A stretch of DNA of 64,000 nucleotides, from sequence record OR525702.1; one strand, written 5' to 3'. The translations under genes and the position numbers were made by a program. Under the pieces are notes generated by a model, which saw only the letters and a list, made by a program, of their open reading frames with translations, was not told the DNA's origin and did no database searches. The DNA is from Escherichia phage vB-Eco-KMB23. Each line of letters opens with the position of its first letter. Within the stretch, counting starts at the first letter, position 1. Positions 1 through 64,000 of the stretch are shown here, in pieces.

Positions 1-433
<433 letters not shown>

Positions 434-461
434 TATTAAAGCATATTAAAGAGGATTAAAA

Positions 462-2568
462 ATGACTTTATTATCTCCGGGCATTGAGCTCAAAGAAACT
501 ACGGTTCAAAGCACCGTGGTTAATAACTCTACTGGTACAGCAGCTTTGGCCGGTAAATTCCAGTGGGGTCCTGCTTTTCAAATTAAACAGGTTACAAATG
601 AAGTAGATTTAGTTAATACTTTTGGTCAACCTACAGCTGAAACTGCTGACTATTTTATGTCTGCAATGAATTTCTTACAATACGGAAATGATTTGCGAGT
701 TGTGCGTGCTGTCGATAGAGATACCGCTAAAAACTCATCTCCGATTGCCGGTAATATTGAATACACTATTTCTACCCCAGGTAGTAACTACGCGGTTGGA
801 GATAAAATCACTGTTAAGTATGTTTCAGAAGATGTTGAAACAGAAGGTAAAATTACTGAAGTAGATGCTGATGGAAAAATTAAGAAAATTAATATTCCTA
901 CCGCAAAAATTATCGCTAAAGCGAAAGAAGTAGGCGAATATCCAGCATTAGGTTCTAACTGGACTGCGGAAATTTCTTCGTCTTCCTCTGGTTTAGCTGC
1001 AGTAATAACTCTTGGGAAAATTATTACTGATTCTGGTATTTTATTAGCTGAAATTGAAAATGCCGAAGCTGCTATGACAGCTGTTGACTTTCAGGCAAAT
1101 CTCGAAAAATATGGAATTCCAGGAGTAGTAGCTCTTTATCCAGGCGAGTTGGGCGATAAAATCGAAATTGAAATCGTATCTAAAGCTGACTACGCAAAAG
1201 GTGCTTCTGCATTACTCCCAATTTATCCAGGTGGCGGAACACGCGCATCTACTGCCAAAGCAGTGTTTGGATATGGACCACAAACTGATTCACAATACGC
1301 TATTATAGTTCGTCGCAATGATGCTATTGTTCAAAGCGTTGTTCTTTCAACAAAGCGTGGTGAAAAAGATATTTACGATAGTAACATCTATATTGATGAC
1401 TTTTTCGCAAAAGGTGGTTCAGAATATATTTTCGCAACTGCACAAAACTGGCCAGAAGGCTTCTCTGGAATTTTAACTCTGTCTGGTGGATTATCATCAA
1501 ATGCTGAAGTAACAGCAGGAGATTTGATGGAAGCTTGGGACTTCTTTGCTGACCGTGAATCTGTTGATGTTCAGTTGTTTATTGCGGGTTCTTGCGCCGG
1601 CGAATCTTTAGAAACAGCATCTACTGTCCAAAAACACGTCGTTTCAATTGGGGATGCTCGCCAAGATTGCTTAGTACTGTGCTCACCACCGCGTGAAACT
1701 GTAGTTGGAATTCCTGTAACTCGTGCTGTTGATAACTTAGTCAATTGGAGAACTGCAGAAACACGTCGTTTCAATTGGGGATGCTCGCCAAGATTGCTTA
1801 GTACTGTGCTCACCACCGCGTGAAACTGTAGTTGGAATTCCTGTAACTCGTGCTGTTGATAACTTAGTCAATTGGAGAACTGCAGCAGGTTCATACACTG
1901 ATAATAACTTTAATATCAGTTCAACCTACGCAGCAATTGATGGTAACTACAAGTATCAGTATGACAAATATAATGATGTGAATCGTTGGGTTCCATTAGC
2001 AGCTGATATTGCTGGTTTATGCGCGAGAACAGATAACGTTTCTCAGACTTGGATGTCTCCAGCTGGTTATAATCGCGGCCAAATTTTGAACGTTATTAAA
2101 CTTGCTATTGAAACTCGCCAGGCGCAGCGCGATCGTTTATACCAAGAAGCTATCAACCCAGTAACTGGCACAGGTGGTGATGGTTACGTATTGTATGGTG
2201 ATAAAACAGCTACTTCTGTTCCTTCTCCATTTGATCGTATTAACGTTCGTCGTCTGTTTAATATGTTGAAAACGAATATCGGACGTAGTTCAAAATATCG
2301 TTTGTTCGAATTAAACAACGCGTTTACTCGTTCATCGTTCCGCACAGAAACTTCCCAGTACTTGCAGGGAATTAAAGCTCTCGGTGGAATTTATGAATAT
2401 CGTGTAGTTTGCGATACAACAAATAACACTCCGTCAGTAATTGATAGAAATGAGTTTGTTGCAACATTCTACATCCAACCGGCTAGAAGCATTAACTACA
2501 TTACCTTAAACTTCGTAGCAACTGCTACTGGTGCAGATTTCGATGAGTTAACTGGTCTTGCAGGTTAA
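462..2568 (+). pseudogene. 18: tail sheath protein gene, frame broken by a 127-bp tandem duplication (track ORFs 462..1823 and 1978..2568 are its two parts)
   Basis: N-terminus MTLLSPGIELKETTVQ is gp18-like; frame 0 stops at 1821-1823 inside second repeat copy; authentic sequence continues in frame +1; 2107 nt minus 127 = 1980 nt = 659 codons + stop. Confidence 0.85.
1632..1885 (+). repeat. perfect direct tandem duplication, 2 x 127 bp (1632..1758 and 1759..1885)
   Basis: Base-by-base identity at offset 127 across the whole unit; mismatch immediately outside both ends. Confidence 0.95.
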
Positions 2569-2584
2569 TACGGTGCATTCTAAA

Positions 2585-2602
2585 GGCCTGTTTCGGCAGG
2601 CC
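2585..2602 (+). terminator. stem-loop downstream of gene 18
   Basis: GGCCTG-tttcgg-CAGGCC inverted repeat just after stop 2566-2568. Confidence 0.5.
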
Positions 2603-2603
2603 A

Positions 2604-2611
2604 TATAAATA
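2604..2611 (+). promoter_or_regulatory. late promoter motif TATAAATA (upstream copy for gene 19)
   Basis: Exact TATAAATA. Confidence 0.6.
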
Positions 2612-2662
2612 CACTATATCCTTAATTCTTTAATTCTATATGCCCTAGGTTAAACATAGGGA

Positions 2663-2670
2663 TATAAATA
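2663..2670 (+). promoter_or_regulatory. late promoter motif TATAAATA (proximal, gene 19)
   Basis: Exact TATAAATA 15 bp upstream of ATG 2685. Confidence 0.65.
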
Positions 2671-2684
2671 CTACAGAGGCTAAT

Positions 2685-3176
2685 ATGTTTGTAGATGATG
2701 TAACACGAGCGTTTGAATCTGGTGATTTTGCTCGACCTAACTTATTCCAAGTAGAAATTTCTTATCTTGGACAAAATTTTACGTTTCAATGTAAAGCCAC
2801 TGCTTTACCAGCTGGTATTGTAGAAAAAATTCCAGTCGGATTCATGAACCGTAAAATTAACGTAGCAGGCGATCGTACATTCGATGACTGGACTGTTACA
2901 GTAATGAACGATGAGGCACATGATGCTCGCCAGAAGTTTGTTGATTGGCAAAGCATTGCTGCTGGGCAAGGGAACGAAATTACTGGTGGAAAACCAGCAG
3001 AGTATAAAAAGAGCGCTGTTGTTCGCCAATATGCTCGTGACGCTAAAACTGTAACAAAAGAAGTCGAAATTAAAGGCCTGTGGCCTACTAACGTGGGTGA
3101 ACTTCAATTAGATTGGGATTCAAACAATGAAATCCAAACCTTTGAAGTAACTCTCGCTCTCGATTATTGGGAATAA
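2685..3176 (+). CDS. 19: tail tube protein
   Basis: 163 aa, matches T4 gp19 length and sequence from memory. Confidence 0.9.
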   Translation: MFVDDVTRAFESGDFARPNLFQVEISYLGQNFTFQCKATALPAGIVEKIPVGFMNRKINVAGDRTFDDWTVTVMNDEAHDARQKFVDWQSIAAGQGNEITGGKPAEYKKSAVVRQYARDAKTVTKEVEIKGLWPTNVGELQLDWDSNNEIQTFEVTLALDYWE

Positions 3177-3181
3177 AATGA

Positions 3182-4833
<1,652 letters not shown>

Positions 4834-4834
<1 letters not shown>

Positions 4835-5091
4835 TGGAAGGTTTAATTGAAGCTATTAAATCAAACGACCTCGTAGCCGCTCGTAAATTCTTTGCTGAAG
4901 CCATGGCTGCAAGAACGATTGATTTAATTAAAGAAGAAAAAATCGCTATCGCTCGTAATTTCTTAATCGAAGGTGAAGAACCTGATGATGAGGATGACGA
5001 AGACGAGGATGATGACGAAGATAGCGATGATAAAGACGACAAAAAAGACAAAGACTCTGGCGAAGATGACGAAGACGAGGATGATGAATAA
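4834..5091 (+). CDS. 67: prohead core protein with acidic C-terminal tail
   Basis: 85 aa; N-terminus [20 protein letters not shown] as T4 gp67; Asp/Glu-rich tail. Confidence 0.85.
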
Positions 5092-5516
5092 TGCTTCTGA
5101 TCCCTGAAACTCATGAATTAGTTCTCGAGAATGTCGAAGCACTTATTCCTGAAGCACAGGGTCGCTTTGACGAATTGTCTTCTGCTTTAAATAAAGACGA
5201 TATAAATACAATTGTCGAGAATATGCTTGATGATGAAACTGATTTAGCAATTGCATTAGCTTCTATTAATGAAGATATGCCGCTAAATGAATTCATCGTT
5301 AAACATGTTTCTGCTCGTGGTGAAATTACACGTACCAAAGACCGCAAAACGCGTGAACGTAATGCATTTCAAACCACCGGGCTGTCTAAAGCAAAACGTA
5401 GACAAATTGCTCGCAAAGCTACCAAAACGAAGATTGCCAACCCAGCAGGTCAATCTCGTGCTCAGCGTAAGCGTAAAAAAGCTCTTAAACGCCGTAAAGC
5501 ATTAGGATTAAGCTAA
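5091..5516 (+). CDS. 68: prohead core protein
   Basis: 141 aa, position and length as T4 gp68. Confidence 0.85.
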
Positions 5517-6154
5517 TGAATGAACCCCAATTACTAATTGAAACTTGGGGTCAACCTGGCGAAATTATTGATGGCGTGCCAATGCTTGAATCTCATGATG
5601 GAAAAGACCTAGGTTTAAAACCCGGTTTATACATCGAAGGAATATTCATGCAAGCGGAAGTCGTCAATAGAAATAAACGTCTTTATCCAAAACGCATATT
5701 AGAAAAAGCGGTAAAAGACTATATCAATGAGCAAGTTTTAACTAAACAAGCTCTCGGAGAATTAAATCATCCTCCACGCGCTAATGTTGACCCGATGCAA
5801 GCCGCTATCATTATAGAAGATATGTGGTGGAAAGGAAATGACGTATACGGACGAGCTCGTGTTATTGAAGGTGACCATGGTCCTGGAGATAAATTAGCAG
5901 CTAATATTCGTGCCGGATGGATTCCAGGAGTTTCTTCTCGTGGATTAGGTTCATTGACTGACACAAATAAAGGTTATCGTATCGTAAACGAAGGATTCAA
6001 ATTAACTGTAGGTGTTGATGCAGTATGGGGTCCAAGTGCTCCAGATGCATGGGTAACTCCTAAGGAAATTACCGAATCACAGACGGCGGAAGCCGATACA
6101 AGTGCCGATGACGCCTATATGGCTCTCGCAGAGGCCATGAAAAAAGCGTTATAA
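5516..6154 (+). CDS. 21: prohead core protease
   Basis: 212 aa, matches T4 gp21. Confidence 0.9.
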   Translation: MNEPQLLIETWGQPGEIIDGVPMLESHDGKDLGLKPGLYIEGIFMQAEVVNRNKRLYPKRILEKAVKDYINEQVLTKQALGELNHPPRANVDPMQAAIIIEDMWWKGNDVYGRARVIEGDHGPGDKLAANIRAGWIPGVSSRGLGSLTDTNKGYRIVNEGFKLTVGVDAVWGPSAPDAWVTPKEITESQTAEADTSADDAYMALAEAMKKAL

Positions 6155-6157
6155 ATA
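6150..6157 (+). promoter_or_regulatory. late promoter motif TATAAATA for gene 22
   Basis: Exact TATAAATA overlapping gene 21 stop, 28 bp upstream of ATG 6185. Confidence 0.6.
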
Positions 6158-6184
6158 TTATTATCTAAACAACAGGACTACAAA

Positions 6185-6994
6185 ATGCTTAAAGAACAAC
6201 TGATTGCTGAAGCGCAAAAAATTGATGCTTCCGTTGCTCTTGATAGTATTTTCGAATCAGTTAATATTTCTCCGGAAGCAAAAGAAACTTTCGGCACTGT
6301 ATTCGAAGCTACCGTCAAGCAGCACGCCGTTAAATTAGCTGAATCTCATATCGCTAAAATTGCTGAAAAAGCAGAAGAAGAAGTAGAAAAAAATAAAGAA
6401 GAAGCCGAAGAAAAAGCTGAGAAGAAAATCGCTGAGCAAGCTTCTAAATTCATCGACCATCTTGCAAAAGAATGGCTCGCTGAAAATAAATTAGCAGTTG
6501 ATAAAGGCATCAAAGCCGAACTGTTTGAATCCATGCTTGGTGGATTAAAAGAGCTCTTTGTTGAACACAACGTTGTTGTTCCAGAAGAATCAGTTGATGT
6601 TGTAGCTGAAATGGAAGAAGAGCTGCAAGAACATAAAGAAGAATCAGCTCGTCTGTTCGAAGAACTCAATATGCGCGACGCATATATCAATTATGTGCAG
6701 CGTGAAGTGGCATTGAGCGAAAGTACTAAAGATCTGACTGAGTCTCAAAAAGAAAAAGTCTCTGCTCTGGTCGAAGGTATGGATTATTCAGATGCATTCT
6801 CAAGTAAATTGAGTGCCATCGTAGAAATGGTGAAGAAGTCTAATAAAGATGAAAGCACTATTACTGAGGGTATAAATACTCCTGATACTGAAGCAGCCGG
6901 ACTGAATTTCGTCACTGAAGCTGTAGAAGATAAAGCTGCACCTGGTGCAGAAGATATTGTAAGTGTATATGCGAAAGTCGCATCTCGTTTCTAA
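6185..6994 (+). CDS. 22: prohead core scaffold protein
   Basis: 269 aa, Glu/Lys-rich coiled-coil composition, position as T4 gp22. Confidence 0.9.
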   Translation: MLKEQLIAEAQKIDASVALDSIFESVNISPEAKETFGTVFEATVKQHAVKLAESHIAKIAEKAEEEVEKNKEEAEEKAEKKIAEQASKFIDHLAKEWLAENKLAVDKGIKAELFESMLGGLKELFVEHNVVVPEESVDVVAEMEEELQEHKEESARLFEELNMRDAYINYVQREVALSESTKDLTESQKEKVSALVEGMDYSDAFSSKLSAIVEMVKKSNKDESTITEGINTPDTEAAGLNFVTEAVEDKAAPGAEDIVSVYAKVASRF

Positions 6995-7012
6995 TTTTAA
7001 AGGTTAACACAA

Positions 7013-8578
7013 ATGACTATCAAAACTAAAGCTGAACTTTTGAACAAATGGAAGCCATTACTGGAAGGTGAAGGTTTACCGGAAATTGCTAATAGCAAAC
7101 AAGCGATTATCGCTAAAATCTTTGAAAACCAGGAAAAAGATTTCCAGACAGCTCCAGAATACAAAGACGAAAAAATCGCTCAGGCGTTCGGTTCTTTCTT
7201 AACAGAAGCTGAAATCGGTGGTGACCACGGTTACAACGCTACTAACATCGCTGCTGGTCAGACTTCTGGCGCAGTAACTCAGATTGGCCCAGCTGTTATG
7301 GGTATGGTACGTCGTGCTATTCCTAACCTGATTGCTTTCGATATTTGCGGTGTTCAGCCGATGAACAGCCCGACTGGCCAGGTATTCGCACTGCGTGCAG
7401 TATATGGTAAAGACCCAATCGCTGCTGGTGCTAAAGAAGCATTCCACCCAATGTATGGTCCAGATGCAATGTTCTCTGGTCAGGGTGCTGCTAAGAAATT
7501 CCCAGCTCTGGCTGCTAGTACACAAACCGTTGTGGGTGATATCTATACTCACTTCTTCCAGGAAACTGGTACTGTGTATCTGCAAGCTTCCGCTGTAGTA
7601 ACAATCGATGCTAGTGCTAACGATGCAACTAAACTGGATGCTGAAATTAAGAAACAAATGGAAGCTGGCGTACTGGTAGAAATCGCTGAAGGTATGGCTA
7701 CTTCTATCGCTGAACTTCAGGAAGGTTTCAACGGTTCTACCGATAACCCATGGAATGAAATGGGCTTCCGTATCGATAAACAAGTTATTGAAGCTAAATC
7801 TCGTCAGCTGAAAGCTGCTTACTCTATCGAATTAGCACAAGACCTCCGCGCTGTTCACGGTATGGATGCTGATGCTGAACTGTCTGGTATTCTGGCTACC
7901 GAAATCATGCTGGAAATCAACCGTGAAGTTGTTGATTGGATTAACTACTCAGCTCAGGTTGGTAAATCTGGTATGACCCTGACTCCGGGTTCTAAAGCTG
8001 GTGTATTTGACTTCCAGGATCCGATTGATATTCGTGGTGCTCGCTGGGCGGGTGAATCCTTTAAAGCTCTGTTGTTCCAGATTGACAAAGAAGCAGTTGA
8101 AATTGCTCGTCAGACCGGTCGTGGTGAAGGTAACTTCATTATCGCTTCCCGTAACGTAGTTAACGTTCTGGCTTCAGTTGATACTGGCATTTCTTATGCT
8201 GCACAGGGTCTGGCTACCGGCTTTAACACTGATACTACCAAGTCAGTATTTGCTGGTGTTCTGGGTGGTAAATACCGTGTATATATCGACCAGTATGCTA
8301 AACAGGATTATTTCACTGTAGGTTATAAAGGTCCGAACGAAATGGATGCTGGTATTTACTATGCTCCATATGTAGCTCTGACTCCGCTGCGTGGTTCCGA
8401 TCCGAAGAACTTCCAACCGGTAATGGGATTCAAAACTCGTTACGGTATCGGTATCAACCCATTTGCGGAATCCGCTGCTCAGGCTCCGGCTTCTCGCATC
8501 CAGAGCGGTATGCCTTCTATTCTGAATAGCCTTGGTAAAAACGCTTACTTCCGCCGTGTATATGTTAAAGGTATCTAA
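7013..8578 (+). CDS. 23: major capsid protein
   Basis: 521 aa; MTIKTKAELLNKWKPLLEGEG matches T4 gp23. Confidence 0.95.
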   Translation: MTIKTKAELLNKWKPLLEGEGLPEIANSKQAIIAKIFENQEKDFQTAPEYKDEKIAQAFGSFLTEAEIGGDHGYNATNIAAGQTSGAVTQIGPAVMGMVRRAIPNLIAFDICGVQPMNSPTGQVFALRAVYGKDPIAAGAKEAFHPMYGPDAMFSGQGAAKKFPALAASTQTVVGDIYTHFFQETGTVYLQASAVVTIDASANDATKLDAEIKKQMEAGVLVEIAEGMATSIAELQEGFNGSTDNPWNEMGFRIDKQVIEAKSRQLKAAYSIELAQDLRAVHGMDADAELSGILATEIMLEINREVVDWINYSAQVGKSGMTLTPGSKAGVFDFQDPIDIRGARWAGESFKALLFQIDKEAVEIARQTGRGEGNFIIASRNVVNVLASVDTGISYAAQGLATGFNTDTTKSVFAGVLGGKYRVYIDQYAKQDYFTVGYKGPNEMDAGIYYAPYVALTPLRGSDPKNFQPVMGFKTRYGIGINPFAESAAQAPASRIQSGMPSILNSLGKNAYFRRVYVKGI

Positions 8579-8593
8579 TCTTTGACGATTTAA

Positions 8594-8609
8594 GGGACCT
8601 TCGGGTCCC
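8594..8609 (+). terminator. GC-rich hairpin with UUCG loop after gene 23
   Basis: GGGACC-ttcg-GGTCCC followed by T-run. Confidence 0.7.
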
Positions 8610-8626
8610 TTTAGTTGTTTTTATGG

Positions 8627-8634
8627 TATAAATA
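8627..8634 (+). promoter_or_regulatory. late promoter motif TATAAATA for gene 24
   Basis: Exact TATAAATA 28 bp upstream of ATG 8662. Confidence 0.65.
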
Positions 8635-8661
8635 AATCATATAAACCAAAAGGAAAGCGCA

Positions 8662-9945
8662 ATGGCTAAAATCAACGAACTTCTGCGCGAATCAACCACA
8701 ACGAATAGCAACTCAATCGGTCGCCCAAATCTCGTTGCTTTGACTCGCGCTACCACTAAATTAATATATTCTGACATTGTAGCAACGCAAAGAACTAATC
8801 AACCTGTTGCTGCTTTTTATGGTATCAAATACCTTAACCCGGATAACGAATTTACATTTAAAACTGGTGCTACTTACGCTGGCGAAGCTGGATACGTAGA
8901 CCGAGAACAAATCACAGAATTAACAGAAGAGTCTAAATTAACTCTCAATAAAGGCGATTTATTCAAATATAATAATATCGTTTATAAAGTATTAGAAAAT
9001 ACACCATTTGCTGATATTGAAGAAAGTGATTTAGAATTAGCTCTTCAGATTGCAATTGTTCTTTTAAAGGTTCGTCTATTTTCTGATGCTGCAGTAACAA
9101 GCAAATTTGAAAGCTCTGATAGTGAAATTGCGGATGCTAGATTCCAGATTAATAAATGGCAAACCGCAGTTAAATCTCGTAAACTTAAAACTGGCATCAC
9201 AGTTGAATTAGCACAAGATTTAGAAGCAAACGGATTCGATGCTCCTAATTTCTTGGAAGATTTGCTTGCAACTGAAATGGCGGATGAAATCAATAAAGAT
9301 ATTCTGCAGTCTTTGATTACAGTGTCAAAACGCTATAAAGTTACAGGAATTACTGATACTGGATTCATTGATTTGAGTTATGCATCTGCCCCTGAAGCTG
9401 GTCGTTCATTATACCGAATGGTGTGTGAAATGGTTTCACATATCCAGAAAGAATCAACTTATACAGCAACGTTCTGTGTTGCTTCAGCTCGTGCCGCTGC
9501 GATTCTTGCTGCATCAGGTTGGTTAAAACATAAACCGGAAGATGATAAATATCTTTCACAAAATGCCTACGGGTTCTTAGCTAATGGTTTACCGCTTTAT
9601 TGCGATACCAACAGCCCATTAGATTATGTAATCGTTGGCGTAGTAGAAAATATCGGTGAAAAAGAAATTGTTGGATCAATTTTCTATGCTCCGTATACAG
9701 AAGGTCTTGACTTAGATGACCCTGAACATGTAGGTGCATTTAAAGTTGTAGTTGATCCAGAAAGTTTGCAGCCATCTATCGGTTTATTAGTTAGATATGC
9801 TTTATCTGCAAATCCTTACACTGTAGCAAAAGATGAAAAAGAAGCAAGAATAATTGATGGTGGAGACATGGATAAAATGGCGGGTCGTTCAGATTTGTCT
9901 GTTTTATTAGGTGTTAAGCTACCAAAAATTATCATTGATGAATAA
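8662..9945 (+). CDS. 24: head vertex protein
   Basis: 427 aa, matches T4 gp24. Confidence 0.9.
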   Translation: MAKINELLRESTTTNSNSIGRPNLVALTRATTKLIYSDIVATQRTNQPVAAFYGIKYLNPDNEFTFKTGATYAGEAGYVDREQITELTEESKLTLNKGDLFKYNNIVYKVLENTPFADIEESDLELALQIAIVLLKVRLFSDAAVTSKFESSDSEIADARFQINKWQTAVKSRKLKTGITVELAQDLEANGFDAPNFLEDLLATEMADEINKDILQSLITVSKRYKVTGITDTGFIDLSYASAPEAGRSLYRMVCEMVSHIQKESTYTATFCVASARAAAILAASGWLKHKPEDDKYLSQNAYGFLANGLPLYCDTNSPLDYVIVGVVENIGEKEIVGSIFYAPYTEGLDLDDPEHVGAFKVVVDPESLQPSIGLLVRYALSANPYTVAKDEKEARIIDGGDMDKMAGRSDLSVLLGVKLPKIIIDE

Positions 9946-9951
9946 AACAAA

Positions 9952-9967
9952 GGGACCTTTCGGTCCC
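9952..9967. terminator. bidirectional hairpin between converging genes 24 and rnlB
   Basis: GGGACC-tttc-GGTCCC flanked by A-run and T-run. Confidence 0.7.
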
Positions 9968-9974
9968 TTTTTAT

Positions 9975-10979
9975 TTAACTTACCAATTCAATCCAAGCCG
10001 GACGAAGTACATCTTGTACCATTTTAACTAATTCCTTTTTAATCAAAGAAGGATTATCCGCTTGAGTTAGAGTAATACCTTCACGAGAAGTTTCTTCCAA
10101 AATATCTTGAACAGTTAGTCCCATCACCTTTCCAAAATCTTTTGGACCAATTTCGCCAATTTTAGAAATAACGTTATTTACTCGGTTCAGTGTAACATAA
10201 CAAGCTAAAATTCCCAGCAATTTATTATCAGCTTCTGACAACTCAACTTTAGCTTTAATAGGCTTATCAGACTTTTTCTTTTCACTAAATTTAGAGTTCT
10301 TGCATTTGATGGCTACACGATTGCGATTAGGCAGCCAAGAAGGATAACAAGGTTTCAATACATATCCTTCAGCAGTAAATACTTCGCCTTTTGCTTCAGC
10401 ATTCCAAACGCATTTATTTGCATCAACTAATCCAGCATGGTCTACTGTAAAATTATAATCTTGGACGACAGAATCTAAATCATTTGGCAATTTAATAAGT
10501 TCTTCAAATTTACCGCGACCTAAAAGTGGAGCCATTTTAAATTTAAATGTATTACAAAATGATTCCATCATATAATCATCGACATAAGTTACATCACCAC
10601 TTTCTGTAGTAACAATAATGTCAAATACATAAAAATCTTTATCGCCATAATCGACATTCTTCTGAATGCCAGGTCCAGCGAATTCGCCAAAAACTTGATA
10701 AGATACAACCGCTGAAGTTTCCATAATATCTTGTACTGCTTTAATAGAATCAGCGTAATTCTTTAAAATAATTTCATACCCAAAGAAATCTTCAGCAGGA
10801 AGAATAGGACCAGTTCGTTTAGCACAAGTTACTTTATCACGCTCAATAATCAATGAGAAATTTGTGCCATGAATCTTTTCACGAGCTACCCATTCGCCGC
10901 CAGTCAATCCTAAACTGTAAAGTTTTTCAATGAATTTAGAATTGTAATGATTTTCAAGACTGCTATACTTTTTAAACAT
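9975..10979 (-). CDS. rnlB: RNA ligase 2
   Basis: 334 aa; [16 protein letters not shown] and KIHGTN lysine motif as T4 Rnl2. Confidence 0.9.
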
Positions 10980-10988
10980 AATTAATCC

Positions 10989-11267
10989 TCAAAATGTAAT
11001 TTCTAACCAATCACCATCACGCTGATCACTATTGACTTTAAAGCTAAATCCTTCTTTTCTCAGCCAATCACCAATTTCTTCAGTAATCAATTTATCGCGA
11101 GCAGTACAATAATAACTAAAATATGTTTTACCTTGTTCAGCTGCTTTATTAGCAAGTTCCGAAAAATCTTTAATAAAACACTCTAGCTTAAACTGTTTAC
11201 TTTTAAGTGCTTTTTCACGTAATTGATTAGCAAAAGATTCATTTTCATAAAGATCATACTGTTCCAT
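10989..11267 (-). CDS. hypothetical protein (position of T4 24.2)
   Basis: 92-aa ORF, ATG start, operon context. Confidence 0.6.
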   Translation of the reverse strand: MEQYDLYENESFANQLREKALKSKQFKLECFIKDFSELANKAAEQGKTYFSYYCTARDKLITEEIGDWLRKEGFSFKVNSDQRDGDWLEITF

Positions 11268-11469
11268 TTTTCACCTTTTTATTAATATGCCTTTTTCTAT
11301 AGACAACTTTTTCTCGAGTTTCAAATTTATTCTTAGCAGTCATAGCTCGAGCCCATAATACAGCCACTTCCTTTGCCTGTAAGTTCAATTCACGAGCAAT
11401 TTCAATGAATGACTTTCCAGACTCATGAAGAGTAAACACCACAACCTCAGTTCTCATAATCAATCTCAT
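11254..11469 (-). CDS. hypothetical protein (position of T4 24.3)
   Basis: 71-aa ORF, ATG start. Confidence 0.55.
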   Translation of the reverse strand: MRLIMRTEVVVFTLHESGKSFIEIARELNLQAKEVAVLWARAMTAKNKFETREKVVYRKRHINKKVKNGTV

Positions 11470-11538
11470 GTTATCGAGTTGGTGCCATTATATACATCAT
11501 TTTCTGAGTGTGTTTTGTGTGCTTTCAAAATGAAGAAA

Positions 11539-11552
11539 GGGGCCGAAGCCCC
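11539..11552 (-). terminator. hairpin downstream of hoc
   Basis: GGGGC-cgaa-GCCCC immediately 3' of hoc stop. Confidence 0.6.
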
Positions 11553-11558
11553 TTATGA

Positions 11559-12977
11559 TTATGGATAGGTATAGATGATACCAGTTTCTAAAGCAGTTTT
11601 ATGAATGATGTATCCATTACGTGATTCTTGAACATCAACTTCTGGATAGTCTTTCATCATCTTCTGAAGGGTGTAACGATGCAGGTAGTATTTACTATCT
11701 GGATCTTCAGTTTTCCAATCTTTACCTTCTTCGGTCATTTTTTGGATTTCATCCATAACCCACCAACCGCACCAGATATAAGCCGAAGTACGATGTGGAA
11801 GAGGATGAACATAAGGCAATTCACCTTCTGGTTCTGGAGCAACTTTATCAGTTACCTGAACTTGACCTTCTGCTGTGATAGTTTTGCTATCATAATCAGT
11901 AGCAGTAACAGTTGCAGTAACTTCAATAGTTTGACTTCCAATAGATGATGTATCAACAGTGTATACATTAGTTGACCCTTCTACTGGAGAAGAATCTTTC
12001 TTCCATGAATATTCGATTTGTGCTTCTTCTGGAGCATCCGTAACATTAGCAGTAAATGTAGCCGAAGCATCTTGCTGAACGTTAATAGAAGGAGGAGTCA
12101 ATGTAACCTGTGGATTCATTGTCTTCTTATTAACTGTTAATGATACTTCATTAGAAGTAACTGTTTTTGCGTCATAATCTGTTGCTGTTACTTGCGCTAC
12201 GCATTTAATTCTTTTTACTCCACTTGTAGTTGGAGTATAGCTAAATGTAGCAGAAGTCGCTTCACCAATTTGAGAATCATCTACATACCACTGATACGTA
12301 GCAGATGCCCCATCAGGTTGAGAAGCTAAGGCAGCGGTAAATTCAACGGCTGTTCCAATCACTCCAGCTGGAGGACTATCAGGAGTTACTGCCAAGGTAG
12401 TCGTCTGCGTCTTTTTATTAACAGTCAATGATACTTCATTAGAAGTAACGCTTAGTGCATCATAATCTGCCGCAGTTACTTGAGCTACACACTTGATTTT
12501 TTTAACTCCGCTTGTGTCAGGAGTGTAATTGAATGTAGCGTCAGTTGCTTCGTCTACAGGAGAACCGTCAACGTGCCATTGATACGTAGCGTTTGCACCT
12601 GATGGCTGTGAAGCTAAGGCAGCGGTAAATTGAACGGCTGTTCCGATTACTCCTTCCGGAGGACTAGCAGGAGTTACGGCTAATGTAGTTGTCTGTGTCT
12701 TATTTTGAACCGTGATAGTTGTCGTAGTTTCTGCTGTTTCAGGTTCAGATTCTGCAACTTGATTGGTTGCAACTACTTTAATAGTCTTTTGACCGGCAGG
12801 TCCTTTTAGTACATAACTAAAAGTTGCTGACGTTTCTTCCTGTGGAGCGTCGTCTACAGTCCAAGCATATGTAATAGGTCCATCTCCAGTTTGACCACTG
12901 GGTGTAGCAGTAAACTGCTGAGTCTGATCTATAACTCCAGTAGGTGTTTTAGGAGTTATATCAACTGTAAAAGCCAT
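11559..12977 (-). CDS. hoc: outer capsid decoration protein Hoc, five-domain variant
   Basis: 472 aa; termini match T4 Hoc (376 aa) from memory; contains two adjacent, roughly 80 percent identical 96-aa Ig-like domains. Confidence 0.85.
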   Translation of the reverse strand: MAFTVDITPKTPTGVIDQTQQFTATPSGQTGDGPITYAWTVDDAPQEETSATFSYVLKGPAGQKTIKVVATNQVAESEPETAETTTTITVQNKTQTTTLAVTPASPPEGVIGTAVQFTAALASQPSGANATYQWHVDGSPVDEATDATFNYTPDTSGVKKIKCVAQVTAADYDALSVTSNEVSLTVNKKTQTTTLAVTPDSPPAGVIGTAVEFTAALASQPDGASATYQWYVDDSQIGEATSATFSYTPTTSGVKRIKCVAQVTATDYDAKTVTSNEVSLTVNKKTMNPQVTLTPPSINVQQDASATFTANVTDAPEEAQIEYSWKKDSSPVEGSTNVYTVDTSSIGSQTIEVTATVTATDYDSKTITAEGQVQVTDKVAPEPEGELPYVHPLPHRTSAYIWCGWWVMDEIQKMTEEGKDWKTEDPDSKYYLHRYTLQKMMKDYPEVDVQESRNGYIIHKTALETGIIYTYP

Positions 12978-12986
12978 AAGTTATCC

Positions 12987-13667
12987 TTATTTTAATGTTA
13001 CGAAAGAAGAATTACGTGTTTCACGAATTAGAACTGATCCGTCGCGATTAATGTAATAAATTAAGCTAAATAAAGTTTGGTGTGCTGACGCATGCTCAAA
13101 ACTAGTTGGGTGAGATTTCCAATCCGGAGTTTCAGCAATCCACTGGTAAATCCACCAAGGAACAGTGCAGAATCCTGGATTTTTTCCAATCAGCTGAAGA
13201 TTCGGACTAAAGTTTTCCGGAAGAGTAAATACAGACGGCTTCTCAGATTCAATAATCTCAGCTACAGCCTGTTCGAATTTTTCTTCAACAAAAGGAGTAT
13301 CTTCAATCAAAACATCGGTATTTTCAGGAATTTTATCCGTTTCTACTACTTCAATTTTAATGTCAGATTTAACCGGAGAATCAATCAGAAGTGCTGCCTC
13401 TGGATTGACTTCTTCATCGTCATATTTTAATCCGTCTGCAGCATCAGCAGCATCAATTAAGTCTTTAATAGATAACCCATCAGTCTCTGGCATAGGTTCA
13501 CTAGCGAGCTTCTGGAGGGCTTCTTCAATATCATTAACGATATTATCAAAAGATTTATTCTTTTTGACTTTTATACCAAACTGTTCAGCATATTCAGCTA
13601 ATTTAGCTTTAGCTTCTTTATTATCATCAAGAGCCTTCAGCTCTGCAATATAATCTTTATCTATCAT
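12987..13667 (-). CDS. inh: inhibitor of prohead protease
   Basis: 226 aa, position and length as T4 Inh; SD GAGGA. Confidence 0.8.
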   Translation of the reverse strand: MIDKDYIAELKALDDNKEAKAKLAEYAEQFGIKVKKNKSFDNIVNDIEEALQKLASEPMPETDGLSIKDLIDAADAADGLKYDDEEVNPEAALLIDSPVKSDIKIEVVETDKIPENTDVLIEDTPFVEEKFEQAVAEIIESEKPSVFTLPENFSPNLQLIGKNPGFCTVPWWIYQWIAETPDWKSHPTSFEHASAHQTLFSLIYYINRDGSVLIRETRNSSFVTLK

Positions 13668-13680
13668 AATATTTCCTCAG

Positions 13681-13688
13681 TATAAATA
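13681..13688 (+). promoter_or_regulatory. late promoter motif TATAAATA for uvsW
   Basis: Exact TATAAATA 30 bp upstream of ATG 13718. Confidence 0.65.
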
Positions 13689-13717
13689 TAGATATATTTA
13701 TTACATGGTATTTAGAC

Positions 13718-15229
13718 ATGACTGACATTAAAGTACATTTTTATGATTTTAGTCACGTGAGAATTGATTGTGAAGAAAGTACATTTCATGAACTCCGTGA
13801 TTTCTTTAGCTTTGAAGCTGATGGGTATCGTTTTAATCCGAAGTACAAATATGGCCACTGGGATGGACGAATTCGTCTTTTAGATTATAATCGCCTTCTT
13901 CCATTCGGCTTAGTCGGGCAAATTAAAAAGTTCTGTGATAACTTTGGCTATAAAGCCTGGATTGACCCACAAATTAACGAAAAAGAAGAATTATCAAGAA
14001 AAGATTTTGATGAATGGCTTTCTAAATTAGAAATCTATTCAGGAAATAAAAGAATTGAACCGCACTGGTATCAAAAAGATGCAGTGTTCGAAGGATTAGT
14101 TAATCGTCGTAGAATTCTTAATCTTCCAACATCCGCTGGTAAATCGTTAATTCAAGCTTTGCTTGCGCGATATTATTTGGAAAATTATGAAGGTAAAATT
14201 CTTATCATTGTTCCAACAACTGCCTTAACAACTCAGATGGCTGATGACTTTGTTGACTATCGTTTATTCAGTCATGCAATGATAAAGAAAATTGGTGGCG
14301 GAGCATCAAAAGATGATAAATATAAAAATGATGCACCGGTCGTTGTTGGTACATGGCAAACTGTAGTAAAACAACCAAAAGAATGGTTCTCACAGTTTGG
14401 AATGATGATGAATGATGAATGCCATCTTGCTACAGGAAAAAGTATTTCATCTATCATATCTGGTTTAAATAACTGCATGTTCAAATTCGGTTTGTCCGGT
14501 TCATTACGTGATGGCAAAGCTAATATCATGCAGTATGTTGGAATGTTTGGTGAAATATTTAAGCCAGTAACGACTTCTAAGTTAATGGAAGATGGACAAG
14601 TAACTGAGCTAAAAATTAATAGTATTTTTCTTCGCTATCCCGATGAGTTCACTACTAAATTAAAGGGAAAAACTTATCAAGAAGAAATAAAAATTATTAC
14701 GGGGCTTAGTAAAAGAAATAAATGGATCGCTAAATTGGCTATTAAGCTTGCACAAAAAGATGAAAACGCTTTTGTCATGTTTAAACATGTATCACATGGT
14801 AAAGCTATTTTCGATTTAATTAAAAATGAATACGATAAAGTTTATTACGTATCAGGGGAAGTTGATACCGAAACCCGCAATATAATGAAAACCTTAGCTG
14901 AAAACGGTAAAGGAATAATTATAGTCGCTAGTTATGGTGTATTTTCTACTGGTATTTCAGTTAAAAATCTGCATCACGTTGTTTTAGCGCACGGTGTTAA
15001 ATCAAAAATCATTGTATTACAAACAATCGGTCGTGTATTACGTAAGCACGGTTCTAAGACAATAGCAACCGTCTGGGACCTCATCGATGATTGTGGTGTT
15101 AAGCCAAAATCTGCTAATACGAAAAAGAAATACGTTCATTTGAACTATCTTTTAAAACATGGCATTGATCGTATTCAGCGCTACGCAGATGAAAAATTTA
15201 ATTACGTAATGAAAACAGTTAATTTATAA
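13718..15229 (+). CDS. uvsW: UvsW RNA-DNA/DNA-DNA helicase
   Basis: 503 aa; SF2 helicase motifs (PTSAGKS Walker A, DECH box). Confidence 0.9.
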   Translation: MTDIKVHFYDFSHVRIDCEESTFHELRDFFSFEADGYRFNPKYKYGHWDGRIRLLDYNRLLPFGLVGQIKKFCDNFGYKAWIDPQINEKEELSRKDFDEWLSKLEIYSGNKRIEPHWYQKDAVFEGLVNRRRILNLPTSAGKSLIQALLARYYLENYEGKILIIVPTTALTTQMADDFVDYRLFSHAMIKKIGGGASKDDKYKNDAPVVVGTWQTVVKQPKEWFSQFGMMMNDECHLATGKSISSIISGLNNCMFKFGLSGSLRDGKANIMQYVGMFGEIFKPVTTSKLMEDGQVTELKINSIFLRYPDEFTTKLKGKTYQEEIKIITGLSKRNKWIAKLAIKLAQKDENAFVMFKHVSHGKAIFDLIKNEYDKVYYVSGEVDTETRNIMKTLAENGKGIIIVASYGVFSTGISVKNLHHVVLAHGVKSKIIVLQTIGRVLRKHGSKTIATVWDLIDDCGVKPKSANTKKKYVHLNYLLKHGIDRIQRYADEKFNYVMKTVNL

Positions 15230-15241
15230 GGGCTTCGGCCC
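15230..15241 (+). terminator. hairpin with UUCG loop after uvsW
   Basis: GGGC-ttcg-GCCC then TTT. Confidence 0.5.
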
Positions 15242-15254
15242 TTTGGAGAAAAAG

Positions 15255-15485
15255 ATGTTACTAGAATTTAAACAATTTCTTTATGAAGCTTCTATTGATG
15301 AATTTATGGGTAAAATTGCCTCTTGTCAAACAATAGAAGGTCTAGAAGAACTTGAAGCTTATTATAAGAAAAGAGTTAAAGAAACTGAATTAAAAGATAC
15401 TGATGACATCTCTGTGAGAGATGCTTTGGCAGGAAAAAGAGCTGAATTAGAAGATTCAGACGATGAAGTAGAAGAAAGCTTTTAA
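15255..15485 (+). CDS. uvsW.1: UvsW.1 small protein
   Basis: 76 aa from ATG 15255 with SD GGAG; track ORF begins at upstream TTG 15243. Confidence 0.75.
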   Translation: MLLEFKQFLYEASIDEFMGKIASCQTIEGLEELEAYYKKRVKETELKDTDDISVRDALAGKRAELEDSDDEVEESF

Positions 15486-15540
15486 ATTAAAAAAGGCCCA
15501 ACCGAAAAGGAAGGGCCAAAACTATAGACTAAAGGTCACA

Positions 15541-15708
15541 CTATAGCAAAAGTTGTGTTTCATTTAATTGTTCTTCCGAACTTTCTGAAACTGGTAGTTC
15601 TTTAATGTAATTATAACAAGGCCCAGGATGTACAGGACCTTTGTCTGTTTCAACAACCAATGCAGAATCGATTGGAGTTTTACAGACAACGCAAATCTTA
15701 TCTGACAT
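15541..15708 (-). CDS. small Cys-rich protein (55 aa), uvsY-upstream position
   Basis: ATG 15706-15708 with SD GAGGAG; MSDKICVVCKTPIDSALVVETDKGPVHPGPCYNY; below the ORF-track size cutoff. Confidence 0.6.
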   Translation of the reverse strand: MSDKICVVCKTPIDSALVVETDKGPVHPGPCYNYIKELPVSESSEEQLNETQLLL

Positions 15709-15733
15709 GATTGTCTCCTCTAAATTATATATC

Positions 15734-15741
15734 TATTTATA
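15734..15741 (-). promoter_or_regulatory. late promoter motif TATAAATA (minus strand)
   Basis: Reverse complement of tatttata, 26 bp upstream of the 55-aa ORF start. Confidence 0.5.
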
Positions 15742-15961
15742 TAACTCTCATATGCATATCAATGCCCATATCTTTAGAATAAAAATATTCATCAAGATAT
15801 CCGGCAAATTTTCCTTTAACATAAAGTACATCTTCACCGCATGGGTGGTCGGCCAGGATACGAATATCCTGACGCTTAAGATTATACTTTTTCATTAAGA
15901 ATTGAATTTCCGTTTCGAATTCTTCTTCATAATTAAAAGCATCATCAATGCTATATCTCAT
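15737..15961 (-). CDS. hypothetical protein
   Basis: 74-aa ORF, ATG start overlapping uvsY stop. Confidence 0.6.
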   Translation of the reverse strand: MRYSIDDAFNYEEEFETEIQFLMKKYNLKRQDIRILADHPCGEDVLYVKGKFAGYLDEYFYSKDMGIDMHMRVI

Positions 15962-16374
15962 TATTTTCCAGCCTCAAATGCCCGCATGTCTTGAATATGC
16001 TTAATAGCAAATCCACGTGATTTAATAGCATCAAGAGCTCCGCTACAGAAATCTAATAAAATCCCCCAATACTGTAACGAGGTATCAACCTTTAAAACAT
16101 CCTTATCAGCCGATAGAACTGTCTTCATTTCTGATTTCTCGTAACGATCCATACTAAATTCATCACCATCTCCTCGTCCCGAGTAGTAGTCTAATTTAGC
16201 TTTAAGAGCAACTTTTTTCTGTGCGTCAATTCTAAGCATTTCCTTTTTAATACTTGAATGCTTATTGAGCCATTTACTATATAACATCACATTATTAGCT
16301 GCTTCATACTGTAATTTAGTCGAATCTATAAACACATCTTTCTTCAATTCTTCTTGAAGATCTTCTAATTTCAT
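15961..16374 (-). CDS. uvsY: recombination mediator UvsY
   Basis: 137 aa, matches T4 UvsY. Confidence 0.9.
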   Translation of the reverse strand: MKLEDLQEELKKDVFIDSTKLQYEAANNVMLYSKWLNKHSSIKKEMLRIDAQKKVALKAKLDYYSGRGDGDEFSMDRYEKSEMKTVLSADKDVLKVDTSLQYWGILLDFCSGALDAIKSRGFAIKHIQDMRAFEAGK

Positions 16375-16414
16375 ATTGTTCTCTATTCAATTGTTATTGG
16401 ATGGACTTAGATTC

Positions 16415-16440
16415 ATTATACCACGTTTATACGTGAAGCA
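16415..16440 (-). promoter_or_regulatory. middle (MotA-dependent) promoter for uvsY
   Basis: Minus strand reads TGCTTCA (MotA-box-like), 13 nt, TATAAT; about 40 nt upstream of uvsY ATG. Confidence 0.6.
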
Positions 16441-16839
16441 TTATACTCTGTTACTGGAAGCCAGTTGTAGTTTTATCTGCTCAATATCATCAGGGTTATC
16501 GATGACTGAAAAGCGTATTTCTACTATCAGAGTATAATCATCATAAACTGGTATTACATTAACTGCTAATTTATCAATACGTGGCTCGTAGTTTCTTACT
16601 GCGCTTTCAATGTTACGCTCAACGGTATCAGCAGTAAGAGGAGTCATATTCTCAAAAAGCTGATCAGATAAATCGCATCCAAATTCTGGGTCAAATGGCC
16701 TTGACCCTTTCCTAGTTGTAATAATTCCTAAAAGGCTATTTTTAATTGACCTTAATCCAAGAGATCTGGAAACGTCTTTGTCCCAATCCATTTTCATTTC
16801 TGGGTCAATGTCAGAATAAAGCTTATTAATATTTGCCAT
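16441..16839 (-). CDS. 25: baseplate wedge subunit
   Basis: 132 aa, matches T4 gp25. Confidence 0.9.
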   Translation of the reverse strand: MANINKLYSDIDPEMKMDWDKDVSRSLGLRSIKNSLLGIITTRKGSRPFDPEFGCDLSDQLFENMTPLTADTVERNIESAVRNYEPRIDKLAVNVIPVYDDYTLIVEIRFSVIDNPDDIEQIKLQLASSNRV

Positions 16840-17465
16840 TACAATAGCTCAAAGAATTCTTTGAGTCCTCTTATTACATGAGCGTGAGTTTTTCCACACT
16901 CTGGACACTTAATTGGAACAGCCAAATAAACAGTAGGCTTTAAAAGCATATCTTTTATAGCTACAATATCTGACTCTGTGATGATAGAATATAAATCTTC
17001 CAACTCTTTTTCATTTAAGTCTTCAATTGGAATGCTTTCACCGTTAGCATGAATCGTTTCTATACATGATACTATCATGTGGGCTATATTTTTATCATCA
17101 AAAATTTTAGGATAATGGAACTTAATTTTAATGTCACCCAGTGTATACCAGAGGTCTTCTGGTGCATCTATTTGTGTATGTAATAGATTTATATGGGTTG
17201 GTATTTCAGTTCCACAGATGCACTTCCAGGAGTTTTCGTGATTAACTTCTCCAAGAGAATGTGCCCATAAATGAATCAGCAGTAGTTCTGATTCTTGACG
17301 GTTTAAATCTTTTGCATTTGTACAGTCTTTAATTAGTTTTTTAACGATCTCTTCTACTGAACCGTTCTTTTTAGCAGTAATAAGTTCTAGATATTCTTTA
17401 AGAGTAAATGCGCGACAGTTGATTATTTTAGAACCAACTCTCACATCAAATTTGTATTCATACAT
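16839..17465 (-). CDS. 26: baseplate hub subunit
   Basis: 208 aa, SD AAGGAG, position as T4 gp26. Confidence 0.85.
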
Positions 17466-17486
17466 ATTTAGCTCCTTTATTTATCA

Positions 17487-17498
17487 TATTTATAAATA
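17487..17498. promoter_or_regulatory. divergent late promoters in a 12-bp palindrome TATTTATAAATA (genes 26 and 51)
   Basis: Reads TATAAATA on both strands; lies between ATG of gene 26 (17465, minus) and gene 51 (17516, plus). Confidence 0.6.
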
Positions 17499-17515
17499 GA
17501 ATAAAAGGAGCATCT

Positions 17516-18265
17516 ATGGCAAACATTATTCGTTGTAAATTACCAGATGGTGTTCATCGTTTTAAACCATTTACGGTAGAAGATTATCGAGATTTTTTGT
17601 TAGTTCGAAACGATATAGAACATCGGTCACCACAAGAACAAAAAGAAATAATTGCTGATTTAATTGCCGATTATTTTGGAGACTATCCGAAGACTTGGCA
17701 ACCATTTATATTTTTGCAGGTATTTGTAGGGTCAATAGGTAAAACTAAAGTACCGGTCACATTTGTATGTCCAAAATGTAAAAAAGAAAAGACAGTTCCA
17801 TTTGAAATATATCAAAAAGAATTAAAGGAACCTGTTTTTGATGTAGCTAATGTTAAAATTAAATTAAAGTTTCCTTCTGAGTTTTATGAAAATAAAGCAA
17901 AGATGATTACTGAAAATATTCATTCCGTTCAAGTAGATGAAATGTGGTATGACTGGAAGGAAATTAGCGAATCAAGTCAAATAGAACTTGTTGATGCCAT
18001 CGAGATAGAAACATTAGAAAAAATTCTCGATGCAATGAATCCTATTAATTTAACATTACATATGTCATGTTGTAATAAGTATGTAAAAAAATACACTGAT
18101 ATAGTAGATGTGTTTAAGCTATTAGTTAACCCAGATGAAATATTTACTTTTTATCAAATTAATCACACACTCGTAAAAAGTAATTATAGCTTAAATTCAA
18201 TAATGAAAATGATTCCTGCTGAGCGCGGATTCGTATTAAAACTGATTGAGAAGGATAAACAATAA
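17516..18265 (+). CDS. 51: baseplate hub assembly protein
   Basis: 249 aa, matches T4 gp51. Confidence 0.85.
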
Positions 18266-19440
18266 TGAGTATGTTGCAACGCCCAGGATATCCAAATCTC
18301 AGCGTTAAATTATTTGATAGCTACGACGCTTGGAGTAATAATAGATTTGTTGAATTAGCTGCTACTATTACCACATTAACTATGCGGGATTCTCTTTATG
18401 GCCGAAATGAAGGAATGCTGCAGTTTTATGATTCTAAAAATATCCATACAAAAATGGATGGAAATGAAATAATTCAGATTTCTGTAGCTAATGCAAACGA
18501 TATTAATAATGTTAAAACACGAATTTATGGATGTAAGCATTTTTCAGTGTCAGTAGATTCAAAGGGTGATAACATCATTGCTATTGAATTGGGAACTATT
18601 CATTCTATAGAAAATCTTAAATTTGGCAGACCGTTTTTCTCTGATGCAGGTGAATCTATAAAGGAAATGCTTGGTGTCATTTATCAGGATCGCACGTTAT
18701 TAACTCCAGCAATAAATGCTATAAATGCTTATGTTCCTGATATTCCATGGACTAGCACATTTGAAAACTATTTGTCGTATGTTAGAGAAGTTGCTCTAGC
18801 TGTAGGAAGTGACAAATTTGTATTTGTGTGGCAAGACATCATGGGAGTTAACATGATGGACTATGATATGATGATAAATCAAGAACCGTATCCAATGATT
18901 GTCGGTGAGCCATCTTTAATAGGTCAATTCATCCAAGAATTAAAATATCCATTAGCATATGATTTCGTTTGGTTGACTAAATCGAATCCTCATAAACGCG
19001 ACCCAATGAAAAACGCTACTATCTATGCTCATTCATTTTTAGATTCTTCATTGCCAATGATTACTACAGGAAAGGGAGAAAACTCTATTGTAGTGTCAAG
19101 GTCAGGTGCTTATTCTGAAATGACTTATAGGAATGGATATGAAGAAGCTATTCGTCTTCAAACTATGGCACAATACGATGGCTATGCTAAATGTTCTACT
19201 GTCGGTAATTTTAACTTGACTCCTGGCGTTAAAATTATTTTTAATGATAGTAAAAACCAATTTAAAACAGAATTTTACGTTGATGAAGTTATCCACGAAT
19301 TATCTAATAATAATTCAGTAACTCATCTATATATGTTCACTAATGCAACGAAACTGGAAACAATAGACCCAGTTAAGGTTAAAAATGAATTTAAATCTGA
19401 TACTACCACTGAAGAAAGTAGTTCTTCCAATAAGCAATAA
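18265..19440 (+). CDS. 27: baseplate hub subunit
   Basis: 391 aa, matches T4 gp27. Confidence 0.9.
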
Positions 19441-19918
19441 AGAAGTTTCTATTCCTAAAATGGGTCTTAAACATTATAACATTTTAAAAGATGTTAAAGG
19501 TCCTGATGAAAATTTAAAACTTCTTATTGATTCTATTTGCCCGAATTTATCACCGGCAGAAGTTGATTTCGTTTCCATTCATTTATTAGAATTTAATGGA
19601 AAGATTAAATCTCGTAAAGAAATAGATGGTTATACTTATGACATTAATGATGTTTATGTATGCCAAAGATTAGAATTTCAATACCAAGGAAATACATTTT
19701 ATTTTAGACCGCCTGGAAAATTTGAACAATTTTTAACTGTGAGCGATATGTTATCCAAATGCTTGCTTAAGGTCAATGATGAAGTTAAAGAAATTAATTT
19801 TCTTGAGATGCCAGCATTCGTTTTAAAATGGGCAAATGATATTTTTACAACTTTAGCAATTCCTGGCCCTAATGGTCCAATAACCGGAATTGGCAATATT
19901 ATTGGATTATTTGAATGA
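19385..19918 (+). CDS. 28: baseplate hub distal subunit
   Basis: 177 aa, overlaps 3' end of gene 27. Confidence 0.8.
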
Positions 19919-21687
19919 AAAAGCCACAAGAAATGCAAACGATGCGTAGAAAAGTTATTTCAGATAATAAACCAACACAGGAAGCGGCTAAATCCGCTTC
20001 TAACACTTTATCTGGACTTAACGATATATCTACGAAATTGGATGATGCTCAAGCTGCTTCTGAATTAATTGCTCAAACTGTCGAAGAAAAATCGAATGAA
20101 ATAATTGGAGCAATTGACAATGTAGAAAGCGCAGTGAGTGATACTACTGCTGGTTCTGAGTTAATTGCTGAAACTGTCGAAATTGGCAATAATATTAATA
20201 AAGAAATCGGTGAATCGCTCGGAAGTAAATTAGATAAATTAACGAGTTTACTCGAGCAAAAAATTCAGACAGCTGGAATTCAACAAACAGGAACTAGTTT
20301 AGCTACGGTTGAAAGCGCTATTCCTGTTAAAGTTGTTGAGGACGATACAGCTGAATCTGTGGGTCCTTTATTACCGGCTCCTGAAGCAGTTAATAATGAT
20401 CCTGATGCTGATTTTTTCCCTACCCCTCAGCCAGTTGAACCTAAACAAGAATCGCCAGAAGAAAAACAGAAAAAAGACGCATTTAACTTAAAATTATCTC
20501 AAGCTTTAGATAAATTAACAAAGACTGTTGATTTCGGATTTAAGAAATCTATTTCAATTACTGATAAAATATCAAGCATGCTATTTAAGTATACTGTCAG
20601 TGCTGCTATTGAAGCTGCTAAAATGACTGCAATGATATTGGCTGTTGTTGTTGGAATAGATCTGCTGATGGTTCACTTTAAATATTGGTCAGATAAATTT
20701 TCACAGGCATGGGATTTGTTTAGTACAGACTTTACTAAATTCTCTAGCGAAACCGGAACATGGGGTCCTTTATTACAGAGCATCTTTGGTTCTATTGATG
20801 AAATTAAAAAATTCTGGGAAGAGGGAGATTGGGGCGGTTTGACGGTAGCTATTGTAGAAGGGCTTGGAAAGGTTCTTTATAATTTAGGAGAACTTATTCA
20901 GCTTGGAATGGCTAAATTATCTGCTGCAATTCTTCGAGTCATTCCTGGCATGAAGGATACCGCTGATGAAGTAGAAGGAAGAGCACTAGAAAATTTCCAA
21001 AATTCTACTGGAGCATCTCTCAATAAAGAAGACCAGGAAAAAGTTGCAAATTATCAAGATAAACGAATGAACGGAGACCTTGGTCCGATAGCAAAAGGAT
21101 TAGATAAAATTGCTAATTGGAAAACTCGTGCATCTAACTGGATTCGTGGCGTTGATAATAAAGAAGCACTAACTACCGACGAAGAACGTGCAGAAGAAGA
21201 AGAAAAATTAAAGCAACTTTCACCAGAAGAAAGAAAAAATGCTTTAATGAAGGCTAATGAAGCCCGTGCCGCGATGATTCGTTTTGAAAAATACGCTGAT
21301 TCGGCTGATATGAGTAAAGACTCAACGGTTAAATCAGTTGAAGCTGCCTATGAAGACCTTAAAAAACGGATGGATGACCCGGATTTAAATAATTCACCGG
21401 CAGTTAAAAAAGAACTTGCTGCTAGATTTTCTAAAATTGATGCTACTTATCAAGAGCTCAAGAAAAATCAGCCTAATGCCAAACCTGAAACTTCTGCTAA
21501 ATCGCCAGAAGCAAAACAAGTCCAGGTAATAGAAAAGAACAAAGCACAGCAAGCTCCTGTTCAACAAGCATCTCCTTCAATCAATAATACTAATAATGTT
21601 ATTAAGAAAAATACTGTCGTTCATAATATGACACCCGTAACGAGCACGACTGCTCCTGGTGTATTTGATGCGACCGGAGTTAATTAA
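19915..21687 (+). CDS. 29: baseplate hub subunit / tail length determinator
   Basis: 590 aa, matches T4 gp29. Confidence 0.9.
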   Translation: MKKPQEMQTMRRKVISDNKPTQEAAKSASNTLSGLNDISTKLDDAQAASELIAQTVEEKSNEIIGAIDNVESAVSDTTAGSELIAETVEIGNNINKEIGESLGSKLDKLTSLLEQKIQTAGIQQTGTSLATVESAIPVKVVEDDTAESVGPLLPAPEAVNNDPDADFFPTPQPVEPKQESPEEKQKKDAFNLKLSQALDKLTKTVDFGFKKSISITDKISSMLFKYTVSAAIEAAKMTAMILAVVVGIDLLMVHFKYWSDKFSQAWDLFSTDFTKFSSETGTWGPLLQSIFGSIDEIKKFWEEGDWGGLTVAIVEGLGKVLYNLGELIQLGMAKLSAAILRVIPGMKDTADEVEGRALENFQNSTGASLNKEDQEKVANYQDKRMNGDLGPIAKGLDKIANWKTRASNWIRGVDNKEALTTDEERAEEEEKLKQLSPEERKNALMKANEARAAMIRFEKYADSADMSKDSTVKSVEAAYEDLKKRMDDPDLNNSPAVKKELAARFSKIDATYQELKKNQPNAKPETSAKSPEAKQVQVIEKNKAQQAPVQQASPSINNTNNVIKKNTVVHNMTPVTSTTAPGVFDATGVN

Positions 21688-21695
21688 GGAATAAT

Positions 21696-22790
21696 ATGGC
21701 AATTGTTAAAGAAATAACTGCTGATTTAATTAAAAAGTCCGGTGAGAAAATTTCAGCCGGACAGAGTACTAAATCAGAAGTAGCAACTAAAACATACACT
21801 GCCCAGTTTCCAACTGGGCGTGCTAGTGGTAATGACACTACAGGGGACTTCCAGGTAACAGATCTATATAAGAATGGATTATTATTTACTGCATACAATA
21901 TGTCATCTAGGGATTCTGGAAGTCTTAGATCGATGAGATCTAACTACTCTTCTTCATCTTCGAGTATTTTAAGTACAGCTAGAAACACTATTAGTAGTAC
22001 AGTATCAAAACTATCAAATGGATTAATATCAAACAATAATTCAGGAACAATAAGTAAAGCTCCTGTGGCAAATATTCTTTTACCGAGATCTAAATCTGAC
22101 GTTGATACATCATCACATAGATTTAACGATGTCCAAGAAAGCCTTATCAGCAGAGGCGGAGGTACTGCTACTGGCGTGTTAAGTAATATTGCTTCAACTG
22201 CAGTATTTGGGGCACTGGAAAGTATAACGCAAGGTATAATGGCTGATAATAATGAACAGATTTATACGACAGCTAGAAGTATGTATGGCGGTGCTGAGAA
22301 TAGAACTAAAGTGTTTACATGGGATTTGACGCCACGTTCAACAGAAGATTTAATGGCTATTATTAATATCTATCAATATTTTAACTATTTTTCTTATGGT
22401 GAAACGGGTAAATCTCAATATGCTGCTGAAATAAAGGGGTATTTAGATGATTGGTATCGTTCTACGTTAATTGAACCTTTATCTCCGGAAGACGCAGCTA
22501 AAAATAAAACACTATTTGAGAAAATGACATCGAGTTTAACTAACGTTCTAGTAGTTTCAAACCCGACAATTTGGATGGTGAAAAACTTTGGCGCAACATC
22601 TAAGTTTGATGGAAAAACGGAAATATTTGGCCCATGCCAAATACAGAGCATCAGATTTGATAAAACACCTAATGGTAACTTTAACGGATTAGCTATTGCT
22701 CCAAACCTCCCTAGTACATTTACTCTTGAGATTACTATGAGAGAAATTATCACGTTAAACCGTGCTTCTTTATATGCGGGGACTTTTTAA
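21696..22790 (+). CDS. 48: baseplate tail tube cap
   Basis: 364 aa, matches T4 gp48. Confidence 0.85.
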   Translation: MAIVKEITADLIKKSGEKISAGQSTKSEVATKTYTAQFPTGRASGNDTTGDFQVTDLYKNGLLFTAYNMSSRDSGSLRSMRSNYSSSSSSILSTARNTISSTVSKLSNGLISNNNSGTISKAPVANILLPRSKSDVDTSSHRFNDVQESLISRGGGTATGVLSNIASTAVFGALESITQGIMADNNEQIYTTARSMYGGAENRTKVFTWDLTPRSTEDLMAIINIYQYFNYFSYGETGKSQYAAEIKGYLDDWYRSTLIEPLSPEDAAKNKTLFEKMTSSLTNVLVVSNPTIWMVKNFGATSKFDGKTEIFGPCQIQSIRFDKTPNGNFNGLAIAPNLPSTFTLEITMREIITLNRASLYAGTF

Positions 22791-23755
22791 TGTATTCTTT
22801 AGAGGAATTTAATAATCAAGCAATAAACGCAGATTTTCAACGTAATAATATGTTTAGCTGCGTTTTTGCGACAACTCCATCAACTAAAAGCTCTTCGTTG
22901 ATAAGTTCAATTAGTAACTTTTCTTATAATAACTTGGGTCTAAATTCAGATTGGTTAGGATTGACTCAAGGCGATATTAATCAGGGAATTACCACGCTAA
23001 TTACTGCTGGCACACAAAAACTGATAAGAAAATCAGGGGTTAGTAAATATCTTATTGGTGCCATGAGTCAACGTACAGTTCAAAGTTTATTGGGCTCATT
23101 TACAGTTGGTACATATTTAATTGACTTCTTTAACATGGCATATAACTCATCTGGATTGATGATATATTCTGTAAAAATGCCAGAGAATAGATTATCCTAT
23201 GAAACTGACTGGAACTATAATTCTCCTAATATTCGTATAACTGGGAGAGAATTAGACCCTTTGGTTATTTCATTTAGGATGGATTCAGAAGCTTGTAACT
23301 ATCGTGCGATGCAAGACTGGGTTAACGCTGTTCAAGACCCAGTAACTGGATTGCGTGCTTTGCCACAAGATGTCGAGGCAGATATTCAGGTTAATCTTCA
23401 TGCTCGTAATGGATTACCTCATACTGCGGTGATGTTCACTGGATGCATTCCAATATCAGTGAGCGCTCCTGAGTTATCATATGATGGAGATAACCAAATA
23501 ACTACATTTGATGTTACTTTTGCGTATAGAGTGATGCAGGCTGGAGCAGTTGATAGACAAGCTGCGCTTGAATGGCTTGAATCTGCTGCTATAAATGGTA
23601 TTCAAAGCGTTCTCGGAAATAGTGGAGGTGTTACTGGACTATCTAATTCGCTTTCACGACTCAGTAGATTAGGTGGAACTGCAGGAAGCATTTCAAACAT
23701 TAATACTATGACAGGAATTGTCAATTCGCAAAGTAAAATATTAGGAGCAATATAA
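22790..23755 (+). CDS. 54: baseplate tail tube initiator
   Basis: 321 aa, matches T4 gp54. Confidence 0.85.
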   Translation: MYSLEEFNNQAINADFQRNNMFSCVFATTPSTKSSSLISSISNFSYNNLGLNSDWLGLTQGDINQGITTLITAGTQKLIRKSGVSKYLIGAMSQRTVQSLLGSFTVGTYLIDFFNMAYNSSGLMIYSVKMPENRLSYETDWNYNSPNIRITGRELDPLVISFRMDSEACNYRAMQDWVNAVQDPVTGLRALPQDVEADIQVNLHARNGLPHTAVMFTGCIPISVSAPELSYDGDNQITTFDVTFAYRVMQAGAVDRQAALEWLESAAINGIQSVLGNSGGVTGLSNSLSRLSRLGGTAGSISNINTMTGIVNSQSKILGAI

Positions 23756-23759
23756 CAAC

Positions 23760-23777
23760 GGGGACCTTTCGGTCCCC
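23760..23777. terminator. bidirectional hairpin between gene 54 and the converging minus-strand ORF
   Basis: GGGGACC-tttc-GGTCCCC. Confidence 0.7.
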
Positions 23778-23783
23778 ATATTT

Positions 23784-24074
23784 TTATTTGCGGAATGAAA
23801 TGAAAGCAGAAACTGAAGCAACTAAACTATCTTCAATATAAACTTCAATTTTTACCGGAGCTTCTGACTCAAATTTACCTGTTACTACACCTTGGAAAAT
23901 ACTTTCAGTTTGTTCTGGCTTTGAAAAATTTTCAGAAGGAAAAATTCCGAACTTTTTATCTGTTCCAAAAATTTTAATAAATTCATCGTAAACTGCTTCA
24001 TTAAAAGCATTATCAACAGGAATAACGCCTTCAACTACAAGTTCTTGACCTAAAAAGCGTAAAGAAGATTTCAT
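23784..24074 (-). CDS. hypothetical protein (alt.-3 position)
   Basis: 96-aa ORF, ATG start with SD GAGGA. Confidence 0.6.
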   Translation of the reverse strand: MKSSLRFLGQELVVEGVIPVDNAFNEAVYDEFIKIFGTDKKFGIFPSENFSKPEQTESIFQGVVTGKFESEAPVKIEVYIEDSLVASVSAFISFRK

Positions 24075-24081
24075 TTTGTGT

Positions 24082-24135
24082 TCCTCATGTTATGTCAGTA
24101 AGACTACTATAACACAACACGAGGGACTTGTAAAC
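24082..24135 (-). promoter_or_regulatory. early sigma70-type promoter cassette, copy A (identical to 39407..39460)
   Basis: Minus strand reads GTTTAC, 17 nt, TTATAGT with upstream TG, then SD GAGGA and ATG of the 96-aa ORF. Confidence 0.6.
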
Positions 24136-26192
24136 TACATTTTGAACTTTTTAGACATTCCGTTGATGTTAACCAAAGAAGCTAAGATTTGAGAAACTTC
24201 GTTTTCCTCTTCTTTTGATTCTTCTACAAGGAATTGATTAAATCCAGTCATTGGACGAACTTCACCAGTTTCCATTAAATGGTCGCCATCATATACTGAT
24301 TCTTCTAATTGTTCAGAAGGAGGAACGATTGTGCCTTCGATTAAATACTTGTTATAAGCAGTTTCTTTCATCATGTACGTGCTCACTTTATTAATCTTCA
24401 GCAAAATTCCACGCGGTAAAATAACTTCAGCTTCTGATGGAAATCCTGATAAATGACCTGGAACGATAACTTTGATTCGCTCAGCCCCTTTAATTACCAT
24501 ACCTACGCTAGTTTCAGCATCTTCATTAGCATATGCGGAATGACTACCCATATGCATTAAATCTTCAGCATCAACTGAACCTTCTCCTTCACCAGAAAAT
24601 ACTGCACTGGAATCATCTAAAGCCATATAGTTTTTACCATACTCACCGAAGATATTTGGTTTAAGCGATGTTGATACGAAGTTCTTGAAATAGAACATTT
24701 TATTTTCAATATTATGGCGTAAAGTTTTAAAAGTAACTTCTTGTCCACGATAAAGCGTAGTTCCTGGAGGAAGAACTGATCCTTTGGCGAATGCAGAATC
24801 CAGCGTCTCGATGTGTTTAATAGCTCGTTCCATGTATTCTTCACGAGTAGAATCTGGTTTACCCAAGAGGAACGAGTTCATTTCAACATATGAATCTGCA
24901 CAATAATCTTCAATTACATCGGACTCAGCCTGAGTTAATCCTTTTGGGGGTACTTCAGTACTTGCATATTCATACGCTTGAGAAGCAGACTCATTAATCA
25001 ATTTATAAATGCCATTCATGACAAATTGAATAATAGCTACCTTTTCATCTGGCGTGGCTTTAGAACCTTTAACTAAATCATTGACAATTTTCTTAATAAC
25101 ATCAAAGCTATTAGAAATATTAATGTCAGCAAGATCGCTCAAAATTTTATCGGTTTTATAATCAAAGAATTCTTTATTCTTTAAATATTCCTGAGAACCT
25201 TGATATGTTATATCGCTCTGTAATTTAATAGATGGATCACGTAAACGCGCATGGGCCAATGCAATATGATTTCGGAAGCTTTCTAGTTCATAATCGTTAG
25301 ATTTAAAACGAGAAGCACTCCTCATACCACCGATAGCTCCTTTGCTGAAGTTTGAACCAATCTGAATAACGCCAGAGTTCATTGGTCCTTCTGCTTTATA
25401 TACCGGAACTTTAGATTCAAACTCTTGATATTTCTTAGCGGCGAAGCTATCACCCTGAAGTGAAGCATCAACAGTAGAATATTGAGCTTGTGCTGCTAAT
25501 CGACGACTAATTTTAGTTTTCTGAATAACAGCTTGATCCGTGCGCTTATCATTTTCTAAAGCAATAGAAGCAGCAACAGCAACAGCTTTAGGAACAGCAT
25601 TACCTGTTTTAACATCTACATAAACATCACCAACCTTTGATTCAACTTTTGTGAATAACTCAGTTGAAATAGGAGGTACACCTGGAATGTCTTCTAAATT
25701 GGCATTTTTACGGTAAACCATAATATATGCATACTTTTTATCATAATCCCAGATTTCCTTTAAAAGAACATATCGACCTGCTCCTTTAGTACGTACTAAA
25801 CGGTCAGCAATAACTTGCATTTGACGAGCAGCGCCATTTGTTTTACTTTTTAGTACGCGGAATAGGCATGCGTCAATTTTATACTGTTTCATTGTTTGAA
25901 GAGCAGTATCAAAAACCGCATTAATGACACCAATTGGATTTCCACCCAAGTTTTTAAGTTTAACTAATGATAGTTTCTCATTAACACCTATCATTACGAT
26001 ATGCATCATTTTATCGCCTGGCTTAACGTTTTTATTTGTATCACCGCCAGAGGTGTATGTACAAAATCTAAATCCAGGAAGCACGCTTTCTTCACCAGCT
26101 TGAATAGCAAAAATTTGAGGTATTTTATGCTTAGGATTTAAGTTAACAACCGGCGCCGAAGCGCCGTCAAATAATTCTGTAATAAGTTCCAT
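24135..26192 (-). CDS. Alt-family ADP-ribosyltransferase paralog
   Basis: 685 aa; N-terminus MELITELFD shared with Alt; C-terminal YRG, VSTS and EAEVILPRG motifs (R-S-E ART signature). Confidence 0.8.
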   Translation of the reverse strand: MELITELFDGASAPVVNLNPKHKIPQIFAIQAGEESVLPGFRFCTYTSGGDTNKNVKPGDKMMHIVMIGVNEKLSLVKLKNLGGNPIGVINAVFDTALQTMKQYKIDACLFRVLKSKTNGAARQMQVIADRLVRTKGAGRYVLLKEIWDYDKKYAYIMVYRKNANLEDIPGVPPISTELFTKVESKVGDVYVDVKTGNAVPKAVAVAASIALENDKRTDQAVIQKTKISRRLAAQAQYSTVDASLQGDSFAAKKYQEFESKVPVYKAEGPMNSGVIQIGSNFSKGAIGGMRSASRFKSNDYELESFRNHIALAHARLRDPSIKLQSDITYQGSQEYLKNKEFFDYKTDKILSDLADINISNSFDVIKKIVNDLVKGSKATPDEKVAIIQFVMNGIYKLINESASQAYEYASTEVPPKGLTQAESDVIEDYCADSYVEMNSFLLGKPDSTREEYMERAIKHIETLDSAFAKGSVLPPGTTLYRGQEVTFKTLRHNIENKMFYFKNFVSTSLKPNIFGEYGKNYMALDDSSAVFSGEGEGSVDAEDLMHMGSHSAYANEDAETSVGMVIKGAERIKVIVPGHLSGFPSEAEVILPRGILLKINKVSTYMMKETAYNKYLIEGTIVPPSEQLEESVYDGDHLMETGEVRPMTGFNQFLVEESKEEENEVSQILASLVNINGMSKKFKM

Positions 26193-26195
26193 GAT

Positions 26196-28289
26196 TTATC
26201 CTTGAACGAACTTGTAAGGCATGTTTGTAATATCTATGCAAGACGCAATAATTCCAAGAGATGATTCTACTTTTTGTTTAACATTTGATGAAACAAATGA
26301 TGCAAAATCAACTCTGTCTTCTATTTCAATATCACCTGTCATTGCAACTACTTCACCAGTTTCCATTAGACGATCACCGTCATAAATTACTGATTCGGTG
26401 AGTTCTTCCGTAGTCATAACTTCAGCTTGAATGAGTTTTGTATTATTAGATGTTGTTCCGTCATTATTAGAAGCATCAGTTATTTTATTAACTTTGACCA
26501 TCAATCCGCGTGGTAGAATAACTTCAGCTTCTGTTGCTATTCCGAGACTTCCTGGATATACAACATTAACTTTATGAGCTCCATCAATTGCCCATCCTAT
26601 TTGAACTTTAACGTATTCAGGATTTTCTTTATACGCTCTTATTTCGTTTGGATTAATAGTTATTCCTTCTTCATTTTTATCAACTGTCAATTCATTACGA
26701 GCTTCTGGTTCTAAAAGACCAATACCAGCATGTGTAATTCCAAAACGTCCAAAAATGATAGGAGTTAAAGAAGTAGATACAAAATTTCTGAAATAGAATA
26801 CTTTATTTTTAACTAGTGCTTCGTATATAGGAGCAGTCATACTTTGAGCACGATAAACTGTAATGCCTTCTGGTATACGGTCACCATTTTCAAAAGCTGA
26901 ATCTAAGTTATTTATAGCAGATTCAATTTCTTTTTCACTCATTACATCATATCGTTCTGGATTGTAGCGTCCTAAAAGAAGATTATTGATGTCAGTATAT
27001 CCTGAACCACAATACTCTCTAATACCACGCTTTTGTGATGGAGTATATTTAGAACCATCACGAGCAATAGTAATATCAATCATTGGACCTGCACCAATTC
27101 CAGAAAAGCTATAAATCATTCGTTTGAGGAATTTAGTTTTTGCTGCGTTCCAGGAATTTTTAGTTATTTCTTCCCAGACTTCATCTGACTGCCCTTTACG
27201 AGTTTTATTATGTTTATCAAGCCAATTATCTTTATATTCTTCAAAGAATTGATTAACAGCTGCTGCGTATTTCTCTAAACATTTTATTGAAGTAGTTGGT
27301 TCATTTTTAATCGCATTAAGAATTACATCTTTAATTTTTTCAGAAACTTCATTAACCTCACTTTTTGAAAAGAATTTATAGTCATAATGAAGTTCATCTG
27401 CAGTTCCTTCAGCAATAATTTTTGCTGCTTTAGTTTTAGAAGCCAATGAATTAATTCCAAGTTTCATTTCTTCTGCTTCGGGAATTAAAGGAGCGGTAGC
27501 AGGTTTATTGAAATTAGCTGCGGTAGATTCATACTTCTGGAATAATTCACTTTCAAATCTAGAAGATTCTAATGATTGACTTTGTGCAATTGCTCTACGG
27601 GAAATTTTAACTTTAACGATTACAGCTTGGTCAGAACGTTTATCATTTTCTTGCGCAATAGATGCAGCAATTGCCTCATTTTTAGTTACTTGAGCTCCAG
27701 TATCTTTATTGATATAAACATCACCGACCTTCGATTCAACTTTAGTAAAGAGCTCGGTACTAATTTCCGGAACTCCTGGAATGTCTTCTAGTGATACATT
27801 TTTGCGATGTATAAGAATATATGCATACTTTTTATCGTAATCCCAGAGTTCCTTAAGAAGGACGTATCTGCCACCTGAACGACTGCGGATAAGTCTATCA
27901 GCAATAAGTTGAATTTGACGAGCTTGACCAGCAGTTTTAGACTTAAGAATACGGAGCATACAGGCATCAATTTTATACTGACGCATCGTCTGCATCGCAA
28001 CAGTAAAAACTGAATTGATGTAATTAATTGGGCTTGGACCGAGACCTTTTAATTTAGCAATTGAACCTTTAGCAGTTAATGTAAAAGGAACAATATGCAT
28101 CATTTTATCGCCCATCTTTAAATCGCGATTAGTATCACCTCCAGATGTATAGGTACATAAACGAAAGCCTGGTTGTTCAATTGCGTCATCAACATGAACT
28201 GAAAAAATTTGTGGTATTTTCTTCTTTGGATTTAAGTTTGTAATCGGAAGAGTAGTATCTTCGTCAAATAATTCTGTAATGAGTTCCAT
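26196..28289 (-). CDS. alt: ADP-ribosyltransferase Alt
   Basis: About 697 aa; MELITELFDEDTTLPITNL matches T4 Alt; ART motifs present; second ATG chosen for SD spacing. Confidence 0.85.
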   Translation of the reverse strand: MELITELFDEDTTLPITNLNPKKKIPQIFSVHVDDAIEQPGFRLCTYTSGGDTNRDLKMGDKMMHIVPFTLTAKGSIAKLKGLGPSPINYINSVFTVAMQTMRQYKIDACMLRILKSKTAGQARQIQLIADRLIRSRSGGRYVLLKELWDYDKKYAYILIHRKNVSLEDIPGVPEISTELFTKVESKVGDVYINKDTGAQVTKNEAIAASIAQENDKRSDQAVIVKVKISRRAIAQSQSLESSRFESELFQKYESTAANFNKPATAPLIPEAEEMKLGINSLASKTKAAKIIAEGTADELHYDYKFFSKSEVNEVSEKIKDVILNAIKNEPTTSIKCLEKYAAAVNQFFEEYKDNWLDKHNKTRKGQSDEVWEEITKNSWNAAKTKFLKRMIYSFSGIGAGPMIDITIARDGSKYTPSQKRGIREYCGSGYTDINNLLLGRYNPERYDVMSEKEIESAINNLDSAFENGDRIPEGITVYRAQSMTAPIYEALVKNKVFYFRNFVSTSLTPIIFGRFGITHAGIGLLEPEARNELTVDKNEEGITINPNEIRAYKENPEYVKVQIGWAIDGAHKVNVVYPGSLGIATEAEVILPRGLMVKVNKITDASNNDGTTSNNTKLIQAEVMTTEELTESVIYDGDRLMETGEVVAMTGDIEIEDRVDFASFVSSNVKQKVESSLGIIASCIDITNMPYKFVQG

Positions 28290-28312
28290 CATATCCTCTC
28301 TAGTGTTTATTC

Positions 28313-28320
28313 TATTTATA
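28313..28320 (-). promoter_or_regulatory. late promoter motif TATAAATA for alt
   Basis: Reverse complement of tatttata about 20 bp upstream of alt start. Confidence 0.6.
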
Positions 28321-28325
28321 AAATT

Positions 28326-28343
28326 AAAGGCCCGAAGGCCTTT
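28326..28343 (-). terminator. hairpin between the 62-aa ORF and alt
   Basis: AAAGGCC-cgaa-GGCCTTT. Confidence 0.55.
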
Positions 28344-28530
28344 AATAATCTATTGGTAAGAGAGTACGATATATTTCAAACTTTGGACCTTTTTCATAAG
28401 CATCAAATGTTTCTGTGAATTTATTATAAGCATATGCATCTATAAATTCAATCATAATTTGTGATACAGAAGTAGAAACATCTCCACCTTCTTTTTGAGC
28501 AACGACAATTGTTTCTAAGTAAGCTTTCAT
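28342..28530 (-). CDS. hypothetical small protein
   Basis: 62-aa ORF, ATG start overlapping gene 30 stop. Confidence 0.5.
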   Translation of the reverse strand: MKAYLETIVVAQKEGGDVSTSVSQIMIEFIDAYAYNKFTETFDAYEKGPKFEIYRTLLPIDY

Positions 28531-29990
28531 AGACCAGTTACCTCATGAAAATCACCAAATACATCCTCGAATGTATTAGCTTTAGTTTTATCTTCACGTA
28601 AACGAATCGCAATTGGAAGAAATAATTTTACATAATCGGTGCGGCCATCAGATTTTAGCCAACCGTTGCATTCGCACTCTAGAATTTTTCCAATATAATA
28701 ATTTTGGTTTTCCATAATGCGAGTACGGTCAAGTTCATGTGATTTTACACCGGCTTTATCTTTTAAGCCTGAACCAGCATTTACTTTAATTTTTCCACAC
28801 TCTGATTCAAGAATAAATCCACCTGCTTTAGTAGGGTCTTTACGGTGAGGATAAATTCCTACAATTTTTAAATCAACATCAATTACTTCTTTAAATTTAT
28901 AGAGATTTTTTGAACGAGCATTTTCCCACAATCCATCGGTATTTTTGAGAATAATACCTTCAAGACCTTGGTCAATATATTTTTTATAAATTACCTTAGC
29001 TTCATCTAGGTTATTTACTACCTGGTTTTCAATTAAAATTACTTTATCATAGCCTGATGTCATTTGTTCTAGTTTAGAAAAACGTACATCATATTTTAAA
29101 CGAAACGCCGGAAGACCATATATTTCTACTAATGGAACATAGTCCCAGACCTGAAACTTCATGCATTGTGCTTCTTTTTCAGAAATGGTTCCCTTTAAAG
29201 ATTTATTAGCGATTCCATTAGAAGTAGTACGTGATTCAGCTACTTCAGCGAATTCTTTAGCTTTACTAATTTCAGGATAAGCATCAAAAAGAAAATCTAG
29301 GCCTTCTGGTTCCTTTTCAACTTGCTCATGGTATACCAATTCGCCATCAATTAACACACCTTCTGGATGAATCTGGCGGGCTTCAGCGGTCATTTTGATT
29401 AACTCTTCTTTAAGAAGATCTAATCCTAGATATTCATTACCAGCTCGTGATAAAAGACGAACATCATCTAATTCATCACCTCTGACTTCAGCAAAGCACC
29501 GAGCTCCATCAGCTTTTAATTGGGCAAAGGCTGGAAATTTGATATTCTTATTAATGCCTTTTTCATCATAAGAACTTGCCAGCATTTGAGGTTGTTCAGG
29601 AATTAAACCTGGCCAAACTTTGTTTGCAATAGATACTGAAGCACCGCATTCAAGGTCTCGCATCATCACTCGACGCAAAACTTCAACATCATCTTTTTTA
29701 CCATCGGTGATATATCCAATTAATTCCTCAATTGCCGCATTTCCAGTCAATTTCCGAGTAGCTAACGTGAATTCAATGAAGTCAAGCATATCGGTAATAG
29801 TCAGCATCCCAAAACTCTGGGTAGCAATACCGGGTTTAGGCCATTTCTTTATATAATACTGTAACCCACGAGAATAAGTCAGACGATATACTCGTTTGAG
29901 CAATTCATTATCTTTATTCTTTTCAAGAATTGCTTGCTTCTGCTTAGTTGAACCAATAGATGCTATTTCGTTCAGAATTTTAAGAATCAT
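28527..29990 (-). CDS. 30: ATP-dependent DNA ligase
   Basis: 487 aa, matches T4 DNA ligase length and sequence from memory. Confidence 0.9.
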   Translation of the reverse strand: MILKILNEIASIGSTKQKQAILEKNKDNELLKRVYRLTYSRGLQYYIKKWPKPGIATQSFGMLTITDMLDFIEFTLATRKLTGNAAIEELIGYITDGKKDDVEVLRRVMMRDLECGASVSIANKVWPGLIPEQPQMLASSYDEKGINKNIKFPAFAQLKADGARCFAEVRGDELDDVRLLSRAGNEYLGLDLLKEELIKMTAEARQIHPEGVLIDGELVYHEQVEKEPEGLDFLFDAYPEISKAKEFAEVAESRTTSNGIANKSLKGTISEKEAQCMKFQVWDYVPLVEIYGLPAFRLKYDVRFSKLEQMTSGYDKVILIENQVVNNLDEAKVIYKKYIDQGLEGIILKNTDGLWENARSKNLYKFKEVIDVDLKIVGIYPHRKDPTKAGGFILESECGKIKVNAGSGLKDKAGVKSHELDRTRIMENQNYYIGKILECECNGWLKSDGRTDYVKLFLPIAIRLREDKTKANTFEDVFGDFHEVTGL

Positions 29991-30256
29991 TGTTCATCCT
30001 TTAGAGTTTGGTTTACAGCTCTATTATAAATCAATTCATCATTAAGCTCAGTCAAAGACCTATGGTACGTGGTTCTAACTTTATTTCCTTGCATCCAATG
30101 CTTGACGTAAATGAAACCTTGCTCTACACATTTTTTAAAAATTCGTTCGTCTTTTTGAGCTCGGAATTCTGGATTGCATCTAAAAAATTGATTTACGTGA
30201 CCGTAATCACGTGTAGTATTACCTTCATTTTCATAAATAGTGTGAACAACAAACAT
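29987..30256 (-). CDS. hypothetical protein
   Basis: 89-aa ORF, ATG start. Confidence 0.55.
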   Translation of the reverse strand: MFVVHTIYENEGNTTRDYGHVNQFFRCNPEFRAQKDERIFKKCVEQGFIYVKHWMQGNKVRTTYHRSLTELNDELIYNRAVNQTLKDEQ

Positions 30257-31092
30257 TAGAATGCTCCTTGGAAAATATTATCACCACTAGTAGGTCTATT
30301 ATACAAATACTCTATACCACCGGGTTTAATATAGTTCCATGTCTGAAACGGATGCGTCTGATATGGATGATATGGATTATAAGGATTAAATCCAGGAGTT
30401 CTCCAGGTAGTGTTCCAACGAAAAGAATCATTTTTAATCATCTTTTCAATTACATCTTTTATAGCTTTTTCACTATCAAAACTTTCTTTATTTTCCTTCG
30501 GTGAAAAAAGCTTATTCTCTACATCGTTCCATGTATAAACTCGCTGAGCGGTTTTTGGAATACTGTCACGTTCCCCTCGAGCCATCCAATACACAGGAAC
30601 ACGTAATATTTCACTCGCATGATCGCAGTGGTGAGCGAGATCGTCAATATAACAAATTACGTTATATTTCTCTTTTGCCTTTTTGAACAACTCTTCTTTT
30701 GAAGAATCATGACCACACATCATTACTTCTGAGAAGGCACCAGGAAAAAGAGCATTCAAATTAAATTGACGATTCAACAGAGCGTCAATAGAATCACCCA
30801 ATGCTGTAACAGCTACAAAATTATAATCTTCTTTTAATTTGTTAATTACACACAGAGCATCTTTATATGGAGACAAGTAACGAATAAAATCTGATCGATT
30901 GTATTTTTCAATTAGCTTAACGCCAAGTTCTTCATCACAGTTAAAGAGTTTACCAGGAGAAATAAATTTCTCATCCTGGATCATTTTTAAAATATGTTCT
31001 AACGGAAGATTATATTTCTGAGCAAAATAAGGAAGGCCTGATTGCCAGCTTAAACATACTCCATCAATATCAGTTAAAATAGTAAGCTTCAT
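30256..31092 (-). CDS. HAD-superfamily hydrolase-like protein
   Basis: 278 aa; N-terminal ILTDIDGV resembles HAD motif I (DxDG). Confidence 0.6.
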   Translation of the reverse strand: MKLTILTDIDGVCLSWQSGLPYFAQKYNLPLEHILKMIQDEKFISPGKLFNCDEELGVKLIEKYNRSDFIRYLSPYKDALCVINKLKEDYNFVAVTALGDSIDALLNRQFNLNALFPGAFSEVMMCGHDSSKEELFKKAKEKYNVICYIDDLAHHCDHASEILRVPVYWMARGERDSIPKTAQRVYTWNDVENKLFSPKENKESFDSEKAIKDVIEKMIKNDSFRWNTTWRTPGFNPYNPYHPYQTHPFQTWNYIKPGGIEYLYNRPTSGDNIFQGAF

Positions 31093-31547
31093 AGAGAGTC
31101 TCTTAATAGGTTTAACACATCAATAAATTCAGCTTCGGTTAGTATTGTATCATCTTTTGTTAGACCACTAGCCATGCTGTGCTTCAAAACTTTTCCTTTC
31201 GAGGCTTGTAATGCATCACGAAAGCCCCTGTTTTGGATCGCTGCTTCAAAATATGCATTTGTGTATAATTCTTTCCACGCTGGGGAGTATCTTGAAAACG
31301 GAACTCCAAGCCAGAAGAGGGTCCCACGGTCCTGAGCTCTTGCATAAGACCTTCCAGCTTGTTGGGCGGCAAGACCGGATAACCCAAATATACGACGTTG
31401 TTGTTCAACATTTTTCACCTTGCACCCTTGGAGGAATCCTTCAAGACCTCCAAATTGAATACCATCCATAACGAAAGGCCATTGGGCGAAATTACTTAAT
31501 GCACATGATGGCCACCTAAAATTGCTTCTAATCTCTAACTCAGACAT
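31089..31547 (-). CDS. NADAR (YbiA-like) domain protein, putative ADP-ribose-processing enzyme
   Basis: LSNFAQWPFVMDGIQFGGLEGFLQGCKV resembles the NADAR core (compare E. coli YbiA FSNFAAWP..DG....EHYFQAQKF); first ATG is third codon of track ORF. Confidence 0.55.
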   Translation of the reverse strand: MSELEIRSNFRWPSCALSNFAQWPFVMDGIQFGGLEGFLQGCKVKNVEQQRRIFGLSGLAAQQAGRSYARAQDRGTLFWLGVPFSRYSPAWKELYTNAYFEAAIQNRGFRDALQASKGKVLKHSMASGLTKDDTILTEAEFIDVLNLLRDSL

Positions 31548-31746
31548 TTTCAATGCTTATAATTTCAACATCAGCCCAATGACCATAGCAAGGAAGACGA
31601 AATTCAACTGGCCAGTTAGGGTCCTTTTCTAATATAATAGACTCAACTTGTGGTTCTTCATGTTCATCAGTATATGGATTTTTATCTGTTACTTTATATG
31701 TGACCTTAATGTACTGAATTCCAAAAATCTTATTAATTATATTCAT
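31540..31746 (-). CDS. hypothetical protein
   Basis: 68-aa ORF. Confidence 0.5.
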   Translation of the reverse strand: MNIINKIFGIQYIKVTYKVTDKNPYTDEHEEPQVESIILEKDPNWPVEFRLPCYGHWADVEIISIENV

Positions 31747-31940
31747 ACTAATTCCTTTAATCCGTAGATAGGAGATAATTCATCACCCATACGAAGGTCT
31801 TCATTTCCATCTACCCAGGAAACAATATAAGCCTCTTTTATTTGAATACCACTCCATTTAAATGGAGGTAGAACCTTAGAAATTAATCCAGGTATACCAA
31901 CTCCCTTTAATTCAACAGTTTGACCTAAAAAGAATTTCAT
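31743..31940 (-). CDS. hypothetical protein
   Basis: 65-aa ORF. Confidence 0.5.
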   Translation of the reverse strand: MKFFLGQTVELKGVGIPGLISKVLPPFKWSGIQIKEAYIVSWVDGNEDLRMGDELSPIYGLKELV

Positions 31941-32227
31941 TAGAACCTCATCTGAAAACCGTGCGATTTAACATTACCGCCGCCAATATCAGAAATGTTA
32001 ATTTCACGCGCAATTGAAGGGTCAATGTCAATTTCGCGATTGAGTTTAGTGATAGCTAAAGTATCACGCCCATTTACAGTACGAAACTCTAAAGGACAAA
32101 CCACATCAACGTAGTTTTTAATCGATTCGCTAGTAGGTTGCAAATGTGCAGGAAGGTCTTTAGGCGACTTTGAGAAAACTACTTCGCAGAAGTTTTTACG
32201 GGTATCAAAATAAGTAGTCATAAACAT
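31940..32227 (-). CDS. hypothetical protein
   Basis: 95-aa ORF. Confidence 0.55.
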   Translation of the reverse strand: MFMTTYFDTRKNFCEVVFSKSPKDLPAHLQPTSESIKNYVDVVCPLEFRTVNGRDTLAITKLNREIDIDPSIAREINISDIGGGNVKSHGFQMRF

Positions 32228-32243
32228 AACATTTTCCTCAGTA

Positions 32244-32259
32244 AGGGGCCAAAGCCCCT
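32244..32259 (-). terminator. intercistronic GC hairpin
   Basis: AGGGGCC-aa-AGCCCCT. Confidence 0.5.
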
Positions 32260-32268
32260 CATTTTATT

Positions 32269-32634
32269 TTAAATATCAAATTCGTTAAGAACTACATCAA
32301 AGATTGCTTCAAGATGCTCAGGTTTAGCTCTGTTACTCAGAATATGACGAATCCAAGTTTTAACCAAAAGCTTGCGATTAGAACCATTCCAGCAAGGATG
32401 AGTCCCTAAATCACGTTGACGAAAATCATCATCCAGAGCGATTTTGAAGTTTGAACCTTCCATTGTGATTGAAACCGTGATTCCATTTTCAAATCGCATA
32501 TAAACGTAATTAGGAGTCATATACTGCTCAATTTCGCATACTGATCCATTTTGATGTTTCCAAAGGCAAATAGTATCAATAGAACCTGCAATACAATTAG
32601 AAACATATTTACGTTCAAAATTGGTGTAGTTCAT
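32269..32634 (-). CDS. hypothetical protein
   Basis: 121 aa from ATG 32634 with RBS GGAGAATAAA; track ORF begins at upstream TTG. Confidence 0.55.
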   Translation of the reverse strand: MNYTNFERKYVSNCIAGSIDTICLWKHQNGSVCEIEQYMTPNYVYMRFENGITVSITMEGSNFKIALDDDFRQRDLGTHPCWNGSNRKLLVKTWIRHILSNRAKPEHLEAIFDVVLNEFDI

Positions 32635-32659
32635 TTTATTCTCCAAGATGTTTAATTGC

Positions 32660-32699
32660 GGTACAGGTATATAATATCATATCCTGTACCAAAGTAAAC
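32660..32699 (-). promoter_or_regulatory. early promoter with embedded stem-loop (PeSL-like cassette)
   Basis: Minus strand: GTTTAC, then 8-bp inverted repeat GGTACAGG/CCTGTACC bracketing the AT-rich -10 (TATTAT). Confidence 0.55.
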
Positions 32700-32701
32700 A
32701 A

Positions 32702-33034
32702 TTATTTTACTACTTTCCAATGCTGCATGTCAAGTTTACCAACTTTTTTCATCTTCTCAATTAAGCGTTCGGCACGTTGGCGAGCTGTAACATAATACCA
32801 TTCACCTAATTCATTTTGTTCAATTTTTCCAACGATTACTGTATTCAATTCATAAATCCAACCAGTAAAGAAATTATGAACTTGAATTGTAAAGGTGAAA
32901 TCTGTTCCCATACCTTCTGTTGTTTCTACTTCAATAATATCACCTTCAACTGCCATTAAGAACCACATAGTTTCATCATATTTACCATTGAAGCATTTAG
33001 TTTTAACTGTAGCGTTCAGATTAATCGTTTTCAT
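32702..33034 (-). CDS. hypothetical protein
   Basis: 110-aa ORF, ATG with RBS AAGGAGAATAAA. Confidence 0.6.
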   Translation of the reverse strand: MKTINLNATVKTKCFNGKYDETMWFLMAVEGDIIEVETTEGMGTDFTFTIQVHNFFTGWIYELNTVIVGKIEQNELGEWYYVTARQRAERLIEKMKKVGKLDMQHWKVVK

Positions 33035-33042
33035 TTTATTCT

Positions 33043-33100
33043 CCTTTGTTTGTGTAAGATAATACTATCACAAAGGAACCGTACTGTAAACAACTTTGTG
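33043..33100 (-). promoter_or_regulatory. early promoter with inverted repeats (PeSL-like cassette)
   Basis: GTTTAC (rc of 33086-33091) enclosed by CACAAAG/CTTTGTG repeat; AT-rich -10 downstream. Confidence 0.5.
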
Positions 33101-33120
33101 CAATCTTTGGAAAATAAAAA

Positions 33121-33140
33121 AGGACTCCCGAAGGAGTCCT
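33121..33140 (-). terminator. hairpin terminator
   Basis: AGGACTCC-cgaa-GGAGTCCT. Confidence 0.65.
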
Positions 33141-33144
33141 CAAC

Positions 33145-33321
33145 TTATGCTTTCTGCTTACCAAAACGAGAAGCATCATCTCGAAGAACCGCACGTGCTC
33201 GGCGCATGATCTTCTCAACAGTTTGATTGATACGAGAGTTCGACCCACGCTTGTAACCAGCGCGTTTAGAATCACCAACTTTCTTTTCAACTGCTTTCTT
33301 TGCTTTAACTTGTTTTGCCAT
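33145..33321 (-). CDS. small basic protein
   Basis: 58 aa from ATG 33321 (MAKQVKAKK...), Lys/Arg-rich. Confidence 0.5.
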   Translation of the reverse strand: MAKQVKAKKAVEKKVGDSKRAGYKRGSNSRINQTVEKIMRRARAVLRDDASRFGKQKA

Positions 33322-33353
33322 TATAAATTCTCTTTTAAATGAAAATGCAGGAC

Positions 33354-33542
33354 TTATTGGCATTGCCTGCGCAAGCCCTCAAAGGGGTACTTAGGTTTTG
33401 AATATTTACCGACAGGATAACCATAAACCTCGTCATCATACCACCAAGACTTACACAGATAACACTTTTCTGACGCATGATAGTAACATTCAAGAGGTAC
33501 ACCATAAAACTGCCGGGGTCTTAAAACTATAATGATTCGCAA
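33354..33542 (-). CDS. hypothetical Cys-rich ORF, non-ATG start
   Basis: Track ORF begins with TTG, no SD; coding status uncertain. Confidence 0.3.
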   Translation of the reverse strand: MRIIIVLRPRQFYGVPLECYYHASEKCYLCKSWWYDDEVYGYPVGKYSKPKYPFEGLRRQCQ

Positions 33543-33610
33543 ATCATTAATCAGACAGTTCGATGGCTCCTCGATTTTAGCTCACACTAAGGCAGTGAAT
33601 CTCCAATAAA

Positions 33611-33859
33611 TTACTTCAATGTTACCACAAAGTGACGAACTGCTTTTCGTGCAGCAGAAGCCAGAGGCTTAGCATACTTAAGTTCATCTTTTTCCTGAAG
33701 CTCAGCAGCTAATGCAGTTTGAGCAGGATTCAGATGTTTGAAATAACGCAGGATTTCAAGAGCTTCGGCTTCAACATCAATAGATGCGCCATAGTTTTCG
33801 TGACCATTATTCCATGCGTTTCGTTGCAGTTCAAGAGCGTGTTGTAATTGTTTAATCAT
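33611..33859 (-). CDS. rIII: lysis inhibition accessory protein rIII
   Basis: 82 aa, matches T4 rIII. Confidence 0.85.
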   Translation of the reverse strand: MIKQLQHALELQRNAWNNGHENYGASIDVEAEALEILRYFKHLNPAQTALAAELQEKDELKYAKPLASAARKAVRHFVVTLK

Positions 33860-34006
33860 TTAAAAATTCTCGTTAGAGATTAAAACTCGGTAGTCACGTT
33901 CTTCTGAATTTCATCTTCTTTCGACAGATCTCTCAGTTGTAGACTACCACATAGAATTGTTCGGTTAACTTATTATTCCGACACCCAATTCATATTATTA
34001 TTTATA

Positions 34007-34342
34007 TCACTTATAAAGACATGGAATAGCTTTATAGTGACAAGTAACGAATTTTTGTTTAATTTCTTTTGGCTGTTTAAGACCCAGAGCTACAAAAGGA
34101 TGCGGAACATTTCGAATTTGACCAACTGGAAGAGAAGTCAAATCACCAACTTCGCAGAAACCTTCAGGAACATCAGGACCGACAGAGTGAACTACACACA
34201 GTTCAGGAACTTCACCTTGAACACGTTTACCGATAATAAGTCCTGATTCTGTAACTTCTTCATCACCAGCCTGTGCAGGTTCAGAAACTAAAATAACATA
34301 TTCACCGACAGCACGAATTGGTAGCTGTTGTACTTCAGACAT
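34007..34342 (-). CDS. 31: head assembly co-chaperonin (GroES-like)
   Basis: 111 aa, matches T4 gp31. Confidence 0.9.
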
Positions 34343-34398
34343 CGTTTTTCCTTTTTGTTAACAGATGAATTAATAATAACAAATAATTCTTAAAGCAT

Positions 34399-34707
34399 TT
34401 ATTTACCAATAAATTGGAGCAAATGCTCAACTTTCATACCATTAACGGAAATCAATTTGTCAATAGAAAAACCTCGCCATGTACCAAGTTCAACATCAAA
34501 TACTGGAATCATATCAGTAGATTCTTTCCGGGTAGATTCAGTCAATTTACCAGTTTGCATGGTTGGCATAAAGTCTGCGTCGCGAGTACCTTTCATAGTA
34601 CGAATAGTACCATCAGACTTTTCAAAAACTACGTTTGAAACACCCATGGACAATTTAGTTTTCAAAATTTCACGAATTGCTACTTTCTGCTCAGTTGTCA
34701 GTTTCAT
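34399..34707 (-). CDS. hypothetical protein (31.1 position)
   Basis: 102-aa ORF. Confidence 0.6.
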   Translation of the reverse strand: MKLTTEQKVAIREILKTKLSMGVSNVVFEKSDGTIRTMKGTRDADFMPTMQTGKLTESTRKESTDMIPVFDVELGTWRGFSIDKLISVNGMKVEHLLQFIGK

Positions 34708-34944
34708 TTATTTACCTATTACAGTTTTAATATGAGTTGTTCCACGTTCTTTAAGGGTGGAAAGTAATTTTTGGCATTTTTCTAAATCAGATTTCCAACT
34801 ATATGGTCTATCAATACAAACCCAATTTGTCTTATAATACTGTTTCCATTTAGAGAAAAAATACTTCTTATACTCTACAGCAAACGAGATGTTCTCATTA
34901 GAATAAGAACTAATTGCTGTAAGCTTTACCAAACGAAATTTCAT
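34708..34944 (-). CDS. hypothetical protein (31.2 position)
   Basis: 78-aa ORF. Confidence 0.55.
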   Translation of the reverse strand: MKFRLVKLTAISSYSNENISFAVEYKKYFFSKWKQYYKTNWVCIDRPYSWKSDLEKCQKLLSTLKERGTTHIKTVIGK

Positions 34945-35525
34945 TATTCACCACAGAATTCGTTGATATTTTCCCAGTTTAACTTATTCAAGTTTTTCTT
35001 AGGAACATTAAACACTTCAATACCCGCATTTCGCAGAATATCATCCCAACCAGGTTTATTTTTATCGTATGTTTCGCAATAAACCAGCTTTTTAATACCA
35101 GATTGAGCTATCGCTTTTGCACAATCTGGGCAAGGAGAAAGTGTTACATACATAGTAGCACCTTCAATAGAAGAACCATTTCGTGCAGCAAACAAAATTG
35201 CGTTTAGTTCAGCATGAATTTCATTTTTAGATGACCATTCCGAGTGAGCACTACGATGTTCTTTCGCCAAGACAAAACGATCAGTTGAACCAAATGATAC
35301 ACATTCGGGCTTATGACCTTGAATGATAGTGTGTTTAGGCTTATTCAACAACCAACCTTGCTCAGCAGCATAATCACAACAGTTCACACCCCCTGCGGGT
35401 GAACCATTATATCCGGTAGAAATAATACGTCCATTCTTTTCAATTACTGCTCCTACTTTCCAGGAGCAACATTTTGATTCTTGTGATACTAAATATGCAA
35501 TTTGAAGTACTGTACTCGCTTTCAT
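34944..35525 (-). CDS. cd: dCMP deaminase
   Basis: 193 aa; zinc-binding HAELNAI and PCPDC motifs. Confidence 0.9.
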   Translation of the reverse strand: MKASTVLQIAYLVSQESKCCSWKVGAVIEKNGRIISTGYNGSPAGGVNCCDYAAEQGWLLNKPKHTIIQGHKPECVSFGSTDRFVLAKEHRSAHSEWSSKNEIHAELNAILFAARNGSSIEGATMYVTLSPCPDCAKAIAQSGIKKLVYCETYDKNKPGWDDILRNAGIEVFNVPKKNLNKLNWENINEFCGE

Positions 35526-35860
35526 TTCATAATCACCAGATAAGCAGATTTAGCAGTTTCAACACGATAAATTTCGTGACGAAGTTTAGTTATACTTTTA
35601 ATAACAGAACTAATTATATTCTGCCCATCTTTAAAGCGGTTTTTCTTATCAATAAAAATTGCGCCAACCATCTTTTTGTGAAGCTCAACTGGATACTTCG
35701 TCACAATAATAGCATCATATACAGAAGGATGAATACTATTCACTAGAGTGTCATTCATTAAAGTTATTCTAATGAACTGTGCTGTTTCAGAATCAAGCGC
35801 TCTATGATCGCCAGTATCATTTTCAAGACAATTATCAATTATATCAGTTAAATTCATCAT
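35522..35860 (-). CDS. hypothetical protein
   Basis: 112-aa ORF. Confidence 0.55.
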   Translation of the reverse strand: MMNLTDIIDNCLENDTGDHRALDSETAQFIRITLMNDTLVNSIHPSVYDAIIVTKYPVELHKKMVGAIFIDKKNRFKDGQNIISSVIKSITKLRHEIYRVETAKSAYLVIMK

Positions 35861-36093
35861 AGTACGCCATACACCCTTTGTGCTTCAACTAATCCATCAA
35901 AATCCAATTTGAGATGTGTTATTTGGTCACCATCACCTGGATTCACAATTACTAATACTGAACGAGGAGTTTCGGTAATAACACGAACCGATGTTTCAGG
36001 AAATCGTTCAGAAACCTTATTTACCAATTCCTGCGCAAATAGTTTAACTTTTTCTTGGAATTCTTTAACAGTAATTGGTTTTTCACTTAGCAT
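35857..36093 (-). CDS. hypothetical protein
   Basis: 78-aa ORF with SD GAGGA. Confidence 0.6.
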   Translation of the reverse strand: MLSEKPITVKEFQEKVKLFAQELVNKVSERFPETSVRVITETPRSVLVIVNPGDGDQITHLKLDFDGLVEAQRVYGVL

Positions 36094-36104
36094 TTTGTTT
36101 TCCT

Positions 36105-36153
36105 CATTTGTTTTGGTAGAGCTATAATATCACAACTCTACCATAAAGTAAAC
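36105..36153 (-). promoter_or_regulatory. early promoter with embedded stem-loop (PeSL-like cassette)
   Basis: GTTTAC, then 7-bp inverted repeat GGTAGAG/CTCTACC bracketing the TG-extended -10 (TATTAT). Confidence 0.55.
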
Positions 36154-36155
36154 TG

Positions 36156-36431
36156 TTAAATTGCCTTGAATTCTGATGTCTGTGATTCAAAACGAATATC
36201 GCCTTTGATGACTAGCTCAGCATCAAGACCAAATACGACAATGATATGCGCGGAACCCGGATACAGCGTAATTGCAATAGAATCCACCTGGTCTGGAAGC
36301 AAAGTGTTCAATACATGAGTCACTTGAGCATGAATTCGAAGCTCGGCTGCGTTATCAAGCTTTTCAAACATATTATTAGCGATAATTTGACTAAACACTA
36401 CTTCTACGATTTTAGAATAAGTCGGAAACAT
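36156..36431 (-). CDS. hypothetical protein
   Basis: 91 aa from ATG 36431; track ORF begins at GTG 36437. Confidence 0.5.
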   Translation of the reverse strand: MFPTYSKIVEVVFSQIIANNMFEKLDNAAELRIHAQVTHVLNTLLPDQVDSIAITLYPGSAHIIVVFGLDAELVIKGDIRFESQTSEFKAI

Positions 36432-36433
36432 AT

Positions 36434-36626
36434 TCACCTCACATAATTTTCTTCAAGCCAATTAATAACATCCAACGCATTATCAAAAGTTGAACCATCT
36501 ACTATGTCTTCTGTTTCATAATCAAGAATATCTAAGTCTACTCTTCCATCAACAATAGGCCATAAACAAAATAGATATTTCTTTTCTTTTTCAATTTTAT
36601 CACAAAGTCGATAAATCTTTTCTATG

Positions 36627-36634
<8 letters not shown>
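36434..36634 (-). CDS. hypothetical protein
   Basis: 66-aa ORF. Confidence 0.5.
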
Positions 36635-38031
<1,397 letters not shown>

Positions 38032-38259
38032 TTATTTTTTCTCAACTAATGATTGAATATAATCATGTAGGTCTTTAGATGCTTTACCCCACTTATTTTG
38101 ATATTCATTTTTGAGATTAGCACGTGATTGAGCTAATAAAACATCATTAGTTGGAGGTAAAGATTCTAACCGCTGAATCTGGCGTCCATAAATCATTGCA
38201 GCCATCTCGGATTCATAAATCAATCCTTTGAGATGTTCAAATTGATGCCATGAAATCAT
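38032..38259 (-). CDS. hypothetical protein
   Basis: 75-aa ORF. Confidence 0.55.
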   Translation of the reverse strand: MISWHQFEHLKGLIYESEMAAMIYGRQIQRLESLPPTNDVLLAQSRANLKNEYQNKWGKASKDLHDYIQSLVEKK

Positions 38260-38555
38260 TTACATTTATCCTCTTTTAGCTCTTGACGATAATAACATAT
38301 CATAGTTTTCTGATCATGCACATATCGTTTTACATCATTAAGCCAAATACGAAATTCCTGGGAATCTTCAAATGGCATACCGACCCAAGCTTTACCATCA
38401 ATAACTTTAACTTGCCAAGATAGTTTAGCTTCGTCATATGACTTTATTTGCACAGGCCAATTAGGATGAACTGTTTCTTTCTTTACTTCTAGAGGCTTTG
38501 TCGAACAACCAACTAGAAGACCAATAGATAATATTACTGCTGATAGTTTAATCAT
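38256..38555 (-). CDS. predicted lipoprotein
   Basis: 99 aa; signal peptide with lipobox LLVGC. Confidence 0.6.
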   Translation of the reverse strand: MIKLSAVILSIGLLVGCSTKPLEVKKETVHPNWPVQIKSYDEAKLSWQVKVIDGKAWVGMPFEDSQEFRIWLNDVKRYVHDQKTMICYYRQELKEDKCK

Positions 38556-38905
38556 TTAGAAAGGTCCTGGATGTCTTCTGCGAACTTGTTGAAGGAGTTG
38601 TTGATTTGTTTTTCAACCAATCCTGGCTTATGAGCCACCACATCCGCCTTCTTTGCATCTTTGCGCAGTTTTTCATTTTCACGCTCAATAGCAGCAATTG
38701 CCTCACGATTTTTATTATTCATCGCATCAATATAATTATACTGAATTCGCAAATTATTTAATGCTAAGGCGTTTTCATTGGCCGTTTTTGTAATTTCAGT
38801 AACCGATGTTTCTAATCTTTCTACCTTATTTTTTAAAATAATAGATGTTCCGCCAAATACTATTACAAGTAATAGCAAACCTGCTGTCGTATTACTTAAT
38901 TGCAT
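38552..38905 (-). CDS. predicted membrane-anchored coiled-coil protein
   Basis: 117 aa; N-terminal hydrophobic helix LLLLVIVFGG. Confidence 0.55.
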   Translation of the reverse strand: MQLSNTTAGLLLLVIVFGGTSIILKNKVERLETSVTEITKTANENALALNNLRIQYNYIDAMNNKNREAIAAIERENEKLRKDAKKADVVAHKPGLVEKQINNSFNKFAEDIQDLSK

Positions 38906-39399
38906 AAAGTTTTAATAACCTCTATAATATCGTCTTGAGAAAGACCGTTAATTAAAATATGATGTTCCGCCGGAGATTTAGAAATTTTAAAGCATGCCGC
39001 AACATCTTCTGCCATATCCGATGCGCTACGATTTGGATTACTAATTCCAAGACGATGTTTTCCCGTTAAAGGATTAACGATGATATAGCATTTACAGCTA
39101 TTGATATGAACATTAGGTTGAGTCTGATTAATGAATACATCACAATCATATTTCGCAAGCTGATTTTCTAAAAAGACTTTCATCTCCTCAACCGCATCAG
39201 GAAGCATATCACGGGCTTGCTCAAGACGACGATTTCGATATTCTTTAATGGTCGTTTTCCGCTTGACTTGCTTAGCTAAATCTTTCTTAAGATCGGTGAT
39301 ATATCCAACTCGACGATTTCCTTTAAATACAGAAATCCCATCTGTAGTATCACCGTATGCTTCAACGACCATTTCAGTAGTAATAAGCTGCAAATCCAT
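38896..39399 (-). CDS. alc: Alc, inhibitor of host transcription elongation
   Basis: 167 aa from second ATG, matches T4 Alc. Confidence 0.85.
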   Translation of the reverse strand: MDLQLITTEMVVEAYGDTTDGISVFKGNRRVGYITDLKKDLAKQVKRKTTIKEYRNRRLEQARDMLPDAVEEMKVFLENQLAKYDCDVFINQTQPNVHINSCKCYIIVNPLTGKHRLGISNPNRSASDMAEDVAACFKISKSPAEHHILINGLSQDDIIEVIKTLCN

Positions 39400-39406
39400 C
39401 ATAAAG

Positions 39407-39460
39407 TCCTCATGTTATGTCAGTAAGACTACTATAACACAACACGAGGGACTTGTAAAC
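39407..39460 (-). promoter_or_regulatory. early sigma70-type promoter cassette, copy B (identical to 24082..24135)
   Basis: 54/54 identity with copy A; drives alc. Confidence 0.6.
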
Positions 39461-39463
39461 AGC

Positions 39464-41051
<1,588 letters not shown>

Positions 41052-41059
41052 AATAAAAT

Positions 41060-41073
41060 GGGCCTTGCGGCCC
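41060..41073 (-). terminator. hairpin between nrdB and denA
   Basis: GGGCC-ttgc-GGCCC. Confidence 0.5.
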
Positions 41074-41078
41074 ACTCC

Positions 41079-42248
41079 TTAAAAGTATTTTTTAAAACTC
41101 ATCATAACTTTATCATCAACATCATTATCAATCTGTGCAACAAGGTAAGATGACAGTTCTACTTCTTGTGGCGCGGATTGAACATTATCAGAATTAAGAT
41201 ATTCACGAATCCAAGGATATGGATGTTTAACCGGAGCATCGGTAATTGGGCATGGAAGACCACACTGCTTCATACGAGATACAGTTAAGTAATCAATAAA
41301 GCTCCACATGCTATTTGTATTTAATCCAGGAACATCGCCATCTTTAAATAAATGAACTGCCCAATCTTTTTCTTGGCGGTTAACTTCCATGAAAATATCA
41401 ACTGCTTCTTGTTCACACTCTTGAGCAATTTTAACCCATTCATCGCCATCAGTACCGGATTGAAGCTGACGAATAATATATTGGGTGCCTTTAAGGTGAA
41501 GCTGCTCATCACGTGCAATGAACTTCATAATCTTGGCATTACCTTCCATGATTTCCATATTCTTATGGAAGTTAAAGGTACATGCGAAAGATACATAAAA
41601 ACGAATAGCTTCTAAGGCATTAATAACGTGCAAACAGAGGTAAAGAGATTTCATTAAAGCACGTTTAGTACATGCAACAACTTTGCCTAACTCTTCTTTA
41701 CGAAATCCTTCTGATAAAATTCCTTCATATTCTTCTTTAGCATTTTCCCATTCACGGGTTTTAGTCAGAACATCATCATAATAACGTCCAATTGATTCAG
41801 CACGTTTCATAATAGCTTCATCTAATACAATCTCATCAAATACCTTTGACGGATCAGTATAAAGATTTCGCATAATATGAGTATATGAACGACTATGAAT
41901 AGTTTCACTAAAAGTCCATGTAGCAACCCATGTATCAAGACTTGGGTCTGAAATTAATGACATAAGTACAGCAGATGGCGCACGACCCTGAATGCTATCC
42001 AAAAGTGATTGATACTTCAGGTTATTAGTAAAAATATTTTGCTGATACTGAGGAAGCTTATTAAATTGTGCAGCATCCATCATTAAGTTTACTTCTTCAG
42101 GACGCCAGAAAAATGATAATTGCTTTTCGGTTAAATCTTCAAAAACTTTATGGCGTTGAATATCATAACGCGCAATACCAAGACCTGAACCAAAAAACAT
42201 AGGTTCTTTTAAAACATCAACTGGATTTGTATTAAAAACTGTGCTCAT
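41079..42248 (-). CDS. nrdB: ribonucleotide reductase small subunit, uninterrupted
   Basis: 389-aa continuous ORF; no intron. Confidence 0.9.
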   Translation of the reverse strand: MSTVFNTNPVDVLKEPMFFGSGLGIARYDIQRHKVFEDLTEKQLSFFWRPEEVNLMMDAAQFNKLPQYQQNIFTNNLKYQSLLDSIQGRAPSAVLMSLISDPSLDTWVATWTFSETIHSRSYTHIMRNLYTDPSKVFDEIVLDEAIMKRAESIGRYYDDVLTKTREWENAKEEYEGILSEGFRKEELGKVVACTKRALMKSLYLCLHVINALEAIRFYVSFACTFNFHKNMEIMEGNAKIMKFIARDEQLHLKGTQYIIRQLQSGTDGDEWVKIAQECEQEAVDIFMEVNRQEKDWAVHLFKDGDVPGLNTNSMWSFIDYLTVSRMKQCGLPCPITDAPVKHPYPWIREYLNSDNVQSAPQEVELSSYLVAQIDNDVDDKVMMSFKKYF

Positions 42249-42299
42249 AAATTTTCCACTTAGTTAATAGATAGTGACTCGTCCATGAGTCAAATTATA

Positions 42300-44564
42300 T
42301 CATAATTTACAGGATGAACAATCTTCAGCTTTTGGAGTTTCTATTTCATAATCATCAGTACCAGAACCATCGCGGGTATTATGATAATAGAAATTTTTTC
42401 CGCCAAAATACCAGAAATACAAAAGGTCATCAATCATTATTGACATTGGAACCTTTCCTTTTGGAAAAATCTGCGGGTCATAGTATGTATTCGCTGAAGC
42501 TGATTGACATACCCATTTCAGCATAATAGCTACTTGCGTAAGATAAGGTTTATTACCTTTCTTAGCTAATTTCCACGTATAATCATAGAGGTCTATGTTA
42601 TGCTCAATATTGGGCACGACTTGATTAAAGGAGCCCTCTTTTGATTCTTTAACAGAGACTGGTCCACGTGGAGGCTCGATACCGTTTGTACTGTTAGAAA
42701 CTTGGGAAGATGACTCACATGGCATAAGTGCTGATAATGTGCTATTACGGATGCCAAAGAGCTTAAGGTCTTCCCGCAGCGACGACCAGTCACAAACGTA
42801 TTTTGGAGCTGCGATTTGGTCAATCTTTTTATTGTACCAGTCGATAGGTAATTCGCCTCGAGACCAACGAGTGTCTGAATAATATTCGCAAGGTCCTTTT
42901 TCTTTGGCGAGCTTAATGGATGCTTTAATGAGTCCATACTGTAATCTCTCAAATAGTTCATGTGTTAAATCGTTAGCATCTTCATAAGAAGCAAAGTTAC
43001 TTGCCAGCCAAGCTGCATAGTTAGTAACACCTACACCAAGGTTACGACGCTTTTTAGCTTTTTCTGCTTCAGGAACTGGATATCCTTGGTAATCCAAAAG
43101 ATTATCAAGAGCGCGAACTTGAACTTCTGCCAATTCATTAATTTTATCTTGGTCTTGCCAGTCAAAATTATCTAGTACGAATGCAGAGAGAGTACACAAT
43201 CCAATTTCCGCATCAGGACTATTCACATCATTTGTTGGAATAGCAATTTCACAGCACAAGTTACTTTGACGAATAGGTGCCTTTTCACGAATAAACGGAG
43301 TATAGTTATTCGTATTATCAATGAACTGCACATAAATCCTTGCTGTTCCTGAACGTTCAGTCATGAGCAATTCAAATAGTTCACGAGCTTTAATACGCTT
43401 TTTACGAATATTAGGGTCTTTTTCTGCTGCTTCGTATAATTCACGGAAACGGTCTTGGTCTTTAAAATAAGAATAATAAAGCTCGCCACCCATTTCATGC
43501 GGACTGAACAAAGTAATGTAATCGTTCTTTCCGAATCGTTCCATCATCAAATCATTCAGTTGAACACCATAATCCATATGACGAATGCGGTTTTCTTCTA
43601 CGCCTTTGTTATTTTTCAAAACGAGAAGATTTTCAACTTCCAAATGCCAAATAGGATAATAAGCAGTAGCAGCGCCGCCACGAATTCCACCCTGTGAACA
43701 TGATTTAACTGCAGTCTGAAAATGTTTCCAAAAAGGAATAACACCAGTATGGCGTACTTCACCCATGCCAATCTTAGAACCTTCAGCACGAATCATACCA
43801 ACGTTAATACCAATTCCAGCGCGTTTAGAGATATATTCAACAATTGAAGCGGAAGCCTTATTGATAGACTTCAATGAATCTCCTGCCTCAATAACAACAC
43901 ATGAACTAAACTGTCGAGTCGGAGTACGGCAACCAGCCATAATAGGAGTTGGCAGTGAAATCTGTCGGGTTGATACCGCTTCATAAAAACGGATAACATG
44001 TTTTAATCTATCAACAGGTTCATCTTGATGCAATGCCATTCCAATAGCCATAAATGCAAACTGCGGAGTTTCATAAATTTGACCAGTGGTTTTATCTTTA
44101 ACTAGATATTTTTCTTTTAATTGCATCGCCCCGGAATAAGTAAATTCCATATCCCGTTCGTGCTTAATTTTTGATTCTAAAAATGTAATTTCTTCTGCTG
44201 AATATTTTGACAATAATTCAGGGTCATATTTCCCTTCATTTACGCAATAAGAAATATGGTCAATAAATGAACGCGGTTCATACTGCCCGTAAACATGCTT
44301 ACGAAGAGCAAACATTAAACAGCGTGCAGCTACATATTGATAATCAGGCTCTTCAACCGAAATAGAATTCGCAGCAGCCTTAATGACAATAGTCTGAATA
44401 TCATCAGTTGTCATTCCATCACGGAGATAAGATTTAATATTTTCATATAATTCATAAGGATCTACTGATGTTCCTTCAGCTGCCCAAGATAAAACTTTAA
44501 TAATTTTTTGTGGGTCGAAGCTCTGAGAAACACCACTACTTTTGATAACATTAATTAATTGCAT
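42300..44564 (-). CDS. nrdA: ribonucleotide reductase large subunit
   Basis: 754 aa, ATP-cone N-terminus. Confidence 0.9.
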   Translation of the reverse strand: MQLINVIKSSGVSQSFDPQKIIKVLSWAAEGTSVDPYELYENIKSYLRDGMTTDDIQTIVIKAAANSISVEEPDYQYVAARCLMFALRKHVYGQYEPRSFIDHISYCVNEGKYDPELLSKYSAEEITFLESKIKHERDMEFTYSGAMQLKEKYLVKDKTTGQIYETPQFAFMAIGMALHQDEPVDRLKHVIRFYEAVSTRQISLPTPIMAGCRTPTRQFSSCVVIEAGDSLKSINKASASIVEYISKRAGIGINVGMIRAEGSKIGMGEVRHTGVIPFWKHFQTAVKSCSQGGIRGGAATAYYPIWHLEVENLLVLKNNKGVEENRIRHMDYGVQLNDLMMERFGKNDYITLFSPHEMGGELYYSYFKDQDRFRELYEAAEKDPNIRKKRIKARELFELLMTERSGTARIYVQFIDNTNNYTPFIREKAPIRQSNLCCEIAIPTNDVNSPDAEIGLCTLSAFVLDNFDWQDQDKINELAEVQVRALDNLLDYQGYPVPEAEKAKKRRNLGVGVTNYAAWLASNFASYEDANDLTHELFERLQYGLIKASIKLAKEKGPCEYYSDTRWSRGELPIDWYNKKIDQIAAPKYVCDWSSLREDLKLFGIRNSTLSALMPCESSSQVSNSTNGIEPPRGPVSVKESKEGSFNQVVPNIEHNIDLYDYTWKLAKKGNKPYLTQVAIMLKWVCQSASANTYYDPQIFPKGKVPMSIMIDDLLYFWYFGGKNFYYHNTRDGSGTDDYEIETPKAEDCSSCKL

Positions 44565-44881
44565 AAGTCCTCAACTTGAAAATCGTCTTTAAACAATCGG
44601 TTAACTATATGAGCTATTATATCACCATGACACGGCTTTGGTTTACATGTGCATCCTAGCCTCATTCCACGTAAAGGCTCTAAATGTGCTTTAGTTATTT
44701 CTCCGGATTTAATTCGACGTATAAAATCTTTTTTGAATAATTCAATGGCAGCCTCCCGGCTGCCAGCATCTTTACCGACGTAATTTCCCCAAAATGTACC
44801 GCGGTGAATATTAACATCAAAGTCGGATTTGTATTTATTCACTACCCGGCATAGACGGCCCACGCTGGAATAATTCGTCAT
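44555..44881 (-). CDS. small Cys/His-motif protein (nrdA.1 position)
   Basis: 108 aa; [19 protein letters not shown] motif. Confidence 0.6.
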
Positions 44882-45098
44882 ATTGTTTTTCCGTTAATAC
44901 AGTAATATCATAGTAACAATCGGAAGAAGTTTTAACTGTGGAAATTTTATTATCAAAATACTCACGAGTCATTTTATGAGTATAGTATTTTTTACCATAA
45001 ATGGTAATAGGCTGTTCTGGTCCTGGAACTTCTAACTCGCTTGGGTTAGGAAGTGTAAAAAGAACAACGCCAGAAGTATCTTTAAATCGTAAAATCAT
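44835..45098 (-). CDS. hypothetical protein (nrdA.2 position)
   Basis: 87-aa ORF. Confidence 0.55.
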
Positions 45099-45955
45099 AT
45101 TGCCATTTTCCCTTTAATTGCTGGATGCGATTCATAATTTTCAAGGATAAAATCTTTCGGTTTCATGTATTCAGTTAACCAGTAAAGCTGTGTTTCGGTG
45201 TCACAATTTCCAAACTCTATAGGCCAATCAATTTTAAGTTCACACAGTTCTTTAGGCTCACGACGTAAAATTTCTTTACATTGCGCAGTATGATTCATAT
45301 AGATGTGAGTATTACCACCAGAAAATATCAAATCTCCTGGGATAAGATTACACATCTTAGCCACAATATGCGTCAAGGCAGCGTACGAGGCAATGTTGAA
45401 TGGCAAGCCCAAGAAAACATCTACACTTCTTTGGTACCATTGTAAATCAAGATAACCATTACGCACATTAAACTGATAGAACATATGACAGGGCGGTAAT
45501 GCCATTTGATTGATTTCAGCTGGATTCCATGCTGAAACGATTTGACGTCGATCAGTTGGTAATTTTTTAATACGATCAATAGTTTCAACTAATTGATCCA
45601 CACCACCGAAATCACGCCATTGTTTACCATATATAGGACCAAGTTCACCACTATGATATCCTAGGTCTTTAGCTTGGTTTTCATAATTGTCATCCCAGAT
45701 AGTTTTACCTTGAATAAGACTACCGTGAGTAAGAAGACGTAAATCATTAACATTGGTAGAACCGGAAATAAACCATAAAAGCTCAGCAATGCATGCATTC
45801 CAGGCGAGCTTCTTAGTTGTTACTGCAGGAAAACCTTTAGTTAAATCCCAGCGTAATTTAGTACCGAACAGAGCAATTGTTCCTATGCCTGTTCGGTCAT
45901 CGGTTTCATAGCCATTTTCAAAAATGTCTTTAATTAAATCTTGGTATTGTTTCAT
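45095..45955 (-). CDS. td: thymidylate synthase, uninterrupted
   Basis: 286-aa continuous ORF; no intron. Confidence 0.9.
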
Positions 45956-46000
45956 TTAGTACCTTATATAAATTATAATACATTTTATGAAGCTGAATAA

Positions 46001-46348
46001 TCAATACGGTTTAGCATCAAATTTTCTTTCAATTTCAGGCGTGAAATATAATTCTTTACCGCGTTTGGAAAAGCGACCAATAATATGATAATTATTCTCA
46101 TCAAACGTGATATTACCAATATCCATAGCTTTCAACCAAATATCGATATTTCTATCCAGCTTTATGTCAAAATTCCAATACGGAGAACTATTACCGAAAA
46201 TACTGCAAGCGGATTCAGTAAAACAACTACTATAAATCTTATCTTTAGGAACTACTAATTGATAGACACCTTTAATAAACTGAGGACCCTGCCACTTTGG
46301 CTGTTTCGCGTCTTTTTCTAATAGAATAGGGTAATAATTAAAATTCAT
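46001..46348 (-). CDS. hypothetical protein encoded between frd and td
   Basis: 115-aa ORF with ATG start; late-promoter-like TATATAAATG about 25 bp upstream. Confidence 0.6.
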   Translation of the reverse strand: MNFNYYPILLEKDAKQPKWQGPQFIKGVYQLVVPKDKIYSSCFTESACSIFGNSSPYWNFDIKLDRNIDIWLKAMDIGNITFDENNYHIIGRFSKRGKELYFTPEIERKFDAKPY

Positions 46349-46367
46349 ATTTTCCGCCAGTGTTATT

Positions 46368-47197
<830 letters not shown>

Positions 47198-47208
47198 ATT
47201 ATCTCCTA

Positions 47209-47541
47209 TTAAAAAGGATCAGGAACATATCCGCTAGCTTTAATCATTTTAATTAACGTTAACATTCCTTTGTTAACTGCTCGTGAGATTTCATCAAAAA
47301 CTTCATCACTAAAAAGTTCTAACACACCCTTCTGAACTTTTAATTTACAGCCAACAATTTCGTCATCGCCTATAGTAAATTCATTACCACCAATTCCTCC
47401 GAAAAACTTAATTACACCAGTTAACTGTCTTCCACGAGAATATGGGTCGTGTGATAAAGTAATATGAGTCACCCCGGGTACAGTTTTAAATTGGCAGCGA
47501 ATATTTACTTGGGAAATTCCAGTTACATGAATATCAGACAT
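47209..47541 (-). CDS. hypothetical protein
   Basis: 110-aa ORF. Confidence 0.55.
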   Translation of the reverse strand: MSDIHVTGISQVNIRCQFKTVPGVTHITLSHDPYSRGRQLTGVIKFFGGIGGNEFTIGDDEIVGCKLKVQKGVLELFSDEVFDEISRAVNKGMLTLIKMIKASGYVPDPF

Positions 47542-47551
47542 AATATTTTCC

Positions 47552-47794
47552 TCAAACAGACTTTTTCACAATTTTCCAATCAGCTTTAAACTGTTCAACG
47601 TCAGAATGGTAAATCCAGAATCCTGCGCTTTCTCCATCCTCATAAAGAGGGCATCCATCACATTCATCTTCCCATCCCATATCACGCAAAAGACGTTCAG
47701 CTTTTTCAACAAGTTCAGAATCTTTACCAATAATATTAAAATACCATTTACCTCTAACTTCTGAATCTTTGATACTCTGACGTTGTAATCTCAT
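47552..47794 (-). CDS. hypothetical protein
   Basis: 80 aa from ATG 47794 with RBS AAGGAGAATAAA; track ORF begins at TTG 47851. Confidence 0.55.
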   Translation of the reverse strand: MRLQRQSIKDSEVRGKWYFNIIGKDSELVEKAERLLRDMGWEDECDGCPLYEDGESAGFWIYHSDVEQFKADWKIVKKSV

Positions 47795-47814
47795 TTTATT
47801 CTCCTTAGTTGATA

Positions 47815-47849
47815 AGGCTATAGTATCACTACCATAGCCTGTTGTAAAC
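47815..47849 (-). promoter_or_regulatory. early promoter with embedded stem-loop (PeSL-like cassette)
   Basis: GTTTAC, then 7-bp inverted repeat AGGCTAT/ATAGCCT bracketing the -10 (TACTAT). Confidence 0.55.
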
Positions 47850-47851
47850 AA

Positions 47852-48112
47852 TTATTTTTGAATTTTATCGAGCCACTTACCAAGCTTAATCATTTCTTTA
47901 GTAGCCTTTTCCATACTTCTGAACTTAACCAATAGAGGATAGGTATCGACACCCATAACTAAACTGGTTACAAGACTGTGTTCACCCACAAGCCATAACG
48001 AATACGTTTGAATATCGAGCCCGTAATTTCTGTCTTTGTGGACCCGTACACCCATCACTTCAAATTTCTCACTAGCTTTTTCTACCGCATTCAGGAAATC
48101 ATCTTTAGTCAT
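47852..48112 (-). CDS. hypothetical protein
   Basis: About 86 aa from ATG 48112; track ORF begins at TTG 48145. Confidence 0.45.
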   Translation of the reverse strand: MTKDDFLNAVEKASEKFEVMGVRVHKDRNYGLDIQTYSLWLVGEHSLVTSLVMGVDTYPLLVKFRSMEKATKEMIKLGKWLDKIQK

Positions 48113-48113
48113 A

Positions 48114-48494
48114 TTAGGCCTTAAAAGTTTTTCGCAAAAGTTCAATGATTTCGTCTACATTGTTTTCATCTACAATGCAGTGAATTTTTGTTACGCCAGA
48201 AACCTTGTCTTTGACTTCATCTTCTTCAGAAGTCGGTTCTTTATACTCACGAAAACAATGAAATTCGTCTTCGCAAATTTCTAAAAGTCTATCTTTGAGG
48301 TAAAAATGCTTTCCATTTGCGCATTCAATGTGTTTTACTGCTTTATATCCGTTAGCGACGGAAACTTCTTTAACTTCAAACCATCCGCCATTATCTCGAA
48401 TGGCTTTAACTATTGATGAATTAGAACGTGGGCTATAATTAATAAATGTATCAATAAGTCTTGGAACAAGTTCATACTTTTTACCGATATACAT
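48114..48494 (-). CDS. hypothetical protein
   Basis: 126-aa ORF, ATG with SD GAGGA. Confidence 0.6.
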   Translation of the reverse strand: MYIGKKYELVPRLIDTFINYSPRSNSSIVKAIRDNGGWFEVKEVSVANGYKAVKHIECANGKHFYLKDRLLEICEDEFHCFREYKEPTSEEDEVKDKVSGVTKIHCIVDENNVDEIIELLRKTFKA

Positions 48495-48538
48495 TATGTT
48501 TTCCTCATTTTAACGGGGCTGTAATAGCCCCTTGATAA

Positions 48539-48766
48539 TTATTGTTCAATCAATCCCATGTAAAATTCTGCGTCTTCAGAATCCATACCATCACAATATT
48601 CATTAGCCATAAAGCGGGTGAGGTCTTCAAGAGGACCTTCAATAACGATTTGAATACTCCAAAACTTAGAATCTTGCACGCTTGTGATACTAAGTTCAGG
48701 ATAACGATTACGAATAATTTCTTCGATATATTCAAAATCAACGATGTCAATATCAACTTTAGCCAT
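48539..48766 (-). CDS. hypothetical acidic protein
   Basis: 75 aa from ATG 48766 (MAKVDIDIV...) with SD AAGAGGA. Confidence 0.55.
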
Positions 48767-48810
48767 ATTGTTTTCCTCTTTAATCATCAGCAGTATTGCC
48801 GATAGTTGTA

Positions 48811-48839
48811 TAGTACCATGGAAGAACAAGGATGTAAAC
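48811..48839 (-). promoter_or_regulatory. early sigma70-type promoter
   Basis: GTTTAC, 17 nt, TG-extended -10 TACTAT on minus strand. Confidence 0.5.
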
Positions 48840-48869
48840 AGTTTTGTGAAAAATTTTTAAAATAAAAAA

Positions 48870-48888
48870 GGGGACCTCTAGGGTCCCC
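48870..48888 (-). terminator. gene 32 terminator hairpin
   Basis: GGGGACC-tctag-GGTCCCC downstream of gene 32 stop. Confidence 0.65.
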
Positions 48889-48910
48889 AATTAATTAGTA
48901 ATATAATCTA

Positions 48911-49819
48911 TTAAAGGTCATTCAAAAGGTCATCCAGGTCCGTGTCATCAGCACTAGATGAACTGCCAGAGCTTGAGCTCATAAAATCATCTTCAGTTTT
49001 TGTATTGAAGTCATCAACATTGAATGCATCCAAATCATCAGCAACTTTATCAGCTTTCTTAGCAGCAGTTGCAGCGGCACCGCCCATCACAGCAGTTCCC
49101 ATAACTTGACTGAATTTAGTGCTCAGTTCTTCAAACGATTTGAATTTATCTTTAGAAGTCATTTCAGAAAGGTCAACCATTTGTTCGAACAGTTCTTTCT
49201 GGAAAGATTCATCATCAATGTTTGGAATCGCAGATTGATTCAGGAATTTAGATTCGTCGTAGTTACTAAAACCAGAAACTTGTTTAACTTTCAGTACAAA
49301 GTTAGCACCTTCCCACGGACAAGTTACATCAACCGGAGTTTCACCCATTTCAACATCAACGGCAATCATTGCATTGATTTTATCCCAGATTTTCTTACCG
49401 AAACGGTATTTAAATACTTTACCTTCATTTTCTGGAGCAGCTGGGTCTTTTACTACAAGAATGTTAGCCCAGTAAGAAGTTTTACGTTTAACAAGACCGT
49501 ACTCTTTATTGTCAGTGTTGTACAGATCATTTTTACTGATGTACTGACATACTGGACAAGAATCGTAATCACCGTGGGTAGATGAGCAATTTTCGATATA
49601 CCATTTACCGTTTTTCTTGAAACCGTGATTTACAAGAATTGCGAATGGTGCTTGTTCATCATTTTTAGACGGAAGAAAACGAATTACTGCTTGACCGTTA
49701 CCCGCATTGTCGAGTTTCAGTTTCCACTCGCCTTTATCTTCAGAAGAAAAACCACCTTTATTTCCAGCCAGTTTAGCCATTTGTGCAGCGAGTTCAGCAG
49801 TAGATTTACGTTTAAACAT
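48911..49819 (-). CDS. 32: single-stranded DNA-binding protein
   Basis: 302-aa ORF; matches T4 gp32 incl. acidic Ser-rich C-terminus. Confidence 0.95.
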
Positions 49820-49890
49820 TTTTATTTCCTTTTTAATTTAATTAACAGTTGGTGCTATGACGATGTATGACCTCATAGCTGGTCAGTGAG
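49820..49890 (-). promoter_or_regulatory. gene 32 translational operator (unstructured A/U-rich region and upstream pseudoknot)
   Basis: Minus strand reads TTAAATTAAAAAGGAAATAAAAATG preceded by GCTATGAGGTCATACATCGTCATAGCACC, as recalled for the T4 operator. Confidence 0.7.
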
Positions 49891-49902
49891 ATAATTATAA
49901 TC

Positions 49903-49910
49903 TATTTATA
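49903..49910 (-). promoter_or_regulatory. late promoter motif TATAAATA for gene 32
   Basis: Reverse complement of tatttata. Confidence 0.5.
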
Positions 49911-49918
49911 ATAAGCAA

Positions 49919-50572
49919 TTAATACTTGCAAGATTTCACAGTTTCAATAAAAACATTTTTAGCTTTCTGTGAATCAATATTTAAAATTTTTCTATAAGCC
50001 TTTAACTTTATAGAATAATTATTCCAGACTAAATTATCAGTCTGTTCATCATGTTTATCAATTATATTTAAAAACGAATCAAGCAAGATAAACGTTTCAA
50101 ACGAAATTATATTCGACTGAAGCAGTTTAAAAATATAACTTGATTGAACCTTTGGATTATATTCAAAGATTTCTTTAAAAGCAGAAACTTCAACTTTTTT
50201 ACTAAAATAATAAATGTTGCGAATATCTTCTTCAAACTTAAATTTAATTTGCTTTAAGCGTCCGATATATTCACGATAAAACACAAGTGCATCAGCGTCA
50301 GAGATGTCACCAATCCAAGCATCTTGGTTAGCAACCAAATTACTTATAAAAATTAAAGCAAGTTCCTTTAATTTATATTTTTCTGATAACTTCTGGAAAA
50401 AATACTTATCCCTTCGCTTTTGATAAGCGGCATCAGACACCCGCATGCACCAATTATACTTAATTACATCATACTTTCCATTCATATGTTGTTTTATCAT
50501 TAAGTATAATTTATAAACTGATTTACCATCAATGTATCTTTCACCACCAGCAGGCATGCGGAGTTTAATCAT
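49919..50572 (-). CDS. 59: helicase loader
   Basis: 217 aa, matches T4 gp59. Confidence 0.9.
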   Translation of the reverse strand: MIKLRMPAGGERYIDGKSVYKLYLMIKQHMNGKYDVIKYNWCMRVSDAAYQKRRDKYFFQKLSEKYKLKELALIFISNLVANQDAWIGDISDADALVFYREYIGRLKQIKFKFEEDIRNIYYFSKKVEVSAFKEIFEYNPKVQSSYIFKLLQSNIISFETFILLDSFLNIIDKHDEQTDNLVWNNYSIKLKAYRKILNIDSQKAKNVFIETVKSCKY

Positions 50573-50907
50573 AGTAGAAAATCTAATGTATTAGTTTTTT
50601 CACAACGAACAACAGAAGGACGTAAAAGATTTTCGTCGATAGCTTCTGACTGAATTTTTTCAATTATACCCGAAGGAATAAATTTAGCAAATTGAGTTTC
50701 AGGAATAGAATTTTCTTCTAAGAACGCTGTTGTAGCTTCAAGATAACTCATTCCAAACTCTTCTACCATTTTTTCAATAATAAATCCATTTTCTTGGCGG
50801 TCAAGAAGCTTTGCTATTTCATCCTTTTCTTTCTTAATTGAAAGTTCTTTTTCTGAAAGACCGGTCTCATCGACCGGACGAATATCATTTAGAGAAAACT
50901 GTGTCAT
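50569..50907 (-). CDS. 33: late transcription co-activator
   Basis: 112 aa from ATG 50907 (MTQFSLNDIRPV...); track ORF begins at TTG. Confidence 0.85.
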   Translation of the reverse strand: MTQFSLNDIRPVDETGLSEKELSIKKEKDEIAKLLDRQENGFIIEKMVEEFGMSYLEATTAFLEENSIPETQFAKFIPSGIIEKIQSEAIDENLLRPSVVRCEKTNTLDFLL

Positions 50908-51154
50908 AAAGTTCAACTACCTCTTCAGTTTCAGCTTCAAACACATCACGGTTATCTTTATGATACAAAGCTAATAGACGATTAAACATCTTACCATCAA
51001 CGCCAAGTTCATCTTTAGCACGAATTCGAATATCTTTAATCAGTTCATTATAACCGGAAATTTTCAGTTTATGATCAGATGCTTCTTTAATAAATTTAGC
51101 CAAGTCTTCGCCATGGATAGCTTCATCAAATTCAACCATTTCTTTTTTAGCCAT
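50885..51154 (-). CDS. dsbA: dsDNA-binding protein
   Basis: 89 aa, matches T4 DsbA. Confidence 0.85.
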   Translation of the reverse strand: MAKKEMVEFDEAIHGEDLAKFIKEASDHKLKISGYNELIKDIRIRAKDELGVDGKMFNRLLALYHKDNRDVFEAETEEVVELYDTVFSK

Positions 51155-51162
51155 TATTCACC

Positions 51163-52080
51163 TCAAAATTCATTAATGCTATTAGTTAATTTAGAAAGAC
51201 CCGCTTTTACAAAATATGAATAAATTTTGCCACGCGGTGGTAATTTATATGAATTATAGTAATTCACAATGTTTGAAGCAATATTATCAGGAATATAATC
51301 AAAATCAATTAGAACTAAATTTTCTTTATAACGATTATATTCAGATTCTGTGAGAAGCACCTTAGCTTGCTCACGGTCATTAGCAATAGCTTCAACGATT
51401 GAAGTTTTCATTGAAGGAGTTCGTTCACCTTCAACTTTGGTAAACCAAAAGTCAGATCGTACTTTAACTGAAGCAACGTTATCCTTTTTGTCACCTTTAA
51501 GGATTTTAGTCATACAGTCAATTTCAGCAGAACCGCTTTTAATTTTAACCCATTTCTTGTGCATCGGTGACCATTGCTTAACATTTGGGTATTTGTGAAG
51601 TTGAGTAAAGTCACCATCCGACGAAATTATTAAAATCTTGTGTCCTTCTAAAGAGAACTTTTTAACAAGAACAGCAATATGGTCATCTGCTTCATACTTA
51701 TCAATATCCATAACAATGTATGGCATATAAGCTTTCAATTCATCTATAACTTTATGACTGGATTCAAAATAACCTTCCCAGTCCCAAGTAGATTCTTCTC
51801 GTGCTTTTCCACGGTTTTTCTTATAATAATAAGCGAAATCACGACGCCAATATCCAGATTTCGCGTTATCAATACACAATACAATTTTAGTGTATCCAAG
51901 AGCTTTTGCTTTTTTGACATTAAACTTAATTGAGTTCAATATCAAATGACGAACCATTGATAAATTAATTTTTTCTTTATCTGGGAAGTTTACTAAAGCA
52001 GTTGAAAGCGCAATTTGACTAAAGTCAATAAAGCAAATTCCTTCTTTGTAATCTTCATCCAACATCATTTCTAAATCCAT
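51163..52080 (-). CDS. rnh: RNase H / 5'-3' exonuclease
   Basis: 305 aa from ATG 52080 (MDLEMMLDEDYKEG...) with SD GAGG; track ORF begins at TTG. Confidence 0.9.
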   Translation of the reverse strand: MDLEMMLDEDYKEGICFIDFSQIALSTALVNFPDKEKINLSMVRHLILNSIKFNVKKAKALGYTKIVLCIDNAKSGYWRRDFAYYYKKNRGKAREESTWDWEGYFESSHKVIDELKAYMPYIVMDIDKYEADDHIAVLVKKFSLEGHKILIISSDGDFTQLHKYPNVKQWSPMHKKWVKIKSGSAEIDCMTKILKGDKKDNVASVKVRSDFWFTKVEGERTPSMKTSIVEAIANDREQAKVLLTESEYNRYKENLVLIDFDYIPDNIASNIVNYYNSYKLPPRGKIYSYFVKAGLSKLTNSINEF

Positions 52081-52101
52081 ATGAACCTCGTTCAATTAGT
52101 G

Positions 52102-52139
52102 AGATTTCTATTATATACCATCCAAATCTTAAAGTAAAC
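52102..52139 (-). promoter_or_regulatory. early promoter with inverted repeat (PeSL-like cassette)
   Basis: GTTTAC, then 6-bp inverted repeat AGATTT/AAATCT bracketing TATATAAT. Confidence 0.5.
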
Positions 52140-52142
52140 AAG

Positions 52143-52150
52143 TATAAATA
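52143..52150 (+). promoter_or_regulatory. late promoter motif TATAAATA for gene 34
   Basis: Exact TATAAATA 35 bp upstream of ATG 52185; SD AGGAG. Confidence 0.65.
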
Positions 52151-52184
52151 CTTATTATTGAAAACACAATAGGAGCCCGGGAGA

Positions 52185-55100
52185 ATGGCCGAGATTAAAA
52201 GAAAGTTCAGAGCAGAAGACGGTCTGGACGCAGGTGGCGATAAAATAATCAACGTAGCTTTAGCTGATCGTACCGTAGGAACTGACGGTGTTAACGTTGA
52301 TTACTTAATTCAAGAAAACACAGTTCAACAATATGATCCAACTCGTGGATATTTAAAAGATTTTGTAATCATTTATGATAACCGCTTTTGGGCTGCTATA
52401 AATGATATTCCAAAACCGGCAGGAGCTTTTAATAGCGGGCGCTGGAGAGCATTACGTACAGACGCAAACTGGATTATGGTTTCATCTGGTTCATATCAAT
52501 TAAAATCCGGTGAAGCTATTTCGGTTAATACTGCAACTGGAAATGACATCACGTTTACTTTACCATCTTCTCCAATTGATGGAGATACTATCGTTCTCCA
52601 AGATATTGGAGGAAAACCTGGAGTTAACCAAGTTTTAATTGTAGCTCCAGTACAAAGTATTGTAAACTTTAGAGGTGAACAAGTACGTTCAGTACTAATG
52701 ACTCATCCAAAGTCACAGCTAGTTTTAATTTTTAGTAATCGTCTGTGGCAAATGTATGTTGCTGATTATAGTAGAGAAGCTATAGTTGTAACACCAGCGA
52801 ATACTTATCAAGCGCAATCCAACGATTTTATCGTGCGTAGATTTACTTCTGCCGCACCGATAAATATTAAACTTCCAAGATTTGCTAATCATGGAGATAT
52901 TATTAATTTCGTCGATTTAGATAAACTAAATCCACTTTATCATACAATTGTTACTACATACGATGAAACGACTTCAGTACAAGAAGTTGGAACTCATTCC
53001 ATTGAAGGCCGTACATCGATTGACGGTTTCTTGATGTTTGATGATAATGAGAAATTGTGGAGACTGTTTGACGGGGATAGTAAAGCACGTTTACGCATTA
53101 TAACGACTAATTCTAATATTCGTCCAAACGAAGAAGTTATGGTATTTGGTGCGAATAACGGAACAACCCAAACAATTGAGCTTCAGCTTCCTACTGATAT
53201 TTCTGTTGGTGATACTGTTAAAATTTCCATGAATTACATGAGAAAAGGACAAACAGTTAAAATCAAAGCTGCCGGTGAAGATAAAATTGCTTCTTCAGTT
53301 CAATTGCTGCAATTCCCAAAACGCTCAGAATATCCGCCTGAAGCTGAATGGGTTACAGTCCAAGAATTAGTTTTTAATGGTGAAACTAATTATGTTCCAG
53401 TTTTACAGCTCGCTTATATTGAAGATTCTGATGGAAAATACTGGGTTGTACAGCAAAATGTTCCAACTGTAGAAAGAGTAGATTCTTTAAATGATTCTAC
53501 TAGAGCAAGATTAGGCGTAATTGCTTTAGCTACACAAGCTCAAGCTAATGTCGATTTAGAAAATTCTCCACAAAAAGAATTAGCAATTACTCCAGAAACG
53601 TTAGCTAATCGTACTGCTACAGAAACTCGCAGAGGTATTGCAAGAATAGCAACTACCGCTCAAGTAAATCAGAACACCACATTCTCTTTTGCAGATGACC
53701 TTATCATTACTCCTAAAAAGCTGAATGAAAGAACTGCTACAGAAACTCGTAGAGGTGTTGCTGAAATTGCTACGCAGCAAGAAACTAATACAGGTACTGA
53801 TGATACTACAATCATCACTCCTAAAAAGCTTCAAGCTCGCCAAGGTTCTGAATCATTATCTGGTATTGTAACTTTTGTATCTACTGCAGGTGCTACTCCA
53901 GCTTCTAGTCGTGAATTAAATGGTACGAATGTTTATAATAAAAACACTAATAATTTAGTTGTTTCACCTAAAGCTTTGGATCAGTATAAAGCTACTCCAA
54001 CACAGCAAGGTGCAGTAATTTTAGCAGTTGAAAGTGAAGTAATTGCTGGACAAAGTCAGGAAGGATGGGCAAATGCTGTTGTAACGCCAGAAACGTTACA
54101 TAAAAAGACATCAACTGATGGAAGAATTGGTTTAATTGAAATTGCTACACAAAGTGAAGTTAATACAGGAACTGATTATACTCGTGCAGTCACTCCTAAA
54201 ACTTTAAATGACCGTAGAGCAACTGAAAGTTTAAGTGGTATAGCTGAAATTGCTACACAAGTTGAATTCGACGCAGGCGTCGACGATACTCGTATCTCTA
54301 CACCATTAAAAATTAAAACCAGATTTAATAGTACTGATCGTACTTCTGTTGTTGCTCTATCTGGATTAGTTGAATCAGGAACTCTCTGGGACCATTATAC
54401 CCTTAATATTCTTGAAGCAAATGAGACACAGCGTGGTACACTTCGTGTAGCTACACAAGTTGAAGCTGCTGCAGGAACATTAGATAATGTTTTAATAACT
54501 CCTAAAAAGCTTTTAGGTACTAAATCTACCGAATCACAAGAAGGTGTTATTAAAGTTGCAACTCAGTCTGAAACTGTGACTGGAACGTCAGCAAATACTG
54601 CTGTATCTCCAAAAAATTTAAAATGGATTGTGCAGAGTGAACCTACCTGGGCAGCTACTACTGCGATAAGAGGTTTTGTTAAAACTTCATCTGGTTCAAT
54701 TACATTCGTTGGTAATGATACAGTCGGTTCTACCCAAGATTTAGAACTGTATGAGAAAAATAGCTATGCGGTATCACCATATGAATTAAACCGTGTATTA
54801 GCAAATTATTTGCCGTTAAAAGCAAAAGCTGCTGATACAAATTTATTGGATGGTCTAGATTCATCTCAGTTCATTCGTAGGGATATTGCACAGACGGTTA
54901 ATGGTTCACTAACCTTAACTCAACAAACGAATCTGAGTGCCCCTCTTGTATCATCTAGTACTGCTACGTTTGGCGGATCAGTTTCGGCAAACAGCACATT
55001 AACTATTTCTAATACTGGAACGGCAACTCGTCTGATTTTTGAGAAAGGACCTCAAACTGGAACTAACCCAGTACAGACGATGACTATCAGAGTTTGGGGA

Positions 55101-56054
55101 AATCAGTTTGGTGGCGGTTCAGATACAACACGTTCTACTGTATTTGAAGTTGGTGATGAAACGTCTAATCACTTTTATTCTCAACGCAATAAAGCTGGGA
55201 ATATAACGTTTAGTATCAATGGTACTGTAATGCCAATAAATGTTAATGCTTCGGGTTCTTTGAATGCGAACGGCGTTGCAACATTTGGTAGTTCAGTTAC
55301 AGCCAATGGCGAATTCATCAGCAAGTCTGCAAATGCTTTCAGAGCAATAAATGGCGACTATGGATTCTTTATTCGCAATGATGCTGCTAACACCTATTTT
55401 ATGCTTACTGCATCGGGTGATCAGACTGGCGGATTTAATGGATTACGTCCTTTAGCTATTAATAATGCATCTGGTCAAGTAACTATTGGTGAAAGCTTAA
55501 TCATTGCCAAAGGTGCTACTATAAATTCAGGTGGTTTAACTGTTAACTCGAGAATTCGTTCTCAGGGCACTAAAACCTCTGACTTATATACCCGTGCGCC
55601 AACATCTGATACCGTAGGATTCTGGTCAATTGATATTAATGATTCAGCTACTTATAACCAGTTCCCAGGTTATTTTAAAATGGTTGAAAAAACTAATGAA
55701 GTGACTGGGCTTCCGTACCTAGAACGTGGCGAAGAAGTTAAATCTCCTGGTACACTGACACAGTTTGGTAACACACTTGATTCGCTTTACCAAGATTGGA
55801 TTACTTATCCAACGACACCAGAAGCGCGTACCACTCGCTGGACACGTACATGGCAGAAAACCAAAAACTCTTGGTCAAGTTTTGTTCAGGTATTTGACGG
55901 AGGTAACCCTCCTCAACCATCTGATATCGGTGCTTTACCATCTGATAATGCTACAATGGGGAATCTTACTATTCGTGATTTCTTACGAATTGGTAATGTT
56001 CGCATTATTCCTGACCCAGTGAATAAAACTGTTAAATTTGAATGGGTTGAATAA
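52185..56054 (+). CDS. 34: long tail fibre proximal subunit
   Basis: 1289 aa, matches T4 gp34. Confidence 0.9.
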   Translation: MAEIKRKFRAEDGLDAGGDKIINVALADRTVGTDGVNVDYLIQENTVQQYDPTRGYLKDFVIIYDNRFWAAINDIPKPAGAFNSGRWRALRTDANWIMVSSGSYQLKSGEAISVNTATGNDITFTLPSSPIDGDTIVLQDIGGKPGVNQVLIVAPVQSIVNFRGEQVRSVLMTHPKSQLVLIFSNRLWQMYVADYSREAIVVTPANTYQAQSNDFIVRRFTSAAPINIKLPRFANHGDIINFVDLDKLNPLYHTIVTTYDETTSVQEVGTHSIEGRTSIDGFLMFDDNEKLWRLFDGDSKARLRIITTNSNIRPNEEVMVFGANNGTTQTIELQLPTDISVGDTVKISMNYMRKGQTVKIKAAGEDKIASSVQLLQFPKRSEYPPEAEWVTVQELVFNGETNYVPVLQLAYIEDSDGKYWVVQQNVPTVERVDSLNDSTRARLGVIALATQAQANVDLENSPQKELAITPETLANRTATETRRGIARIATTAQVNQNTTFSFADDLIITPKKLNERTATETRRGVAEIATQQETNTGTDDTTIITPKKLQARQGSESLSGIVTFVSTAGATPASSRELNGTNVYNKNTNNLVVSPKALDQYKATPTQQGAVILAVESEVIAGQSQEGWANAVVTPETLHKKTSTDGRIGLIEIATQSEVNTGTDYTRAVTPKTLNDRRATESLSGIAEIATQVEFDAGVDDTRISTPLKIKTRFNSTDRTSVVALSGLVESGTLWDHYTLNILEANETQRGTLRVATQVEAAAGTLDNVLITPKKLLGTKSTESQEGVIKVATQSETVTGTSANTAVSPKNLKWIVQSEPTWAATTAIRGFVKTSSGSITFVGNDTVGSTQDLELYEKNSYAVSPYELNRVLANYLPLKAKAADTNLLDGLDSSQFIRRDIAQTVNGSLTLTQQTNLSAPLVSSSTATFGGSVSANSTLTISNTGTATRLIFEKGPQTGTNPVQTMTIRVWGNQFGGGSDTTRSTVFEVGDETSNHFYSQRNKAGNITFSINGTVMPINVNASGSLNANGVATFGSSVTANGEFISKSANAFRAINGDYGFFIRNDAANTYFMLTASGDQTGGFNGLRPLAINNASGQVTIGESLIIAKGATINSGGLTVNSRIRSQGTKTSDLYTRAPTSDTVGFWSIDINDSATYNQFPGYFKMVEKTNEVTGLPYLERGEEVKSPGTLTQFGNTLDSLYQDWITYPTTPEARTTRWTRTWQKTKNSWSSFVQVFDGGNPPQPSDIGALPSDNATMGNLTIRDFLRIGNVRIIPDPVNKTVKFEWVE

Positions 56055-56062
56055 GAGGTATT

Positions 56063-57178
56063 ATGGAAAAATTTATGGCAGAGTTTGGACAAGGATATGT
56101 CCAAACGCCATTTTTATCGGAAAGCAATTCAGTAAGATATAAAATAAGCATAGCGGGTTCTTGCCCGCTTTCTACAGCAGGACCATACGTTAAATTTCAG
56201 GATAATCCTGTAGGAAGTCAAACATTTAGCGCAGGCCTTCATTTAAGAGTTTTTGACCCTTCCACCGGAGCATTAGTTGATAGTAAATCATATGCTTTTT
56301 CGACTTCAAATGATACTACATCAGCTGCCTTTGTTAGTTTCATGAATTCTTTGACGAATAATCGAATTGTTGCTATATTAACTAACGGAAAGGTTAATTT
56401 TCCTCCTGAAGTAGTATCTTGGTTAAGAACAGCAGGAACGTCTGCTTTTCCATCTGACTCTGTATTGTCAAGATTCGACGTATCATATGCTGCTTTTTAT
56501 ACTTCTTCTAAAAGAGCTATTGCATTAGAGCATGTTAAACTGAGTAATAGAAAAAGCACAGATGATTATCAAACTATTTTAGATGTTGTATTTGACAGTT
56601 TAGAAGACGTCGGAGCTACCGGGTTTCCAAGAAGAACGTATGAAAGCGTTGAGCAATTTATGTCAGCGGTTGGTGGAACTAATAACGAAATTGCCCGTCT
56701 ACCTACAGCATCTGCAATAAGTAAATTATCTGATTATAATTTAATTCCTGGCGATGTTCTTTATCTTAAAGCTCAGTTATATGCTGATGCCGATTTACTT
56801 GCTCTTGGAACTACAAATATATCTATCCGTTTTTATAATGCATCAAATGGATATATTTCCTCGACACAAGCTGAATTTACCGGACAAGCTGGGTCATGGG
56901 AATTAAAGGAAGATTATGTAGTTGTTCCAGAAAACGCTGTAGGATTTACGATATATGCACAAAGAACTGCTAAAGCTGGCCAAGGTGGCATGAGAAATTT
57001 AAGCTTTTCTGAAGTATCAAGAAACGGCGGTATTTCAAAACCTGCTGAATTTGGCGTCAACGGTATTCGTGTTAATTATATCTGTGAATCCGCTTCACCT
57101 CCGGATATAATGGTACTTCCTACGCAAGCATCGTCTAAAACTGGTAAAGTGTTTGGGCAAGAATTTAGAGAAGTATAA
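56063..57178 (+). CDS. 35: long tail fibre hinge protein
   Basis: 371 aa. Confidence 0.85.
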   Translation: MEKFMAEFGQGYVQTPFLSESNSVRYKISIAGSCPLSTAGPYVKFQDNPVGSQTFSAGLHLRVFDPSTGALVDSKSYAFSTSNDTTSAAFVSFMNSLTNNRIVAILTNGKVNFPPEVVSWLRTAGTSAFPSDSVLSRFDVSYAAFYTSSKRAIALEHVKLSNRKSTDDYQTILDVVFDSLEDVGATGFPRRTYESVEQFMSAVGGTNNEIARLPTASAISKLSDYNLIPGDVLYLKAQLYADADLLALGTTNISIRFYNASNGYISSTQAEFTGQAGSWELKEDYVVVPENAVGFTIYAQRTAKAGQGGMRNLSFSEVSRNGGISKPAEFGVNGIRVNYICESASPPDIMVLPTQASSKTGKVFGQEFREV

Positions 57179-57183
57179 ATTGA

Positions 57184-57201
57184 GGGAGCCTTCGGGTTCC
57201 C
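57184..57201 (+). terminator. hairpin with UUCG loop after gene 35
   Basis: GGGAGCC-ttcg-GGTTCCC then T-run. Confidence 0.6.
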
Positions 57202-57209
57202 TTTTTCTT

Positions 57210-57217
57210 TATAAATA
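57210..57217 (+). promoter_or_regulatory. late promoter motif TATAAATA for gene 36
   Basis: Exact TATAAATA 24 bp upstream of ATG 57241. Confidence 0.65.
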
Positions 57218-57240
57218 CTATTAAAATAAAGGGGCATACA

Positions 57241-57906
57241 ATGGCTGATTTAAAAGTAGGTTCAACAACTGGAGGCTCTGTCATTTGGCATCAAGGAAAT
57301 TTTCCATTGAATCCGGCCGGTGACGATGTACTCTATAAATCATTTAAAATATATTCAGAATATAACAAACCACAAGCTGCAGATAACGATTTCGTTTCTA
57401 AAGCTAATGGTGGTACTTATGCATCAAAGGTAACATTTAACGGCGGCGTCCAAGTCCCGTATGCTGTAAACAACACAAACCCATGCGGTATTTATCCAGG
57501 TAACGGTGATAATGCTACTTTTGCTGTAGCAAATATTGATATTGTTTCGTGGAATGGTATTGGTTTTAAATCATCGCAGGGTTCAGCAGCCCGAACTGTT
57601 GTAATTAATGCACGTAATGGTGATATTAGCACAAAAGGTGTTGTGTCTGCGGCAGGTCAAGTAAGAAGTGATGCAGCTGCTCCTATAGCAGCGAATGACC
57701 TTACTAGAAAGGACTATGTTGATGGAGCAATAAATACTGTTACAGCAAATGCGAACTCTAGAGTGTTGCGTTCTGGCGACACTATGATAGGTAATTTAAC
57801 CGCGCCAAACTTTTTCTCACAGAATCCTGCGTCTCAACCTTCTCACGTTCCGCGATTTGATCAAATCGTAATTAAGGATTCTGTTCAAGATTTCGGCTAT
57901 TATTAA
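57241..57906 (+). CDS. 36: long tail fibre distal subunit (small)
   Basis: 221 aa, matches T4 gp36. Confidence 0.9.
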
Positions 57907-57914
57907 GAGGACTT

Positions 57915-60900
57915 ATGGCTACTTTAAAACAAATACAATTTAAAAGAAGCAAAACTGCAGGTCAACGTCCTGCTGCTTCAGTATTAGCCGAAGGTGAATT
58001 GGCTATAAACTTAAAAGATAGAACAATTTTTACTAAAGACGATTCAGGAAATATCATTGACTTAAGCATTACCGCTGGCGGTAATATCAGTGGTAATATC
58101 ACTCAAACTGGTGATTATACACAGACTGGAAAATTTAATTTAATTGGCCCGCAGATTATAGCAAGTGGTGGATATATTGAGTTTAATTATCGTACTACTG
58201 GAAGTGGGGCTTGGTCCGGTCAACACACTGCAAAGGCTCCAATTTTTGTAGATTTAAGCTCAGCTACTTCCACATCTGAATATAATCCTATAATTAAACA
58301 GCGCTTTAAAGATGGAACTTTTTCATTAGGTACTTTAGTTTCTGAAGGTTCGTTGAAGATTCATTATATTGATGAAACTGGTCAATCTAAATATTGGACA
58401 TTTGCGCGCTCAGGTAATTTTCAAGTTGATTCTGGTAATTTATTAGTATCTGGTGGGTATTTAGTCGCTCAGAGTAATATTGAAACAAGAACAGGTTCTT
58501 TGATTGGTCCATCTGTTGTAACTAAAAATATTTCATTTGATACGAAAGCGTTTGGACAATACGATTCGCAGTCATTAGTTCAATATGTTTATCCTGGAAC
58601 TGGTGAAACAAACGGAATTAATTACCTTCGTAAATTCCGTGCAAAATCTGGTGGTACGATTTATCATGAATTAGCTTCTGCACAAACCGGAAAAAGTGAT
58701 GAACTGTCTTGGTGGACCGGTAATACAGCCGTTAATAAACAAATGGGCCTTCGCAATGATGGGTCTTTAGTGTTGCGACGCTCACTCGCAATTGGTACAA
58801 TTACAACAGATGAAAACATTAATAATTACGGCTCCACTGGAGCAATGGGTGAATGCTATATAGTCATTGGAGATGCCGCAACTGGTGTATCATATAAAAG
58901 ATCTGGTGTATATGATTTAGTTGCTAATGGTCTTTCTATCGCGTCTATTACTCCTGACAGTTTCCGTAGTACTCGTAAAGCATTATTTGGACGTTCAGAA
59001 GACCAAGGCGGAACATGGATTATGCCTGGAACGAACGCTGCTTTTTTATCGGTTCAAACACAGGCTGATGAAAACTCTGCTGGAGATGGTCAAACCCACA
59101 TTGGATATAACTCTGGCGGTAAAATGAACCACTATTTCCGTGGTAAAGGAAAAACTAATATTAATACTCAAGAAGGCATGGAAGTTAACCCAGGTATTTT
59201 GAAATTGGTAACTGGCTCTAATAATGTAATGTTTTATGCTGATGGCGGTATTACATCTGTTAAGCAGCTTTCAATATATAACGGCATATATTTAGCAGCT
59301 AATAATTCTACTGCTGGGCTAACATTCGCTCCAACTACTACAATTGATGGCACTAAGCAAATTTTGTGGGAAGGCGGTACTCGTGCTGGTCAGAATAAAA
59401 GCTATGTAACTGTTAAAGCATGGGGTAATTCATTTAACGCATCTGGCGATCGTAATCGTGAAACGGTTTTTGAAGTAGCTGATGGACAAGGATATTATTT
59501 TTATTCACAGCGTGTGGCTCCAAGTGGCTCTGAAACTACTGGGCCTGTTGTAACCCAGTTCAATGGACAAGTTAATGCTAGAGGAAGTATTATTACTGAC
59601 GGAAGTTTTAAAGTTAATGGATTAAGCACTTTAGTCGGTAATGTTACCATGTCTAATGGTTTGTTTGTCCAAGGTGGTTCTTCTATTACTGGACAAGTAA
59701 AAATTGGTGGAACTGCTGATGCATTAAGAATTTGGAATGCCGAATACGGTGCTATTTTCCGTCGCTCAGAAACAGCATTACATATTATCCCGACTCCTAA
59801 AGATGCCGGTGAAAGTGGTGGAATAAGTAATCTCCGCCCACTTAGTATTAGTCTTAATAATGGTATGGTACAAATGCGCCATTCTGTTACGTTAGGCGAT
59901 GATGGCGCTGGCGGTAATATGATTACTGTGGACAACGATACCAAACTTGTTGTTGTTACTAGTAATAGTCGCATTTCTCCTAATTACCGTATGCAGGTAG
60001 GACAAGCAGCTTATATTGATGCTGAATGTACTGACACAGTTCGCCCGGCTGGTGCAGGGTCTTTTGCTTCACAAAATAATGAAAACGTTCGTGCTCCATT
60101 CTATATGAATATTAATCGTACAGATACAAGTACTTACGTTCCTATTTTGAAACAACGATATGTCCAAGGAAACAGTTGTTATTCTCTGGGAACTCTAATT
60201 AACGGCGGTAACTTCAGAGTTCATTATCATGAAGGCGGCGATGGCGGTTCGACTGGCGCTATTATAAAGGATTTAGGTTGGGAATTTAACAAAAATGGTG
60301 ATTTTATATCTCCTAAGCGTGTTTCTGCTGGGGGTTCAGTTTATTTAGGTACAGACGGCAATATTACAGGTGGTTCTGGCAATTTTGCTAATTTAAACAG
60401 TACAATTGAATCACTTAAAACCGATATTGTATCGAGTTACCCAATCGGTGCTCCTATTCCATGGCCAACGGATACTCCTCCTGACGGTTACGCTATTATG
60501 GAAGGTCAGACTTTTGATAAGTCTGCATACCCAAAATTGGCTATGGCTTACCCATCTGGCGTAATTCCAGATATGCGCGGGCAAACTATTAAAGGTAAAC
60601 CAAGTGGTCGAGCTGTATTAAGCGCAGAAGCCGATGGTGTTAAGGCTCATAGCCATAGTGCATCGGCTTCAAGTACTGACTTGGGTACTAAAACTACGTC
60701 GAGTTTTGATTATGGTACTAAGACGACAAGTAGCTTTGACTATGGCACTAAGACTAGCAATACCACAGGTAACCACTCTCATACTGTAAGCGGTACTACG
60801 AGTTCTGCTGGTGCACACCAACATGCGCGCTCAGGTCCTCAGTTACAAGCCGGCATACCCAATAACATATTCTATGACGGATATAATAGTGTAGGTGCAA

Positions 60901-61193
60901 ACGCCAACGCTAAAATCACCGGATCTGTGAGCGGTGCTACTGCAGGGTCGAATATAGCCAAAACTTCTTCAGACGGTGCTCATACTCATACTTGGTCTGG
61001 TACTACAAGCACTACAGGTAACCATGCTCACACAGTAGGTATCGGTGCTCATACCCATACTGTAGGTATCGGTGCTCATACCCACACGGTAGCAATTGGC
61101 TCGCATGGTCATACTATCACTGTAAATAGTACAGGTAATACAGAAAACACGGTTAAAAACATTGCTTTTAACTATATCGTTCGTTTAGCATAA
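57915..61193 (+). CDS. 37: long tail fibre distal subunit with receptor-binding tip
   Basis: 1092 aa; C-terminus ...[31 protein letters not shown] with HxH repeats as in T4 gp37. Confidence 0.9.
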
Positions 61194-61220
61194 GGAGAGG
61201 GGCTTCGGCCCCTTCTGAAT
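61192..61220 (+). promoter_or_regulatory. gene 38 split ribosome-binding site (SD, hairpin, AUG)
   Basis: AAGGAGAGG followed by GGGGC-ttcg-GCCCC hairpin and ATG 61221. Confidence 0.6.
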
Positions 61221-61772
61221 ATGAAAATATATCATTATTATTTTGACACTAAAGAATTTTACAAAGAAGAAAATTACAAACCGGTTAAAGGACTCGGTCT
61301 TCCTGCTCATTCAACAATTAAAAAACCTTTAGAACCTAAAGAAGGATACGCAGTTGTATTTGATGAACGTACTCAAGATTGGATTTATGAAGAAGACCAT
61401 CGCGGCAAACGAGCATGGACTTTTAATAAAGAAGAAATTTTTATAAGTGACATTGGAAGCCCGGTTGGTATAACCTTTGATGAGCCCGGCGAATTTGATA
61501 TATGGACTGATGACGGTTGGAAAGAAGACGAAACATATAAACGCGTTTTAATTCGCAATAGAAAAATTGAAGAATTATACAAAGAATTCCAAGTTTTAAA
61601 TAATATGATTGAAGCTTCTGTCGCGAATAAAAAGGAAAAATTCTATTATAAAAACCTTAAGCGGTTCTTTGCTCTTTTAGAAAAGCATGAGCATTTAGGT
61701 GGTGAATTCCCTTCATGGCCTGAAAAAGAACGGAAACCTTGGTATAAGCGTTTATTCAAGCATTACGTATAA
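61221..61772 (+). CDS. 38: tail fibre assembly chaperone (T4-type gp38)
   Basis: 183 aa, matches T4 gp38. Confidence 0.9.
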   Translation: MKIYHYYFDTKEFYKEENYKPVKGLGLPAHSTIKKPLEPKEGYAVVFDERTQDWIYEEDHRGKRAWTFNKEEIFISDIGSPVGITFDEPGEFDIWTDDGWKEDETYKRVLIRNRKIEELYKEFQVLNNMIEASVANKKEKFYYKNLKRFFALLEKHEHLGGEFPSWPEKERKPWYKRLFKHYV

Positions 61773-61775
61773 ATA
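61768..61775 (+). promoter_or_regulatory. late promoter motif TATAAATA for holin gene t
   Basis: Exact TATAAATA overlapping gene 38 stop; SD AAGGAGGG before ATG 61793. Confidence 0.65.
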
Positions 61776-61792
61776 TCTTAAAAGGAGGGTCT

Positions 61793-62449
61793 ATGGCAGC
61801 ACCTAGAATATCATTTTCGCCCTCTGATATTCTGTTTGGTGTTCTAGATCGCTTGTTCAAAGATAACGCTACCGGGAAAGTTCTTGCTTCCCGGGTAGCT
61901 GTCGTAATTCTTTTATTTATGATGGCGATTGTTTGGTATAGGGGAGATAGTTTCTTTGAGTACTATAAGCAATCAAAGTATGAAACATACAGTGAAATTA
62001 TTGAAAAGGAAAGAAATGCACGCTTTGAATCTGTCGCCCTGGAACAACTCCAGATAGTTCATATATCATCTGAGGCAGACTTTAGTGCGGTGTATTCTTT
62101 CCGCCCTAAAAACTTAAACTATTTTGTTGATATTATAGCATACGAAGGAAGATTACCTTCAACAATAACTGAAAAATCACTTGGAGGATATCCTGTTGAT
62201 AAAACTATGGATGAATATATAGTTCATTTAAATGGACGTCATTATTATTCTGACTCAAAATTTGCTTTTTTACCAACTAAAAAGCCTACTCCCGAAATAA
62301 ACTACATGTACAGTTGTCCATATTTTAATTTGGATAATATCTATGCTGGAACGATAACCATGTACTGGTATAGAAATGATCATATAAGTAATGACCGCCT
62401 TGAATCAATATGTGCTCAGGCGGCCAGAATATTAGGAAGGGCTAAATAA
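61793..62449 (+). CDS. t: holin
   Basis: 218 aa, single N-terminal transmembrane segment, matches T4 T. Confidence 0.9.
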   Translation: MAAPRISFSPSDILFGVLDRLFKDNATGKVLASRVAVVILLFMMAIVWYRGDSFFEYYKQSKYETYSEIIEKERNARFESVALEQLQIVHISSEADFSAVYSFRPKNLNYFVDIIAYEGRLPSTITEKSLGGYPVDKTMDEYIVHLNGRHYYSDSKFAFLPTKKPTPEINYMYSCPYFNLDNIYAGTITMYWYRNDHISNDRLESICAQAARILGRAK

Positions 62450-62722
62450 TTATTTGTTCGTATACATCTCTAGATATCGATATACACCCTCAAAACCCTC
62501 GTTGAATTCGTCGATGAGGGTTTTCTTATCTTCTTGAGTTAATTCAGAAACAATTTTACGGAATGAATTCTGATTTAATTTTCTACCTTCATGCGTTACT
62601 CCAATCTCATTCAGAAATGCAATAAAATTAGCACGATTTTCAACAATATCTTCTCTGGAAAATTTAATCAAAATAGACGCAACAGTAATAATTTCACGAA
62701 CTGTATCAATGTTTTTATTCAT
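62450..62722 (-). CDS. asiA: anti-sigma-70 factor
   Basis: 90 aa, matches T4 AsiA. Confidence 0.9.
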   Translation of the reverse strand: MNKNIDTVREIITVASILIKFSREDIVENRANFIAFLNEIGVTHEGRKLNQNSFRKIVSELTQEDKKTLIDEFNEGFEGVYRYLEMYTNK

Positions 62723-62750
62723 TAACTATACCACTCAATTAGTTGACTTT

Positions 62751-62783
62751 GTTATAATATCATCAGACGCTTGATTTGTAAAC
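62751..62783 (-). promoter_or_regulatory. early sigma70-type promoter for asiA
   Basis: GTTTAC, 17 nt, ATATTATAAC on minus strand. Confidence 0.5.
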
Positions 62784-62883
62784 TGGTCTGTGTTATTTTC
62801 TTCAAAAATTTTTTCTACGAATTCCTTGAACGACTTACGTTCCTGAGCTACATTATGCTCGATTACCTTTTCAAGATTATGAC

Positions 62884-63162
62884 TCATTCGAAATAATCTT
62901 CAATTTCATAATCATGGACATAAATCATTATAGTTTTTAATACATCATCAATACTTTTTCCTGGAGCTGGAATTACGTAAAAATACCCTGCTTTTGAGAG
63001 GTCTTTATAAGTTCCAATCAAGAAATCATTATTCTCAAGATGTAGTTCTTCAACTAATTCATTAACAATTGAGTGGTATAAATTTGGTAGAAACTTATAT
63101 AGCTTTTCTAGAATATCAATTTTGATTGTGTATTGAACCACAGACTGAGAATCAATAATCAT
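62884..63162 (-). CDS. arn: anti-restriction protein Arn-like
   Basis: 92-aa acidic protein at the T4 arn position. Confidence 0.7.
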   Translation of the reverse strand: MIIDSQSVVQYTIKIDILEKLYKFLPNLYHSIVNELVEELHLENNDFLIGTYKDLSKAGYFYVIPAPGKSIDDVLKTIMIYVHDYEIEDYFE

Positions 63163-63245
63163 AGACCTTCCCCTTATGTTTCTGTTTGCGATTAGATTCT
63201 TTAAACGCTTTCTTCTTATCCTTATGAACAGAAGCTTTATTGAAA

Positions 63246-63464
63246 TTATGTTTTGCGACTAAATTGTTCATAGTGCTGAATTACCTCTCTCAAACATTTG
63301 CATGTGAATGAAAACTTTTTAGCTACACCACATTCAAATATATGTTCTCTTAAATCGCGTGTATCGGTATATCCCATCTCAACAATAAAATGCCGTATTA
63401 GATTTTTATCTTTATCATTGAGAGAATTAAAATAATCAGATTTTGAATTAATTTCCCTGGCCAA
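63246..63464 (-). CDS. hypothetical protein
   Basis: 72-aa ORF. Confidence 0.5.
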   Translation of the reverse strand: MAREINSKSDYFNSLNDKDKNLIRHFIVEMGYTDTRDLREHIFECGVAKKFSFTCKCLREVIQHYEQFSRKT

Positions 63465-63744
63465 ATTGAATCACCTTCAGTTGACGTTTTAATTCTTTTA
63501 TCATTTCTTCGTTCATCGCAATATAAAGATCGCGTAAAGCAGGTTTTAGCATTCCATTTACTGGAGAACTAAATGGACATACATAATCTTTTCCTACAAG
63601 CTTTTTGGCAAATTCCATATCACAAAATTTAAATGCCGGCTCATTCGCATAAATTCCCCAATTAGTTGACATCATTTTATTGGCATATTCCAGTGCCTGG
63701 ATTTGATTCATAATTCCATCGATTTGAAACTTTTTAATATTCAT
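63448..63744 (-). CDS. hypothetical protein
   Basis: 98-aa ORF. Confidence 0.5.
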   Translation of the reverse strand: MNIKKFQIDGIMNQIQALEYANKMMSTNWGIYANEPAFKFCDMEFAKKLVGKDYVCPFSSPVNGMLKPALRDLYIAMNEEMIKELKRQLKVIQFGQGN

Positions 63745-63938
63745 TAGTAAAGGTCCTCAGAGTAAAGTTCTTTTTCACTACCACCACGTTCAATACGTAC
63801 TTGTCCAGCGTAAGTTGCAATAATCATTGCTTCTTCACGTGTCCAATAATTACTGTATTGGTCAATAAACCCTTGGTCATCATCACAAACTTGTTGAGTA
63901 ACTAATTGAGGTTTAACTACATCTAAAACTTCGGCCAT
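63744..63938 (-). CDS. hypothetical protein
   Basis: 64-aa ORF. Confidence 0.45.
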
Positions 63939-64000
63939 ATCTTTAGAATAATGACGAGCACCTGGAATAATAAGAGTTCGTCCATCTTTTAATTTAAAAC

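Follow-up and report, generated by a model that had tools for sequence, protein, structure and literature searches.

The tail sheath of T4-like phages, the product of gene 18, is essential. The genomes of these phages are circularly permuted, and by convention they are re-opened at rIIA before deposition. T4 also provides the classical cases of tandem duplication, which lie in the rII region, and the classic case of translational bypass, in which 50 nt of gene 60 are skipped. A different precedent comes from genome assembly: the maximal k-mer of SPAdes is 127 (PMC11210271, PMC5923482, PMC8104045), and a 127-bp artefact has been described together with a SPAdes k list of 21-127 (PMC11210271) as well as in two further studies (PMC5923482, PMC8104045), in one of which the 127-bp terminal repeats were removed and the genome was then reopened for synteny (PMC8104045). 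Raw phage contigs bearing 127-bp terminal repeats have likewise been reported (PMC6714547, PMC9009655). In addition, work on small qnrB19 plasmids that used SPAdes recorded '50-bp or 127-bp insertions', located in an intergenic region, as differences between plasmids (PMC6854032), and the 127-bp insertion found there may be the same untrimmed-overlap artefact.

The DNA analysed here, a stretch of 64,000 nucleotides to which we refer as the window, is a T4-like (Tequatrovirus) segment that runs from the end of gene 17 (large terminase) through genes 18-24, hoc and the baseplate genes, and that further contains the alt, nrd, td and frd genes, gene 32 and the tail-fibre genes 34-38. Its closest genome is that of phage ECP2301, which is 98.3% identical over the first 20 kb, no phage record being higher over 20 kb; across the ~50 kb that could be mapped, the megablast segments against ECP2301 ranged from 84% to 98.6% identity.

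A 127-nt tandem repeat in gene 18

The stretches at positions 1632-1758 and 1759-1885 are the same at every base. The initial annotation had reported this identity, and it held up by eye, in a string comparison and in TRF, which gave a period of 127, 2.0 copies, 100% matches and a score of 508. A perfect tandem repeat of 127 nt is well past chance expectation, and TRF found no second perfect repeat of similar length in the 64-kb window. Copy 1 (1632..1758, + strand) encodes gp18 residues ~391-432, and copy 2 (1759..1885, + strand), which is identical to it, is surplus; deletion of either copy leaves the same sequence. The repeat cannot be extended at either limit, given the A at 1631 against the G at 1758 and the C at 1886 against the A at 1759, so that its size is exactly 2 x 127 nt with an endpoint microhomology of 0 nt. 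The novel junction between the copies (1753..1764, + strand), at which comparison of the flanks showed microhomology to be absent, consists of CTGCAG followed directly by AAACAC, and in its wider context of ...AATTGGAGAACTGCAG followed directly by AAACACGTCGTTTC... The repeat lies mid-codon within gene 18, and its position is unrelated to gene boundaries.

Each copy closes with CTGCAG, a PstI site, at 1753-1758 and 1880-1885. The presence of this site directly before the novel junction is probably a coincidence, because the opposite side of the joint has no PstI half-site. The two sites, together with the fact that no public record matches the window exactly, could be taken to suggest a manipulation after assembly, in the form of a manual edit, the pasting of scaffolds, an in-silico insertion or a construct derived from cloning. 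However, a joint made by PstI ligation needs both partners to be cut by the enzyme and restores CTGCAG across the joint, whereas the unit opens with AAACACG after CCAA, which does not constitute a PstI site; such a cloning joint is therefore unlikely, and the occurrence of a 6-bp palindrome at one of the boundaries calls for no great coincidence. We consider manipulation very improbable as the source of the repeat, and it overlaps with the reading as an assembly artefact that is developed below, since in both the duplication would be absent from the phage.

The effect of the repeat on the reading frame was followed by tblastn with the ECP2301 sheath protein as query, which placed gene 18, the gene for the contractile tail sheath, at 462..2568 on the + strand, a length of 2107 nt that includes the extra 127 nt. 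The query was matched in two pieces, each more than 99% identical: residues 1-432 aligned with 462..1757 in frame 3, and residues 389-659 aligned with 1753..2565 in frame 1. Since 127 = 3x42+1, gene 18 reads as frameshifted. The ORF shortened in this way (462..1823, + strand) encodes 453 aa, of which 432 are native and the last 21 are missense residues, ETRRFNWGCSPRLLSTVLTTA, and it ends with the TGA at 1821-1823. The rest of the gene, encoding residues ~433-659, is found at 1886..2568 (+ strand), where it is read in +1 with respect to the start codon, and ends with the TAA at 2566-2568. The initial annotation had proposed a frame 0 stop at 1821-1823 after about 21 missense codons, with the authentic sheath sequence continuing in the +1 frame to 2568; the first part is borne out by the 453-aa ORF and the second by the tblastn match at 1753..2565.

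Subtraction of 127 nt from 2107 nt leaves 1980 nt, that is, 659 codons and a stop, and in silico removal of one copy indeed yielded an unbroken protein of 659 aa, as had been predicted for the deletion of a single copy. The repaired product aligned over residues 1-659 with the T4 gp18 chains of PDB entries 9mkb and 3j2m, and it contained the Pfam domains PF22671, PF22639, PF17481, PF04984 and PF17482, each over its cut-off, which agrees with the earlier assignment of the gene as a T4-type gene 18. In the 453-aa product, on the other hand, half of PF04984 was left and PF17482 was gone entirely. A full-length gp18 with domains I-III and the sheath C-terminal domain was obtained only after removing one copy, and in that form gene 18 fits into the gp18 sheath family without any peculiarity. 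The initial annotation had set the existence of an intact second gene 18 against its reading of the locus; none was seen by tblastn within the 64-kb window, which is part of a ~167-kb genome, and we know of no T4-like genome with one.

The broken frame also raises the question of whether the gene might be rescued by programmed recoding, through either a +1 frameshift or the bypassing of one copy by ribosomes in the manner of gene 60; for the latter, the tandem repeat trivially supplies take-off and landing codons that match at a distance of 127 nt. However, copy 1 has no in-frame stop after any potential take-off codon, the first stop being at 1821 in copy 2, and the RNA at the junction does not fold stably (MFE -17.1 kcal/mol vs -22.2 on average for shuffled sequences, z = +1.64). 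The feature is moreover not conserved, as it is absent from the best-ranked relatives, and a frameshift within copy 2 would place a 42-residue insertion in the conserved core of PF04984. The combination of a take-off codon and stop, an RNA structure and conservation that characterizes a recoding site was not found at this locus, and we regard recoding as extremely unlikely.

Origin of the repeat

We searched for the duplication in related phages with the 701 nt at 1400-2100 of the window as query, which matched 583 phage records. In the best 40 of these 583 records, the 701-nt query fell on a span of 574 nt in two pieces, corresponding to a single copy. A match to a record with the duplication would extend over 701 nt in one piece and would rank first. 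The 39-mer across the junction was absent from IMG/VR and from metagenome contigs, its 24-mer core was absent from IMG/VR, and neither the 453-aa truncated product nor the 196-aa C-terminal ORF is on record in public assemblies. We looked for another assembly of this phage by means of the Hoc protein of the window, for which public assemblies had no match on record, and of a distinctive 56-mer from 46.2 kb, which was absent from IMG/VR. Complete E. coli genomes and plasmids likewise contained nothing that matched the window.

The sheath region was most similar, at 99.4%, to MG010123.1, a record of 32 kb titled 'Staphylococcus phage SAJK-IND'. Mislabelling or contamination of this record is probable, because its sheath gene is T4-like and of the Escherichia type.

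The data on relatives bear on the possibility of a real and very recent tandem duplication, produced by replication slippage or illegitimate recombination, which would have resulted in a sheath-defective genome, present either as a dominant defective variant co-infecting with the wild type or in a non-clonal or environmental sample. The duplication is present in the sequence as given, and the perfect identity of its copies suits a recent event; a biological event of 127 nt is physically possible, and T4-type phages form tandem duplications. However, the length equals the maximal k of SPAdes, a coincidence with a chance of ~1% or less for an arbitrary length, and the endpoints share 0 nt, whereas slippage and illegitimate recombination usually use a few shared bases. 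Such a duplication would also be lethal: an essential gene is frameshifted, and a duplication compatible with propagation would have to be neutral, selectable or complemented, whereas here PF04984 is halved, PF17482 is lost and the 64-kb window holds no second gene 18. A lytic phage that has been plaque-purified should not have a genome broken in this way as its consensus. Furthermore, the very active homologous recombination of T4 would quickly delete a direct repeat of 127 nt, so that it should not become the consensus, and there was no independent occurrence in the public data (the best 40 of the 583 records, IMG/VR, metagenome contigs and public assemblies). We therefore consider a genuine duplication to be quite unlikely. 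Its occurrence would mean that a sheath-defective T4-like genome dominated the population, having arisen de novo without homology and persisting by helper co-infection as a 'cheater' before loss of the repeat, and this we judge to be decidedly improbable.

A true terminal redundancy was rejected, since the redundancy of T4-type phages is circularly permuted and amounts to kilobases, and fixed ends of 127 bp do not occur.

We consider it very likely that the 127-nt duplication is an assembly artefact that is absent from the DNA of the phage, and that the actual phage most likely carries one copy and makes a normal sheath protein of 659 aa. With a circularly permuted genome, a de Bruijn graph assembler would be expected to produce a 'circular' contig in which the first k bases are the same as the last k bases, and SPAdes, metaSPAdes or Shovill, when supplied with reads of ~250 nt, would arrive at a final k of 127. 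If such a contig were closed untrimmed and re-opened at the conventional start, the k-mer would stand twice in tandem where the old ends had been; alternatively, two contigs adjacent in the graph and with a common 127-nt overlap could have been pasted end to end. The former contig ends would then have fallen within gene 18 by chance. The length of the repeat, taken alone, leads us to infer that the assembler was SPAdes, or any other run with k=127.

The repeat has the properties that would be expected of an overlap left in place by such an assembler. Its period in TRF is the final k of 127; its copies agree at 100% of positions, point in the same direction and have no sequence between them; and its breakpoint is arbitrary, with no relation to gene boundaries and with the 0 nt of microhomology that are expected of an arbitrary k-mer break. 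Consistent with this, the duplication was missing from the relatives and independent data that were searched, namely the best-ranked of the 583 records, IMG/VR and metagenomes. The initial annotation had left three explanations side by side, a defective genome, a recent duplication in a mixed population and an assembly artefact; the last of these is now strongly favoured, and the first two are not. It had not taken into account that 127 is the maximal k-mer of SPAdes, and the zero divergence between the copies, from which it had argued for a very recent event, is also what an artefact predicts, as are the lack of microhomology and the single copy in the best-ranked relatives.

Integrity and variable regions of the window

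We assessed the integrity of the window by translating the 72 annotated CDS of ECP2301 and searching the window with them by tblastn. A full-length match in a single HSP was obtained for 69/72, the sheath alone was split, and the other 2/72, which are small accessory ORFs, were simply missing from the window. The ORFs between 48 and 64 kb were intact and of the expected sizes, including gp32 (302 aa), gp59 (217 aa), gp34 (1289 aa), gp35 (371 aa), gp36 (221 aa), gp37 (1092 aa), gp38 (183 aa) and the holin (218 aa). An error-ridden assembly or a decaying genome is ruled out by these data, with 69/72 CDS whole, only gene 18 split and the ORFs of 48-64 kb intact. The window holds one isolated defect, and this defect is exactly as long as the assembler k.

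Several further repeats were noted in the window. In hoc (11559-12977, - strand), TRF detected a tandem repeat of 288 bp x 2.0 with 78% identity at 12121-12701, which presumably mirrors the repeated Ig-like domains of Hoc. The Hoc protein is 91.9% identical to its ECP2301 counterpart, against 99-100% for its neighbours, which points to a locally fast-evolving surface protein. The distal part of gene 37 (57915-61193) contains in-frame tandem repeats at 60677-60756 (30 bp x 2.7) and at 61029-61092 (27 bp x 2.4). In the frame of gene 37, the 27-bp unit, CACACGGTAGGTATCGGTGCTCATACC, encodes H-T-V-G-I-G-A-H-T, and we take this unit to resemble the His-x-His repeats of the tip of the T4 long tail fibre. 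In the portal gene, gene 20, there is a perfect 19-nt direct repeat, TGAAGCTGGCACAAAAATA, at 3835-3853 and 3925-3943; its spacing of 90 nt is in frame, and it may represent a short internal peptide repeat.

The window also differs from ECP2301 in other regions. The receptor-binding module at 57915-61772 encodes a gp37 of 1092 aa and a gp38 of 183 aa, compared to 1293 and 264 aa in ECP2301 (L002 8182-12888), and the nearest phages for the region of 45-64 kb are 303Ecol101PP and teqdroes; these differences in the tail fibres are the usual mosaicism of Tequatrovirus. The td-frd region (45100-48120) shows 84-91% identity to ECP2301 and is far more diverged than the rest. An ORF of 115 aa at 46001-46348 (- strand; phrog_1928) stands in place of a 68-aa ORF of ECP2301, and a 175-aa ORF of ECP2301 (phrog_3710, L001 36255-36782) is missing from the window at 36097-36099. 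Such gains and losses of ORFs are accessory-gene flux typical of T4-like phages.

Significance and comparison with known systems

The tail sheath gene of this phage is almost certainly normal, and the biological weight of the repeat is accordingly very small, its practical value being one of quality control. An untrimmed k-mer overlap would add 127 bp to the length of a complete genome and would present an essential structural gene as two pseudo-ORFs, here one of 453 aa and a C-terminal fragment, and it can distort annotation, pan-genome counts and the calling of 'defective phages'. As a rule, a perfect tandem or terminal repeat that is as long as the k of the assembler (127 in the case of SPAdes) is best presumed to be an artefact until reads contradict it. 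In practice, one 127-nt copy should be trimmed and gene 18 re-annotated as a single CDS of 1980 nt. If the duplication were true, it would be of modest interest, as a lethal duplication caught while being carried along among T4-like phages.

Comparison with T4 gp18 (PDB 3FOA, 3J2M/3J2N, 9MKB) shows that the one-copy product has the same length of 659 aa and all of the gp18/sheath Pfam domains, whereas the ORF as written in the window ends after residue 432 and 21 missense residues. The T4 gene 60 bypass is similar in that an essential ORF of a T4-type phage is broken by an insert whose length is not a multiple of 3; here, however, there is no take-off codon with a stop, no hairpin and no conservation, and the insert is a copy of coding sequence. 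The duplications of the T4 rII region share with the present case a direct tandem repeat, a T4-type genome and the identity of young copies, but they are kilobase-scale, selected for function and unstable, whereas the repeat described here is 127 nt long, destroys an essential gene and has no homology at its endpoints.

With the SPAdes 127-bp overlap the locus has in common an exact length of 127 nt, perfect identity, direct orientation, an arbitrary site that lacks microhomology and a circularly permuted T4-like genome. The published copies were found at the ends of linear contigs and were trimmed, whereas those in gene 18 are adjacent and internal, and this internal adjacency implies an extra step, in which the contig would have been circularised or rotated, or contigs concatenated, without trimming. 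At the level of the sequence, the repeat in gene 18 matches the SPAdes 127-bp overlap artefact in every testable feature, namely its length, identity, orientation, arbitrary breakpoint and absence from relatives.

Follow-up and report, generated by a model that had tools for sequence, protein, structure and literature searches.

Tandem domain-2 units in the five-domain Hoc head-decoration protein of Escherichia phage vB-Eco-KMB23, a common length variant among T4-type phages

Hoc is the textbook mucus-binding phage protein, the one behind the 'bacteriophage adherence to mucus' model, and in the engineering of T4 vaccines and vectors it is the principal scaffold for display. One monomer occupies the centre of each gp23* hexamer, giving 155 per capsid, and the protein is dispensable for growth. 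Nearly all structural and functional work on Hoc has been carried out on the 376-aa allele of T4. The T4 fibre measures roughly 18 nm (~180 Å), and its capsid-contact residues are Y293, H295, H299, R300, W309 and W310 (PMC10385173). Across Hoc homologues the C-terminal anchor is kept, and the strings of Ig-like domains vary widely, between 1 and 10 domains (PMC10385173, section 3.6). The Hoc of Serratia phage Muldoon (1174 aa, 10 Ig-like domains; PMC10385173) shares the design of a C-terminal anchor and a variable Ig string with the protein described here. However, Muldoon belongs to a different genus and its array is far larger, and the two are likened by design rather than by sequence. Binding to mucin glycans or cell surfaces via Ig-like domains is reported for T4, PNJ-6 and PNJ-9 (PMC9271167, PMC11150434, PMC11853027). 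In PNJ-9, where adhesion was tested experimentally, a three-domain Hoc of 283 aa binds MUC2 via S183/L184/T185 of domain 2 (PMC11853027).

The window analysed here, a 64-kb stretch of DNA from Escherichia phage vB-Eco-KMB23, carries hoc at 11559..12977 on the minus strand. The gene is an intact ORF of 472 aa plus a stop codon, which lies within these coordinates, and encodes a five-domain Hoc head-decoration protein. The DNA source of the locus is a Tequatrovirus (T4-type) phage; a 25-kb stretch is 97.6–98.1% identical to many Tequatrovirus genomes. A phmmer search of PDB sequences matches the protein to T4 Hoc (chain 5vf3_Z, 376 aa) with E = 2e-215, and the protein also matches PHROG 1149, 'Hoc-like head decoration' (6.6e-140). 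The head outer capsid protein deposited for vB-Eco-KMB23 is 100% identical to it. The phmmer alignment to T4 falls into two stretches, the first pairing residues 1–124 with T4 1–124 and the second pairing residues 201–472 with T4 105–376 (gapless, 542 bits), which leaves 96 residues of this Hoc without a T4 counterpart. An earlier note, made from the sequence alone, had described the product as a Hoc with one whole Ig-like domain more than that of T4, and the phmmer and PHROG 1149 matches and the two lengths (472 versus 376 aa) bear this out. The length it gave for T4 Hoc is also correct, both in chain 5vf3_Z and in the 1131-nt hoc CDS of NC_000866; a T4 reference of ~472 aa, which the note had named as the observation that would speak against it, is thereby excluded.

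The protein resembles T4 Hoc (PDB 5VF3, 8T1X; UniProt P18056) in gene position, domain 1, domain 3, the capsid-binding domain at the C terminus and the contact residues. It differs in that T4 has one domain-2 unit, whereas here an extra unit, termed A (aa 93–188), lies between domain 1 and the T4-type domain 2, adding 96 residues. Other 472-aa Hocs, among them those of phiD1, ESh33, ime09, HP3, RB27 and many others, have an identical architecture with point differences only, and the phiD1 gene shows 96.4% DNA identity to the one described here. The PNJ-9 protein has a domain 1 and an A-like domain 2 of the same sequence family, and the MUC2-contact motif is found in both domain-2 units here; it has a single domain 2 and is without domain 3.

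Domain 1 (aa 1–92; 12702..12977, minus strand) aligns to T4 Hoc 1–92 and is modelled by AlphaFold2 as beta strands with a pLDDT of ~84–94. The two domain-2 units follow in series. Unit A (12414..12701, minus strand) is absent from T4 and has a pLDDT of >88. Unit B (aa 189–284; 12126..12413, minus strand) is orthologous to T4 domain 2 and carries a Pfam PKD match at residues 195–253. Domain 3 (aa 285–380; 11838..12125, minus strand) aligns to T4 Hoc 189–284, with Pfam Ig_3 and I-set at residues 289–373, and contains D342, the conserved equivalent of T4 D246, a residue implicated in glycan specificity (PMC9271167, via PMC11853027). The PKD match reaches 36.3 bits (cut-off 23.5) and BiPBP_C is likewise above its own cut-off; the scores of Ig_2, Ig_3 and I-set are slightly under theirs.

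The capsid-binding domain at the C terminus (aa 381–472; 11562..11837, minus strand) is homologous to T4 Hoc 281–376, matches PHROG 21694 and 14282, and is identical to T4 at 263/276 nt with a dN of 0.009. At the positions of the T4 capsid-contact residues this protein has Y389, H391, H395, R396, W405 and W406, none of which varies in the Hoc alignment (47 sequences).

An AlphaFold2 model was built from the same 47-sequence alignment. Residues 1–375 form four all-beta domains with a pLDDT mostly >90, and the repeat boundary 188|189 falls in the linker between strands 182–187 and 194–198. The C-terminal domain is modelled with low confidence (pLDDT 30–65), probably because the alignment is shallow, and the pTM of 0.54 makes the inter-domain geometry unusable. 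The top Foldseek matches in the PDB are four-Ig strings such as those of Sidekick, Dscam and ICAM-5 (E = 1e-12 to 1e-14). The RB49 and T4 Hoc structures are not among the top 50 PDB matches, as generic four-Ig strings outscore them for a multi-domain query. Pfam, the model and Foldseek all indicate an N-terminal string of Ig-like domains of the PKD / I-set type, and both domain-2 units are predicted to be intact beta-sandwich domains.

The two domain-2 units form a tandem repeat at the DNA level. Tandem Repeats Finder reports a period of 288 nt at 12121–12701 (2.0 copies, 78% matches, score 724), and a second repeat search returned the same pair as 12121–12408 and 12409–12696. Each unit begins with KTQTTTLAVTP and ends with VSLTVNK. 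Units A and B are identical at 79/96 residues (82%) and 224/288 nt (78%), in agreement with the figure of about 80% for two adjacent 96-aa units given previously. The remaining pairs of Ig-like domains within the protein share just 25–35 identical residues per ~97–100 aligned positions, and the similarity of A and B is thus far above chance or general Ig-fold likeness. The units are adjacent, of equal length and in frame, and their edges lie in inter-domain linkers. This confirms that a whole Ig-like domain, domain 2, has been copied in tandem and in frame. Very probably, A and B belong to an old tandem array whose 288-nt unit encodes one complete Ig-like (PKD-type) domain.

The differences between A and B are concentrated at third codon positions (9/13/42 for positions 1/2/3). 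By the Nei-Gojobori method the units show a dN of 0.12 and a dS of 1.02, the latter near saturation, and the resulting dN/dS of 0.12 indicates that both copies have long been kept under purifying selection. These values bear on the reading in which the extra unit has no role in the virion and is carried along neutrally, is decaying, or is a tandem-repeat assembly artefact. Relaxed constraint is conceivable, since phages can do without Hoc in the laboratory (PMC3012670, PMC9958956). However, the low dN/dS with its mostly third-position differences, the intact frame, the confidently predicted fold and the recurrence of the same architecture in many independently sequenced phages all oppose a passenger, and copies that are 78% identical are not prone to assembly collapse or expansion. 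This reading is extremely improbable; an assembly artefact or pseudogene is ruled out by the intact frame, the dN/dS and the many independent genomes.

Comparison of synonymous divergence distinguishes the two units. Between this phage and T4, the flanking Hoc domains have a dS of 0.24–0.36. Unit B is identical to T4 domain 2 at 258/288 nt with a dS of 0.27, whereas unit A has a dS of 0.80 to T4 domain 2. Since the value for B is like that of the flanking domains, T4 domain 2 is orthologous to B, and the unit that T4 lacks is A. The duplication had been called an old, fixed event. Its age is upheld by an A/B dS of ~1.0 compared with ~0.24–0.36 to T4 in the flanking domains, but it is not fixed, as copy number is polymorphic within Tequatrovirus.

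A domain-2 dS matrix was assembled from the units of nine hoc genes, in which units A and B of this phage are labelled WIN.1 and WIN.2. The first clade contains WIN.1, RB27.1, L003.1 and UGKSEcP1.1, together with the single units of ADUt and L006, with mutual dS values of 0.15–0.40; unit A itself has a dS of 0.15–0.32 to the ADUt, RB27.1, UGKSEcP1.1, L003.1 and L006 units. The second clade contains WIN.2, RB27.2, L003.2 and UGKSEcP1.2, together with the single units of T4 and L004, with mutual dS values of 0.01–0.47. Between the clades dS is 0.7–1.3. The third unit of the six-domain UGKSEcP1 allele represents a separate type C, with a dS of 0.46–0.84 to all other units. The units are mosaic outside the central region, and at the 70% level no more than 4 positions of the protein tell the types apart, so that the assignment of units to A or B is blurred by gene conversion.

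The six-domain Hocs of UGKSEcP1 and UGKSEcP2 (568–570 aa) have first and second units orthologous to A and B here. In UGKSEcP1 (L024:501-2207, 568 aa), unit 2 matches B at 286/288 nt and unit 1 matches A at 270/288 nt. They differ from the protein described here in carrying the third, more divergent domain-2 unit of type C. Within Tequatrovirus the array thus takes the form of one unit (A or B), two (A-B) or three (A-B-C), corresponding to 376, 472 and 568 aa; three-domain alleles are 283 aa long.

The distribution of these forms was surveyed by a megablast search with hoc against 50,697 phage records, which matched 658 records, and an evenly spaced sample of these (n=60) was inspected. Five-domain genes (1419 or 1425 nt) are present in 18 of the 60, including phiD1, KRT47, ECP2301 and RB27, the last of which is annotated as a 1419-nt gene for a 'large head outer capsid protein'; ime09, HP3 and ESh33 also have a 472-aa Hoc. 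Four-domain genes (1117–1161 nt) are present in 36/60, such as T4, T2, RB10, RB33 and RB51, and three-domain genes (~850 nt) in two (F2 and PNJ-9). Among the best 120 protein clusters at 90% identity, drawn from public genomes and metagenomes, 78 are 376 aa in length, 29 are 472 aa and 8 are 568–570 aa. The five-domain Hoc is therefore a common length variant, carried by roughly one in three of the T4-type phages sequenced; it was already known and is not a discovery. A novelty specific to this phage is ruled out, as ~30% of the sampled records share the architecture and an identical protein has been deposited. A full-text search, which did not cover Sathaliyawala 2010 and Fokine 2011, found no paper on the domain-2 tandem array or the 472-aa allele, and returned only general statements on variable domain number and the three-domain PNJ-9 variant.

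Two irregularities of labelling were seen in the databases. The 32-kb record MG010123.1, 'Staphylococcus phage SAJK-IND', contains a T4-type hoc that is 95% identical to the gene described here, and is probably mislabelled or contaminated. In addition, the names 'endonuclease [Shigella sonnei]' or '[Bacillus cereus]' are attached to some Hoc clusters.

Domain-2 copy number is independent of the flanking Hoc sequence. On a neighbour-joining tree of domains 1, 3 and 4 from 114 proteins, which has low resolution, copy number requires 29 Fitch changes compared with a mean of 32.6 for shuffled labels. Hocs that differ from this one at only 3–5 flank residues have 4, 5 or 6 domains. ADUt is 98% identical over 25 kb and 98–99% identical in the hoc flanks, yet it has a single A-type unit that is nearer to L003.1 than to WIN.1. 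The array is polymorphic, and the pattern fits recurrent reshuffling, whether through unequal recombination, through gene conversion or through the exchange of units from phage to phage. Copy-number variants would arise from unequal homologous recombination between repeats, or from the exchange of units between co-infecting phages, and the highly recombinogenic T4 replication cycle would provide the setting. Aligned in register, A and B are exactly identical over no more than 23 nt at a stretch, a modest substrate for unequal crossing-over.

The earlier note had taken the extra domain to be a gain in this phage. The tandem copy stands, but gain here is not preferred over loss in T4, since the occurrence of single units of type A or type B is explained no less well by losses from an ancestor with two units. 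It is quite possible, though we hold it only tentatively, that the A-B array is ancestral to the sampled Tequatrovirus hoc genes and that four-domain Hocs, including that of T4, are deletion derivatives lacking A or B, such that the domain is 'missing' from T4. Four-domain Hocs are of two non-orthologous kinds, with T4 and L004 carrying B and ADUt and L006 carrying A, and in four-domain protein clusters the central motif is of A type in 71/78 and of B type in 7/78. The synonymous divergence of A and B (~1.0) is also about three times the inter-phage divergence of the flanking domains, and the single unit of PNJ-9 has a dS to A of 0.41–0.66, closer than A is to B. All of these agree with an ancestral pair. 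However, clear single units with an A head and a B tail, which simple unequal crossover should produce and which would be its direct sign, were not found among the units compared. Painting shows instead that A-like and B-like sites are intermixed along single units, with no clean two-part chimeras, a picture that gene conversion or inter-phage exchange could also give.

The same pattern would be expected if A and B had first drifted apart as allelic forms of a gene with one unit and had been joined later. The two-unit gene would then have come from out-of-register recombination of diverged A-type and B-type alleles in a mixed infection, and as the alleles had diverged before joining, the divergence of A and B would be uninformative on the age of the duplication. 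A-only and B-only alleles both circulate, copy number is decoupled from the flanks, and units appear to be freely exchanged, as the case of ADUt illustrates. On the other hand, the A-B order is kept in all five- and six-domain alleles examined, and on average orthology is positional (unit 2.1 versus 3.1, 88%; 2.2 versus 3.2, 86%). The conserved order and positional orthology suggest a single origin of A-B followed by spread, rather than repeated joining, and an origin from two alleles appears rather unlikely. Of the three scenarios, namely an ancestral A-B array with repeated loss, A-B from two alleles, and gain in this lineage, we lean slightly towards the ancestral array.

A comparable change has occurred in the Hoc of the Klebsiella phage Marfa group (471–472 aa; L007:1001-2416, L008:1001-2416), which also reaches five domains by an in-frame tandem Ig-like copy. 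In these proteins, which are ~48–49% identical to the Hoc described here, domain 3 is duplicated and not domain 2, which indicates an independent event. In related Klebsiella and Enterobacter phages, Hoc alleles of 377 aa and 282 aa occur alongside those of 471–472 aa. This parallel points to in-frame gain and loss of Ig-like domains as a general habit of hoc genes.

The genomic context of hoc is that of the T4-type head cluster, with the gene order rnlB / 24.2 / 24.3 / hoc / inh / uvsW as in T4, as judged from ORFs, T4 annotation and PHROG matches. The gene inh, which encodes the prohead protease inhibitor (12987..13667, minus strand; PHROG 1051, 1.4e-102), is on the same strand as hoc and 9 nt upstream of it; the two are probably co-transcribed. 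No exact T4 late promoter, TATAAATA, is present upstream of hoc or inh on the minus strand from 12978 to 15734, and a late-promoter-like sequence with one mismatch, AATAAATA, is found just upstream of inh. The TATAAATA consensus occurs in 20 copies in the window compared with 8.5 expected, and one of these (13681–13688, plus strand) is situated just upstream of uvsW. A strong hairpin resembling an intrinsic terminator (11537..11554, minus strand; AAGGGGC-TTCG-GCCCCTT followed by a T-rich tail) lies 4 nt past the hoc stop and was identified by a terminator scan and from the sequence; the records of Yersinia phages fPS-90 and fPS-2 also list a 'terminator' under this gene.

The flanking genes differ from T4 in small respects. 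In T4, segE (a GIY-YIG homing endonuclease) sits between inh and uvsW; here the gap between these genes is only 50 nt (13668–13717), and segE is thus absent. The 24.3 homologue (11254–11469, minus strand) overlaps 24.2 by 14 nt and is 71 aa in length compared with the 56 aa (171 nt) annotated in T4, which may reflect only a different choice of start codon. The uvsW ORF (13718–15229, plus strand) is 503 aa in length; the T4 RefSeq record annotates 1764 nt and notes sequence discrepancies in this section.

Given an anchor domain that, like its contact residues, is conserved between this phage and T4, the five-domain Hoc would be expected to sit at the centre of the gp23 hexamer as T4 Hoc does. 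Its fibre would reach about one Ig domain beyond that of T4, if the extended shape of the T4 and RB49 proteins applies. The NEVSLT motif that closes domain 2, with the S-L-T of the PNJ-9 contact, appears twice, with S-L-T at residues 183–185 and 279–281, and the protein would present double the domain-2 surface reported to bind MUC2 in PNJ-9. The presence of two motifs makes a change in reach or glycan-binding valency a reasonable hypothesis, and a longer fibre with altered adhesion is plausible. A broader proposal is that domain-2 copy number (1, 2 or 3 units of types A, B and C) is a maintained adaptive polymorphism that would tune the length and glycan valency of the ~155 fibres to mucosal or host surfaces, with unequal recombination supplying variants fast and the parallel domain-3 duplication in Klebsiella phages serving the same purpose. 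This proposal is speculative, and we regard it as doubtful.

The sequences concerned are deposited and variation in the number of Ig-like domains is published, and no new question or mechanism is implied. What is added is modest: A and B are paralogous, and copy number varies independently of the flanking sequence. That the single domain 2 of T4 is paralogous, not orthologous, to the domain 2 of most other four-domain phages does not seem to have been remarked on in the literature searched. Roughly one in three natural hoc genes of Tequatrovirus is the 472-aa allele, and the domain 2 of T4 represents only one of the two old types of paralogous unit. Both points are helpful to know when mucus adherence, immunogenicity or therapeutic behaviour is compared among T4-like phages.

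Follow-up and report, generated by a model that had tools for sequence, protein, structure and literature searches.

Each mature head of bacteriophage T4 carries ~40 copies of the ADP-ribosyltransferase Alt, which are injected with the DNA. In the host, Alt ADP-ribosylates RNA polymerase alpha, MazF and other proteins in an NAD+-dependent manner. The alt transcript and protein appear late in infection (PMC9697503), and the precursor, with the N-terminus MELITE, is cut by the prohead protease gp21 at ITE-6 and LTE-619 (PMC5694885). Duplications of Alt have been published (Nolan 2006, PMC1524935; Jin 2014, PMC4177764), and the gene pair described below is itself already known, being annotated in ~400 relatives; it is functionally uncharacterized.

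Layout of the alt locus

We analysed a 64,000-nt stretch of Escherichia phage vB-Eco-KMB23 (OR525702.1), hereafter the window. A preliminary description had reported two intact, full-length Alt-family genes in tandem, and both ORFs lie where it had put them, each matching phrog_802 from end to end (residues 2–674 of 674; E = 5e-272 and 9e-256). Since both are on the minus strand, the copy that it called upstream is the higher-coordinate one; we refer to this copy as Alt-A and to the downstream copy as Alt-B. The features of the locus, in the direction of transcription, are as follows.

28323–28346 (−): GC-rich hairpin, AUUAAAGGCC-UUCG-GGCCUUUAAU, overlapping the alt.1 stop codon, directly 5′ of the late promoter
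28313–28320 (−): T4-type late promoter motif TATAAATA, exact match, ~20 nt 5′ of the Alt-A start codon
28295–28300 (−): Shine-Dalgarno GAGAGG for Alt-A, read from the sequence
26196–28289 (−): Alt-A, 697 aa, positional ortholog of T4 alt, T2/T6-type allele
27576–28289 (−): Alt-A N-domain, aa 1–238
27060–27575 (−): Alt-A middle, aa 239–410
26394–27059 (−): Alt-A ART domain, aa 411–632, with R480, S505-T-S507 and E587-A-E589
26199–26393 (−): Alt-A C-propeptide, aa 633–697
26199–26203 (−): Shine-Dalgarno AAGGA for Alt-B, within the final Alt-A codons, 6 nt 5′ of the ATG
24135–26192 (−): Alt-B ('Alt2' in the Bas37 annotation), 685 aa
25482–26192 (−): Alt-B N-domain, aa 1–237
24948–25481 (−): Alt-B helical middle, aa 238–415
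24300–24947 (−): Alt-B ART domain, aa 416–631, with R482, S507-T-S509 and E587-A-E589
24138–24299 (−): Alt-B C-propeptide, aa 632–685
23784–24074 (−): alt.-3 ortholog, 96 aa, phrog_1739; synteny with T4, T2 and T6
23758–23779 (both strands): bidirectional intrinsic terminator between the convergent alt.-3 and gp54 units

The ORF map places the pair between gene 30/alt.1 and alt.-3/gene 54, in synteny with T4, T2 and T6. The late promoter that had been noted ahead of the upstream copy is the TATAAATA motif listed above. The hairpin next to it folds as RNA with −13.5 kcal/mol (z = −3.9), a stability equalled by 0 of 200 shuffles, and is likely to act as a terminator or insulator against upstream early and middle transcription. 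The Alt-A ORF (26196–28292) encodes 698 aa from its first ATG and 697 aa from the second, and GenBank records disagree on the length of the gene (2094 versus 2097 nt). GAGAGG precedes the second ATG (28289) by 5 nt but the first (28292) by just 2 nt, so we consider the second, which gives MELITE, the likelier start.

Only 3 nt separate the Alt-A stop codon from the Alt-B start, a terminator scan of the locus found no terminator between the two genes, and Alt-B lacks its own late promoter. The sole internal TATAAATA (26909–26916) is missing from other phages that retain Alt-B, suggesting that Alt-B expression depends on read-through. The downstream terminator, scanned on both strands, has a 7–9 bp stem with 6 GC pairs, and alt.-3 is presumed to be the final gene before it. 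Thus, the hairpin, TATAAATA, Alt-A, Alt-B, alt.-3 and the terminator would form one late, co-transcribed unit.

Domains and catalytic residues of Alt-A and Alt-B

As the preliminary description had pointed out, both proteins begin with MELITELFD and the downstream copy is a diverged paralog. The two are 41% identical overall (BLASTP E = 5e-160, far above chance), and identity differs by domain: 68% in the N-domain, 19% in the middle and 34% in the ART domain. Each protein consists of four parts, namely a ~240-aa N-domain, a helical middle, an ART domain and a C-terminal propeptide of ~55–65 aa. A profile of the N-domain matched only 73 clusters among 1.84 billion representatives, always at residues ~1–245. 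Pfam searches with the isolated N-domains found no family, even at E ≤ 10, and searches with full-length Alt-A and Alt-B found none besides PF03496; PF26846 (Tevenvirinae_ADPRT) is precomputed on the orthologous clusters.

PF03496 (ADPrib_exo_Tox) scored 129 bits on Alt-A and 72.9 bits on Alt-B, against a gathering cut-off of 23.4 bits. The ART-like motifs reported earlier are present as VYRAQ in Alt-A and LYRGQ in Alt-B, with VSTSL and EAEVILPRG in both. When aligned with T4 Alt, ModA and ModB, R480, S505/S507 and E587/E589 of Alt-A and R482, S507/S509 and E587/E589 of Alt-B all fall on the R-S-E residues, such that neither copy has lost a catalytic position; these residues are invariant in 19 homologs and in 7 phages. 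The ART domain in the AF2 model of Alt-B (pLDDT 76) matches the Vis, C3bot, Vip2, CDTa and iota toxins (Foldseek probability 1.00, target TM ~0.6). Judging from these residues and folds, both proteins are most likely C3/Vip2-type arginine-specific (R-S-ExE) mono-ADP-ribosyltransferases.

Two other assignments were rejected. ModA/ModB-type early ARTs do not fit proteins of 685–697 aa with ~415 aa ahead of the ART domain and a late promoter, and a MuF-fused or polyvalent head-packaged ART does not fit the Pfam search, in which no MuF (Phage_Mu_F) domain was found. T4 Alt has likewise been set outside the polyvalent proteins by Iyer et al.

The upstream copy had been described as matching T4 Alt. 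It is the positional ortholog, but it is only 70–72% identical overall: the N-terminal 238 aa are 99% identical and the C-propeptide 93%, as against 32% in the middle and 67% in the ART domain. On this alignment, Alt-A and T4 Alt are different alleles in their middle and catalytic regions. Alt-B is 41% identical to T4 Alt overall; the ART domains are 36% identical and the middle regions 8%.

The T4 remnant and the maintenance of Alt-B

Whether reference T4 carries the same pair had been left open. It does not: its only trace of the second gene is alt.-1/alt.-2 (NP_049810, NP_049809). This remnant is 97% identical at the nucleotide level to the initial 356 nt of Alt-B, and the corresponding families, phrog_23015 and phrog_15247, score far better on Alt-B than on Alt-A. 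Three positions in Alt-B bear on its origin.

26029–26033 (−): A5 run in Alt-B codons 54–55, with one A fewer in T4
25845–25853 (−): 9-bp direct repeat CTAAAAAGT, copy 1, at the 5′ boundary of a 1,691-bp segment absent in T4
24146–24154 (−): CTAAAAAGT, copy 2, in the final Alt-B codons, at the 3′ boundary of the T4 deletion

Loss of one A in T4 shifts the frame, which produces the stop at the end of alt.-1 and the restart that opens alt.-2. The two BLAST segments of the T4 remnant against the window overlap by exactly the 9 nt of CTAAAAAGT, and the C-terminus of T4 alt.-2, SSKCSLQVPRVVL*, is an out-of-frame reading from window position 24153 on. On this alignment evidence, T4 alt.-1/alt.-2 is what is left of Alt-B after the loss of 1 bp, which shifted the frame, and of 1,691 bp between 9-bp repeats, making reference T4 naturally null for Alt-B. 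The T4 annotation, in which these ORFs are an old duplication of the initial part of alt, was rejected; the far 3′ end of Alt-B survives in T4 as well, which shows internal deletion of a full-length paralog. The deletion junction is common to 91 phage records, field isolates included.

Alt-B orthologs with an intact interior and at least 90% identity were found in 401 phage records, among them T2 (BBC14817), T6 (AXN58232) and Bas37 (KarlGJung), where bas37_0032 is annotated as 'ADP-ribosyltransferase Alt2'. In 7 of 7 phages Alt-B has 0 stops, and dN/dS is 0.018–0.056 at dS 0.10–0.33. By domain, the values are 0.021 (N-domain), 0.068 (middle), 0.045 (ART) and 0.056 (C-propeptide); strong purifying selection acts on all domains of Alt-B. 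Within alleles of Alt-A, dN/dS is 0.014–0.12.

The Alt-B type extends beyond close relatives. In Dhakavirus E33, copy 3 of 3, which adjoins alt.-3, is of the Alt-B type (57% identity in the ART domain, 66% in the C-propeptide), and copy 2 is of the Alt-A type, with 95% identity in the ART domain and only 47% in the N-domain. N-domains cluster by phage genus (63–67% identity within a genome versus 42–47% between genera), whereas effector regions cluster by type across genera. The N-domain is conserved within a phage lineage and adjoins a fast-diverging helical middle.

A transposon screen is available for the 97% identical locus of Bas37 (HIDEN-SEQ preprint, Extended Data Table 7). Alt2 was hit at 116 of 164 TA sites and classed as 'Intermediate'; its mean count was 44.5, versus 203.6 for Alt, 169.7 for alt.-3 and 197.7 for alt.1, all three of which were classed non-essential. 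The authors of the screen left the Alt2 class without comment. Insertion bias, or truncated proteins with a dominant-negative effect, could explain this class instead of loss of function.

These data bear on two alternatives. If Alt-B were a redundant duplicate drifting to loss, with no distinct function, T4-type phages holding just a frameshifted, deleted remnant would be the expected outcome, and Alt can be dispensed with under laboratory conditions (PMC9026906). However, 401 copies are intact with dN/dS ~0.045 at dS up to 0.33, the Alt-B type is also kept at the matching position in Dhakavirus, and the screen placed Alt2 in the 'Intermediate' class. Moreover, Alt-A and Alt-B are not redundant copies, being only 19% and 34% identical in the middle and ART domains. 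This reading is disfavoured, and we consider it very improbable. A mainly structural or assembly role in the prohead core, or a role as a partner of Alt-A, with catalysis irrelevant or lost, would suit an N-domain that is the most constrained part of the protein, and Alt2 insertions that are under-represented on laboratory K-12, where Alt is dispensable. Such a role would not account for the strong constraint on the ART domain itself or the invariance of R482, S507, S509, E587 and E589, and T4 and 90 other records build heads without intact Alt-B. We regard it as quite unlikely, if somewhat less so than redundancy.

Proposed packaging of Alt-B and comparison with known systems

At the motif level, gp21 sites are predicted at ITE6 and LTE632 in Alt-A, and at ITE6 and LEE631 in Alt-B. 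Mapping sites in the same way on T4 Alt gives a mature form of 68.2 kDa, which is the published value. The P1 glutamates of Alt-B, E6 and E631, are invariant in the homolog alignment and in 7 phages, both sites lie in low-confidence, disordered segments of the AF2 model, and the propeptide core SVYDGDHLMETGEV is conserved. The gp21 prohead protease encoded in the window is identical to T4 gp21 at 211 of 212 positions (99%).

By analogy with T4 Alt, we propose that both precursors are built into the prohead core and cut by gp21, once after ITE6 and once after L-x-E near 631/632, giving Alt-A of ~70.1 kDa and Alt-B of ~69.2 kDa. The trimmed proteins would remain in the head and enter the host along with the DNA. 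There they would modify host proteins by ADP-ribosylation, with host NAD+ as substrate, before phage gene expression begins. Alternatively, Alt-B might be catalytically active but stay unpackaged, acting late in the producing cell, for example on host or phage proteins at the assembly stage or against late-acting defences. Expression from a late unit would fit, ModA and ModB are precedents for T-even ARTs acting without packaging (PMC5512222), and a literature search for virion proteomics or any text on 'Alt2' found nothing relevant, and so no proteomic proof of packaging. Nevertheless, Alt-B keeps a complete Alt N-domain (68% identity to that of Alt-A), both gp21 motifs with their invariant glutamates, and the SVYDGDHLMETGEV core; these elements are absent from ModA and ModB and would serve no evident purpose in a protein that stays out of the head. 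We consider late action in the producing cell unlikely, although it is the least improbable of the three alternatives.

We favour, with a probability of about 0.7, the reading that Alt-B is expressed late, packaged in the head and injected, and that it acts as a second arginine ADP-ribosyltransferase with targets of its own. The preliminary description had suggested a second injected ART of this kind. The suggestion is an inference with which everything tested is consistent, including the conserved gp21 motifs and N-domain, a 99% identical protease, low dN/dS and a diverged middle (19%). Alt-B (Alt2) would then represent an old effector lineage that is maintained separately, and its divergent middle and ART domains would confer a target set unlike that of Alt-A. 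The 91 records without intact Alt-B speak against the favoured reading to the extent that Alt-B is dispensable in some settings. More tentatively, and at slightly under even odds, Alt2 may be an ancient, independently maintained injected effector that has kept its position from Tequatrovirus to Dhakavirus, with a host target other than those of Alt and a fitness role even on E. coli K-12; a protein of defence or of the stress response is a plausible target. In that case, the classical T4 studies of 'alteration' were all carried out with a phage that naturally lacks an intact alt2. The Alt family would also represent modular delivery, in which a lineage-specific N-terminal head-targeting domain is combined with exchangeable effector cassettes, as suggested by the contrast between ART and N-domain identity for Alt-A and E33 copy 2.

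The closest described protein is T4 Alt (gpAlt, NP_049811; NAD+--arginine ADP-ribosyltransferase). It shares with the pair the locus, from alt.1/gene 30 to alt.-3/gene 54, the four-part architecture, MELITE, R-S-ExE, the ITE-6 and L-x-E motifs, and the late promoter. In our literature search, enzymology was found for T4 Alt only, and none for the 697-aa Alt-A allele or Alt-B. [quoted passage not shown] Alt variants are not interchangeable, and hence neither the targets nor the anti-Mokosh activity of T4 Alt can be assumed for Alt-A or Alt-B. ModA and ModB belong to the same R-S-E ART clade, with aligned catalytic residues, but are ~200 aa long, early and unpackaged, and lack the N-domain, middle domain and propeptides. 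The C3, Vip2, iota/CDTa, Vis and Certhrax toxins share the ART fold and R-S-ExE site (Foldseek E = 1e-7 to 1e-4) with only 15–19% sequence identity, and are secreted or enter as binary toxins rather than by injection from a phage head. Among other Tevenvirinae, tandem Alt paralogs adjoin baseplate genes in Dhakavirus E33, JS10, JS98 and Bp7 (three copies), Aeromonas phage 44RR, and Acinetobacter phages ZZ1 and Ac42, with copy number varying from 1 to 3. The Alt-B orthologs of Bas37, T2 and T6 show essentially no difference from the window, being 685 aa long and 97–99% identical, with matching position and 3-nt spacing, although T2 labels the product a 'hypothetical protein' and T6 an 'apparent insertion in alt.-2'.

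The tandem Alt genes and their transcription

A preliminary description of this DNA had proposed two tandem ORFs of the Alt family of ADP-ribosyltransferases (ARTs), and both were found back to back on the (-) strand at exactly the coordinates it gave, with every motif that it had quoted. We refer to the higher-coordinate copy, the positional ortholog of T4 alt, as Alt-A, and to the other as Alt-B.

26196-28289, (-) strand: Alt-A, ORF of 697 aa from the second ATG (698 aa if the start is at 28292)
24135-26192, (-) strand: Alt-B, ORF of 685 aa
23784-24074, (-) strand: ortholog of alt.-3, 96 aa, directly downstream of Alt-B

Alt-A and Alt-B alike far exceed the threshold of the Pfam model ADPrib_exo_Tox, and the two proteins share 41% identity (E = 5e-160). 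The genes flanking the pair (gp48 and gp54 on the (+) strand; alt.-3, Alt-B, Alt-A, alt.1 and the DNA ligase gene gp30, in that order, on the (-) strand) identify the phage as T4-like. Two in-frame ATGs stand at the start of Alt-A (28287-28292 (-)), and the length of the gene varies across GenBank, being 2094 nt in T2, T6 and vB_SsoM_113 and 2097 nt in Bas37; Shine-Dalgarno spacing and the ITE-6 numbering of T4 favour the second ATG.

The late promoter previously assigned to the upstream copy is present as TATAAATA at 28313-28320, ~20 nt 5′ of the start codon. It is abutted by a stable UUCG-loop hairpin (28323-28346 (-)) that overlaps the alt.1 stop codon and was not flagged by a simple terminator scan. 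Only 3 nt separate the Alt-A stop codon from the Alt-B ATG, and the Alt-B Shine-Dalgarno sequence, AAGGA, lies within the 3′ end of Alt-A. The terminator scan detected no terminator-like site between the two genes and a strong bidirectional terminator after alt.-3. On the simplest reading, one late transcript would span Alt-A, Alt-B and alt.-3; T4 alt RNA and protein are found late in infection (PMC9697503). A second TATAAATA, at 26909-26916 inside Alt-A, occurs only in the 697-aa allele. We rejected this motif as a required Alt-B promoter, since JoYop and Isf-Pm2, which lack it, keep Alt-B intact.

The interior of Alt-B is present at full length in 401 phage records, with 90-99.6% nucleotide identity; tblastn identities are bimodal: 401 records lie at ≥90%, and all others at <60%. 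The combination of a 697-aa and a 685-aa gene occurs in both T2 and T6, existing labels for the pair read 'Alt-like RNA polymerase ADP-ribosyltransferase (x2)' or alt_1/alt_2, and the names 'Alt' and 'Alt2' are in use for the genes of BASEL phage Bas37 (KarlGJung). Tandem alt duplications have been described for T4 alt.-1/alt.-2, 44RR and RB49 (Nolan et al. 2006, PMC1524935), and for ZZ1, Ac42, JS98 and Bp7 (Jin et al. 2014, PMC4177764). Given these records, annotations and published duplications, we conclude that the pair is real but already known; the preliminary observation was correct, and its interpretation as a second injected enzyme with a target of its own reasonable. Separately, records labelled Staphylococcus phage SAJK-IND and Pseudomonas phages vB_PSGBLB0006 and PsgM02F (H148, H153, H118 and H129) hold T4-like sequences, including a gp21 (prohead protease) 100% identical to that of the window; their host labels look doubtful, possibly reflecting contamination or mislabelling.

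Constraint on Alt-B and its predicted packaging

We compared Alt-B among seven phages (the window phage, T2, T6, vB_SsoM_113, JoYop, RB18 and Isf-Pm2). There were no internal stops, protein identity was 96.8-99.6%, and dN/dS was 0.018-0.056 with dS reaching 0.33. Values for the individual domains were 0.021 (N-domain), 0.068 (middle), 0.045 (ART) and 0.056 (C-propeptide), and thus constraint acts on every domain of the protein. In the alignment that the preliminary description had proposed as a check, Alt-B residues R482, S507-T-S509 and E587-A-E589 line up with the catalytic residues of T4 Alt, ModA and ModB; none has been lost, and all are invariant in 19 diverse homologs. An AlphaFold2 model of Alt-B (mean pLDDT 76) comprises an alpha/beta N-domain (~12-225), a helical middle (~250-410) and an ART domain (~420-625), the last matching Vis, C3, Vip2, CDTa and iota toxins with a Foldseek probability of 1.00. 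Sequence searches of the PDB with Alt-B and with its N-domain found no relative, and no NCBIfam model matched.

The Bas37 locus, which is 97.3% identical to the window, has been covered by HIDEN-SEQ, a transposon-insertion screen (bioRxiv 10.1101/2025.11.20.689424). In that screen, Alt2 (bas37_0032) was hit at 116/164 TA sites and classed as 'Intermediate' (Extended Data Table 7), whereas Alt (164/179 sites), alt.-3 and alt.1 were all 'Non-essential'; in the K-12 control, the count averaged 44.5 for Alt2, compared with 203.6 for Alt, 169.7 for alt.-3 and 197.7 for alt.1 (Extended Data Table 7). The class of Alt2 passes without comment from the authors of the screen. These values are consistent with a contribution of Alt2 to fitness, although dominant-negative truncations or insertion bias may also account for the low count. 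One resampling sheet of the same screen lists bas37_0031, the alt.-3 gene, with a log2FC of -2.70 (adjusted p = 0.02).

About 40 copies of T4 Alt are packaged in the prohead core, and gp21 cleaves the protein after ITE-6 and LTE-619 to give a mature form of 68.2 kDa (PMC5694885, PMC9026906). The candidate gp21 sites are ITE6 and LTE632 in Alt-A, and ITE6 and LEE631 in Alt-B. Across the Alt family, the P1 glutamates of both sites and the SVYDGD..METGE block that follows are invariant. Both Alt-B sites fall in low-confidence segments of the model, which are presumably flexible. The same mapping applied to T4 Alt returns the published 68.2 kDa, and it predicts masses of 70.1 and 69.2 kDa for mature Alt-A and Alt-B, respectively. 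The window gp21 is identical to T4 gp21 at 211/212 positions, and the N-domain is the best-kept region between Alt-A and Alt-B (68% identity, versus 19% for the middle and 34% for the ART domain). These sequence features are those expected of a second head-packaged enzyme, and we predict that Alt-B is packaged. A literature search on virion proteomics of the second copy, 'Alt2' and T2/T6-specific ADP-ribosylation returned nothing relevant.

Alleles and exchangeable modules

Alt-A is dimorphic in Tequatrovirus: a 697-aa type is found in the window, T2, T6 and RB18, and a 682/684-aa T4 type in T4, JoYop and Isf-Pm2. The alleles are near-identical at both ends but only 72% identical overall, such that the earlier statement that the upstream copy matches T4 Alt holds for the ends and not for the whole protein, the window carrying the other allele. 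Full-length Alt-B is found alongside each allele. T4 Alt is required to escape Mokosh type I, and Bas37 Alt, which is of the Alt-A type, is no substitute (bioRxiv 10.1101/2025.11.20.689424); hence, the Alt alleles are functionally distinct. For the neighbouring T4 alt.-3, escape from CmdTAC through C-terminal extension mutations has been reported (PMC11618068).

Dhakavirus E33 has three Alt copies in tandem. N-domains cluster by phage genus (63-67% identity among the copies of one genome, 42-47% when genera are compared), whereas effector regions cluster by type across genera. Alt-A (697 aa; window 26394-27575 (-)) and E33 copy 2 (locus L010 1916-3997) share 95% identity in the ART domain and only 47% in the N-domain, a contrast that points to a recent exchange of effector modules between genera. 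Alt-B and E33 copy 3, each the last copy and adjoining alt.-3, share 57% (ART) and 66% (C-propeptide). From this modular arrangement, we suggest that a delivery domain adapted to each lineage carries exchangeable effector cassettes, of which Alt-B would be an old, separately kept one.

An exhaustive profile search of 1.84 billion representatives recovered the N-domain in only 73 clusters, always at the N-terminus, and most of the odd-length members that we scanned retain an ART domain. The N-domain sequence is therefore almost confined to proteins of Alt architecture, and we rejected the idea of a sequence module shared widely with other effectors. At the fold level, the N-domain is similar to the N-terminal portions of some large, uncharacterized proteins in other myoviruses, with some matches in proteins annotated as Zeta-toxin, ParB or deaminase, and weakly resembles GNAT-like alpha/beta folds; sequence searches with the N-domain gave no support for the GNAT resemblance, and we treat both resemblances as leads only.

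Only a few proteins (P0182, of 1142 aa, P0183, P0180 and P0187) join an Alt-type N-domain to a remainder without a recognizable ART or other Pfam domain, and could carry non-ART cargo on the Alt delivery domain. Three metagenomic proteins (P0004, P0006 and P0007; locus L012 4001-6061), 88-92% identical to Alt-B, combine an Alt-A N-terminus with an Alt-B body, with three distinct crossover points within the N-domain. They could be unequal-crossover hybrids that left a single Alt gene, or they could be assembly chimeras, because the one contig examined, that of P0004, stops 29 nt past the gene; for this reason we set the natural hybrids aside.

The Alt-B remnant in T4

The preliminary description had asked whether reference T4 carries the same pair. 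It does not: in T4 (NC_000866), alt (682 aa) is followed only by the short ORFs alt.-1 (61 aa) and alt.-2 (67 aa), whose products align, with few substitutions, to residues 1 to ~115 of Alt-B. The remnant DNA matches the opening 356 nt of Alt-B at 97% identity and carries two lesions. In the first, an A5 run (window 26029-26033) has lost one A, a frameshift that gives rise to the stop of alt.-1 and the restart at alt.-2. The second is a 1,691-bp deletion with each end in a copy of CTAAAAAGT, at window 25845-25853 and 24146-24154. The last codons of Alt-B and its stop codon, read in another frame, account for the odd C-terminus of alt.-2. From these ends and lesions, we conclude that the T4 state arose when an internal part of a full-length gene was deleted. 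An uninterrupted deletion junction of the T4 type is present in 91 phage records, field isolates among them.

T4 is almost the only system in which phage-delivered ADP-ribosylation has been studied, yet it represents a minority genotype (91 versus 401 records). Alt2 of T2, T6 or Bas37 is a possible route to a new host target or anti-defence function and, given the allele difference against Mokosh type I and the 'Intermediate' class of Alt2, its targeted study could be fruitful. Such work would also mend the database notes. The T4 record describes 'an old duplication of the first part of alt', which is contradicted by an origin through internal deletion, and the T6 record describes the full gene as an 'apparent insertion in alt.-2', whereas it is T4 that bears a deletion. 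The main value of the finding lies in the reminder that the phage used as the model for ADP-ribosylation, T4, has lost Alt2 through a natural deletion.

Follow-up and report, generated by a model that had tools for sequence, protein, structure and literature searches.

An exactly repeated early-promoter cassette of a T4-type phage whose promoter spacer is predicted to pair with its own SD

Why should two intergenic sites of a T4-like phage, some 15 kb apart, carry the same 54 nucleotides to the letter? In the 64,000-nt stretch of Escherichia phage vB-Eco-KMB23 analyzed here (OR525702.1; hereafter the window), a repeat search recovered positions 24082–24135 and 39407–39460 as a direct repeat of 100% identity, the two copies lying 15,325 nt apart (repeat family D7), in agreement with an earlier reading of the letters alone (the sequence-only reading). 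The edges of the repeat are sharp, the flanks being unrelated beyond GTTTAC on the upstream side and GAGGA on the downstream side. No third copy was found in the window when up to 3 mismatches were allowed, with 0 expected in 100 shuffles, hence there are no mismatched copies that would reduce the pair to mere consensus conservation. The exact 54-nt repeat is real and non-random.

The 54-mer is present at 740 places in 448 phage records, with at most two places in any record. The window belongs to Tequatrovirus, with about 97–98% identity to many T4-group phages, and phage T4 carries both copies, upstream of alt.-3 and alc and one base apart (53/54). The repeat is thus a conserved feature of the best-studied phage and not a peculiarity of the vB-Eco-KMB23 genome. 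The sequence-only reading had also held that perfect identity over 54 bp exceeds what a promoter consensus would require, and this stands: pairs of early-type promoter cassettes in T4 share on average 26.1 ± 5.7 of the 54 positions, and the alc/alt.-3 pair, with 53/54 in T4 and 54/54 in the window, is the extreme, far above promoter consensus. Since two further pairs of T4 cassettes share 49/54 and 46/54 positions, near-duplicate promoter cassettes are a recurring feature of this phage. A scan of IMG/VR with a −35/−10-anchored pattern returned 77 loci, 8 of them true relatives and the rest chance matches or other promoters; a scan of metagenomes yielded only 8 loci, which contributed little new variation.

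Both copies, and the genes around them, lie on the minus strand, where the cassette reads GTTTAC, 17 nt, TTATAGT and GAGGA as previously described. A promoter scan identified a −35 hexamer TTTACA, a 17-nt spacer, and an extended −10 element TGtTATAGT in each, with 10/12 consensus matches. For copy 1 (the alt.-3 copy), the −35 hexamer occupies 24129–24134, preceded by the G at 24135, and the extended −10, its TG flagged by the scan, spans 24106–24114; for copy 2 (the alc copy), the same elements are found at 39454–39459 and 39431–39439. The SD GAGGA is followed after 7 nt by an ATG in both cases. The position of the cassettes directly in front of a 96-aa ORF and of alc, part of the same earlier description, was borne out by the ORF list and Pfam: copy 1 serves alt.-3 (23784–24074, 96 aa, DUF5498; PF17602, E 3e-63), which is 96% identical to T4 alt.-3, and copy 2 serves alc, the inhibitor of host transcription (38896–39402; PF17527, E 8.5e-91), whose T4-annotated start is the second ATG (39399). 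Copy 1 sits between the alt.-3 ATG (24074) and the stop (24135–24137) of a gene for an Alt-like ADP-ribosyltransferase (24135–26192; ORF list, Pfam ADPrib_exo_Tox), the G of this TAG stop (24137–24135) being the G of GTTTAC. Copy 2 occupies the rnlA–alc spacer, between the stop (39464) of rnlA (RNA ligase 1, 39464–40588; BLAST to T4 rnlA) and the alc ATG (39402). Upstream of the −35, the alc copy has an A/T-rich AAAAATTATAAAAAATTTAT, whereas the AT content at the alt.-3 copy is only moderate, owing to the coding sequence that adjoins the cassette there. The alt.-3 unit ends in a bidirectional intrinsic-terminator-like hairpin (23758–23779, both strands; terminator scan) that faces gene 54.

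These motifs support an assignment of both copies as sigma-70 early-promoter plus SD cassettes, with putative transcription starts at A 24099 and A 39424, placed at the 7th nt after the −10. A transcriptome and proteome time course of T4 puts both alt.-3 and alc in the early RNA/early protein class, with alt classified as late and rnlA as early RNA/late protein (PMC9697503). Together with the promoter motifs, this agrees with the early-promoter assignment in the sequence-only reading. Because alt.-3 lies directly downstream of the late gene alt, it needs an early promoter of its own, which the cassette would supply, and because a late-promoter motif TATAAATA (28313–28320, minus strand; motif search) precedes alt, late read-through toward alt.-3 is to be expected. 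For alc, a late promoter as the source of read-through was rejected, as no TATAAATA was found upstream of rnlA on the minus strand at 34006–42500; read-through at this gene must then consist of early or middle transcripts. The terminator scan detected no terminator between rnlA and alc. T4 early promoters (Pe) have been described as UP/−35/TGn/−10 “uber” promoters with additional conserved positions beyond the sigma-70 elements (Hinton 2010, PMC2988021), and the GTTTACA, TGn, and TATAGT −10 of the cassette, along with the A/T-rich region upstream of the alc copy, fit this description. However, a plain Pe consensus, with about 26 of 54 positions shared, explains neither the 53–54/54 identity nor a spacer that is complementary to the SD.

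That complementarity creates a predicted hairpin, which is the main reason for the sequence constraint beyond a promoter. On the sense strand, the sequence lying between −35 and SD is complementary to itself, CCCUCGUGUUGUGUU pairing with GACAUAACAUGAGG in RNA folds, such that the promoter spacer forms the 5′ arm, the −10 occupies the stem top and the loop, and the SD falls within the 3′ arm. In copy 1, the 5′ (anti-SD) arm within the −35/−10 spacer spans 24111–24125, the loop (24097–24110) holds most of the −10 hexamer and the predicted start, and the 3′ arm (24082–24096) includes the SD at 24082–24086. In copy 2, the 5′ arm (39436–39454) comprises a core at 39436–39450 and an AAGU extension in the alc context, the loop with its predicted start spans 39422–39435, and the 3′ arm (39404–39421) includes the SD at 39407–39411 and an alc-specific extension. 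All 4 SD nucleotides (GAGG) are paired with the spacer in the predicted MFE structure. The copy 1 hairpin has a stem of 14 pairs topped by a 4-bp apical helix (−23.3 kcal/mol; sense-strand z −3.66 vs. −2.03 for the antisense strand), and the copy 2 hairpin, in the alc context, has 22 pairs, 3 of them G-U (−30.3 kcal/mol; z −4.22, antisense z about −2). The cassette has no match to a known RNA family in Rfam, its sole hit, to a plant miRNA model (E 0.78, 16.8 bits vs. a gathering score of 135), being attributed to chance. Cleavage by RegB (GGAG) was also rejected as a reason for conservation, since the SD of the cassette is GAGGA, without GGAG. A pairing of promoter spacer and SD is absent from the sequence-only reading.

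The explanation we favor, with a probability of roughly 60%, is that of a PeSL-type (promoter-early stem-loop) cassette in which the spacer serves as an anti-SD gate, ancestral at alc and copied to alt.-3. It would combine a strong sigma-70 early promoter (TTTACA-17-TGtTATAGT) with two alternative fates of the SD. In RNA reading through from alt or rnlA, the spacer would pair with the leader over 14–22 bp and bury the GAGG, and the downstream gene would be poorly translated; transcripts from the cassette’s own promoter would begin in the hairpin loop and, whatever their exact start, would lack the 5′ arm because this arm is the −35/−10 spacer, leaving the SD free. Translation of alc, and probably of alt.-3, would thereby be tied to the immediate-early promoter of each gene. 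For alc, the predicted probability of an unpaired SD rises from 0.03 in read-through RNA to 0.76 in promoter-initiated RNA. For alt.-3, it is 0.18 in read-through RNA, and the predicted contrast is weak because the promoter-initiated leader is itself predicted to form a local 5-bp helix over the SD. The occurrence of alt.-3 without masking in other genera also counts against the gate explanation.

PeSL cassettes are known from T4-type phages (Arbiol 2010, PMC2839356; Comeau 2014, PMC4122927), where they lie between co-directional early ORFs. They consist of an early promoter of sigma-70-like type with AT-rich sequence upstream of the −35, a stem-loop that includes G-T/G-U pairs, an SD, and an ATG. 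The cassette studied here shares the intergenic placement, the early promoter, the stable stem-loop, and the SD with start codon, and is a known kind of element (a PeSL or T4 early promoter cassette) already present in T4. The PeSL stems of RB49/phi1 lie between the −35 and −10 or overlap the −10, as they do here (PMC2839356). The PeSL consensus TTTACW-N17-TAYWAT of the PST/T4 comparison also fits, except for a G instead of an A at the last-but-one position (TATAGT), although the authors placed the stem-loop of the PST/T4 pair just upstream of the promoter, whereas the stem described here spans from spacer to SD (PMC4122927). In both papers the stem is read as a terminator or attenuator, and translation or ribosomes are never mentioned (PMC2839356, PMC4122927). 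Unlike in that reading, the present stem lacks a U-tract, and what is conserved in it is the anti-SD/SD pairing.

In the original PeSL view, the stem-loop would act mainly as a transcription attenuator or insulator, or as an RNA 3′-end, processing, or stability element for upstream transcripts. Terminator/attenuator activity has been reported for an RB49 PeSL stem-loop (Arbiol 2010, PMC2839356), and the UUUAU that follows the stem of the alc copy can be read in the same sense. Two further promoters of the window, at 36153 and 32699, likewise form significant stems from the spacer to the region after the −10 while leaving the SD free, and it may be that the hairpin serves a more fundamental function to which SD masking is secondary. 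Yet the terminator scan detected no intrinsic terminator at either copy, and the sequence 3′ of the stem contains no consistent U-tract across copies and genera, reading AACACAAAA at the alt.-3 copy and AAAACG, UAUUGAAA, or UUAACA in other genera. The element conserved across genera, the anti-SD/SD pairing after GTTTACA, speaks against attenuation as well, and we regard it as a rather unlikely main function. With attenuation, the SD pairing would be a by-product of fitting a stable stem into very little intergenic sequence. Attenuation and masking are compatible, in that read-through RNA, if left untranslated, would be open to Rho as well.

Masking of an SD by a promoter-containing arm has a counterpart among T4 late genes. 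The genes e, soc, 49, and I-TevI carry an RBS-sequestering hairpin with an internal promoter (PMC3014915): long transcripts fold the SD or AUG into a helix, the promoter lies in or next to the 5′ arm, and the shorter transcripts from the internal promoter, which lack this arm, are translated. The alc and alt.-3 cassettes share the predicted SD pairing and the arm-less transcripts of their own, while differing in the class of the promoter. In e, soc, 49, and I-TevI the internal promoter is late (TATAAATA), and masking keeps a late protein from being translated early (PMC3014915), whereas in the cassette the spacer of an immediate-early sigma-70 promoter forms the 5′ arm, and masking would keep an early protein from being translated later or from read-through RNA. 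The cassette would accordingly work like this class without being a strict member of it. No case of SD masking by an early promoter is given in PMC3014915, PMC2988021, or the two PeSL papers, although one may have been described earlier elsewhere. What the present analysis adds, and what is well supported computationally, is a promoter spacer that would serve as an anti-SD arm, ancestral at alc and transplanted to alt.-3.

Evidence for the pairing itself comes from rnlA–alc spacers of 14 other T4-like phages, whose Alc proteins are 31–60% identical. Besides Tequatrovirus, the same design was found at alc in Gelderlandvirus, Karamvirus, Jiaodavirus, Bragavirus, Roskildevirus, Dhakavirus, Winklervirus, and Kanagawavirus CIP9. 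In these 8 other genera, GTTTACA is followed at once by an anti-SD arm predicted to form 9–15 bp with an SD-containing 3′ arm, with the −10 in the loop. Stem sequences differ from genus to genus, with the design present in at least nine, yet the SD nucleotides paired with the spacer number 4/4 in all 12 sequences except CIP9 (3/4). Counting against the gate explanation, the design is missing from five sampled alc contexts, those of Mosigvirus, Kanagawavirus KLB31, Biquartavirus, and two Gapriverviruses. Taken together, the folds indicate that the feature conserved across genera is anti-SD/SD pairing right after GTTTACA.

Because stem registers differ between genera, RNAalifold on a MAFFT alignment resolved no more than the 4-bp core of anti-SD/SD pairing, and it was replaced by a test of cognate vs. 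non-cognate arms and a count of the named structure. Cognate arms pair at −16.6 kcal/mol vs. −8.9 for non-cognate ones (0/100,000 permutations), for lineages picked after the folds had been seen; including three promoter-bearing lineages without masking, which mitigates this post-hoc choice, gives −14.1 vs. −7.8 (0/200,000 permutations). On a plain MAFFT alignment, 76.3% of cells in the named structure are paired vs. 66.0% after shuffling (0/500), slid registers reach 41–62%, and 8 of the 13 stem pairs have changed on both sides. Within Tequatrovirus, no variation is seen in the 3′ arm or the SD, the 14-nt loop accounts for half of the variable positions, and all 5′-arm substitutions keep pairing (C to U opposite G, G to A at a G-U). 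Covariation of the two arms at alc is clear.

Covariation also bears on a simpler account, in which a strong early promoter was recently duplicated, its hairpin is incidental, and the copies are identical only because little time has passed. With an overall identity of about 97% among Tequatrovirus genomes, identity over 54 nt is in itself no evidence of selection; moreover, the two copies drift independently, with 0–6 differences within genomes. This account is nonetheless disfavored by the recurrence of a promoter within a hairpin at alc in at least nine genera, with different sequences and compensatory changes, and by the enrichment of the design among T4 early promoters relative to non-cognate pairings, and we judge it quite improbable. 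Alternatively, the inverted repeat could act in DNA, by forming a cruciform, binding a protein, or easing promoter melting: the stems lie beside or across the −10, the site of strand opening, and in several genera they are fully Watson–Crick and do not distinguish between strands, the strand asymmetry from G-U pairs being strong in Tequatrovirus only. There, however, the counterpart of each of the three G-U pairs, on the other strand and in DNA, is a C-A mismatch, which weakens the antisense fold (−15.4 vs. −24.4 for the sense strand). The 3′ arm is furthermore always the SD, an RNA-level signal, and SD pairing is kept even though genera differ in the spacing between the −10 and the 3′ arm, which leaves a DNA-level role barely probable.

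Beyond alc and alt.-3, we scanned about 130 kb of T4 and identified 34 early-type promoters with an SD and start codon within 70 nt. For 7 of these (~20%), those of motB.2, nrdC.8, regB, denV, alt.-3, alc, and ndd.4, all 4 SD nucleotides are predicted to pair with the promoter’s own spacer in a duplex of −17 kcal/mol or stronger. Only 8 of 1122 non-cognate spacer–leader pairs reach this strength, mostly between related cassettes (0/100,000 permutations). It is possible, although we propose it tentatively, that promoters with an anti-SD spacer constitute a portable gate restricting translation to own-promoter transcripts, used by about one-fifth of T4 early promoters, kept at alc in at least nine genera by way of compensatory changes, and transplantable between loci as a unit. 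T4 is a reference system for phage gene regulation, in which the roles considered to date for PeSLs are those of terminators and of recombination linkers. If the stem is an anti-SD gate, it would provide a simple cis rule by which Alc, RegB, DenV, Alt.-3, and others are made only during the first minutes, despite continued read-through transcription from upstream middle or late promoters, and would mirror the late-gene cases of e, soc, 49, and I-TevI. Such a gate could contribute to the distinction between immediate-early and delayed-early expression in T4. Untranslated read-through RNA could also be exposed to Rho or nucleases, which would explain the “terminator/attenuator” behavior of PeSLs without a canonical terminator. 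With promoter, insulator, and RBS in 54 nt, the cassette would also offer a compact design for synthetic phage engineering.

The copies could, in addition, be substrates for recombination. PeSLs are repeated within genomes, lie near indels, and have been proposed as linkers for homologous exchange (PMC2839356, PMC4122927), and the sequence-only reading suggested that the direct repeats might allow the 15-kb early region between them to be deleted or exchanged. In favor of deletion, duplication, or exchange of this region, as in the PeSL mini-circle model, homology patches of <50 bp suffice for T4 recombination, and PeSL–PeSL crossovers and mini-circles have been shown in RB49/phi1 (PMC2839356). 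The alt.-3 copy itself would stem from an ectopic exchange between cassettes, and the deletion by which T4 lost the second alt gene has an endpoint ~20 nt upstream of copy 1. The interval between the copies, however, contains gene 30 (DNA ligase, 28527–29990) and gene 31 (co-chaperonin, 34007–34342), both essential in T4, as well as rIII, cd, pseT, and spanins, and a 15.3-kb tandem duplication would exceed the slack of T4 headful packaging. Unlike in the mini-circle model, recombination between copies 15 kb apart across essential genes would thus give no viable products.

We built the two chimeric junctions expected from unequal crossing-over and searched them against all phage records. Neither the deletion junction (rnlA–cassette–alt.-3) nor the duplication junction (alt–cassette–alc) was found in any of 499 Tequatrovirus records, essentially all of which contain both parental junctions. 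The suggested deletion or exchange of the 15-kb region is supported neither by its gene content nor by the junction search, and we consider it highly improbable; the repeats offer no route to a viable deletion of the intervening region. With regard to PeSL repetition and association with indels, the cassette presents two copies, no exchange of the interval (0/499), a transplanted cassette, and the nearby T4 deletion endpoint. The product of recombination was probably the cassette alone, moved from the alc site to the alt.-3 site.

The direction of this transfer is suggested by other genera. In Karamvirus (2), Dhakavirus (2), Gaprivervirus, Mosigvirus, and Marfavirus (7 phages, five genera), alt.-3 has a different promoter, similar among these phages, with a CAC-AAGGA-GTG mini-hairpin in the spacer and a free SD. 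Its flanks (..TTCAAAATGTAGTTTACAA; ..TTCAAAATGTAG/GTTTACAA; ACATGAGGA.AACAAAATGAAATC) are homologous to those of alt.-3 in Tequatrovirus, and because the outgroups have a different cassette within homologous flanks, the alc-type cassette at alt.-3 is likely derived. The alc copy would then be the ancestral one and the alt.-3 copy a Tequatrovirus-specific replacement, the alc cassette having displaced an older alt.-3 promoter by ectopic recombination or gene conversion. The exchanged patch would be bounded by motifs common to both cassettes, GTTTACAAG on the left and ACATGAGGA on the right, with a core of ~37 nt between them overwritten in the Tequatrovirus ancestor. If so, one locus has naturally exchanged its promoter for that of another, the breakpoints falling at −35 and SD motifs that both have in common, and the case represents concrete evidence for cassette-level exchange in T-even genomes. 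Concerted evolution of the two copies was considered and rejected on the basis of independent substitutions, the copies differing at 0, 1, 4, 5, and 6 positions within five Tequatrovirus genomes. This independent divergence argues against ongoing homogenization, and the perfect identity in the window probably represents the ancestral state retained in both copies; identity would persist owing to the rather recent date of the copying and to overlapping constraints on promoter, stem, and SD. The alc cassette of Mosigvirus PhAPEC2 is similar to the phage’s own alt.-3 cassette, a hint of a swap in the reverse direction that is offered as a lead only.

Full pairing between the −35/−10 spacer and the promoter's own Shine–Dalgarno (SD) sequence was also found in T4 (AF158101) at the early promoters of motB.2, nrdC.8, regB, denV, and ndd.4, all on the minus strand, with the G heading the −35 element (−35 G) at 8218, 53943, 62797, 65413, and 166807, respectively. 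The corresponding spacer–SD duplexes ranged from −17.8 to −21.5 kcal/mol. Because these further early promoters pair their spacer with their own SD, the anti-SD spacer is a recurrent T4 design, present at 7 of 34 early promoters. Weaker spacer–SD cases were detected on the same strand (−35 G at 130310, 58780, 27080, and 70696). Other early-type promoters on the minus strand of the window, with their −35 G at 36153, 32699, 47849, and 52139, carried inverted repeats of 6–8 bp, e.g., GGTAGAG..TATTAT..CTCTACC, with one arm inside the −35/−10 spacer and the second immediately 3′ of the −10. Stems were significant at 36153 (z = −4.5) and 32699 (z = −4.2), and at both of these promoters they left the SD unpaired.

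Early promoter cassettes of a second type, GTTCTTCC(A/G)TGGTACTATACAACTATCAACTAC, formed a family of near-identical copies at T4 positions 27080, 70696, 53943, and 166807 and at position 48839 of the window, alongside repeat family D9 (window 33062–33123 and 48810–48871). Within this second family, the imm.1 and e.8 cassettes had up to 49 of 54 positions in common. The alc/alt.-3 pair is thus not the only case of duplicated cassettes. In five other genera, alt.-3 promoters shared a spacer mini-hairpin, CAC-AAGGA-GTG (loci L096–L099 and L108–L110). The alc promoter of Mosigvirus PhAPEC2 (locus L090) was of this same mini-hairpin type and similar to the alt.-3 promoter of its own genome (L111). 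This similarity hints at a cassette swap in the reverse direction. In Gaprivervirus, alc lacked the promoter-hairpin cassette (Shigella phage SP18 and vB_EcoM_RZ) and was preceded by a short ORF resembling the alc N-terminus (SP18 locus L091, 457–1207; vB_EcoM_RZ locus L101, 24–807); this alcb/alca arrangement is a partial tandem duplication.

The window also encoded two tandem Alt-like ADP-ribosyltransferase paralogs, both full-length (24135–26192 and 26196–28292; repeat families D2, D3, D8, and D15, spacing about 2094). In T4, the second alt-like paralog was reduced to the fragments alt.-1 and alt.-2, and the T4 deletion endpoint fell ~20 nt upstream of the cassette copy preceding alt.-3. 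A late promoter motif, TATAAATA (28313–28320, minus strand), preceded the alt start codon by 20 nt, in keeping with a late, virion-packaged alt protein encoded on the "early" strand. A terminator-like hairpin, GGGACCTTTCGGTCCC (family D19), occurred twice, at 9952–9967 and at 23758–23779, the latter bidirectional and located between gene 54 and alt.-3. Additional window repeats included a 127-nt tandem direct repeat in two 99% identical copies (family D4, 1629–1882) and a 288-nt tandem repeat in two 78% identical copies (family D1, 12121–12696), which probably reflects repeated protein domains.

Follow-up and report, generated by a model that had tools for sequence, protein, structure and literature searches.

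AdfN and a divergent HAD-superfamily protein encoded by the neighboring genes 30.3 and 30.2 of a T4-type phage

Introduction

Two overlapping genes lie near a pair of Alt-type ADP-ribosyltransferase genes in the window analyzed here, a 64,000-nucleotide stretch of DNA from Escherichia phage vB-Eco-KMB23 (OR525702.1), which raises the question of whether these genes form a common system for handling ADP-ribosylation. The original prediction, made by motif inspection, had assigned the ORF at 31089..31547 to NADAR-like proteins and the ORF at 30256..31092 to HAD-like proteins, and had proposed that they could act with the Alt genes in ADP-ribosylation processing or in counter-defense, for example against DarT-type modification of DNA. 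Both ORFs were found at these coordinates on the minus strand, and the motifs quoted for them were present and conserved beyond chance. Our analysis favors, with a probability of roughly 80%, a reading in which 30.3 codes for the anti-DarT protein AdfN and 30.2 for a HAD phosphomonoesterase, as two separate early-region genes that are not tied to Alt.

Genomic context

A stretch of about 1.9 kb around 30.2 and 30.3 was 98-99% identical (megablast) to hundreds of Tequatrovirus genomes, and the matching phages included Citrobacter phage PhiZZ6, Escherichia phages NR1 and teqsoen, and T4T. The window belongs to a T4-type phage (Tequatrovirus). Gene names 30.2 and 30.3 were taken from the matching genes in the T4T record, where the order, all on the minus strand, is alt paralogue remnants, alt, alt.1, 30 (DNA ligase), 30.1, 30.2, 30.3 and 30.4 onward; the window has the same gene order. 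The features discussed below are as follows.

24135..26192: second alt paralogue
26196..28292: alt
28342..28530: alt.1
28527..29990: DNA ligase (gene 30)
29987..30256: gene 30.1
30256..31092, minus strand: gene 30.2, 278 codons
30256..30492, minus strand: gene 30.2 residues 201-278 and stop, variable low-confidence C-terminal tail with a conserved GGIEYLYNRPT-type end
30493..31092, minus strand: gene 30.2 residues 1-200, predicted phosphatase domain of the HAD superfamily, with its alpha-helical C1 cap at about residues 12-89
31060..31071, minus strand: HAD motif I at codons D8-I-D10-G11, with the nucleophilic Asp and, at +2, the general acid/base Asp, from alignment
31089..31092, minus strand: ATGA overlap of the 30.3 stop and the 30.2 start, read from the sequence
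31089..31547, minus strand: gene 30.3 (adfN), full length, 152 aa, NADAR-superfamily DNA (guanine) ADP-ribosylglycohydrolase
31419..31442, minus strand: codons E36-K43 (EGFLQGCK), catalytic Glu/Lys motif of AdfN, from the family alignment and T4 mutants

The presence of two Alt-type ADP-ribosyltransferase genes nearby, noted in the original prediction, was borne out, and the two share 41% identity (E=5e-160). They are separated from 30.2 and 30.3 by alt.1, the DNA ligase gene and 30.1, and gene 30.3 lies some 2.8 kb away from the alt pair. Where 30.3 meets 30.2, the TGA stop of the former is overlapped by the ATG of the latter. Because 30.4 and 30.3, like most neighboring genes in this region, overlap in the same way, the ATGA is not specific to the 30.3/30.2 pair. 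In addition, a promoter and terminator scan of positions 29900..33700 gave 16 promoter-like sites compared to 13.8 expected, and no minus-strand site between 30.3 and 30.2 stood out.

Gene 30.3 encodes AdfN

Counted from its ATG, which is also the start annotated in T4T, the ORF at 31089..31547 has 152 codons; an in-frame TTG at 31553, two codons upstream, was reported as the start by the ORF listing. Its product, gp30.3, contains LSNFAQWPFVMDGIQFGGLEGFLQGCK. This is the motif on which the NADAR assignment had been based, and it was present as quoted except for the gap between DG and Glu, which is six residues long and not five. The protein matched Pfam family PF08010 (Phage_30_3) over profile positions 1-138 of 138 (E=5.3e-70, 234 bits with a cut-off of 36) and also PHROG 652, which is labelled 'unknown function'. 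Its sequence was the same as that encoded by Shigella phage ESh17 (100% identity) and 99% identical to T4T gp30.3 over all 152 residues, the only two differences being R107K and M125I (Arg and Met in the protein studied here, Lys and Ile in T4T), both conservative. Among 11 aligned gp30.3 sequences, with identity down to 40%, E36, G37, F38, L39, Q40 and K43 were invariant, and H123 was invariant too in the family alignment. The C-terminus (...LNLLRDSL) is intact and ends as in T4T.

Single-sequence searches of gp30.3 detected only PF08010 in Pfam, no family in NCBIfam and one chance-level match in PDB (E=0.57), and the general NADAR model PF08719 was not matched up to E=10. Beyond these direct searches, profiles and structure prediction were needed. 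PF08719 was matched weakly by three of 10 gp30.3 relatives (best E=0.0031), and the best PDB match of the family profile was E. coli YbiA (2b3w), with a marginal E=0.056. A profile-profile comparison of the gp30.3 family with YbiA by hhalign gave E=5.5e-6 and a probability of 85.7% over 98 columns that included the catalytic motif. The AlphaFold (AF2) model of gp30.3 (pLDDT 83.4, pTM 0.81), which has a helix at residues 138-151, was compared with PDB by Foldseek, and the matches were YbiA 2b3w (E=1e-4, TM 0.63), the NADAR of G. lovleyi 8bat (E=0.023) and that of P. nicotianae 8bau (E=0.15); all PDB matches beyond these three NADAR structures had E>2 and TM<0.3. 8bat is a DarT1-associated NADAR from Geobacter lovleyi, and 8bau is a Phytophthora NADAR bound to ADP-ribose.

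Function of this protein has been described for T4, in publications of 2024-2025. Purified T4 gp30.3 strips ADP-ribose from DNA guanine in vitro and is inactive on thymine- or thymidine-linked ADP-ribose, and the phage branch to which it belongs is marked by a His in the last strand, compared to Asp or Glu in other NADARs (PMC11125620). The protein was renamed AdfN, for 'anti-DarT factor NADAR' (PMC11825919). In the same study, the 3' part of 30.3 was identified as the determinant of DarTG1 resistance in crosses of T2 or T4 with RB69; the RB69 allele is inactive, with a frameshift by which the last 15 residues are lost, and plaquing of RB69 on DarTG1 cells was restored by expressed adfN(T4) (PMC11825919). 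E36A, K43A and truncated variants of adfN(T4) were impaired, deletion of adfN made T4-GT7 sensitive to DarTG1, and ADP-ribose was removed from DarT1-modified DNA by purified AdfN(T4) but not by its E36A form (PMC11825919). AdfN(T4) gave no protection to uninfected cells or to non-T-even phages; it was fully active only in T-even infection, and the authors suspect that an additional T-even protein is involved (PMC11825919).

Gene 30.3 of the window is adfN, and its product belongs to the NADAR superfamily, in the phage branch. The NADAR assignment in the original prediction thus agrees with the fold, with the hhalign match to YbiA and with the published T4 activity, and the counter-defense against DarT-type DNA ADP-ribosylation that it had suggested is the published function of AdfN. 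This role of 30.3 is therefore already in the literature and is not new. The allele examined here is not truncated and has lost none of the residues of known importance, from which we infer that it is active. In the infected cell, DarT1 of the host would attach ADP-ribose to guanine in replicating phage DNA, and AdfN would cut the N-glycosidic bond between base and ribose, by which ADP-ribose would be freed and a replicable template restored. AdfN is accordingly a stand-alone NADAR that supplies the antitoxin activity of DarG1 as an orphan, for counter-defense. As the published work on AdfN shows, a phage can reverse DNA ADP-ribosylation with its own copy of the antitoxin component of a toxin-antitoxin defense; for the phage analyzed here, presence of the gene means that it should resist DarTG1-type defense.

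Gene 30.2 encodes a divergent HAD-superfamily protein

The N-terminus of gp30.2 reads MKLTILTDIDGV and carries HAD motif I in the form hhhTD8xD10G11V, with D.DG[VI] present in 93 of 98 homologues. Motif II is T96, at the end of a FVAVTAL strand and about 80 residues from motif I; motif III is K132 and motif IV is D150-D151. In 51 gp30.2 relatives with identity down to 38%, D8, D10, G11 and K132 were invariant, and T96, D150 and D151 were conserved in at least 90% of the sequences. An Asp at the +2 position of motif I is typical of HAD enzymes of the phosphatase or mutase type and not of the dehalogenase type. The predicted structure, a Rossmann-like core that bears a C1 cap (inserted behind motif I), is confidently modeled over residues 1-190 and matches HAD enzymes only. 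Beyond residue 220 pLDDT drops to 42-60, and many relatives lack this tail or could not be aligned over it; the motif G.E[YW][LWY]..[QR]PT was found in the tails of 16 of 54 long homologues.

Sequence searches with gp30.2 itself detected no HAD family in Pfam or NCBIfam up to E=1, and the single-sequence matches were at chance level only (thiamin pyrophosphokinase, E=0.19 and 0.017; cdN 2jao, E=1.3). A profile of close relatives reached at best E=0.51 in PDB, again to cdN, and the protein matched PHROG 420, which is labelled 'unknown function'. We assembled the wider family by searching 1.84 billion cluster representatives with a profile. It comprised 1105 representatives of 50%-identity clusters at E<=1e-3, mostly single-domain proteins of about 200 aa, and its broad profile aligned over the full length with the putative deoxyribonucleotidase 3bwv (E=2.9e-6) and less significantly with mammalian cdN and mdN (E=0.07-0.4). 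When 42 family members were scanned at E<=0.1, NT5C PF06941 was matched by 17 (best E=4.2e-10), PF00702 by 15 and PF13419 by 11. The gp30.2 family is a divergent HAD branch missed by current Pfam and NCBIfam models.

Several other observations were made in this family. One of the 42 HAD relatives scanned matched PF22397 'NADAR-DarT1' (E=0.058), which we attribute to chance given the number scanned. Some distant relatives are longer (365-660 aa) and carry fusion partners; these additional parts were blank in Pfam. Our literature search found no paper that named gp30.2; a few genome annotators label its homologues 'HAD-superfamily hydrolase' or '5'(3')-deoxyribonucleotidase'.

For both genes, then, generic HMM searches, which had been proposed as a check of the original prediction, came out negative (PF08719 for gp30.3, HAD models for gp30.2), whereas structure prediction returned the NADAR fold for the former and the HAD fold for the latter. 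As the generic Pfam models missed both proteins, we base the assignments on fold and profile comparisons, to which published experiments are added for 30.3. The HAD call for 30256..31092 holds on this basis, with all four motifs present.

Judged by fold and profile comparisons, gp30.2 probably falls, as a divergent member, among the NT5C-like HAD enzymes with a C1 cap. With fair confidence, it is predicted to be an Mg2+-dependent phosphomonoesterase acting on a small molecule; judging from the nearest relatives, our best guess for the substrate would be a (deoxy)nucleoside monophosphate. In catalysis, D8 would form an aspartyl-phosphate intermediate and D10 would act as general acid/base; the phosphate would be held by K132 and T96 and the metal by D150/D151, and the helical C1 cap would close over the small substrate. 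One candidate substrate that we considered and rejected is m6-dAMP, the danger signal of the PUA-Cal-HAD defense: T2 carries 30.2 and escapes this defense only via denA mutations. The substrate, once found, would fill a gap in the T4 gene catalogue and could also explain why AdfN(T4) works only in T-even infections.

Conservation of gene order around 30.2

The proposal of a module was judged by the conservation of the linkage of 30.2 and 30.3 across related genomes. We searched 77 viral loci around gp30.2 homologues with both protein profiles and with the neighboring proteins of the window; these loci are phylogenetically non-independent, and the counts that follow are descriptive only. Gene 30.3 abuts 30.2 in 20 of the 77 loci (T-even-like genomes and some others) and lies 0.1-1.2 kb away in 16, and in the remaining loci, about half, it was not found within 5 kb. 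The DNA ligase gene shows a much more constant position: in 67 of the 77 loci it follows 30.2 on the same strand at a distance of no more than 700 nt, and this adjacency extends to distant T4-like contigs of 220-235 kb. In Citrobacter phage Merlin, about 59 kb separate 30.2, ligase and alt from the 30.3 homologue, which adjoins the tRNA cluster. The catalytic motifs of 30.2 are preserved in genomes with 30.3 at another site.

Cooperation of gp30.2 with AdfN, either as an extra T-even factor or by disposing of a phosphorylated product of ADP-ribose removal, was weighed against these data. The two genes are co-oriented and overlap by ATGA, but overlaps of this type are the rule among neighbors in the region. 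The published need of AdfN(T4) for T-even infection, and the missing T-even protein proposed to account for it (PMC11825919), would accommodate such a partner, as would the fact that RB69, which is rescued by expressed AdfN(T4), belongs to the 30.2-carrying group of phages; however, some 200 T-even genes fit the description of a missing factor equally well. Host genera of the two genes are very similar (1444 phage records for 30.2, 1510 for 30.3), which is expected of any two widely conserved T4-like genes. Furthermore, NADAR hydrolysis yields ADP-ribose, for which no phosphomonoesterase is needed, and the abutment in only 20 of the 77 loci, the separation in Merlin and the intact motifs of 30.2 in genomes that have 30.3 elsewhere argue against a joint function. 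We therefore regard cooperation as very unlikely. The more specific proposal, in which gp30.2 is what AdfN(T4) requires to be fully active in vivo, appears very doubtful. Under that proposal gp30.2 might be a physical partner, perhaps via its C-terminal GIEYL..QPT peptide, or might remove a phosphorylated inhibitor or by-product; if it were true, 30.3 and 30.2 would make up a two-enzyme anti-DarT1 unit of T-even phages.

The conserved position of 30.2 directly upstream of the ligase gene could instead be explained if gp30.2 served DNA ligase, for example as a 3'-phosphatase that cleans DNA ends or by removing AMP-related by-products of ligation. There is a parallel in T4 polynucleotide kinase, whose 3'-phosphatase domain is also a HAD enzyme. 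However, the active site of gp30.2 is covered by the C1 cap, an insertion of about 80 residues, and in HAD enzymes such a cap accompanies small-molecule and not macromolecular substrates. PseT is already encoded by the phage in this region. Since T4-like gene order is conserved generally, synteny says little about a shared function. A role in ligation thus seems very improbable.

The proximity of 30.3 to the alt genes, at about 2.8 kb, might also suggest that gp30.3 reverses protein ADP-ribosylation by phage Alt, ModA or ModB. This explanation is hard to reconcile with the activity demonstrated for the T4 protein on guanine-ADPr DNA and with its clear DarTG1 phenotype (PMC11125620, PMC11825919). 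The Merlin homologue, with its distance of about 59 kb from 30.2, ligase and alt, and the many loci (about half) in which 30.3 does not occur within 5 kb of 30.2 also speak against it, and protein de-ADP-ribosylation by any NADAR was not found in the literature consulted. We consider a role in Alt reversal extremely unlikely.

Taken together, the abutment of 30.2 and 30.3 in T-even phages suggests local gene order only and no obligate pairing. Because their adjacency is not conserved, and because the motifs of 30.2 are kept when the genes are apart, an obligate NADAR-HAD pair or a link to Alt is unsupported. No tie between the HAD phosphatase and ADP-ribose was seen at this locus. This part of the original prediction, in which 30.2, 30.3 and the Alt genes formed one ADP-ribosylation-processing module, is not supported, and 30.2 is probably independent of 30.3; the preferred reading remains that of AdfN and a HAD phosphomonoesterase encoded by separate early-region genes.

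Comparison with known systems

The closest known counterparts of gp30.2 are the 5'(3')-deoxyribonucleotidases (NT5C PF06941), represented by 2jao, 2i7d and S. epidermidis 3bwv; 2jao and 2i7d are mouse and human cdN/mdN. A C1-capped HAD fold of about 190 residues and a DxDGV motif I are common to these enzymes and gp30.2, and they were its best Foldseek matches (2jao, E=7e-8; 3bwv, TMt 0.68-0.71). However, identity to them is only 16-21%, gp30.2 itself has no PF06941 match, and its variable tail of about 80 residues is not present in NT5C enzymes. gp30.2 adds a new but unremarkable member to an enzyme superfamily that is already known.

Among NADARs, gp30.3 shares its fold with the DarG1/DarT1-associated NADAR (8bat) and with YbiA (2b3w), and the Glu/Lys catalytic motif of these proteins aligns with that of gp30.3, although sequence similarity to YbiA 2b3w is marginal (profile E=0.056). 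Chemistry on guanine-ADP-ribose has been reported alike for DarG1-type NADARs and for T4 gp30.3. Unlike DarG1, gp30.3 has no linked toxin gene, and it has His at the family-distinguishing position in the last strand, where DarG1-type NADARs have Asp or Glu; DarG1 rescues uninfected cells from DarT1, whereas T4 AdfN cannot. The known system that corresponds most directly to gene 30.3 is AdfN(T4) itself, which is the same gene at the same genome position; the copy described here retains E36, K43 and H123 as well as an intact C-terminal helix.

Gene order and the gp30.2 tail

The DNA ligase gene (gene 30) lay directly downstream of 30.2 in 67 of the 77 related loci that hold 30.2 (28527..31092, minus strand, in the window; L002-L074 among the viral loci fetched for comparison). 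Distant T4-like genomes of 220-235 kb were among the 67, and across the 77 related loci 30.2 stayed beside the ligase gene far more consistently than it stayed beside 30.3. Such a steady neighbourhood could reflect mere synteny or provide a hint of function.

A further feature of the predicted phosphatase gp30.2 is its C-terminal region:

30256..30492, minus strand: gp30.2 C-terminal tail, residues 201-278; hypervariable, with a low-confidence model

Despite the hypervariability of the remainder, a short motif at the very end of the tail is conserved: G-[TG]-G-[IVL]-E-Y-[LWY]-x-x-[QR]-P-T. This motif was present in 16 of 54 long gp30.2 homologues, whose enzyme domains were only about 50% identical, and it looks like a putative docking peptide.

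Length and internal frame of gp30.3

The 30.3 gene has 152 codons in both the window and T4T, whereas the T4 gp30.3 construct was given as residues 1-208 (Toxins 2024 paper). The profile of PHROG 652, the phage protein family matched by gp30.3, has 296 positions, and gp30.3 aligned to positions 126-272. Either some family members or the Toxins 2024 construct is longer than the 152-codon gp30.3. A further reading frame is nested in this gene:

31184..31411, minus strand: 75-codon ORF within 30.3, out of frame; open in the window

In T4, this ORF is annotated as 30.3', "internal translation in a different reading frame".

Comparison with T4 and Merlin

Two further features were set against T4:

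24135..26192, minus strand: second Alt paralogue, intact, 685 aa
66126-74557, Citrobacter phage Merlin (L080): gp30.3/AdfN homologue region

Alt (26196..28292) and the neighbouring paralogue shared 41% identity (E=5e-160). In T4, the counterpart of this copy is split into alt.-1 and alt.-2, whereas the window copy is intact; therefore, vB-Eco-KMB23 may carry two Alt-type ADP-ribosyltransferases. In Merlin, a tRNA cluster is followed just downstream by an operon whose last gene is the gp30.3/AdfN homologue, with an annotated terminator 3′ of it, a genomic setting unlike that in T4.

Follow-up and report, generated by a model that had tools for sequence, protein, structure and literature searches.

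Many early promoters of this T4-like phage contain a hairpin that spans the -10 region, folds best as sense RNA and has its 5′ arm in the promoter spacer. From the pairing pattern we consider it probable that this hairpin marks and insulates read-through RNA at the boundaries of small genes. The analysis is based on a window of 64,000 nucleotides, i.e. the whole stretch from Escherichia phage vB-Eco-KMB23 (sequence record OR525702.1). Its source phage is a Tequatrovirus (T4-like) with about 96% identity to T4, and a 3-kb query around the promoters in focus matched more than 500 Tequatrovirus genomes with identities of 95–99%.

With gene names transferred from wV7 and T4, the minus-strand order in the interval under study reads 30.9, a terminator, a promoter, gene 30.8 (33034..32702), a second promoter and gene 30.7 (32634..32269). 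Gene 30.8 (32702..33034, minus strand) encodes 110 aa, has a cassette on each side and is missing in phage T2. The intrinsic terminator downstream of 30.9 (33120..33141, minus strand) consists of GAGGACTCC-TTCG-GGAGTCCTT followed by TTTTTATTTT; the terminator scan assigns it 9 pairs (5 of them G-C) and a T-run, and it is annotated as terminator in both wV7 and fPS-90. It represents the sole canonical upstream stem-loop of the promoter-early stem-loop (PeSL) type within this interval. On the minus strand the terminator scan detected only this element, located upstream of P30.8, and one other at 23758..23779.

The sequence-only reading had listed five minus-strand GTTTAC promoters with inverted repeats, and all of them are present where it had placed them, serving 30.7, 30.8, cd.2, frd.1 and rnh. 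These are ordinary strong sigma-70-type T4 early promoters composed of an AT-rich upstream region, the GTTTAC -35, TGn, the -10, a Shine–Dalgarno sequence (SD) and ATG: GTTTAC-N17/18-TAnnnT together with TGn and an AT-rich upstream flank occurs at 5/5 listed sites, and on their 3′ side the cassettes end with the downstream gene's SD and ATG. Scanning the window for GTTTAC-N16-18-TAnnnT revealed ten sites (10/10 on the minus strand, as are all elements described in this and the next paragraph). The P30.7 cassette (32635..32701) has its GTTTAC at 32699..32694 and the -10 TATTAT at 32676..32671; its arms are GGTACAGG (32690..32683) and CCTGTACC (32667..32660), and its SD, which is at the same time a RegB motif, is GGAGAATAAAA (32644..32634). 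In the P30.8 cassette (33035..33100) the GTTTAC (33091..33086) and the -10 TAGTAT (33067..33062) are accompanied by the arm TCCTTTGT in the spacer (33077..33070) and the 3′ arm ACAAAGGA (33049..33042); the latter partly covers the SD GGAG (33044..33041). The P-cd.2 cassette (36094..36160) corresponds to Pe133295, named in a note of the T4 record, and comprises GTTTAC (36153..36148), the -10 TATTAT (36129..36124) and the arms TGGTAGAG (36143..36136) and CTCTACCA (36121..36114). For the P-frd.1 cassette (47795..47862) these elements are GTTTAC (47849..47844), the -10 TACTAT (47825..47820), the arms AGGCTAT (47840..47834) and ATAGCCT (47821..47815) and an SD/RegB motif at 47804..47794. Finally, P-rnh (52083..52139) has GTTTAC at 52139..52134, the -10 TATAAT at 52115..52110 and a 6-bp repeat classed as AT-only (AGATTT/AAATCT).

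Two cassettes with stronger hairpins had been absent from the earlier list, namely those of alc and alt.-3. In the P-alc cassette (39403..39460) spacer and SD pair with each other (AAGUCC.CUCGUG... with ...CAUGAGGACUU), and this cassette recurs almost unchanged over 57 nt in that of P-alt.-3 (24075..24138), whose segment 24082..24138 matches T4 136283..136339 at 98%. T4 possesses orthologues of the window sites at 129918, 130310, 133331 (Pe133295), 146143, 150763, 136336 and 123093 with equal hexamers and spacing, and at 129918, 130310, 133331, 150763, 136336 and 123093 the sequences are unchanged. The fPS-90 orthologues, that of P30.8 among them, are annotated as predicted early promoters.

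For each promoter of the window the sense RNA from the -35 end to the ATG was folded and compared with dinucleotide shuffles. The resulting energies are -16.1 kcal/mol for P30.7 (z -4.1), -12.1 kcal/mol for P30.8 (z -2.9), -17.2 kcal/mol for P-cd.2 (z -6.3) and -15.6 kcal/mol for P-frd.1 (z -4.0), and they reach -23.9 kcal/mol for P-alc at 39460 (z -5.9) and -23.0 kcal/mol for P-alt.-3 at 24135 (z -5.3). The all-AT 6-mer of P-rnh (52139) yields only -3.4 kcal/mol and is no better than its shuffles (z +1.0), and in the same folds (-35 to ATG, sense RNA) a hairpin is absent from the promoters at 48839 and 62783. This means that the repeats said to bracket the -10 region hold for four of the five listed promoters (z -2.9 to -6.3) and fall away for rnh.

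Whether such structures exceed the background of AT-rich DNA was evaluated for the whole T4 genome with its 36 gene-proximal GTTTAC early promoters. As controls, half-swap chimeras were produced by exchanging 5′ halves with 3′ halves among promoters, which keeps the consensus and the position-specific composition and breaks a promoter's own pairing. Of the T4 promoters, 14/36 have an inverted repeat over the -10 that is perfect for 7 bp or more, as compared with 4% of the chimeras, 6% of random TANNNT sites and 15% of intergenic non-promoter TANNNT sites. Since stem length is inflated in AT-rich DNA, folding energies and the half-swap chimeras were used instead. The mean fold of the 36 promoters amounts to -12.3 kcal/mol versus -6.9 kcal/mol in the chimeras (p<5e-5, with 0 of 20,000 permutations reaching the native value) and -6.3 kcal/mol both for late promoters and for TAnnnT sites in intergenic DNA outside promoters. 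At least six pairs over the -10 are formed in 27/36 early promoters; the other nine are without such a hairpin. Hence, scored over the genome, GTTTAC promoters carry repeats more commonly and fold more strongly than the controls, and the equal repeat frequency in AT-rich intergenic DNA, which the sequence-only reading had named as counter-evidence, is not what was observed. An origin of the repeats by chance in AT-rich intergenic DNA, or through self-complementarity of the consensus, is largely refuted and hardly credible any more. This explanation covers the rnh site and the commonness of short perfect repeats (k>=6 is reached at 28% of TANNNT sites in intergenic DNA and at 47% of TATAAATA late promoters), but the native folds surpass all controls (-6.3 to -6.9 kcal/mol), the chimeras lose the structure while keeping consensus and composition, and there are compensatory variants as well as pairing conserved across genera (see below).

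The structure is furthermore strand-specific. Sense is more stable than antisense at 6/6 structured sites of the window, and in T4 the sense-minus-antisense asymmetry is -3.23 kcal/mol versus -1.20 ± 0.32 kcal/mol in chimeras (p<5e-5), with G·U pairs contributing 63/449 pairs in sense folds versus 24/394 in antisense folds. Such an asymmetry fits RNA or a single sense DNA strand and is not what a symmetric duplex element predicts; since single-stranded DNA tolerates G·T pairs too, the hairpin may conceivably act in the non-template DNA strand as well. An element acting at the level of duplex DNA would be either an operator bound by a dimeric protein or a cruciform tuning the promoter, for example in early shut-off. 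This reading could draw on the dyad being centred at the -10 and on statements in the literature that the mechanism of T4 early-promoter shut-off is unknown (PMC2988021, PMC3014915). We regard it as very unlikely: the arms differ at every promoter, so that there is no common operator, the G·U pairs would turn into A·C mismatches in the complementary strand (sense folds being about 3 kcal/mol better), and stem positions vary, as do the loops, which range from 4 to approximately 30 nt. The operator was rejected on differing arms together with strand asymmetry, and the earlier argument against a single operator, drawn from the unlike arms, proved sound.

The position of the arms points to the kind of RNA that could fold. 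All 5′ arms begin in the spacer, 11–18 nt before the -10, and the tops of the stems are partly supplied by the promoter consensus (TGTGATA.../...TATAG). A sigma-70 promoter starts transcription approximately 6–8 nt past the -10. The transcription starts of the cassettes are derived from this geometry, and the amount of read-through is presumed. With the 5′ arm in the untranscribed spacer, locally started RNA would be devoid of the hairpin and only read-through RNA could fold. No U-tail, scored as five or more T within the following 8 nt, is attached to the hairpins, either in the window (0/7) or in T4 (0/27); their tails are A-rich with a mean of 4.4 A per 8 nt, and the terminator scan of the window picked up no -10-spanning hairpin. 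Because a U-tract is absent the hairpins do not appear to be intrinsic terminators, and this candidate function was rejected.

Roughly one cassette in four uses the SD itself as its 3′ arm. Within the window this applies to 30.8, alc and alt.-3: in the latter two the spacer pairs with GAGGAC, and in 30.8 ACAAAGGA overlaps GGAG, the spacer:SD duplex of P30.8 having a value of -10.9 in T4. T4 spacers pair with their own SD at -6.00 kcal/mol versus -4.64 ± 0.30 kcal/mol with the SDs of other genes (p<5e-5), and clear cases comprise about nine of the 35 T4 promoters scored, including regB, denV and nrdC.8. The occlusion is maintained in Dhakavirus by different arms, namely UCUCCUCAU/AUGAGGAGA in the alc orthologue (-16.9, z -4.4) and UCUCCGGU/ACUGGAGA in the 30.8 orthologue (-11.6, z -2.55). 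In the Dhakavirus 30.7 orthologues the arms are unchanged and the loop and leader divergent. Moreover, the promoter of one and the same gene, frd.1, exists in two compensatory forms, AGGCTAT/ATAGCCT and AGGGTA/TACCCT, the second being found in T2, sb4, T4 and Sf25. An IMG/VR search with gp30.8 gave only 9 loci, which are too few and too alike for a formal count of covariation, and GenBank relatives were used in their place.

An initiation context common to three downstream genes had been noticed before, and the 13-mer GGAGAATAAAATG indeed occurs exactly three times, at 32632..32644, 33032..33044 and 47792..47804, always on the minus strand; with at most one mismatch there are 4 matches versus 0.21 expected by chance. 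All three exact copies are ribosome-binding sites (RBSs) of cassette-driven genes. The published target consensus of RegB/S1 is GGAGRAYARAA, and GGAG with AAUAAAA is termed canonical (Durand et al. 2006, PMC1702504; PMC3014915). The motif GGAGAATAAAA, as SD of early genes, fits this consensus at 11/11 positions, and it has three occurrences in the window and eight in T4, each of them on the strand of the early genes. Owing to this match at all positions the shared context is best read as a site of RegB inactivation; judged by its letters, GGAGAATAAAA-TG is a canonical RegB/S1 cleavage site, and this reading is more specific than that of a merely shared RBS given earlier. Structured GGAG sites are reported to resist RegB (PMC1702504), which fits a difference between read-through and locally initiated RNA.

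According to the explanation that we favour, the host sigma-70 RNA polymerase would read each cassette right after infection, the order of elements being an AT-rich UP region, the GTTTAC -35, a TGn-extended -10, a short A-rich leader, the SD and the ATG. The untranscribed spacer between -35 and -10 is complementary to the start region, to the sequence just past the start or to the SD, so RNA from the cassette's own promoter would stay unfolded and RNA entering from the upstream gene would fold. For 30.8, alc and alt.-3 the SD would be buried on long transcripts, leaving the gene untranslated and its GGAG spared by RegB, an enzyme whose cleavage at GGAGAATAAAA would inactivate T4 early mRNAs. 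For 30.7, cd.2 and frd.1 a stable stem-loop would arise where two cistrons meet. Having no U-tail, it would most likely cause pausing or attenuation, or shield the RNA from 3′-exonucleases, rather than act as an intrinsic terminator; this role, as for every hairpin that leaves the SD free, is conjectural. P30.8 lies behind a strong intrinsic terminator, so that scant read-through RNA would be available for its hairpin. Literature searches for genome-wide T4 transcript-end maps found none. As a by-product of this architecture, the -35, the TGn-10 and the RBS constitute short dispersed direct repeats at which gene-sized indels sometimes occur.

A more tentative generalization, which we hold for possible rather than probable, is that T4-type early promoters carry a built-in discriminator of transcript origin as a genome-wide rule, with the spacer being selected at the RNA level. 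If so, RNA entering from upstream would be folded shut and hence silent in translation, resistant to RegB and/or stabilised at the 3′ end, and local RNA would be open. This could contribute to the rapid early shut-off once read-through and middle-mode RNAs take over. Taken together, selection on sense RNA and folding restricted to read-through transcripts would offer a testable model of how dozens of very small early genes are kept apart by insulation and shut down once the early period is over.

Gene-content breakpoints were analysed by aligning the window from 23.5 to 49 kb with T4, T2, sb4, ESh36, fPS-90, Sf25 and IME281. T2 is without the segment 32644..33030 of the window, i.e. gene 30.8 plus the 30.7 promoter, and has the P30.8 cassette joined to 30.7; this junction is located inside a 15-nt direct repeat, GGAGAATAAAATGAA, the shared RBS. 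In the four relatives fPS-90, sb4, Sf25 and IME281 an additional gene, encoding about 175 aa, separates the SD of the cd.2 cassette from the ATG of cd.2 and is inserted exactly at that point. A window-specific ORF of 86 aa (47852..48112) adjoins the UP region of P-frd.1, and in T4 and ESh36 1.7 kb are missing, beginning 19 bp upstream of the -35 of P-alt.-3 (breakpoint 24154). In Dhakavirus-like loci a 42-nt leader is identical between P30.8 and P30.7, which suggests conversion between cassettes. All these cases would be expected if the cassettes were classical PeSLs, in which the stem-loop ends or attenuates upstream transcription and the whole unit is a mobile module, with homologous recombination between cassettes excising, inserting or exchanging the flanked ORFs, mini-circles being one of the routes. 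The layout fits the definition of PeSLs as well, and a stem-loop of RB49 terminated transcription in a lacZ assay (PMC2839356). Nevertheless we find it rather doubtful that this describes the cassettes of the window. Their -10-spanning hairpins are without a U-tract, and the cassette-specific arms lower homology rather than provide any, the crossovers lying in conserved promoter and RBS motifs (RBS, SD or UP region). Many, and indeed most, of the remaining indels trace back to homing endonucleases or introns, or to microhomology at junctions that have no cassette, and recombination alone explains neither the G·U bias of the sense strand nor the conserved occlusion of the SD. Breakpoints coincide with 5/7 cassette junctions versus 13/38 other gene junctions, a difference that is not significant (one-sided p=0.08). 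The proposed link between cassettes and breaks in gene content is thus visible at individual junctions and does not extend to the junction-level comparison, and the evidence for shuffling at cassettes is real but anecdotal. A role of the cassettes in recombination in this region rests on promoter and RBS motifs rather than on stem-loops and is statistically no stronger than that of other junctions.

Compared with known systems, the window sites are not essentially different from T4 early promoters of the Pe class (UP / -35 GTTTAC / TGn / -10). The cassettes belong to an already known class, T4 early promoters that are PeSL-like, so the elements as such have little novelty. The reviews of T4 early transcription that were consulted speak of “additional regions of consensus” in early promoters and leave a complementarity between spacer and leader unmentioned. 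The definition of PeSLs allows the stem-loop five positions, one of them overlapping the -10 (Arbiol et al. 2010, PMC2839356), and its authors regarded T-even early promoters of the IP locus with AT-rich stem-loops (Repoila et al. 1994, cited there) as PeSL-like. PeSLs and the cassettes of the window share an AT-rich region, a sigma-70 early promoter with its -35 and -10 at 16–18 nt, a stem-loop overlapping the -10, an SD and an ATG; both are located between small non-essential ORFs, and some indels of close relatives end there. A stem-loop in a permitted position is present at four of the five listed sites and at two more, and is lacking at rnh. In contrast, PeSL stems are described as polyG/polyC, whereas those of the window are AT/GU-rich, without U-tail and not terminator-like, and the terminator or attenuator feature is absent by the sequence proxy (0/7 in the window, 0/27 in T4). 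The arms are also not the shared homology here, and the enrichment of breakpoints is not significant in this sample. In the PST/T4 pair PeSLs are drawn with the stem-loops upstream of the promoter and called terminators (Comeau et al. 2014, PMC4122927); of this arrangement (TTTACW-N17-TAYWAT with upstream stem-loop) only P30.8 has an example (33120..33141). The suggested resemblance to PeSLs can therefore be accepted for layout and for single gene-content cases but not for the terminator feature, the upstream stem-loop and the significance of breakpoints.

Rho-independent terminators and REP-like 3′ stabiliser hairpins are likewise stable stem-loops at cistron boundaries. The former have a U-tract and the cassette hairpins have none, and a stabiliser role of the latter kind is only presumed for them. 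As regards RegB/S1 targets, GGAGAATAAAA equals the published canonical site, and cleavage at the three sites of the window is predicted from this identity; the GGAG of 30.8 would be paired when it lies on read-through RNA. A parallel comes from the hairpins of T4 that sequester the RBS of e, soc, 49 and I-TevI and enclose a promoter (PMC3014915). There, the SD is paired on the long upstream RNA, and the short RNA from the internal promoter is devoid of the 5′ arm and translatable. Pairing of the SD with sequence upstream of the presumed internal start is equally found at P30.8, P-alc and P-alt.-3. Unlike in e, soc, 49 and I-TevI, the SD is occluded in only about a quarter of the cassettes, and the internal promoter is of the sigma-70 early type instead of late (TATAAATA, gp55). 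The logic of e, soc, 49 and I-TevI favours late RNA, whereas the cassettes described here would favour early, locally initiated RNA.

One early-promoter cassette of 57 nt is present in the window in two copies of about 98% identity, located on the minus strand at 24082..24138 and 39407..39460, which are separated by 15 kb and drive alt.-3 and alc (the counterpart pair in T4 lies at 123040..123093 and 136283..136339). These copies constitute a dispersed direct repeat of a length sufficient for homologous recombination. Adjacent cassettes are found in the Dhakavirus-like loci from IMG/VR (L009-L013), where promoters at 1427..1503 and 1833..1912 stand on either side of gene 30.8. Both contain the identical 42-nt segment, which starts with the 3' hairpin arm and extends as far as the ATG; this identity suggests conversion between the neighbours, with the switch point in the -10/loop.

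The T4 RefSeq record carries a misc_feature at T4 133300..133313 (window 36122..36135) with the wording [quoted passage not shown]. This feature coincides exactly with the loop of 14 nt, TTGTGATATTATAG, that separates the hairpin arms GGTAGAG and CTCTACC of the cd.2 promoter. In the earlier T4 sequence the loop therefore stood in the opposite orientation relative to the inverted repeats flanking it, a difference that could reflect either a sequencing error or a genuine variant arising by inversion. In the cd.2 promoter of T2 (PV958097, about 12530..12560) the -10 element has a 2-nt deletion, TATTAG replacing TATTATAG, and the hairpin loop is shorter with both arms retained. The frd.1-type cassette leads directly into frd.1 in T2, sb4 and the window; in T4 (146005..146142) and Sf25 the next element after it is a mini-ORF (MFAPY...), which lacks an annotation and has a separate SD.

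Promoters of other architecture occur as well. A sub-family of early promoters without a hairpin spanning the -10 is represented at window 48788..48839 and at T4 167086, 163673, 70696, 55384 and 27080. Its members have in common the highly conserved leader TACTATACAACTATCAACTACTGATAC..., which forms a small 5'-proximal hairpin (UAUCA-N5-UGAUA) inside the promoter's own transcript. Additionally, a promoter-like GTTTAC-N18-TACAAT site with the 6-bp repeat CTGGAG/CTCCAG is located on the minus strand at window 52667, antisense within the tail-fibre gene 34, and is conserved at T4 151291.

Four small minus-strand ORFs of the window, of 86 aa (47852..48112), 110 aa (47209..47541), 115 aa (46001..46348) and 100 aa (37729..38031), are absent or replaced in T4 and several of the compared relatives, and their deletion junctions show overlaps of 3-16 nt at gene boundaries. 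Most large indels relative to T4 are explained by differences in homing elements (window 8589/8650, 13704/13724, 41581, 42248..42304, 45403 and 49882/49918): the phage lacks T4's segD, segE, segG, nrdB.1 with mobE, the nrdB intron and the td intron (I-TevIII, I-TevI). Finally, the window contains two full-length alt-like ADP-ribosyltransferase genes in tandem on the minus strand (24135..26192, 685 aa, and 26196..28292, 698 aa); the alt content of T4 is a single alt together with the fragments alt.-1 and alt.-2.
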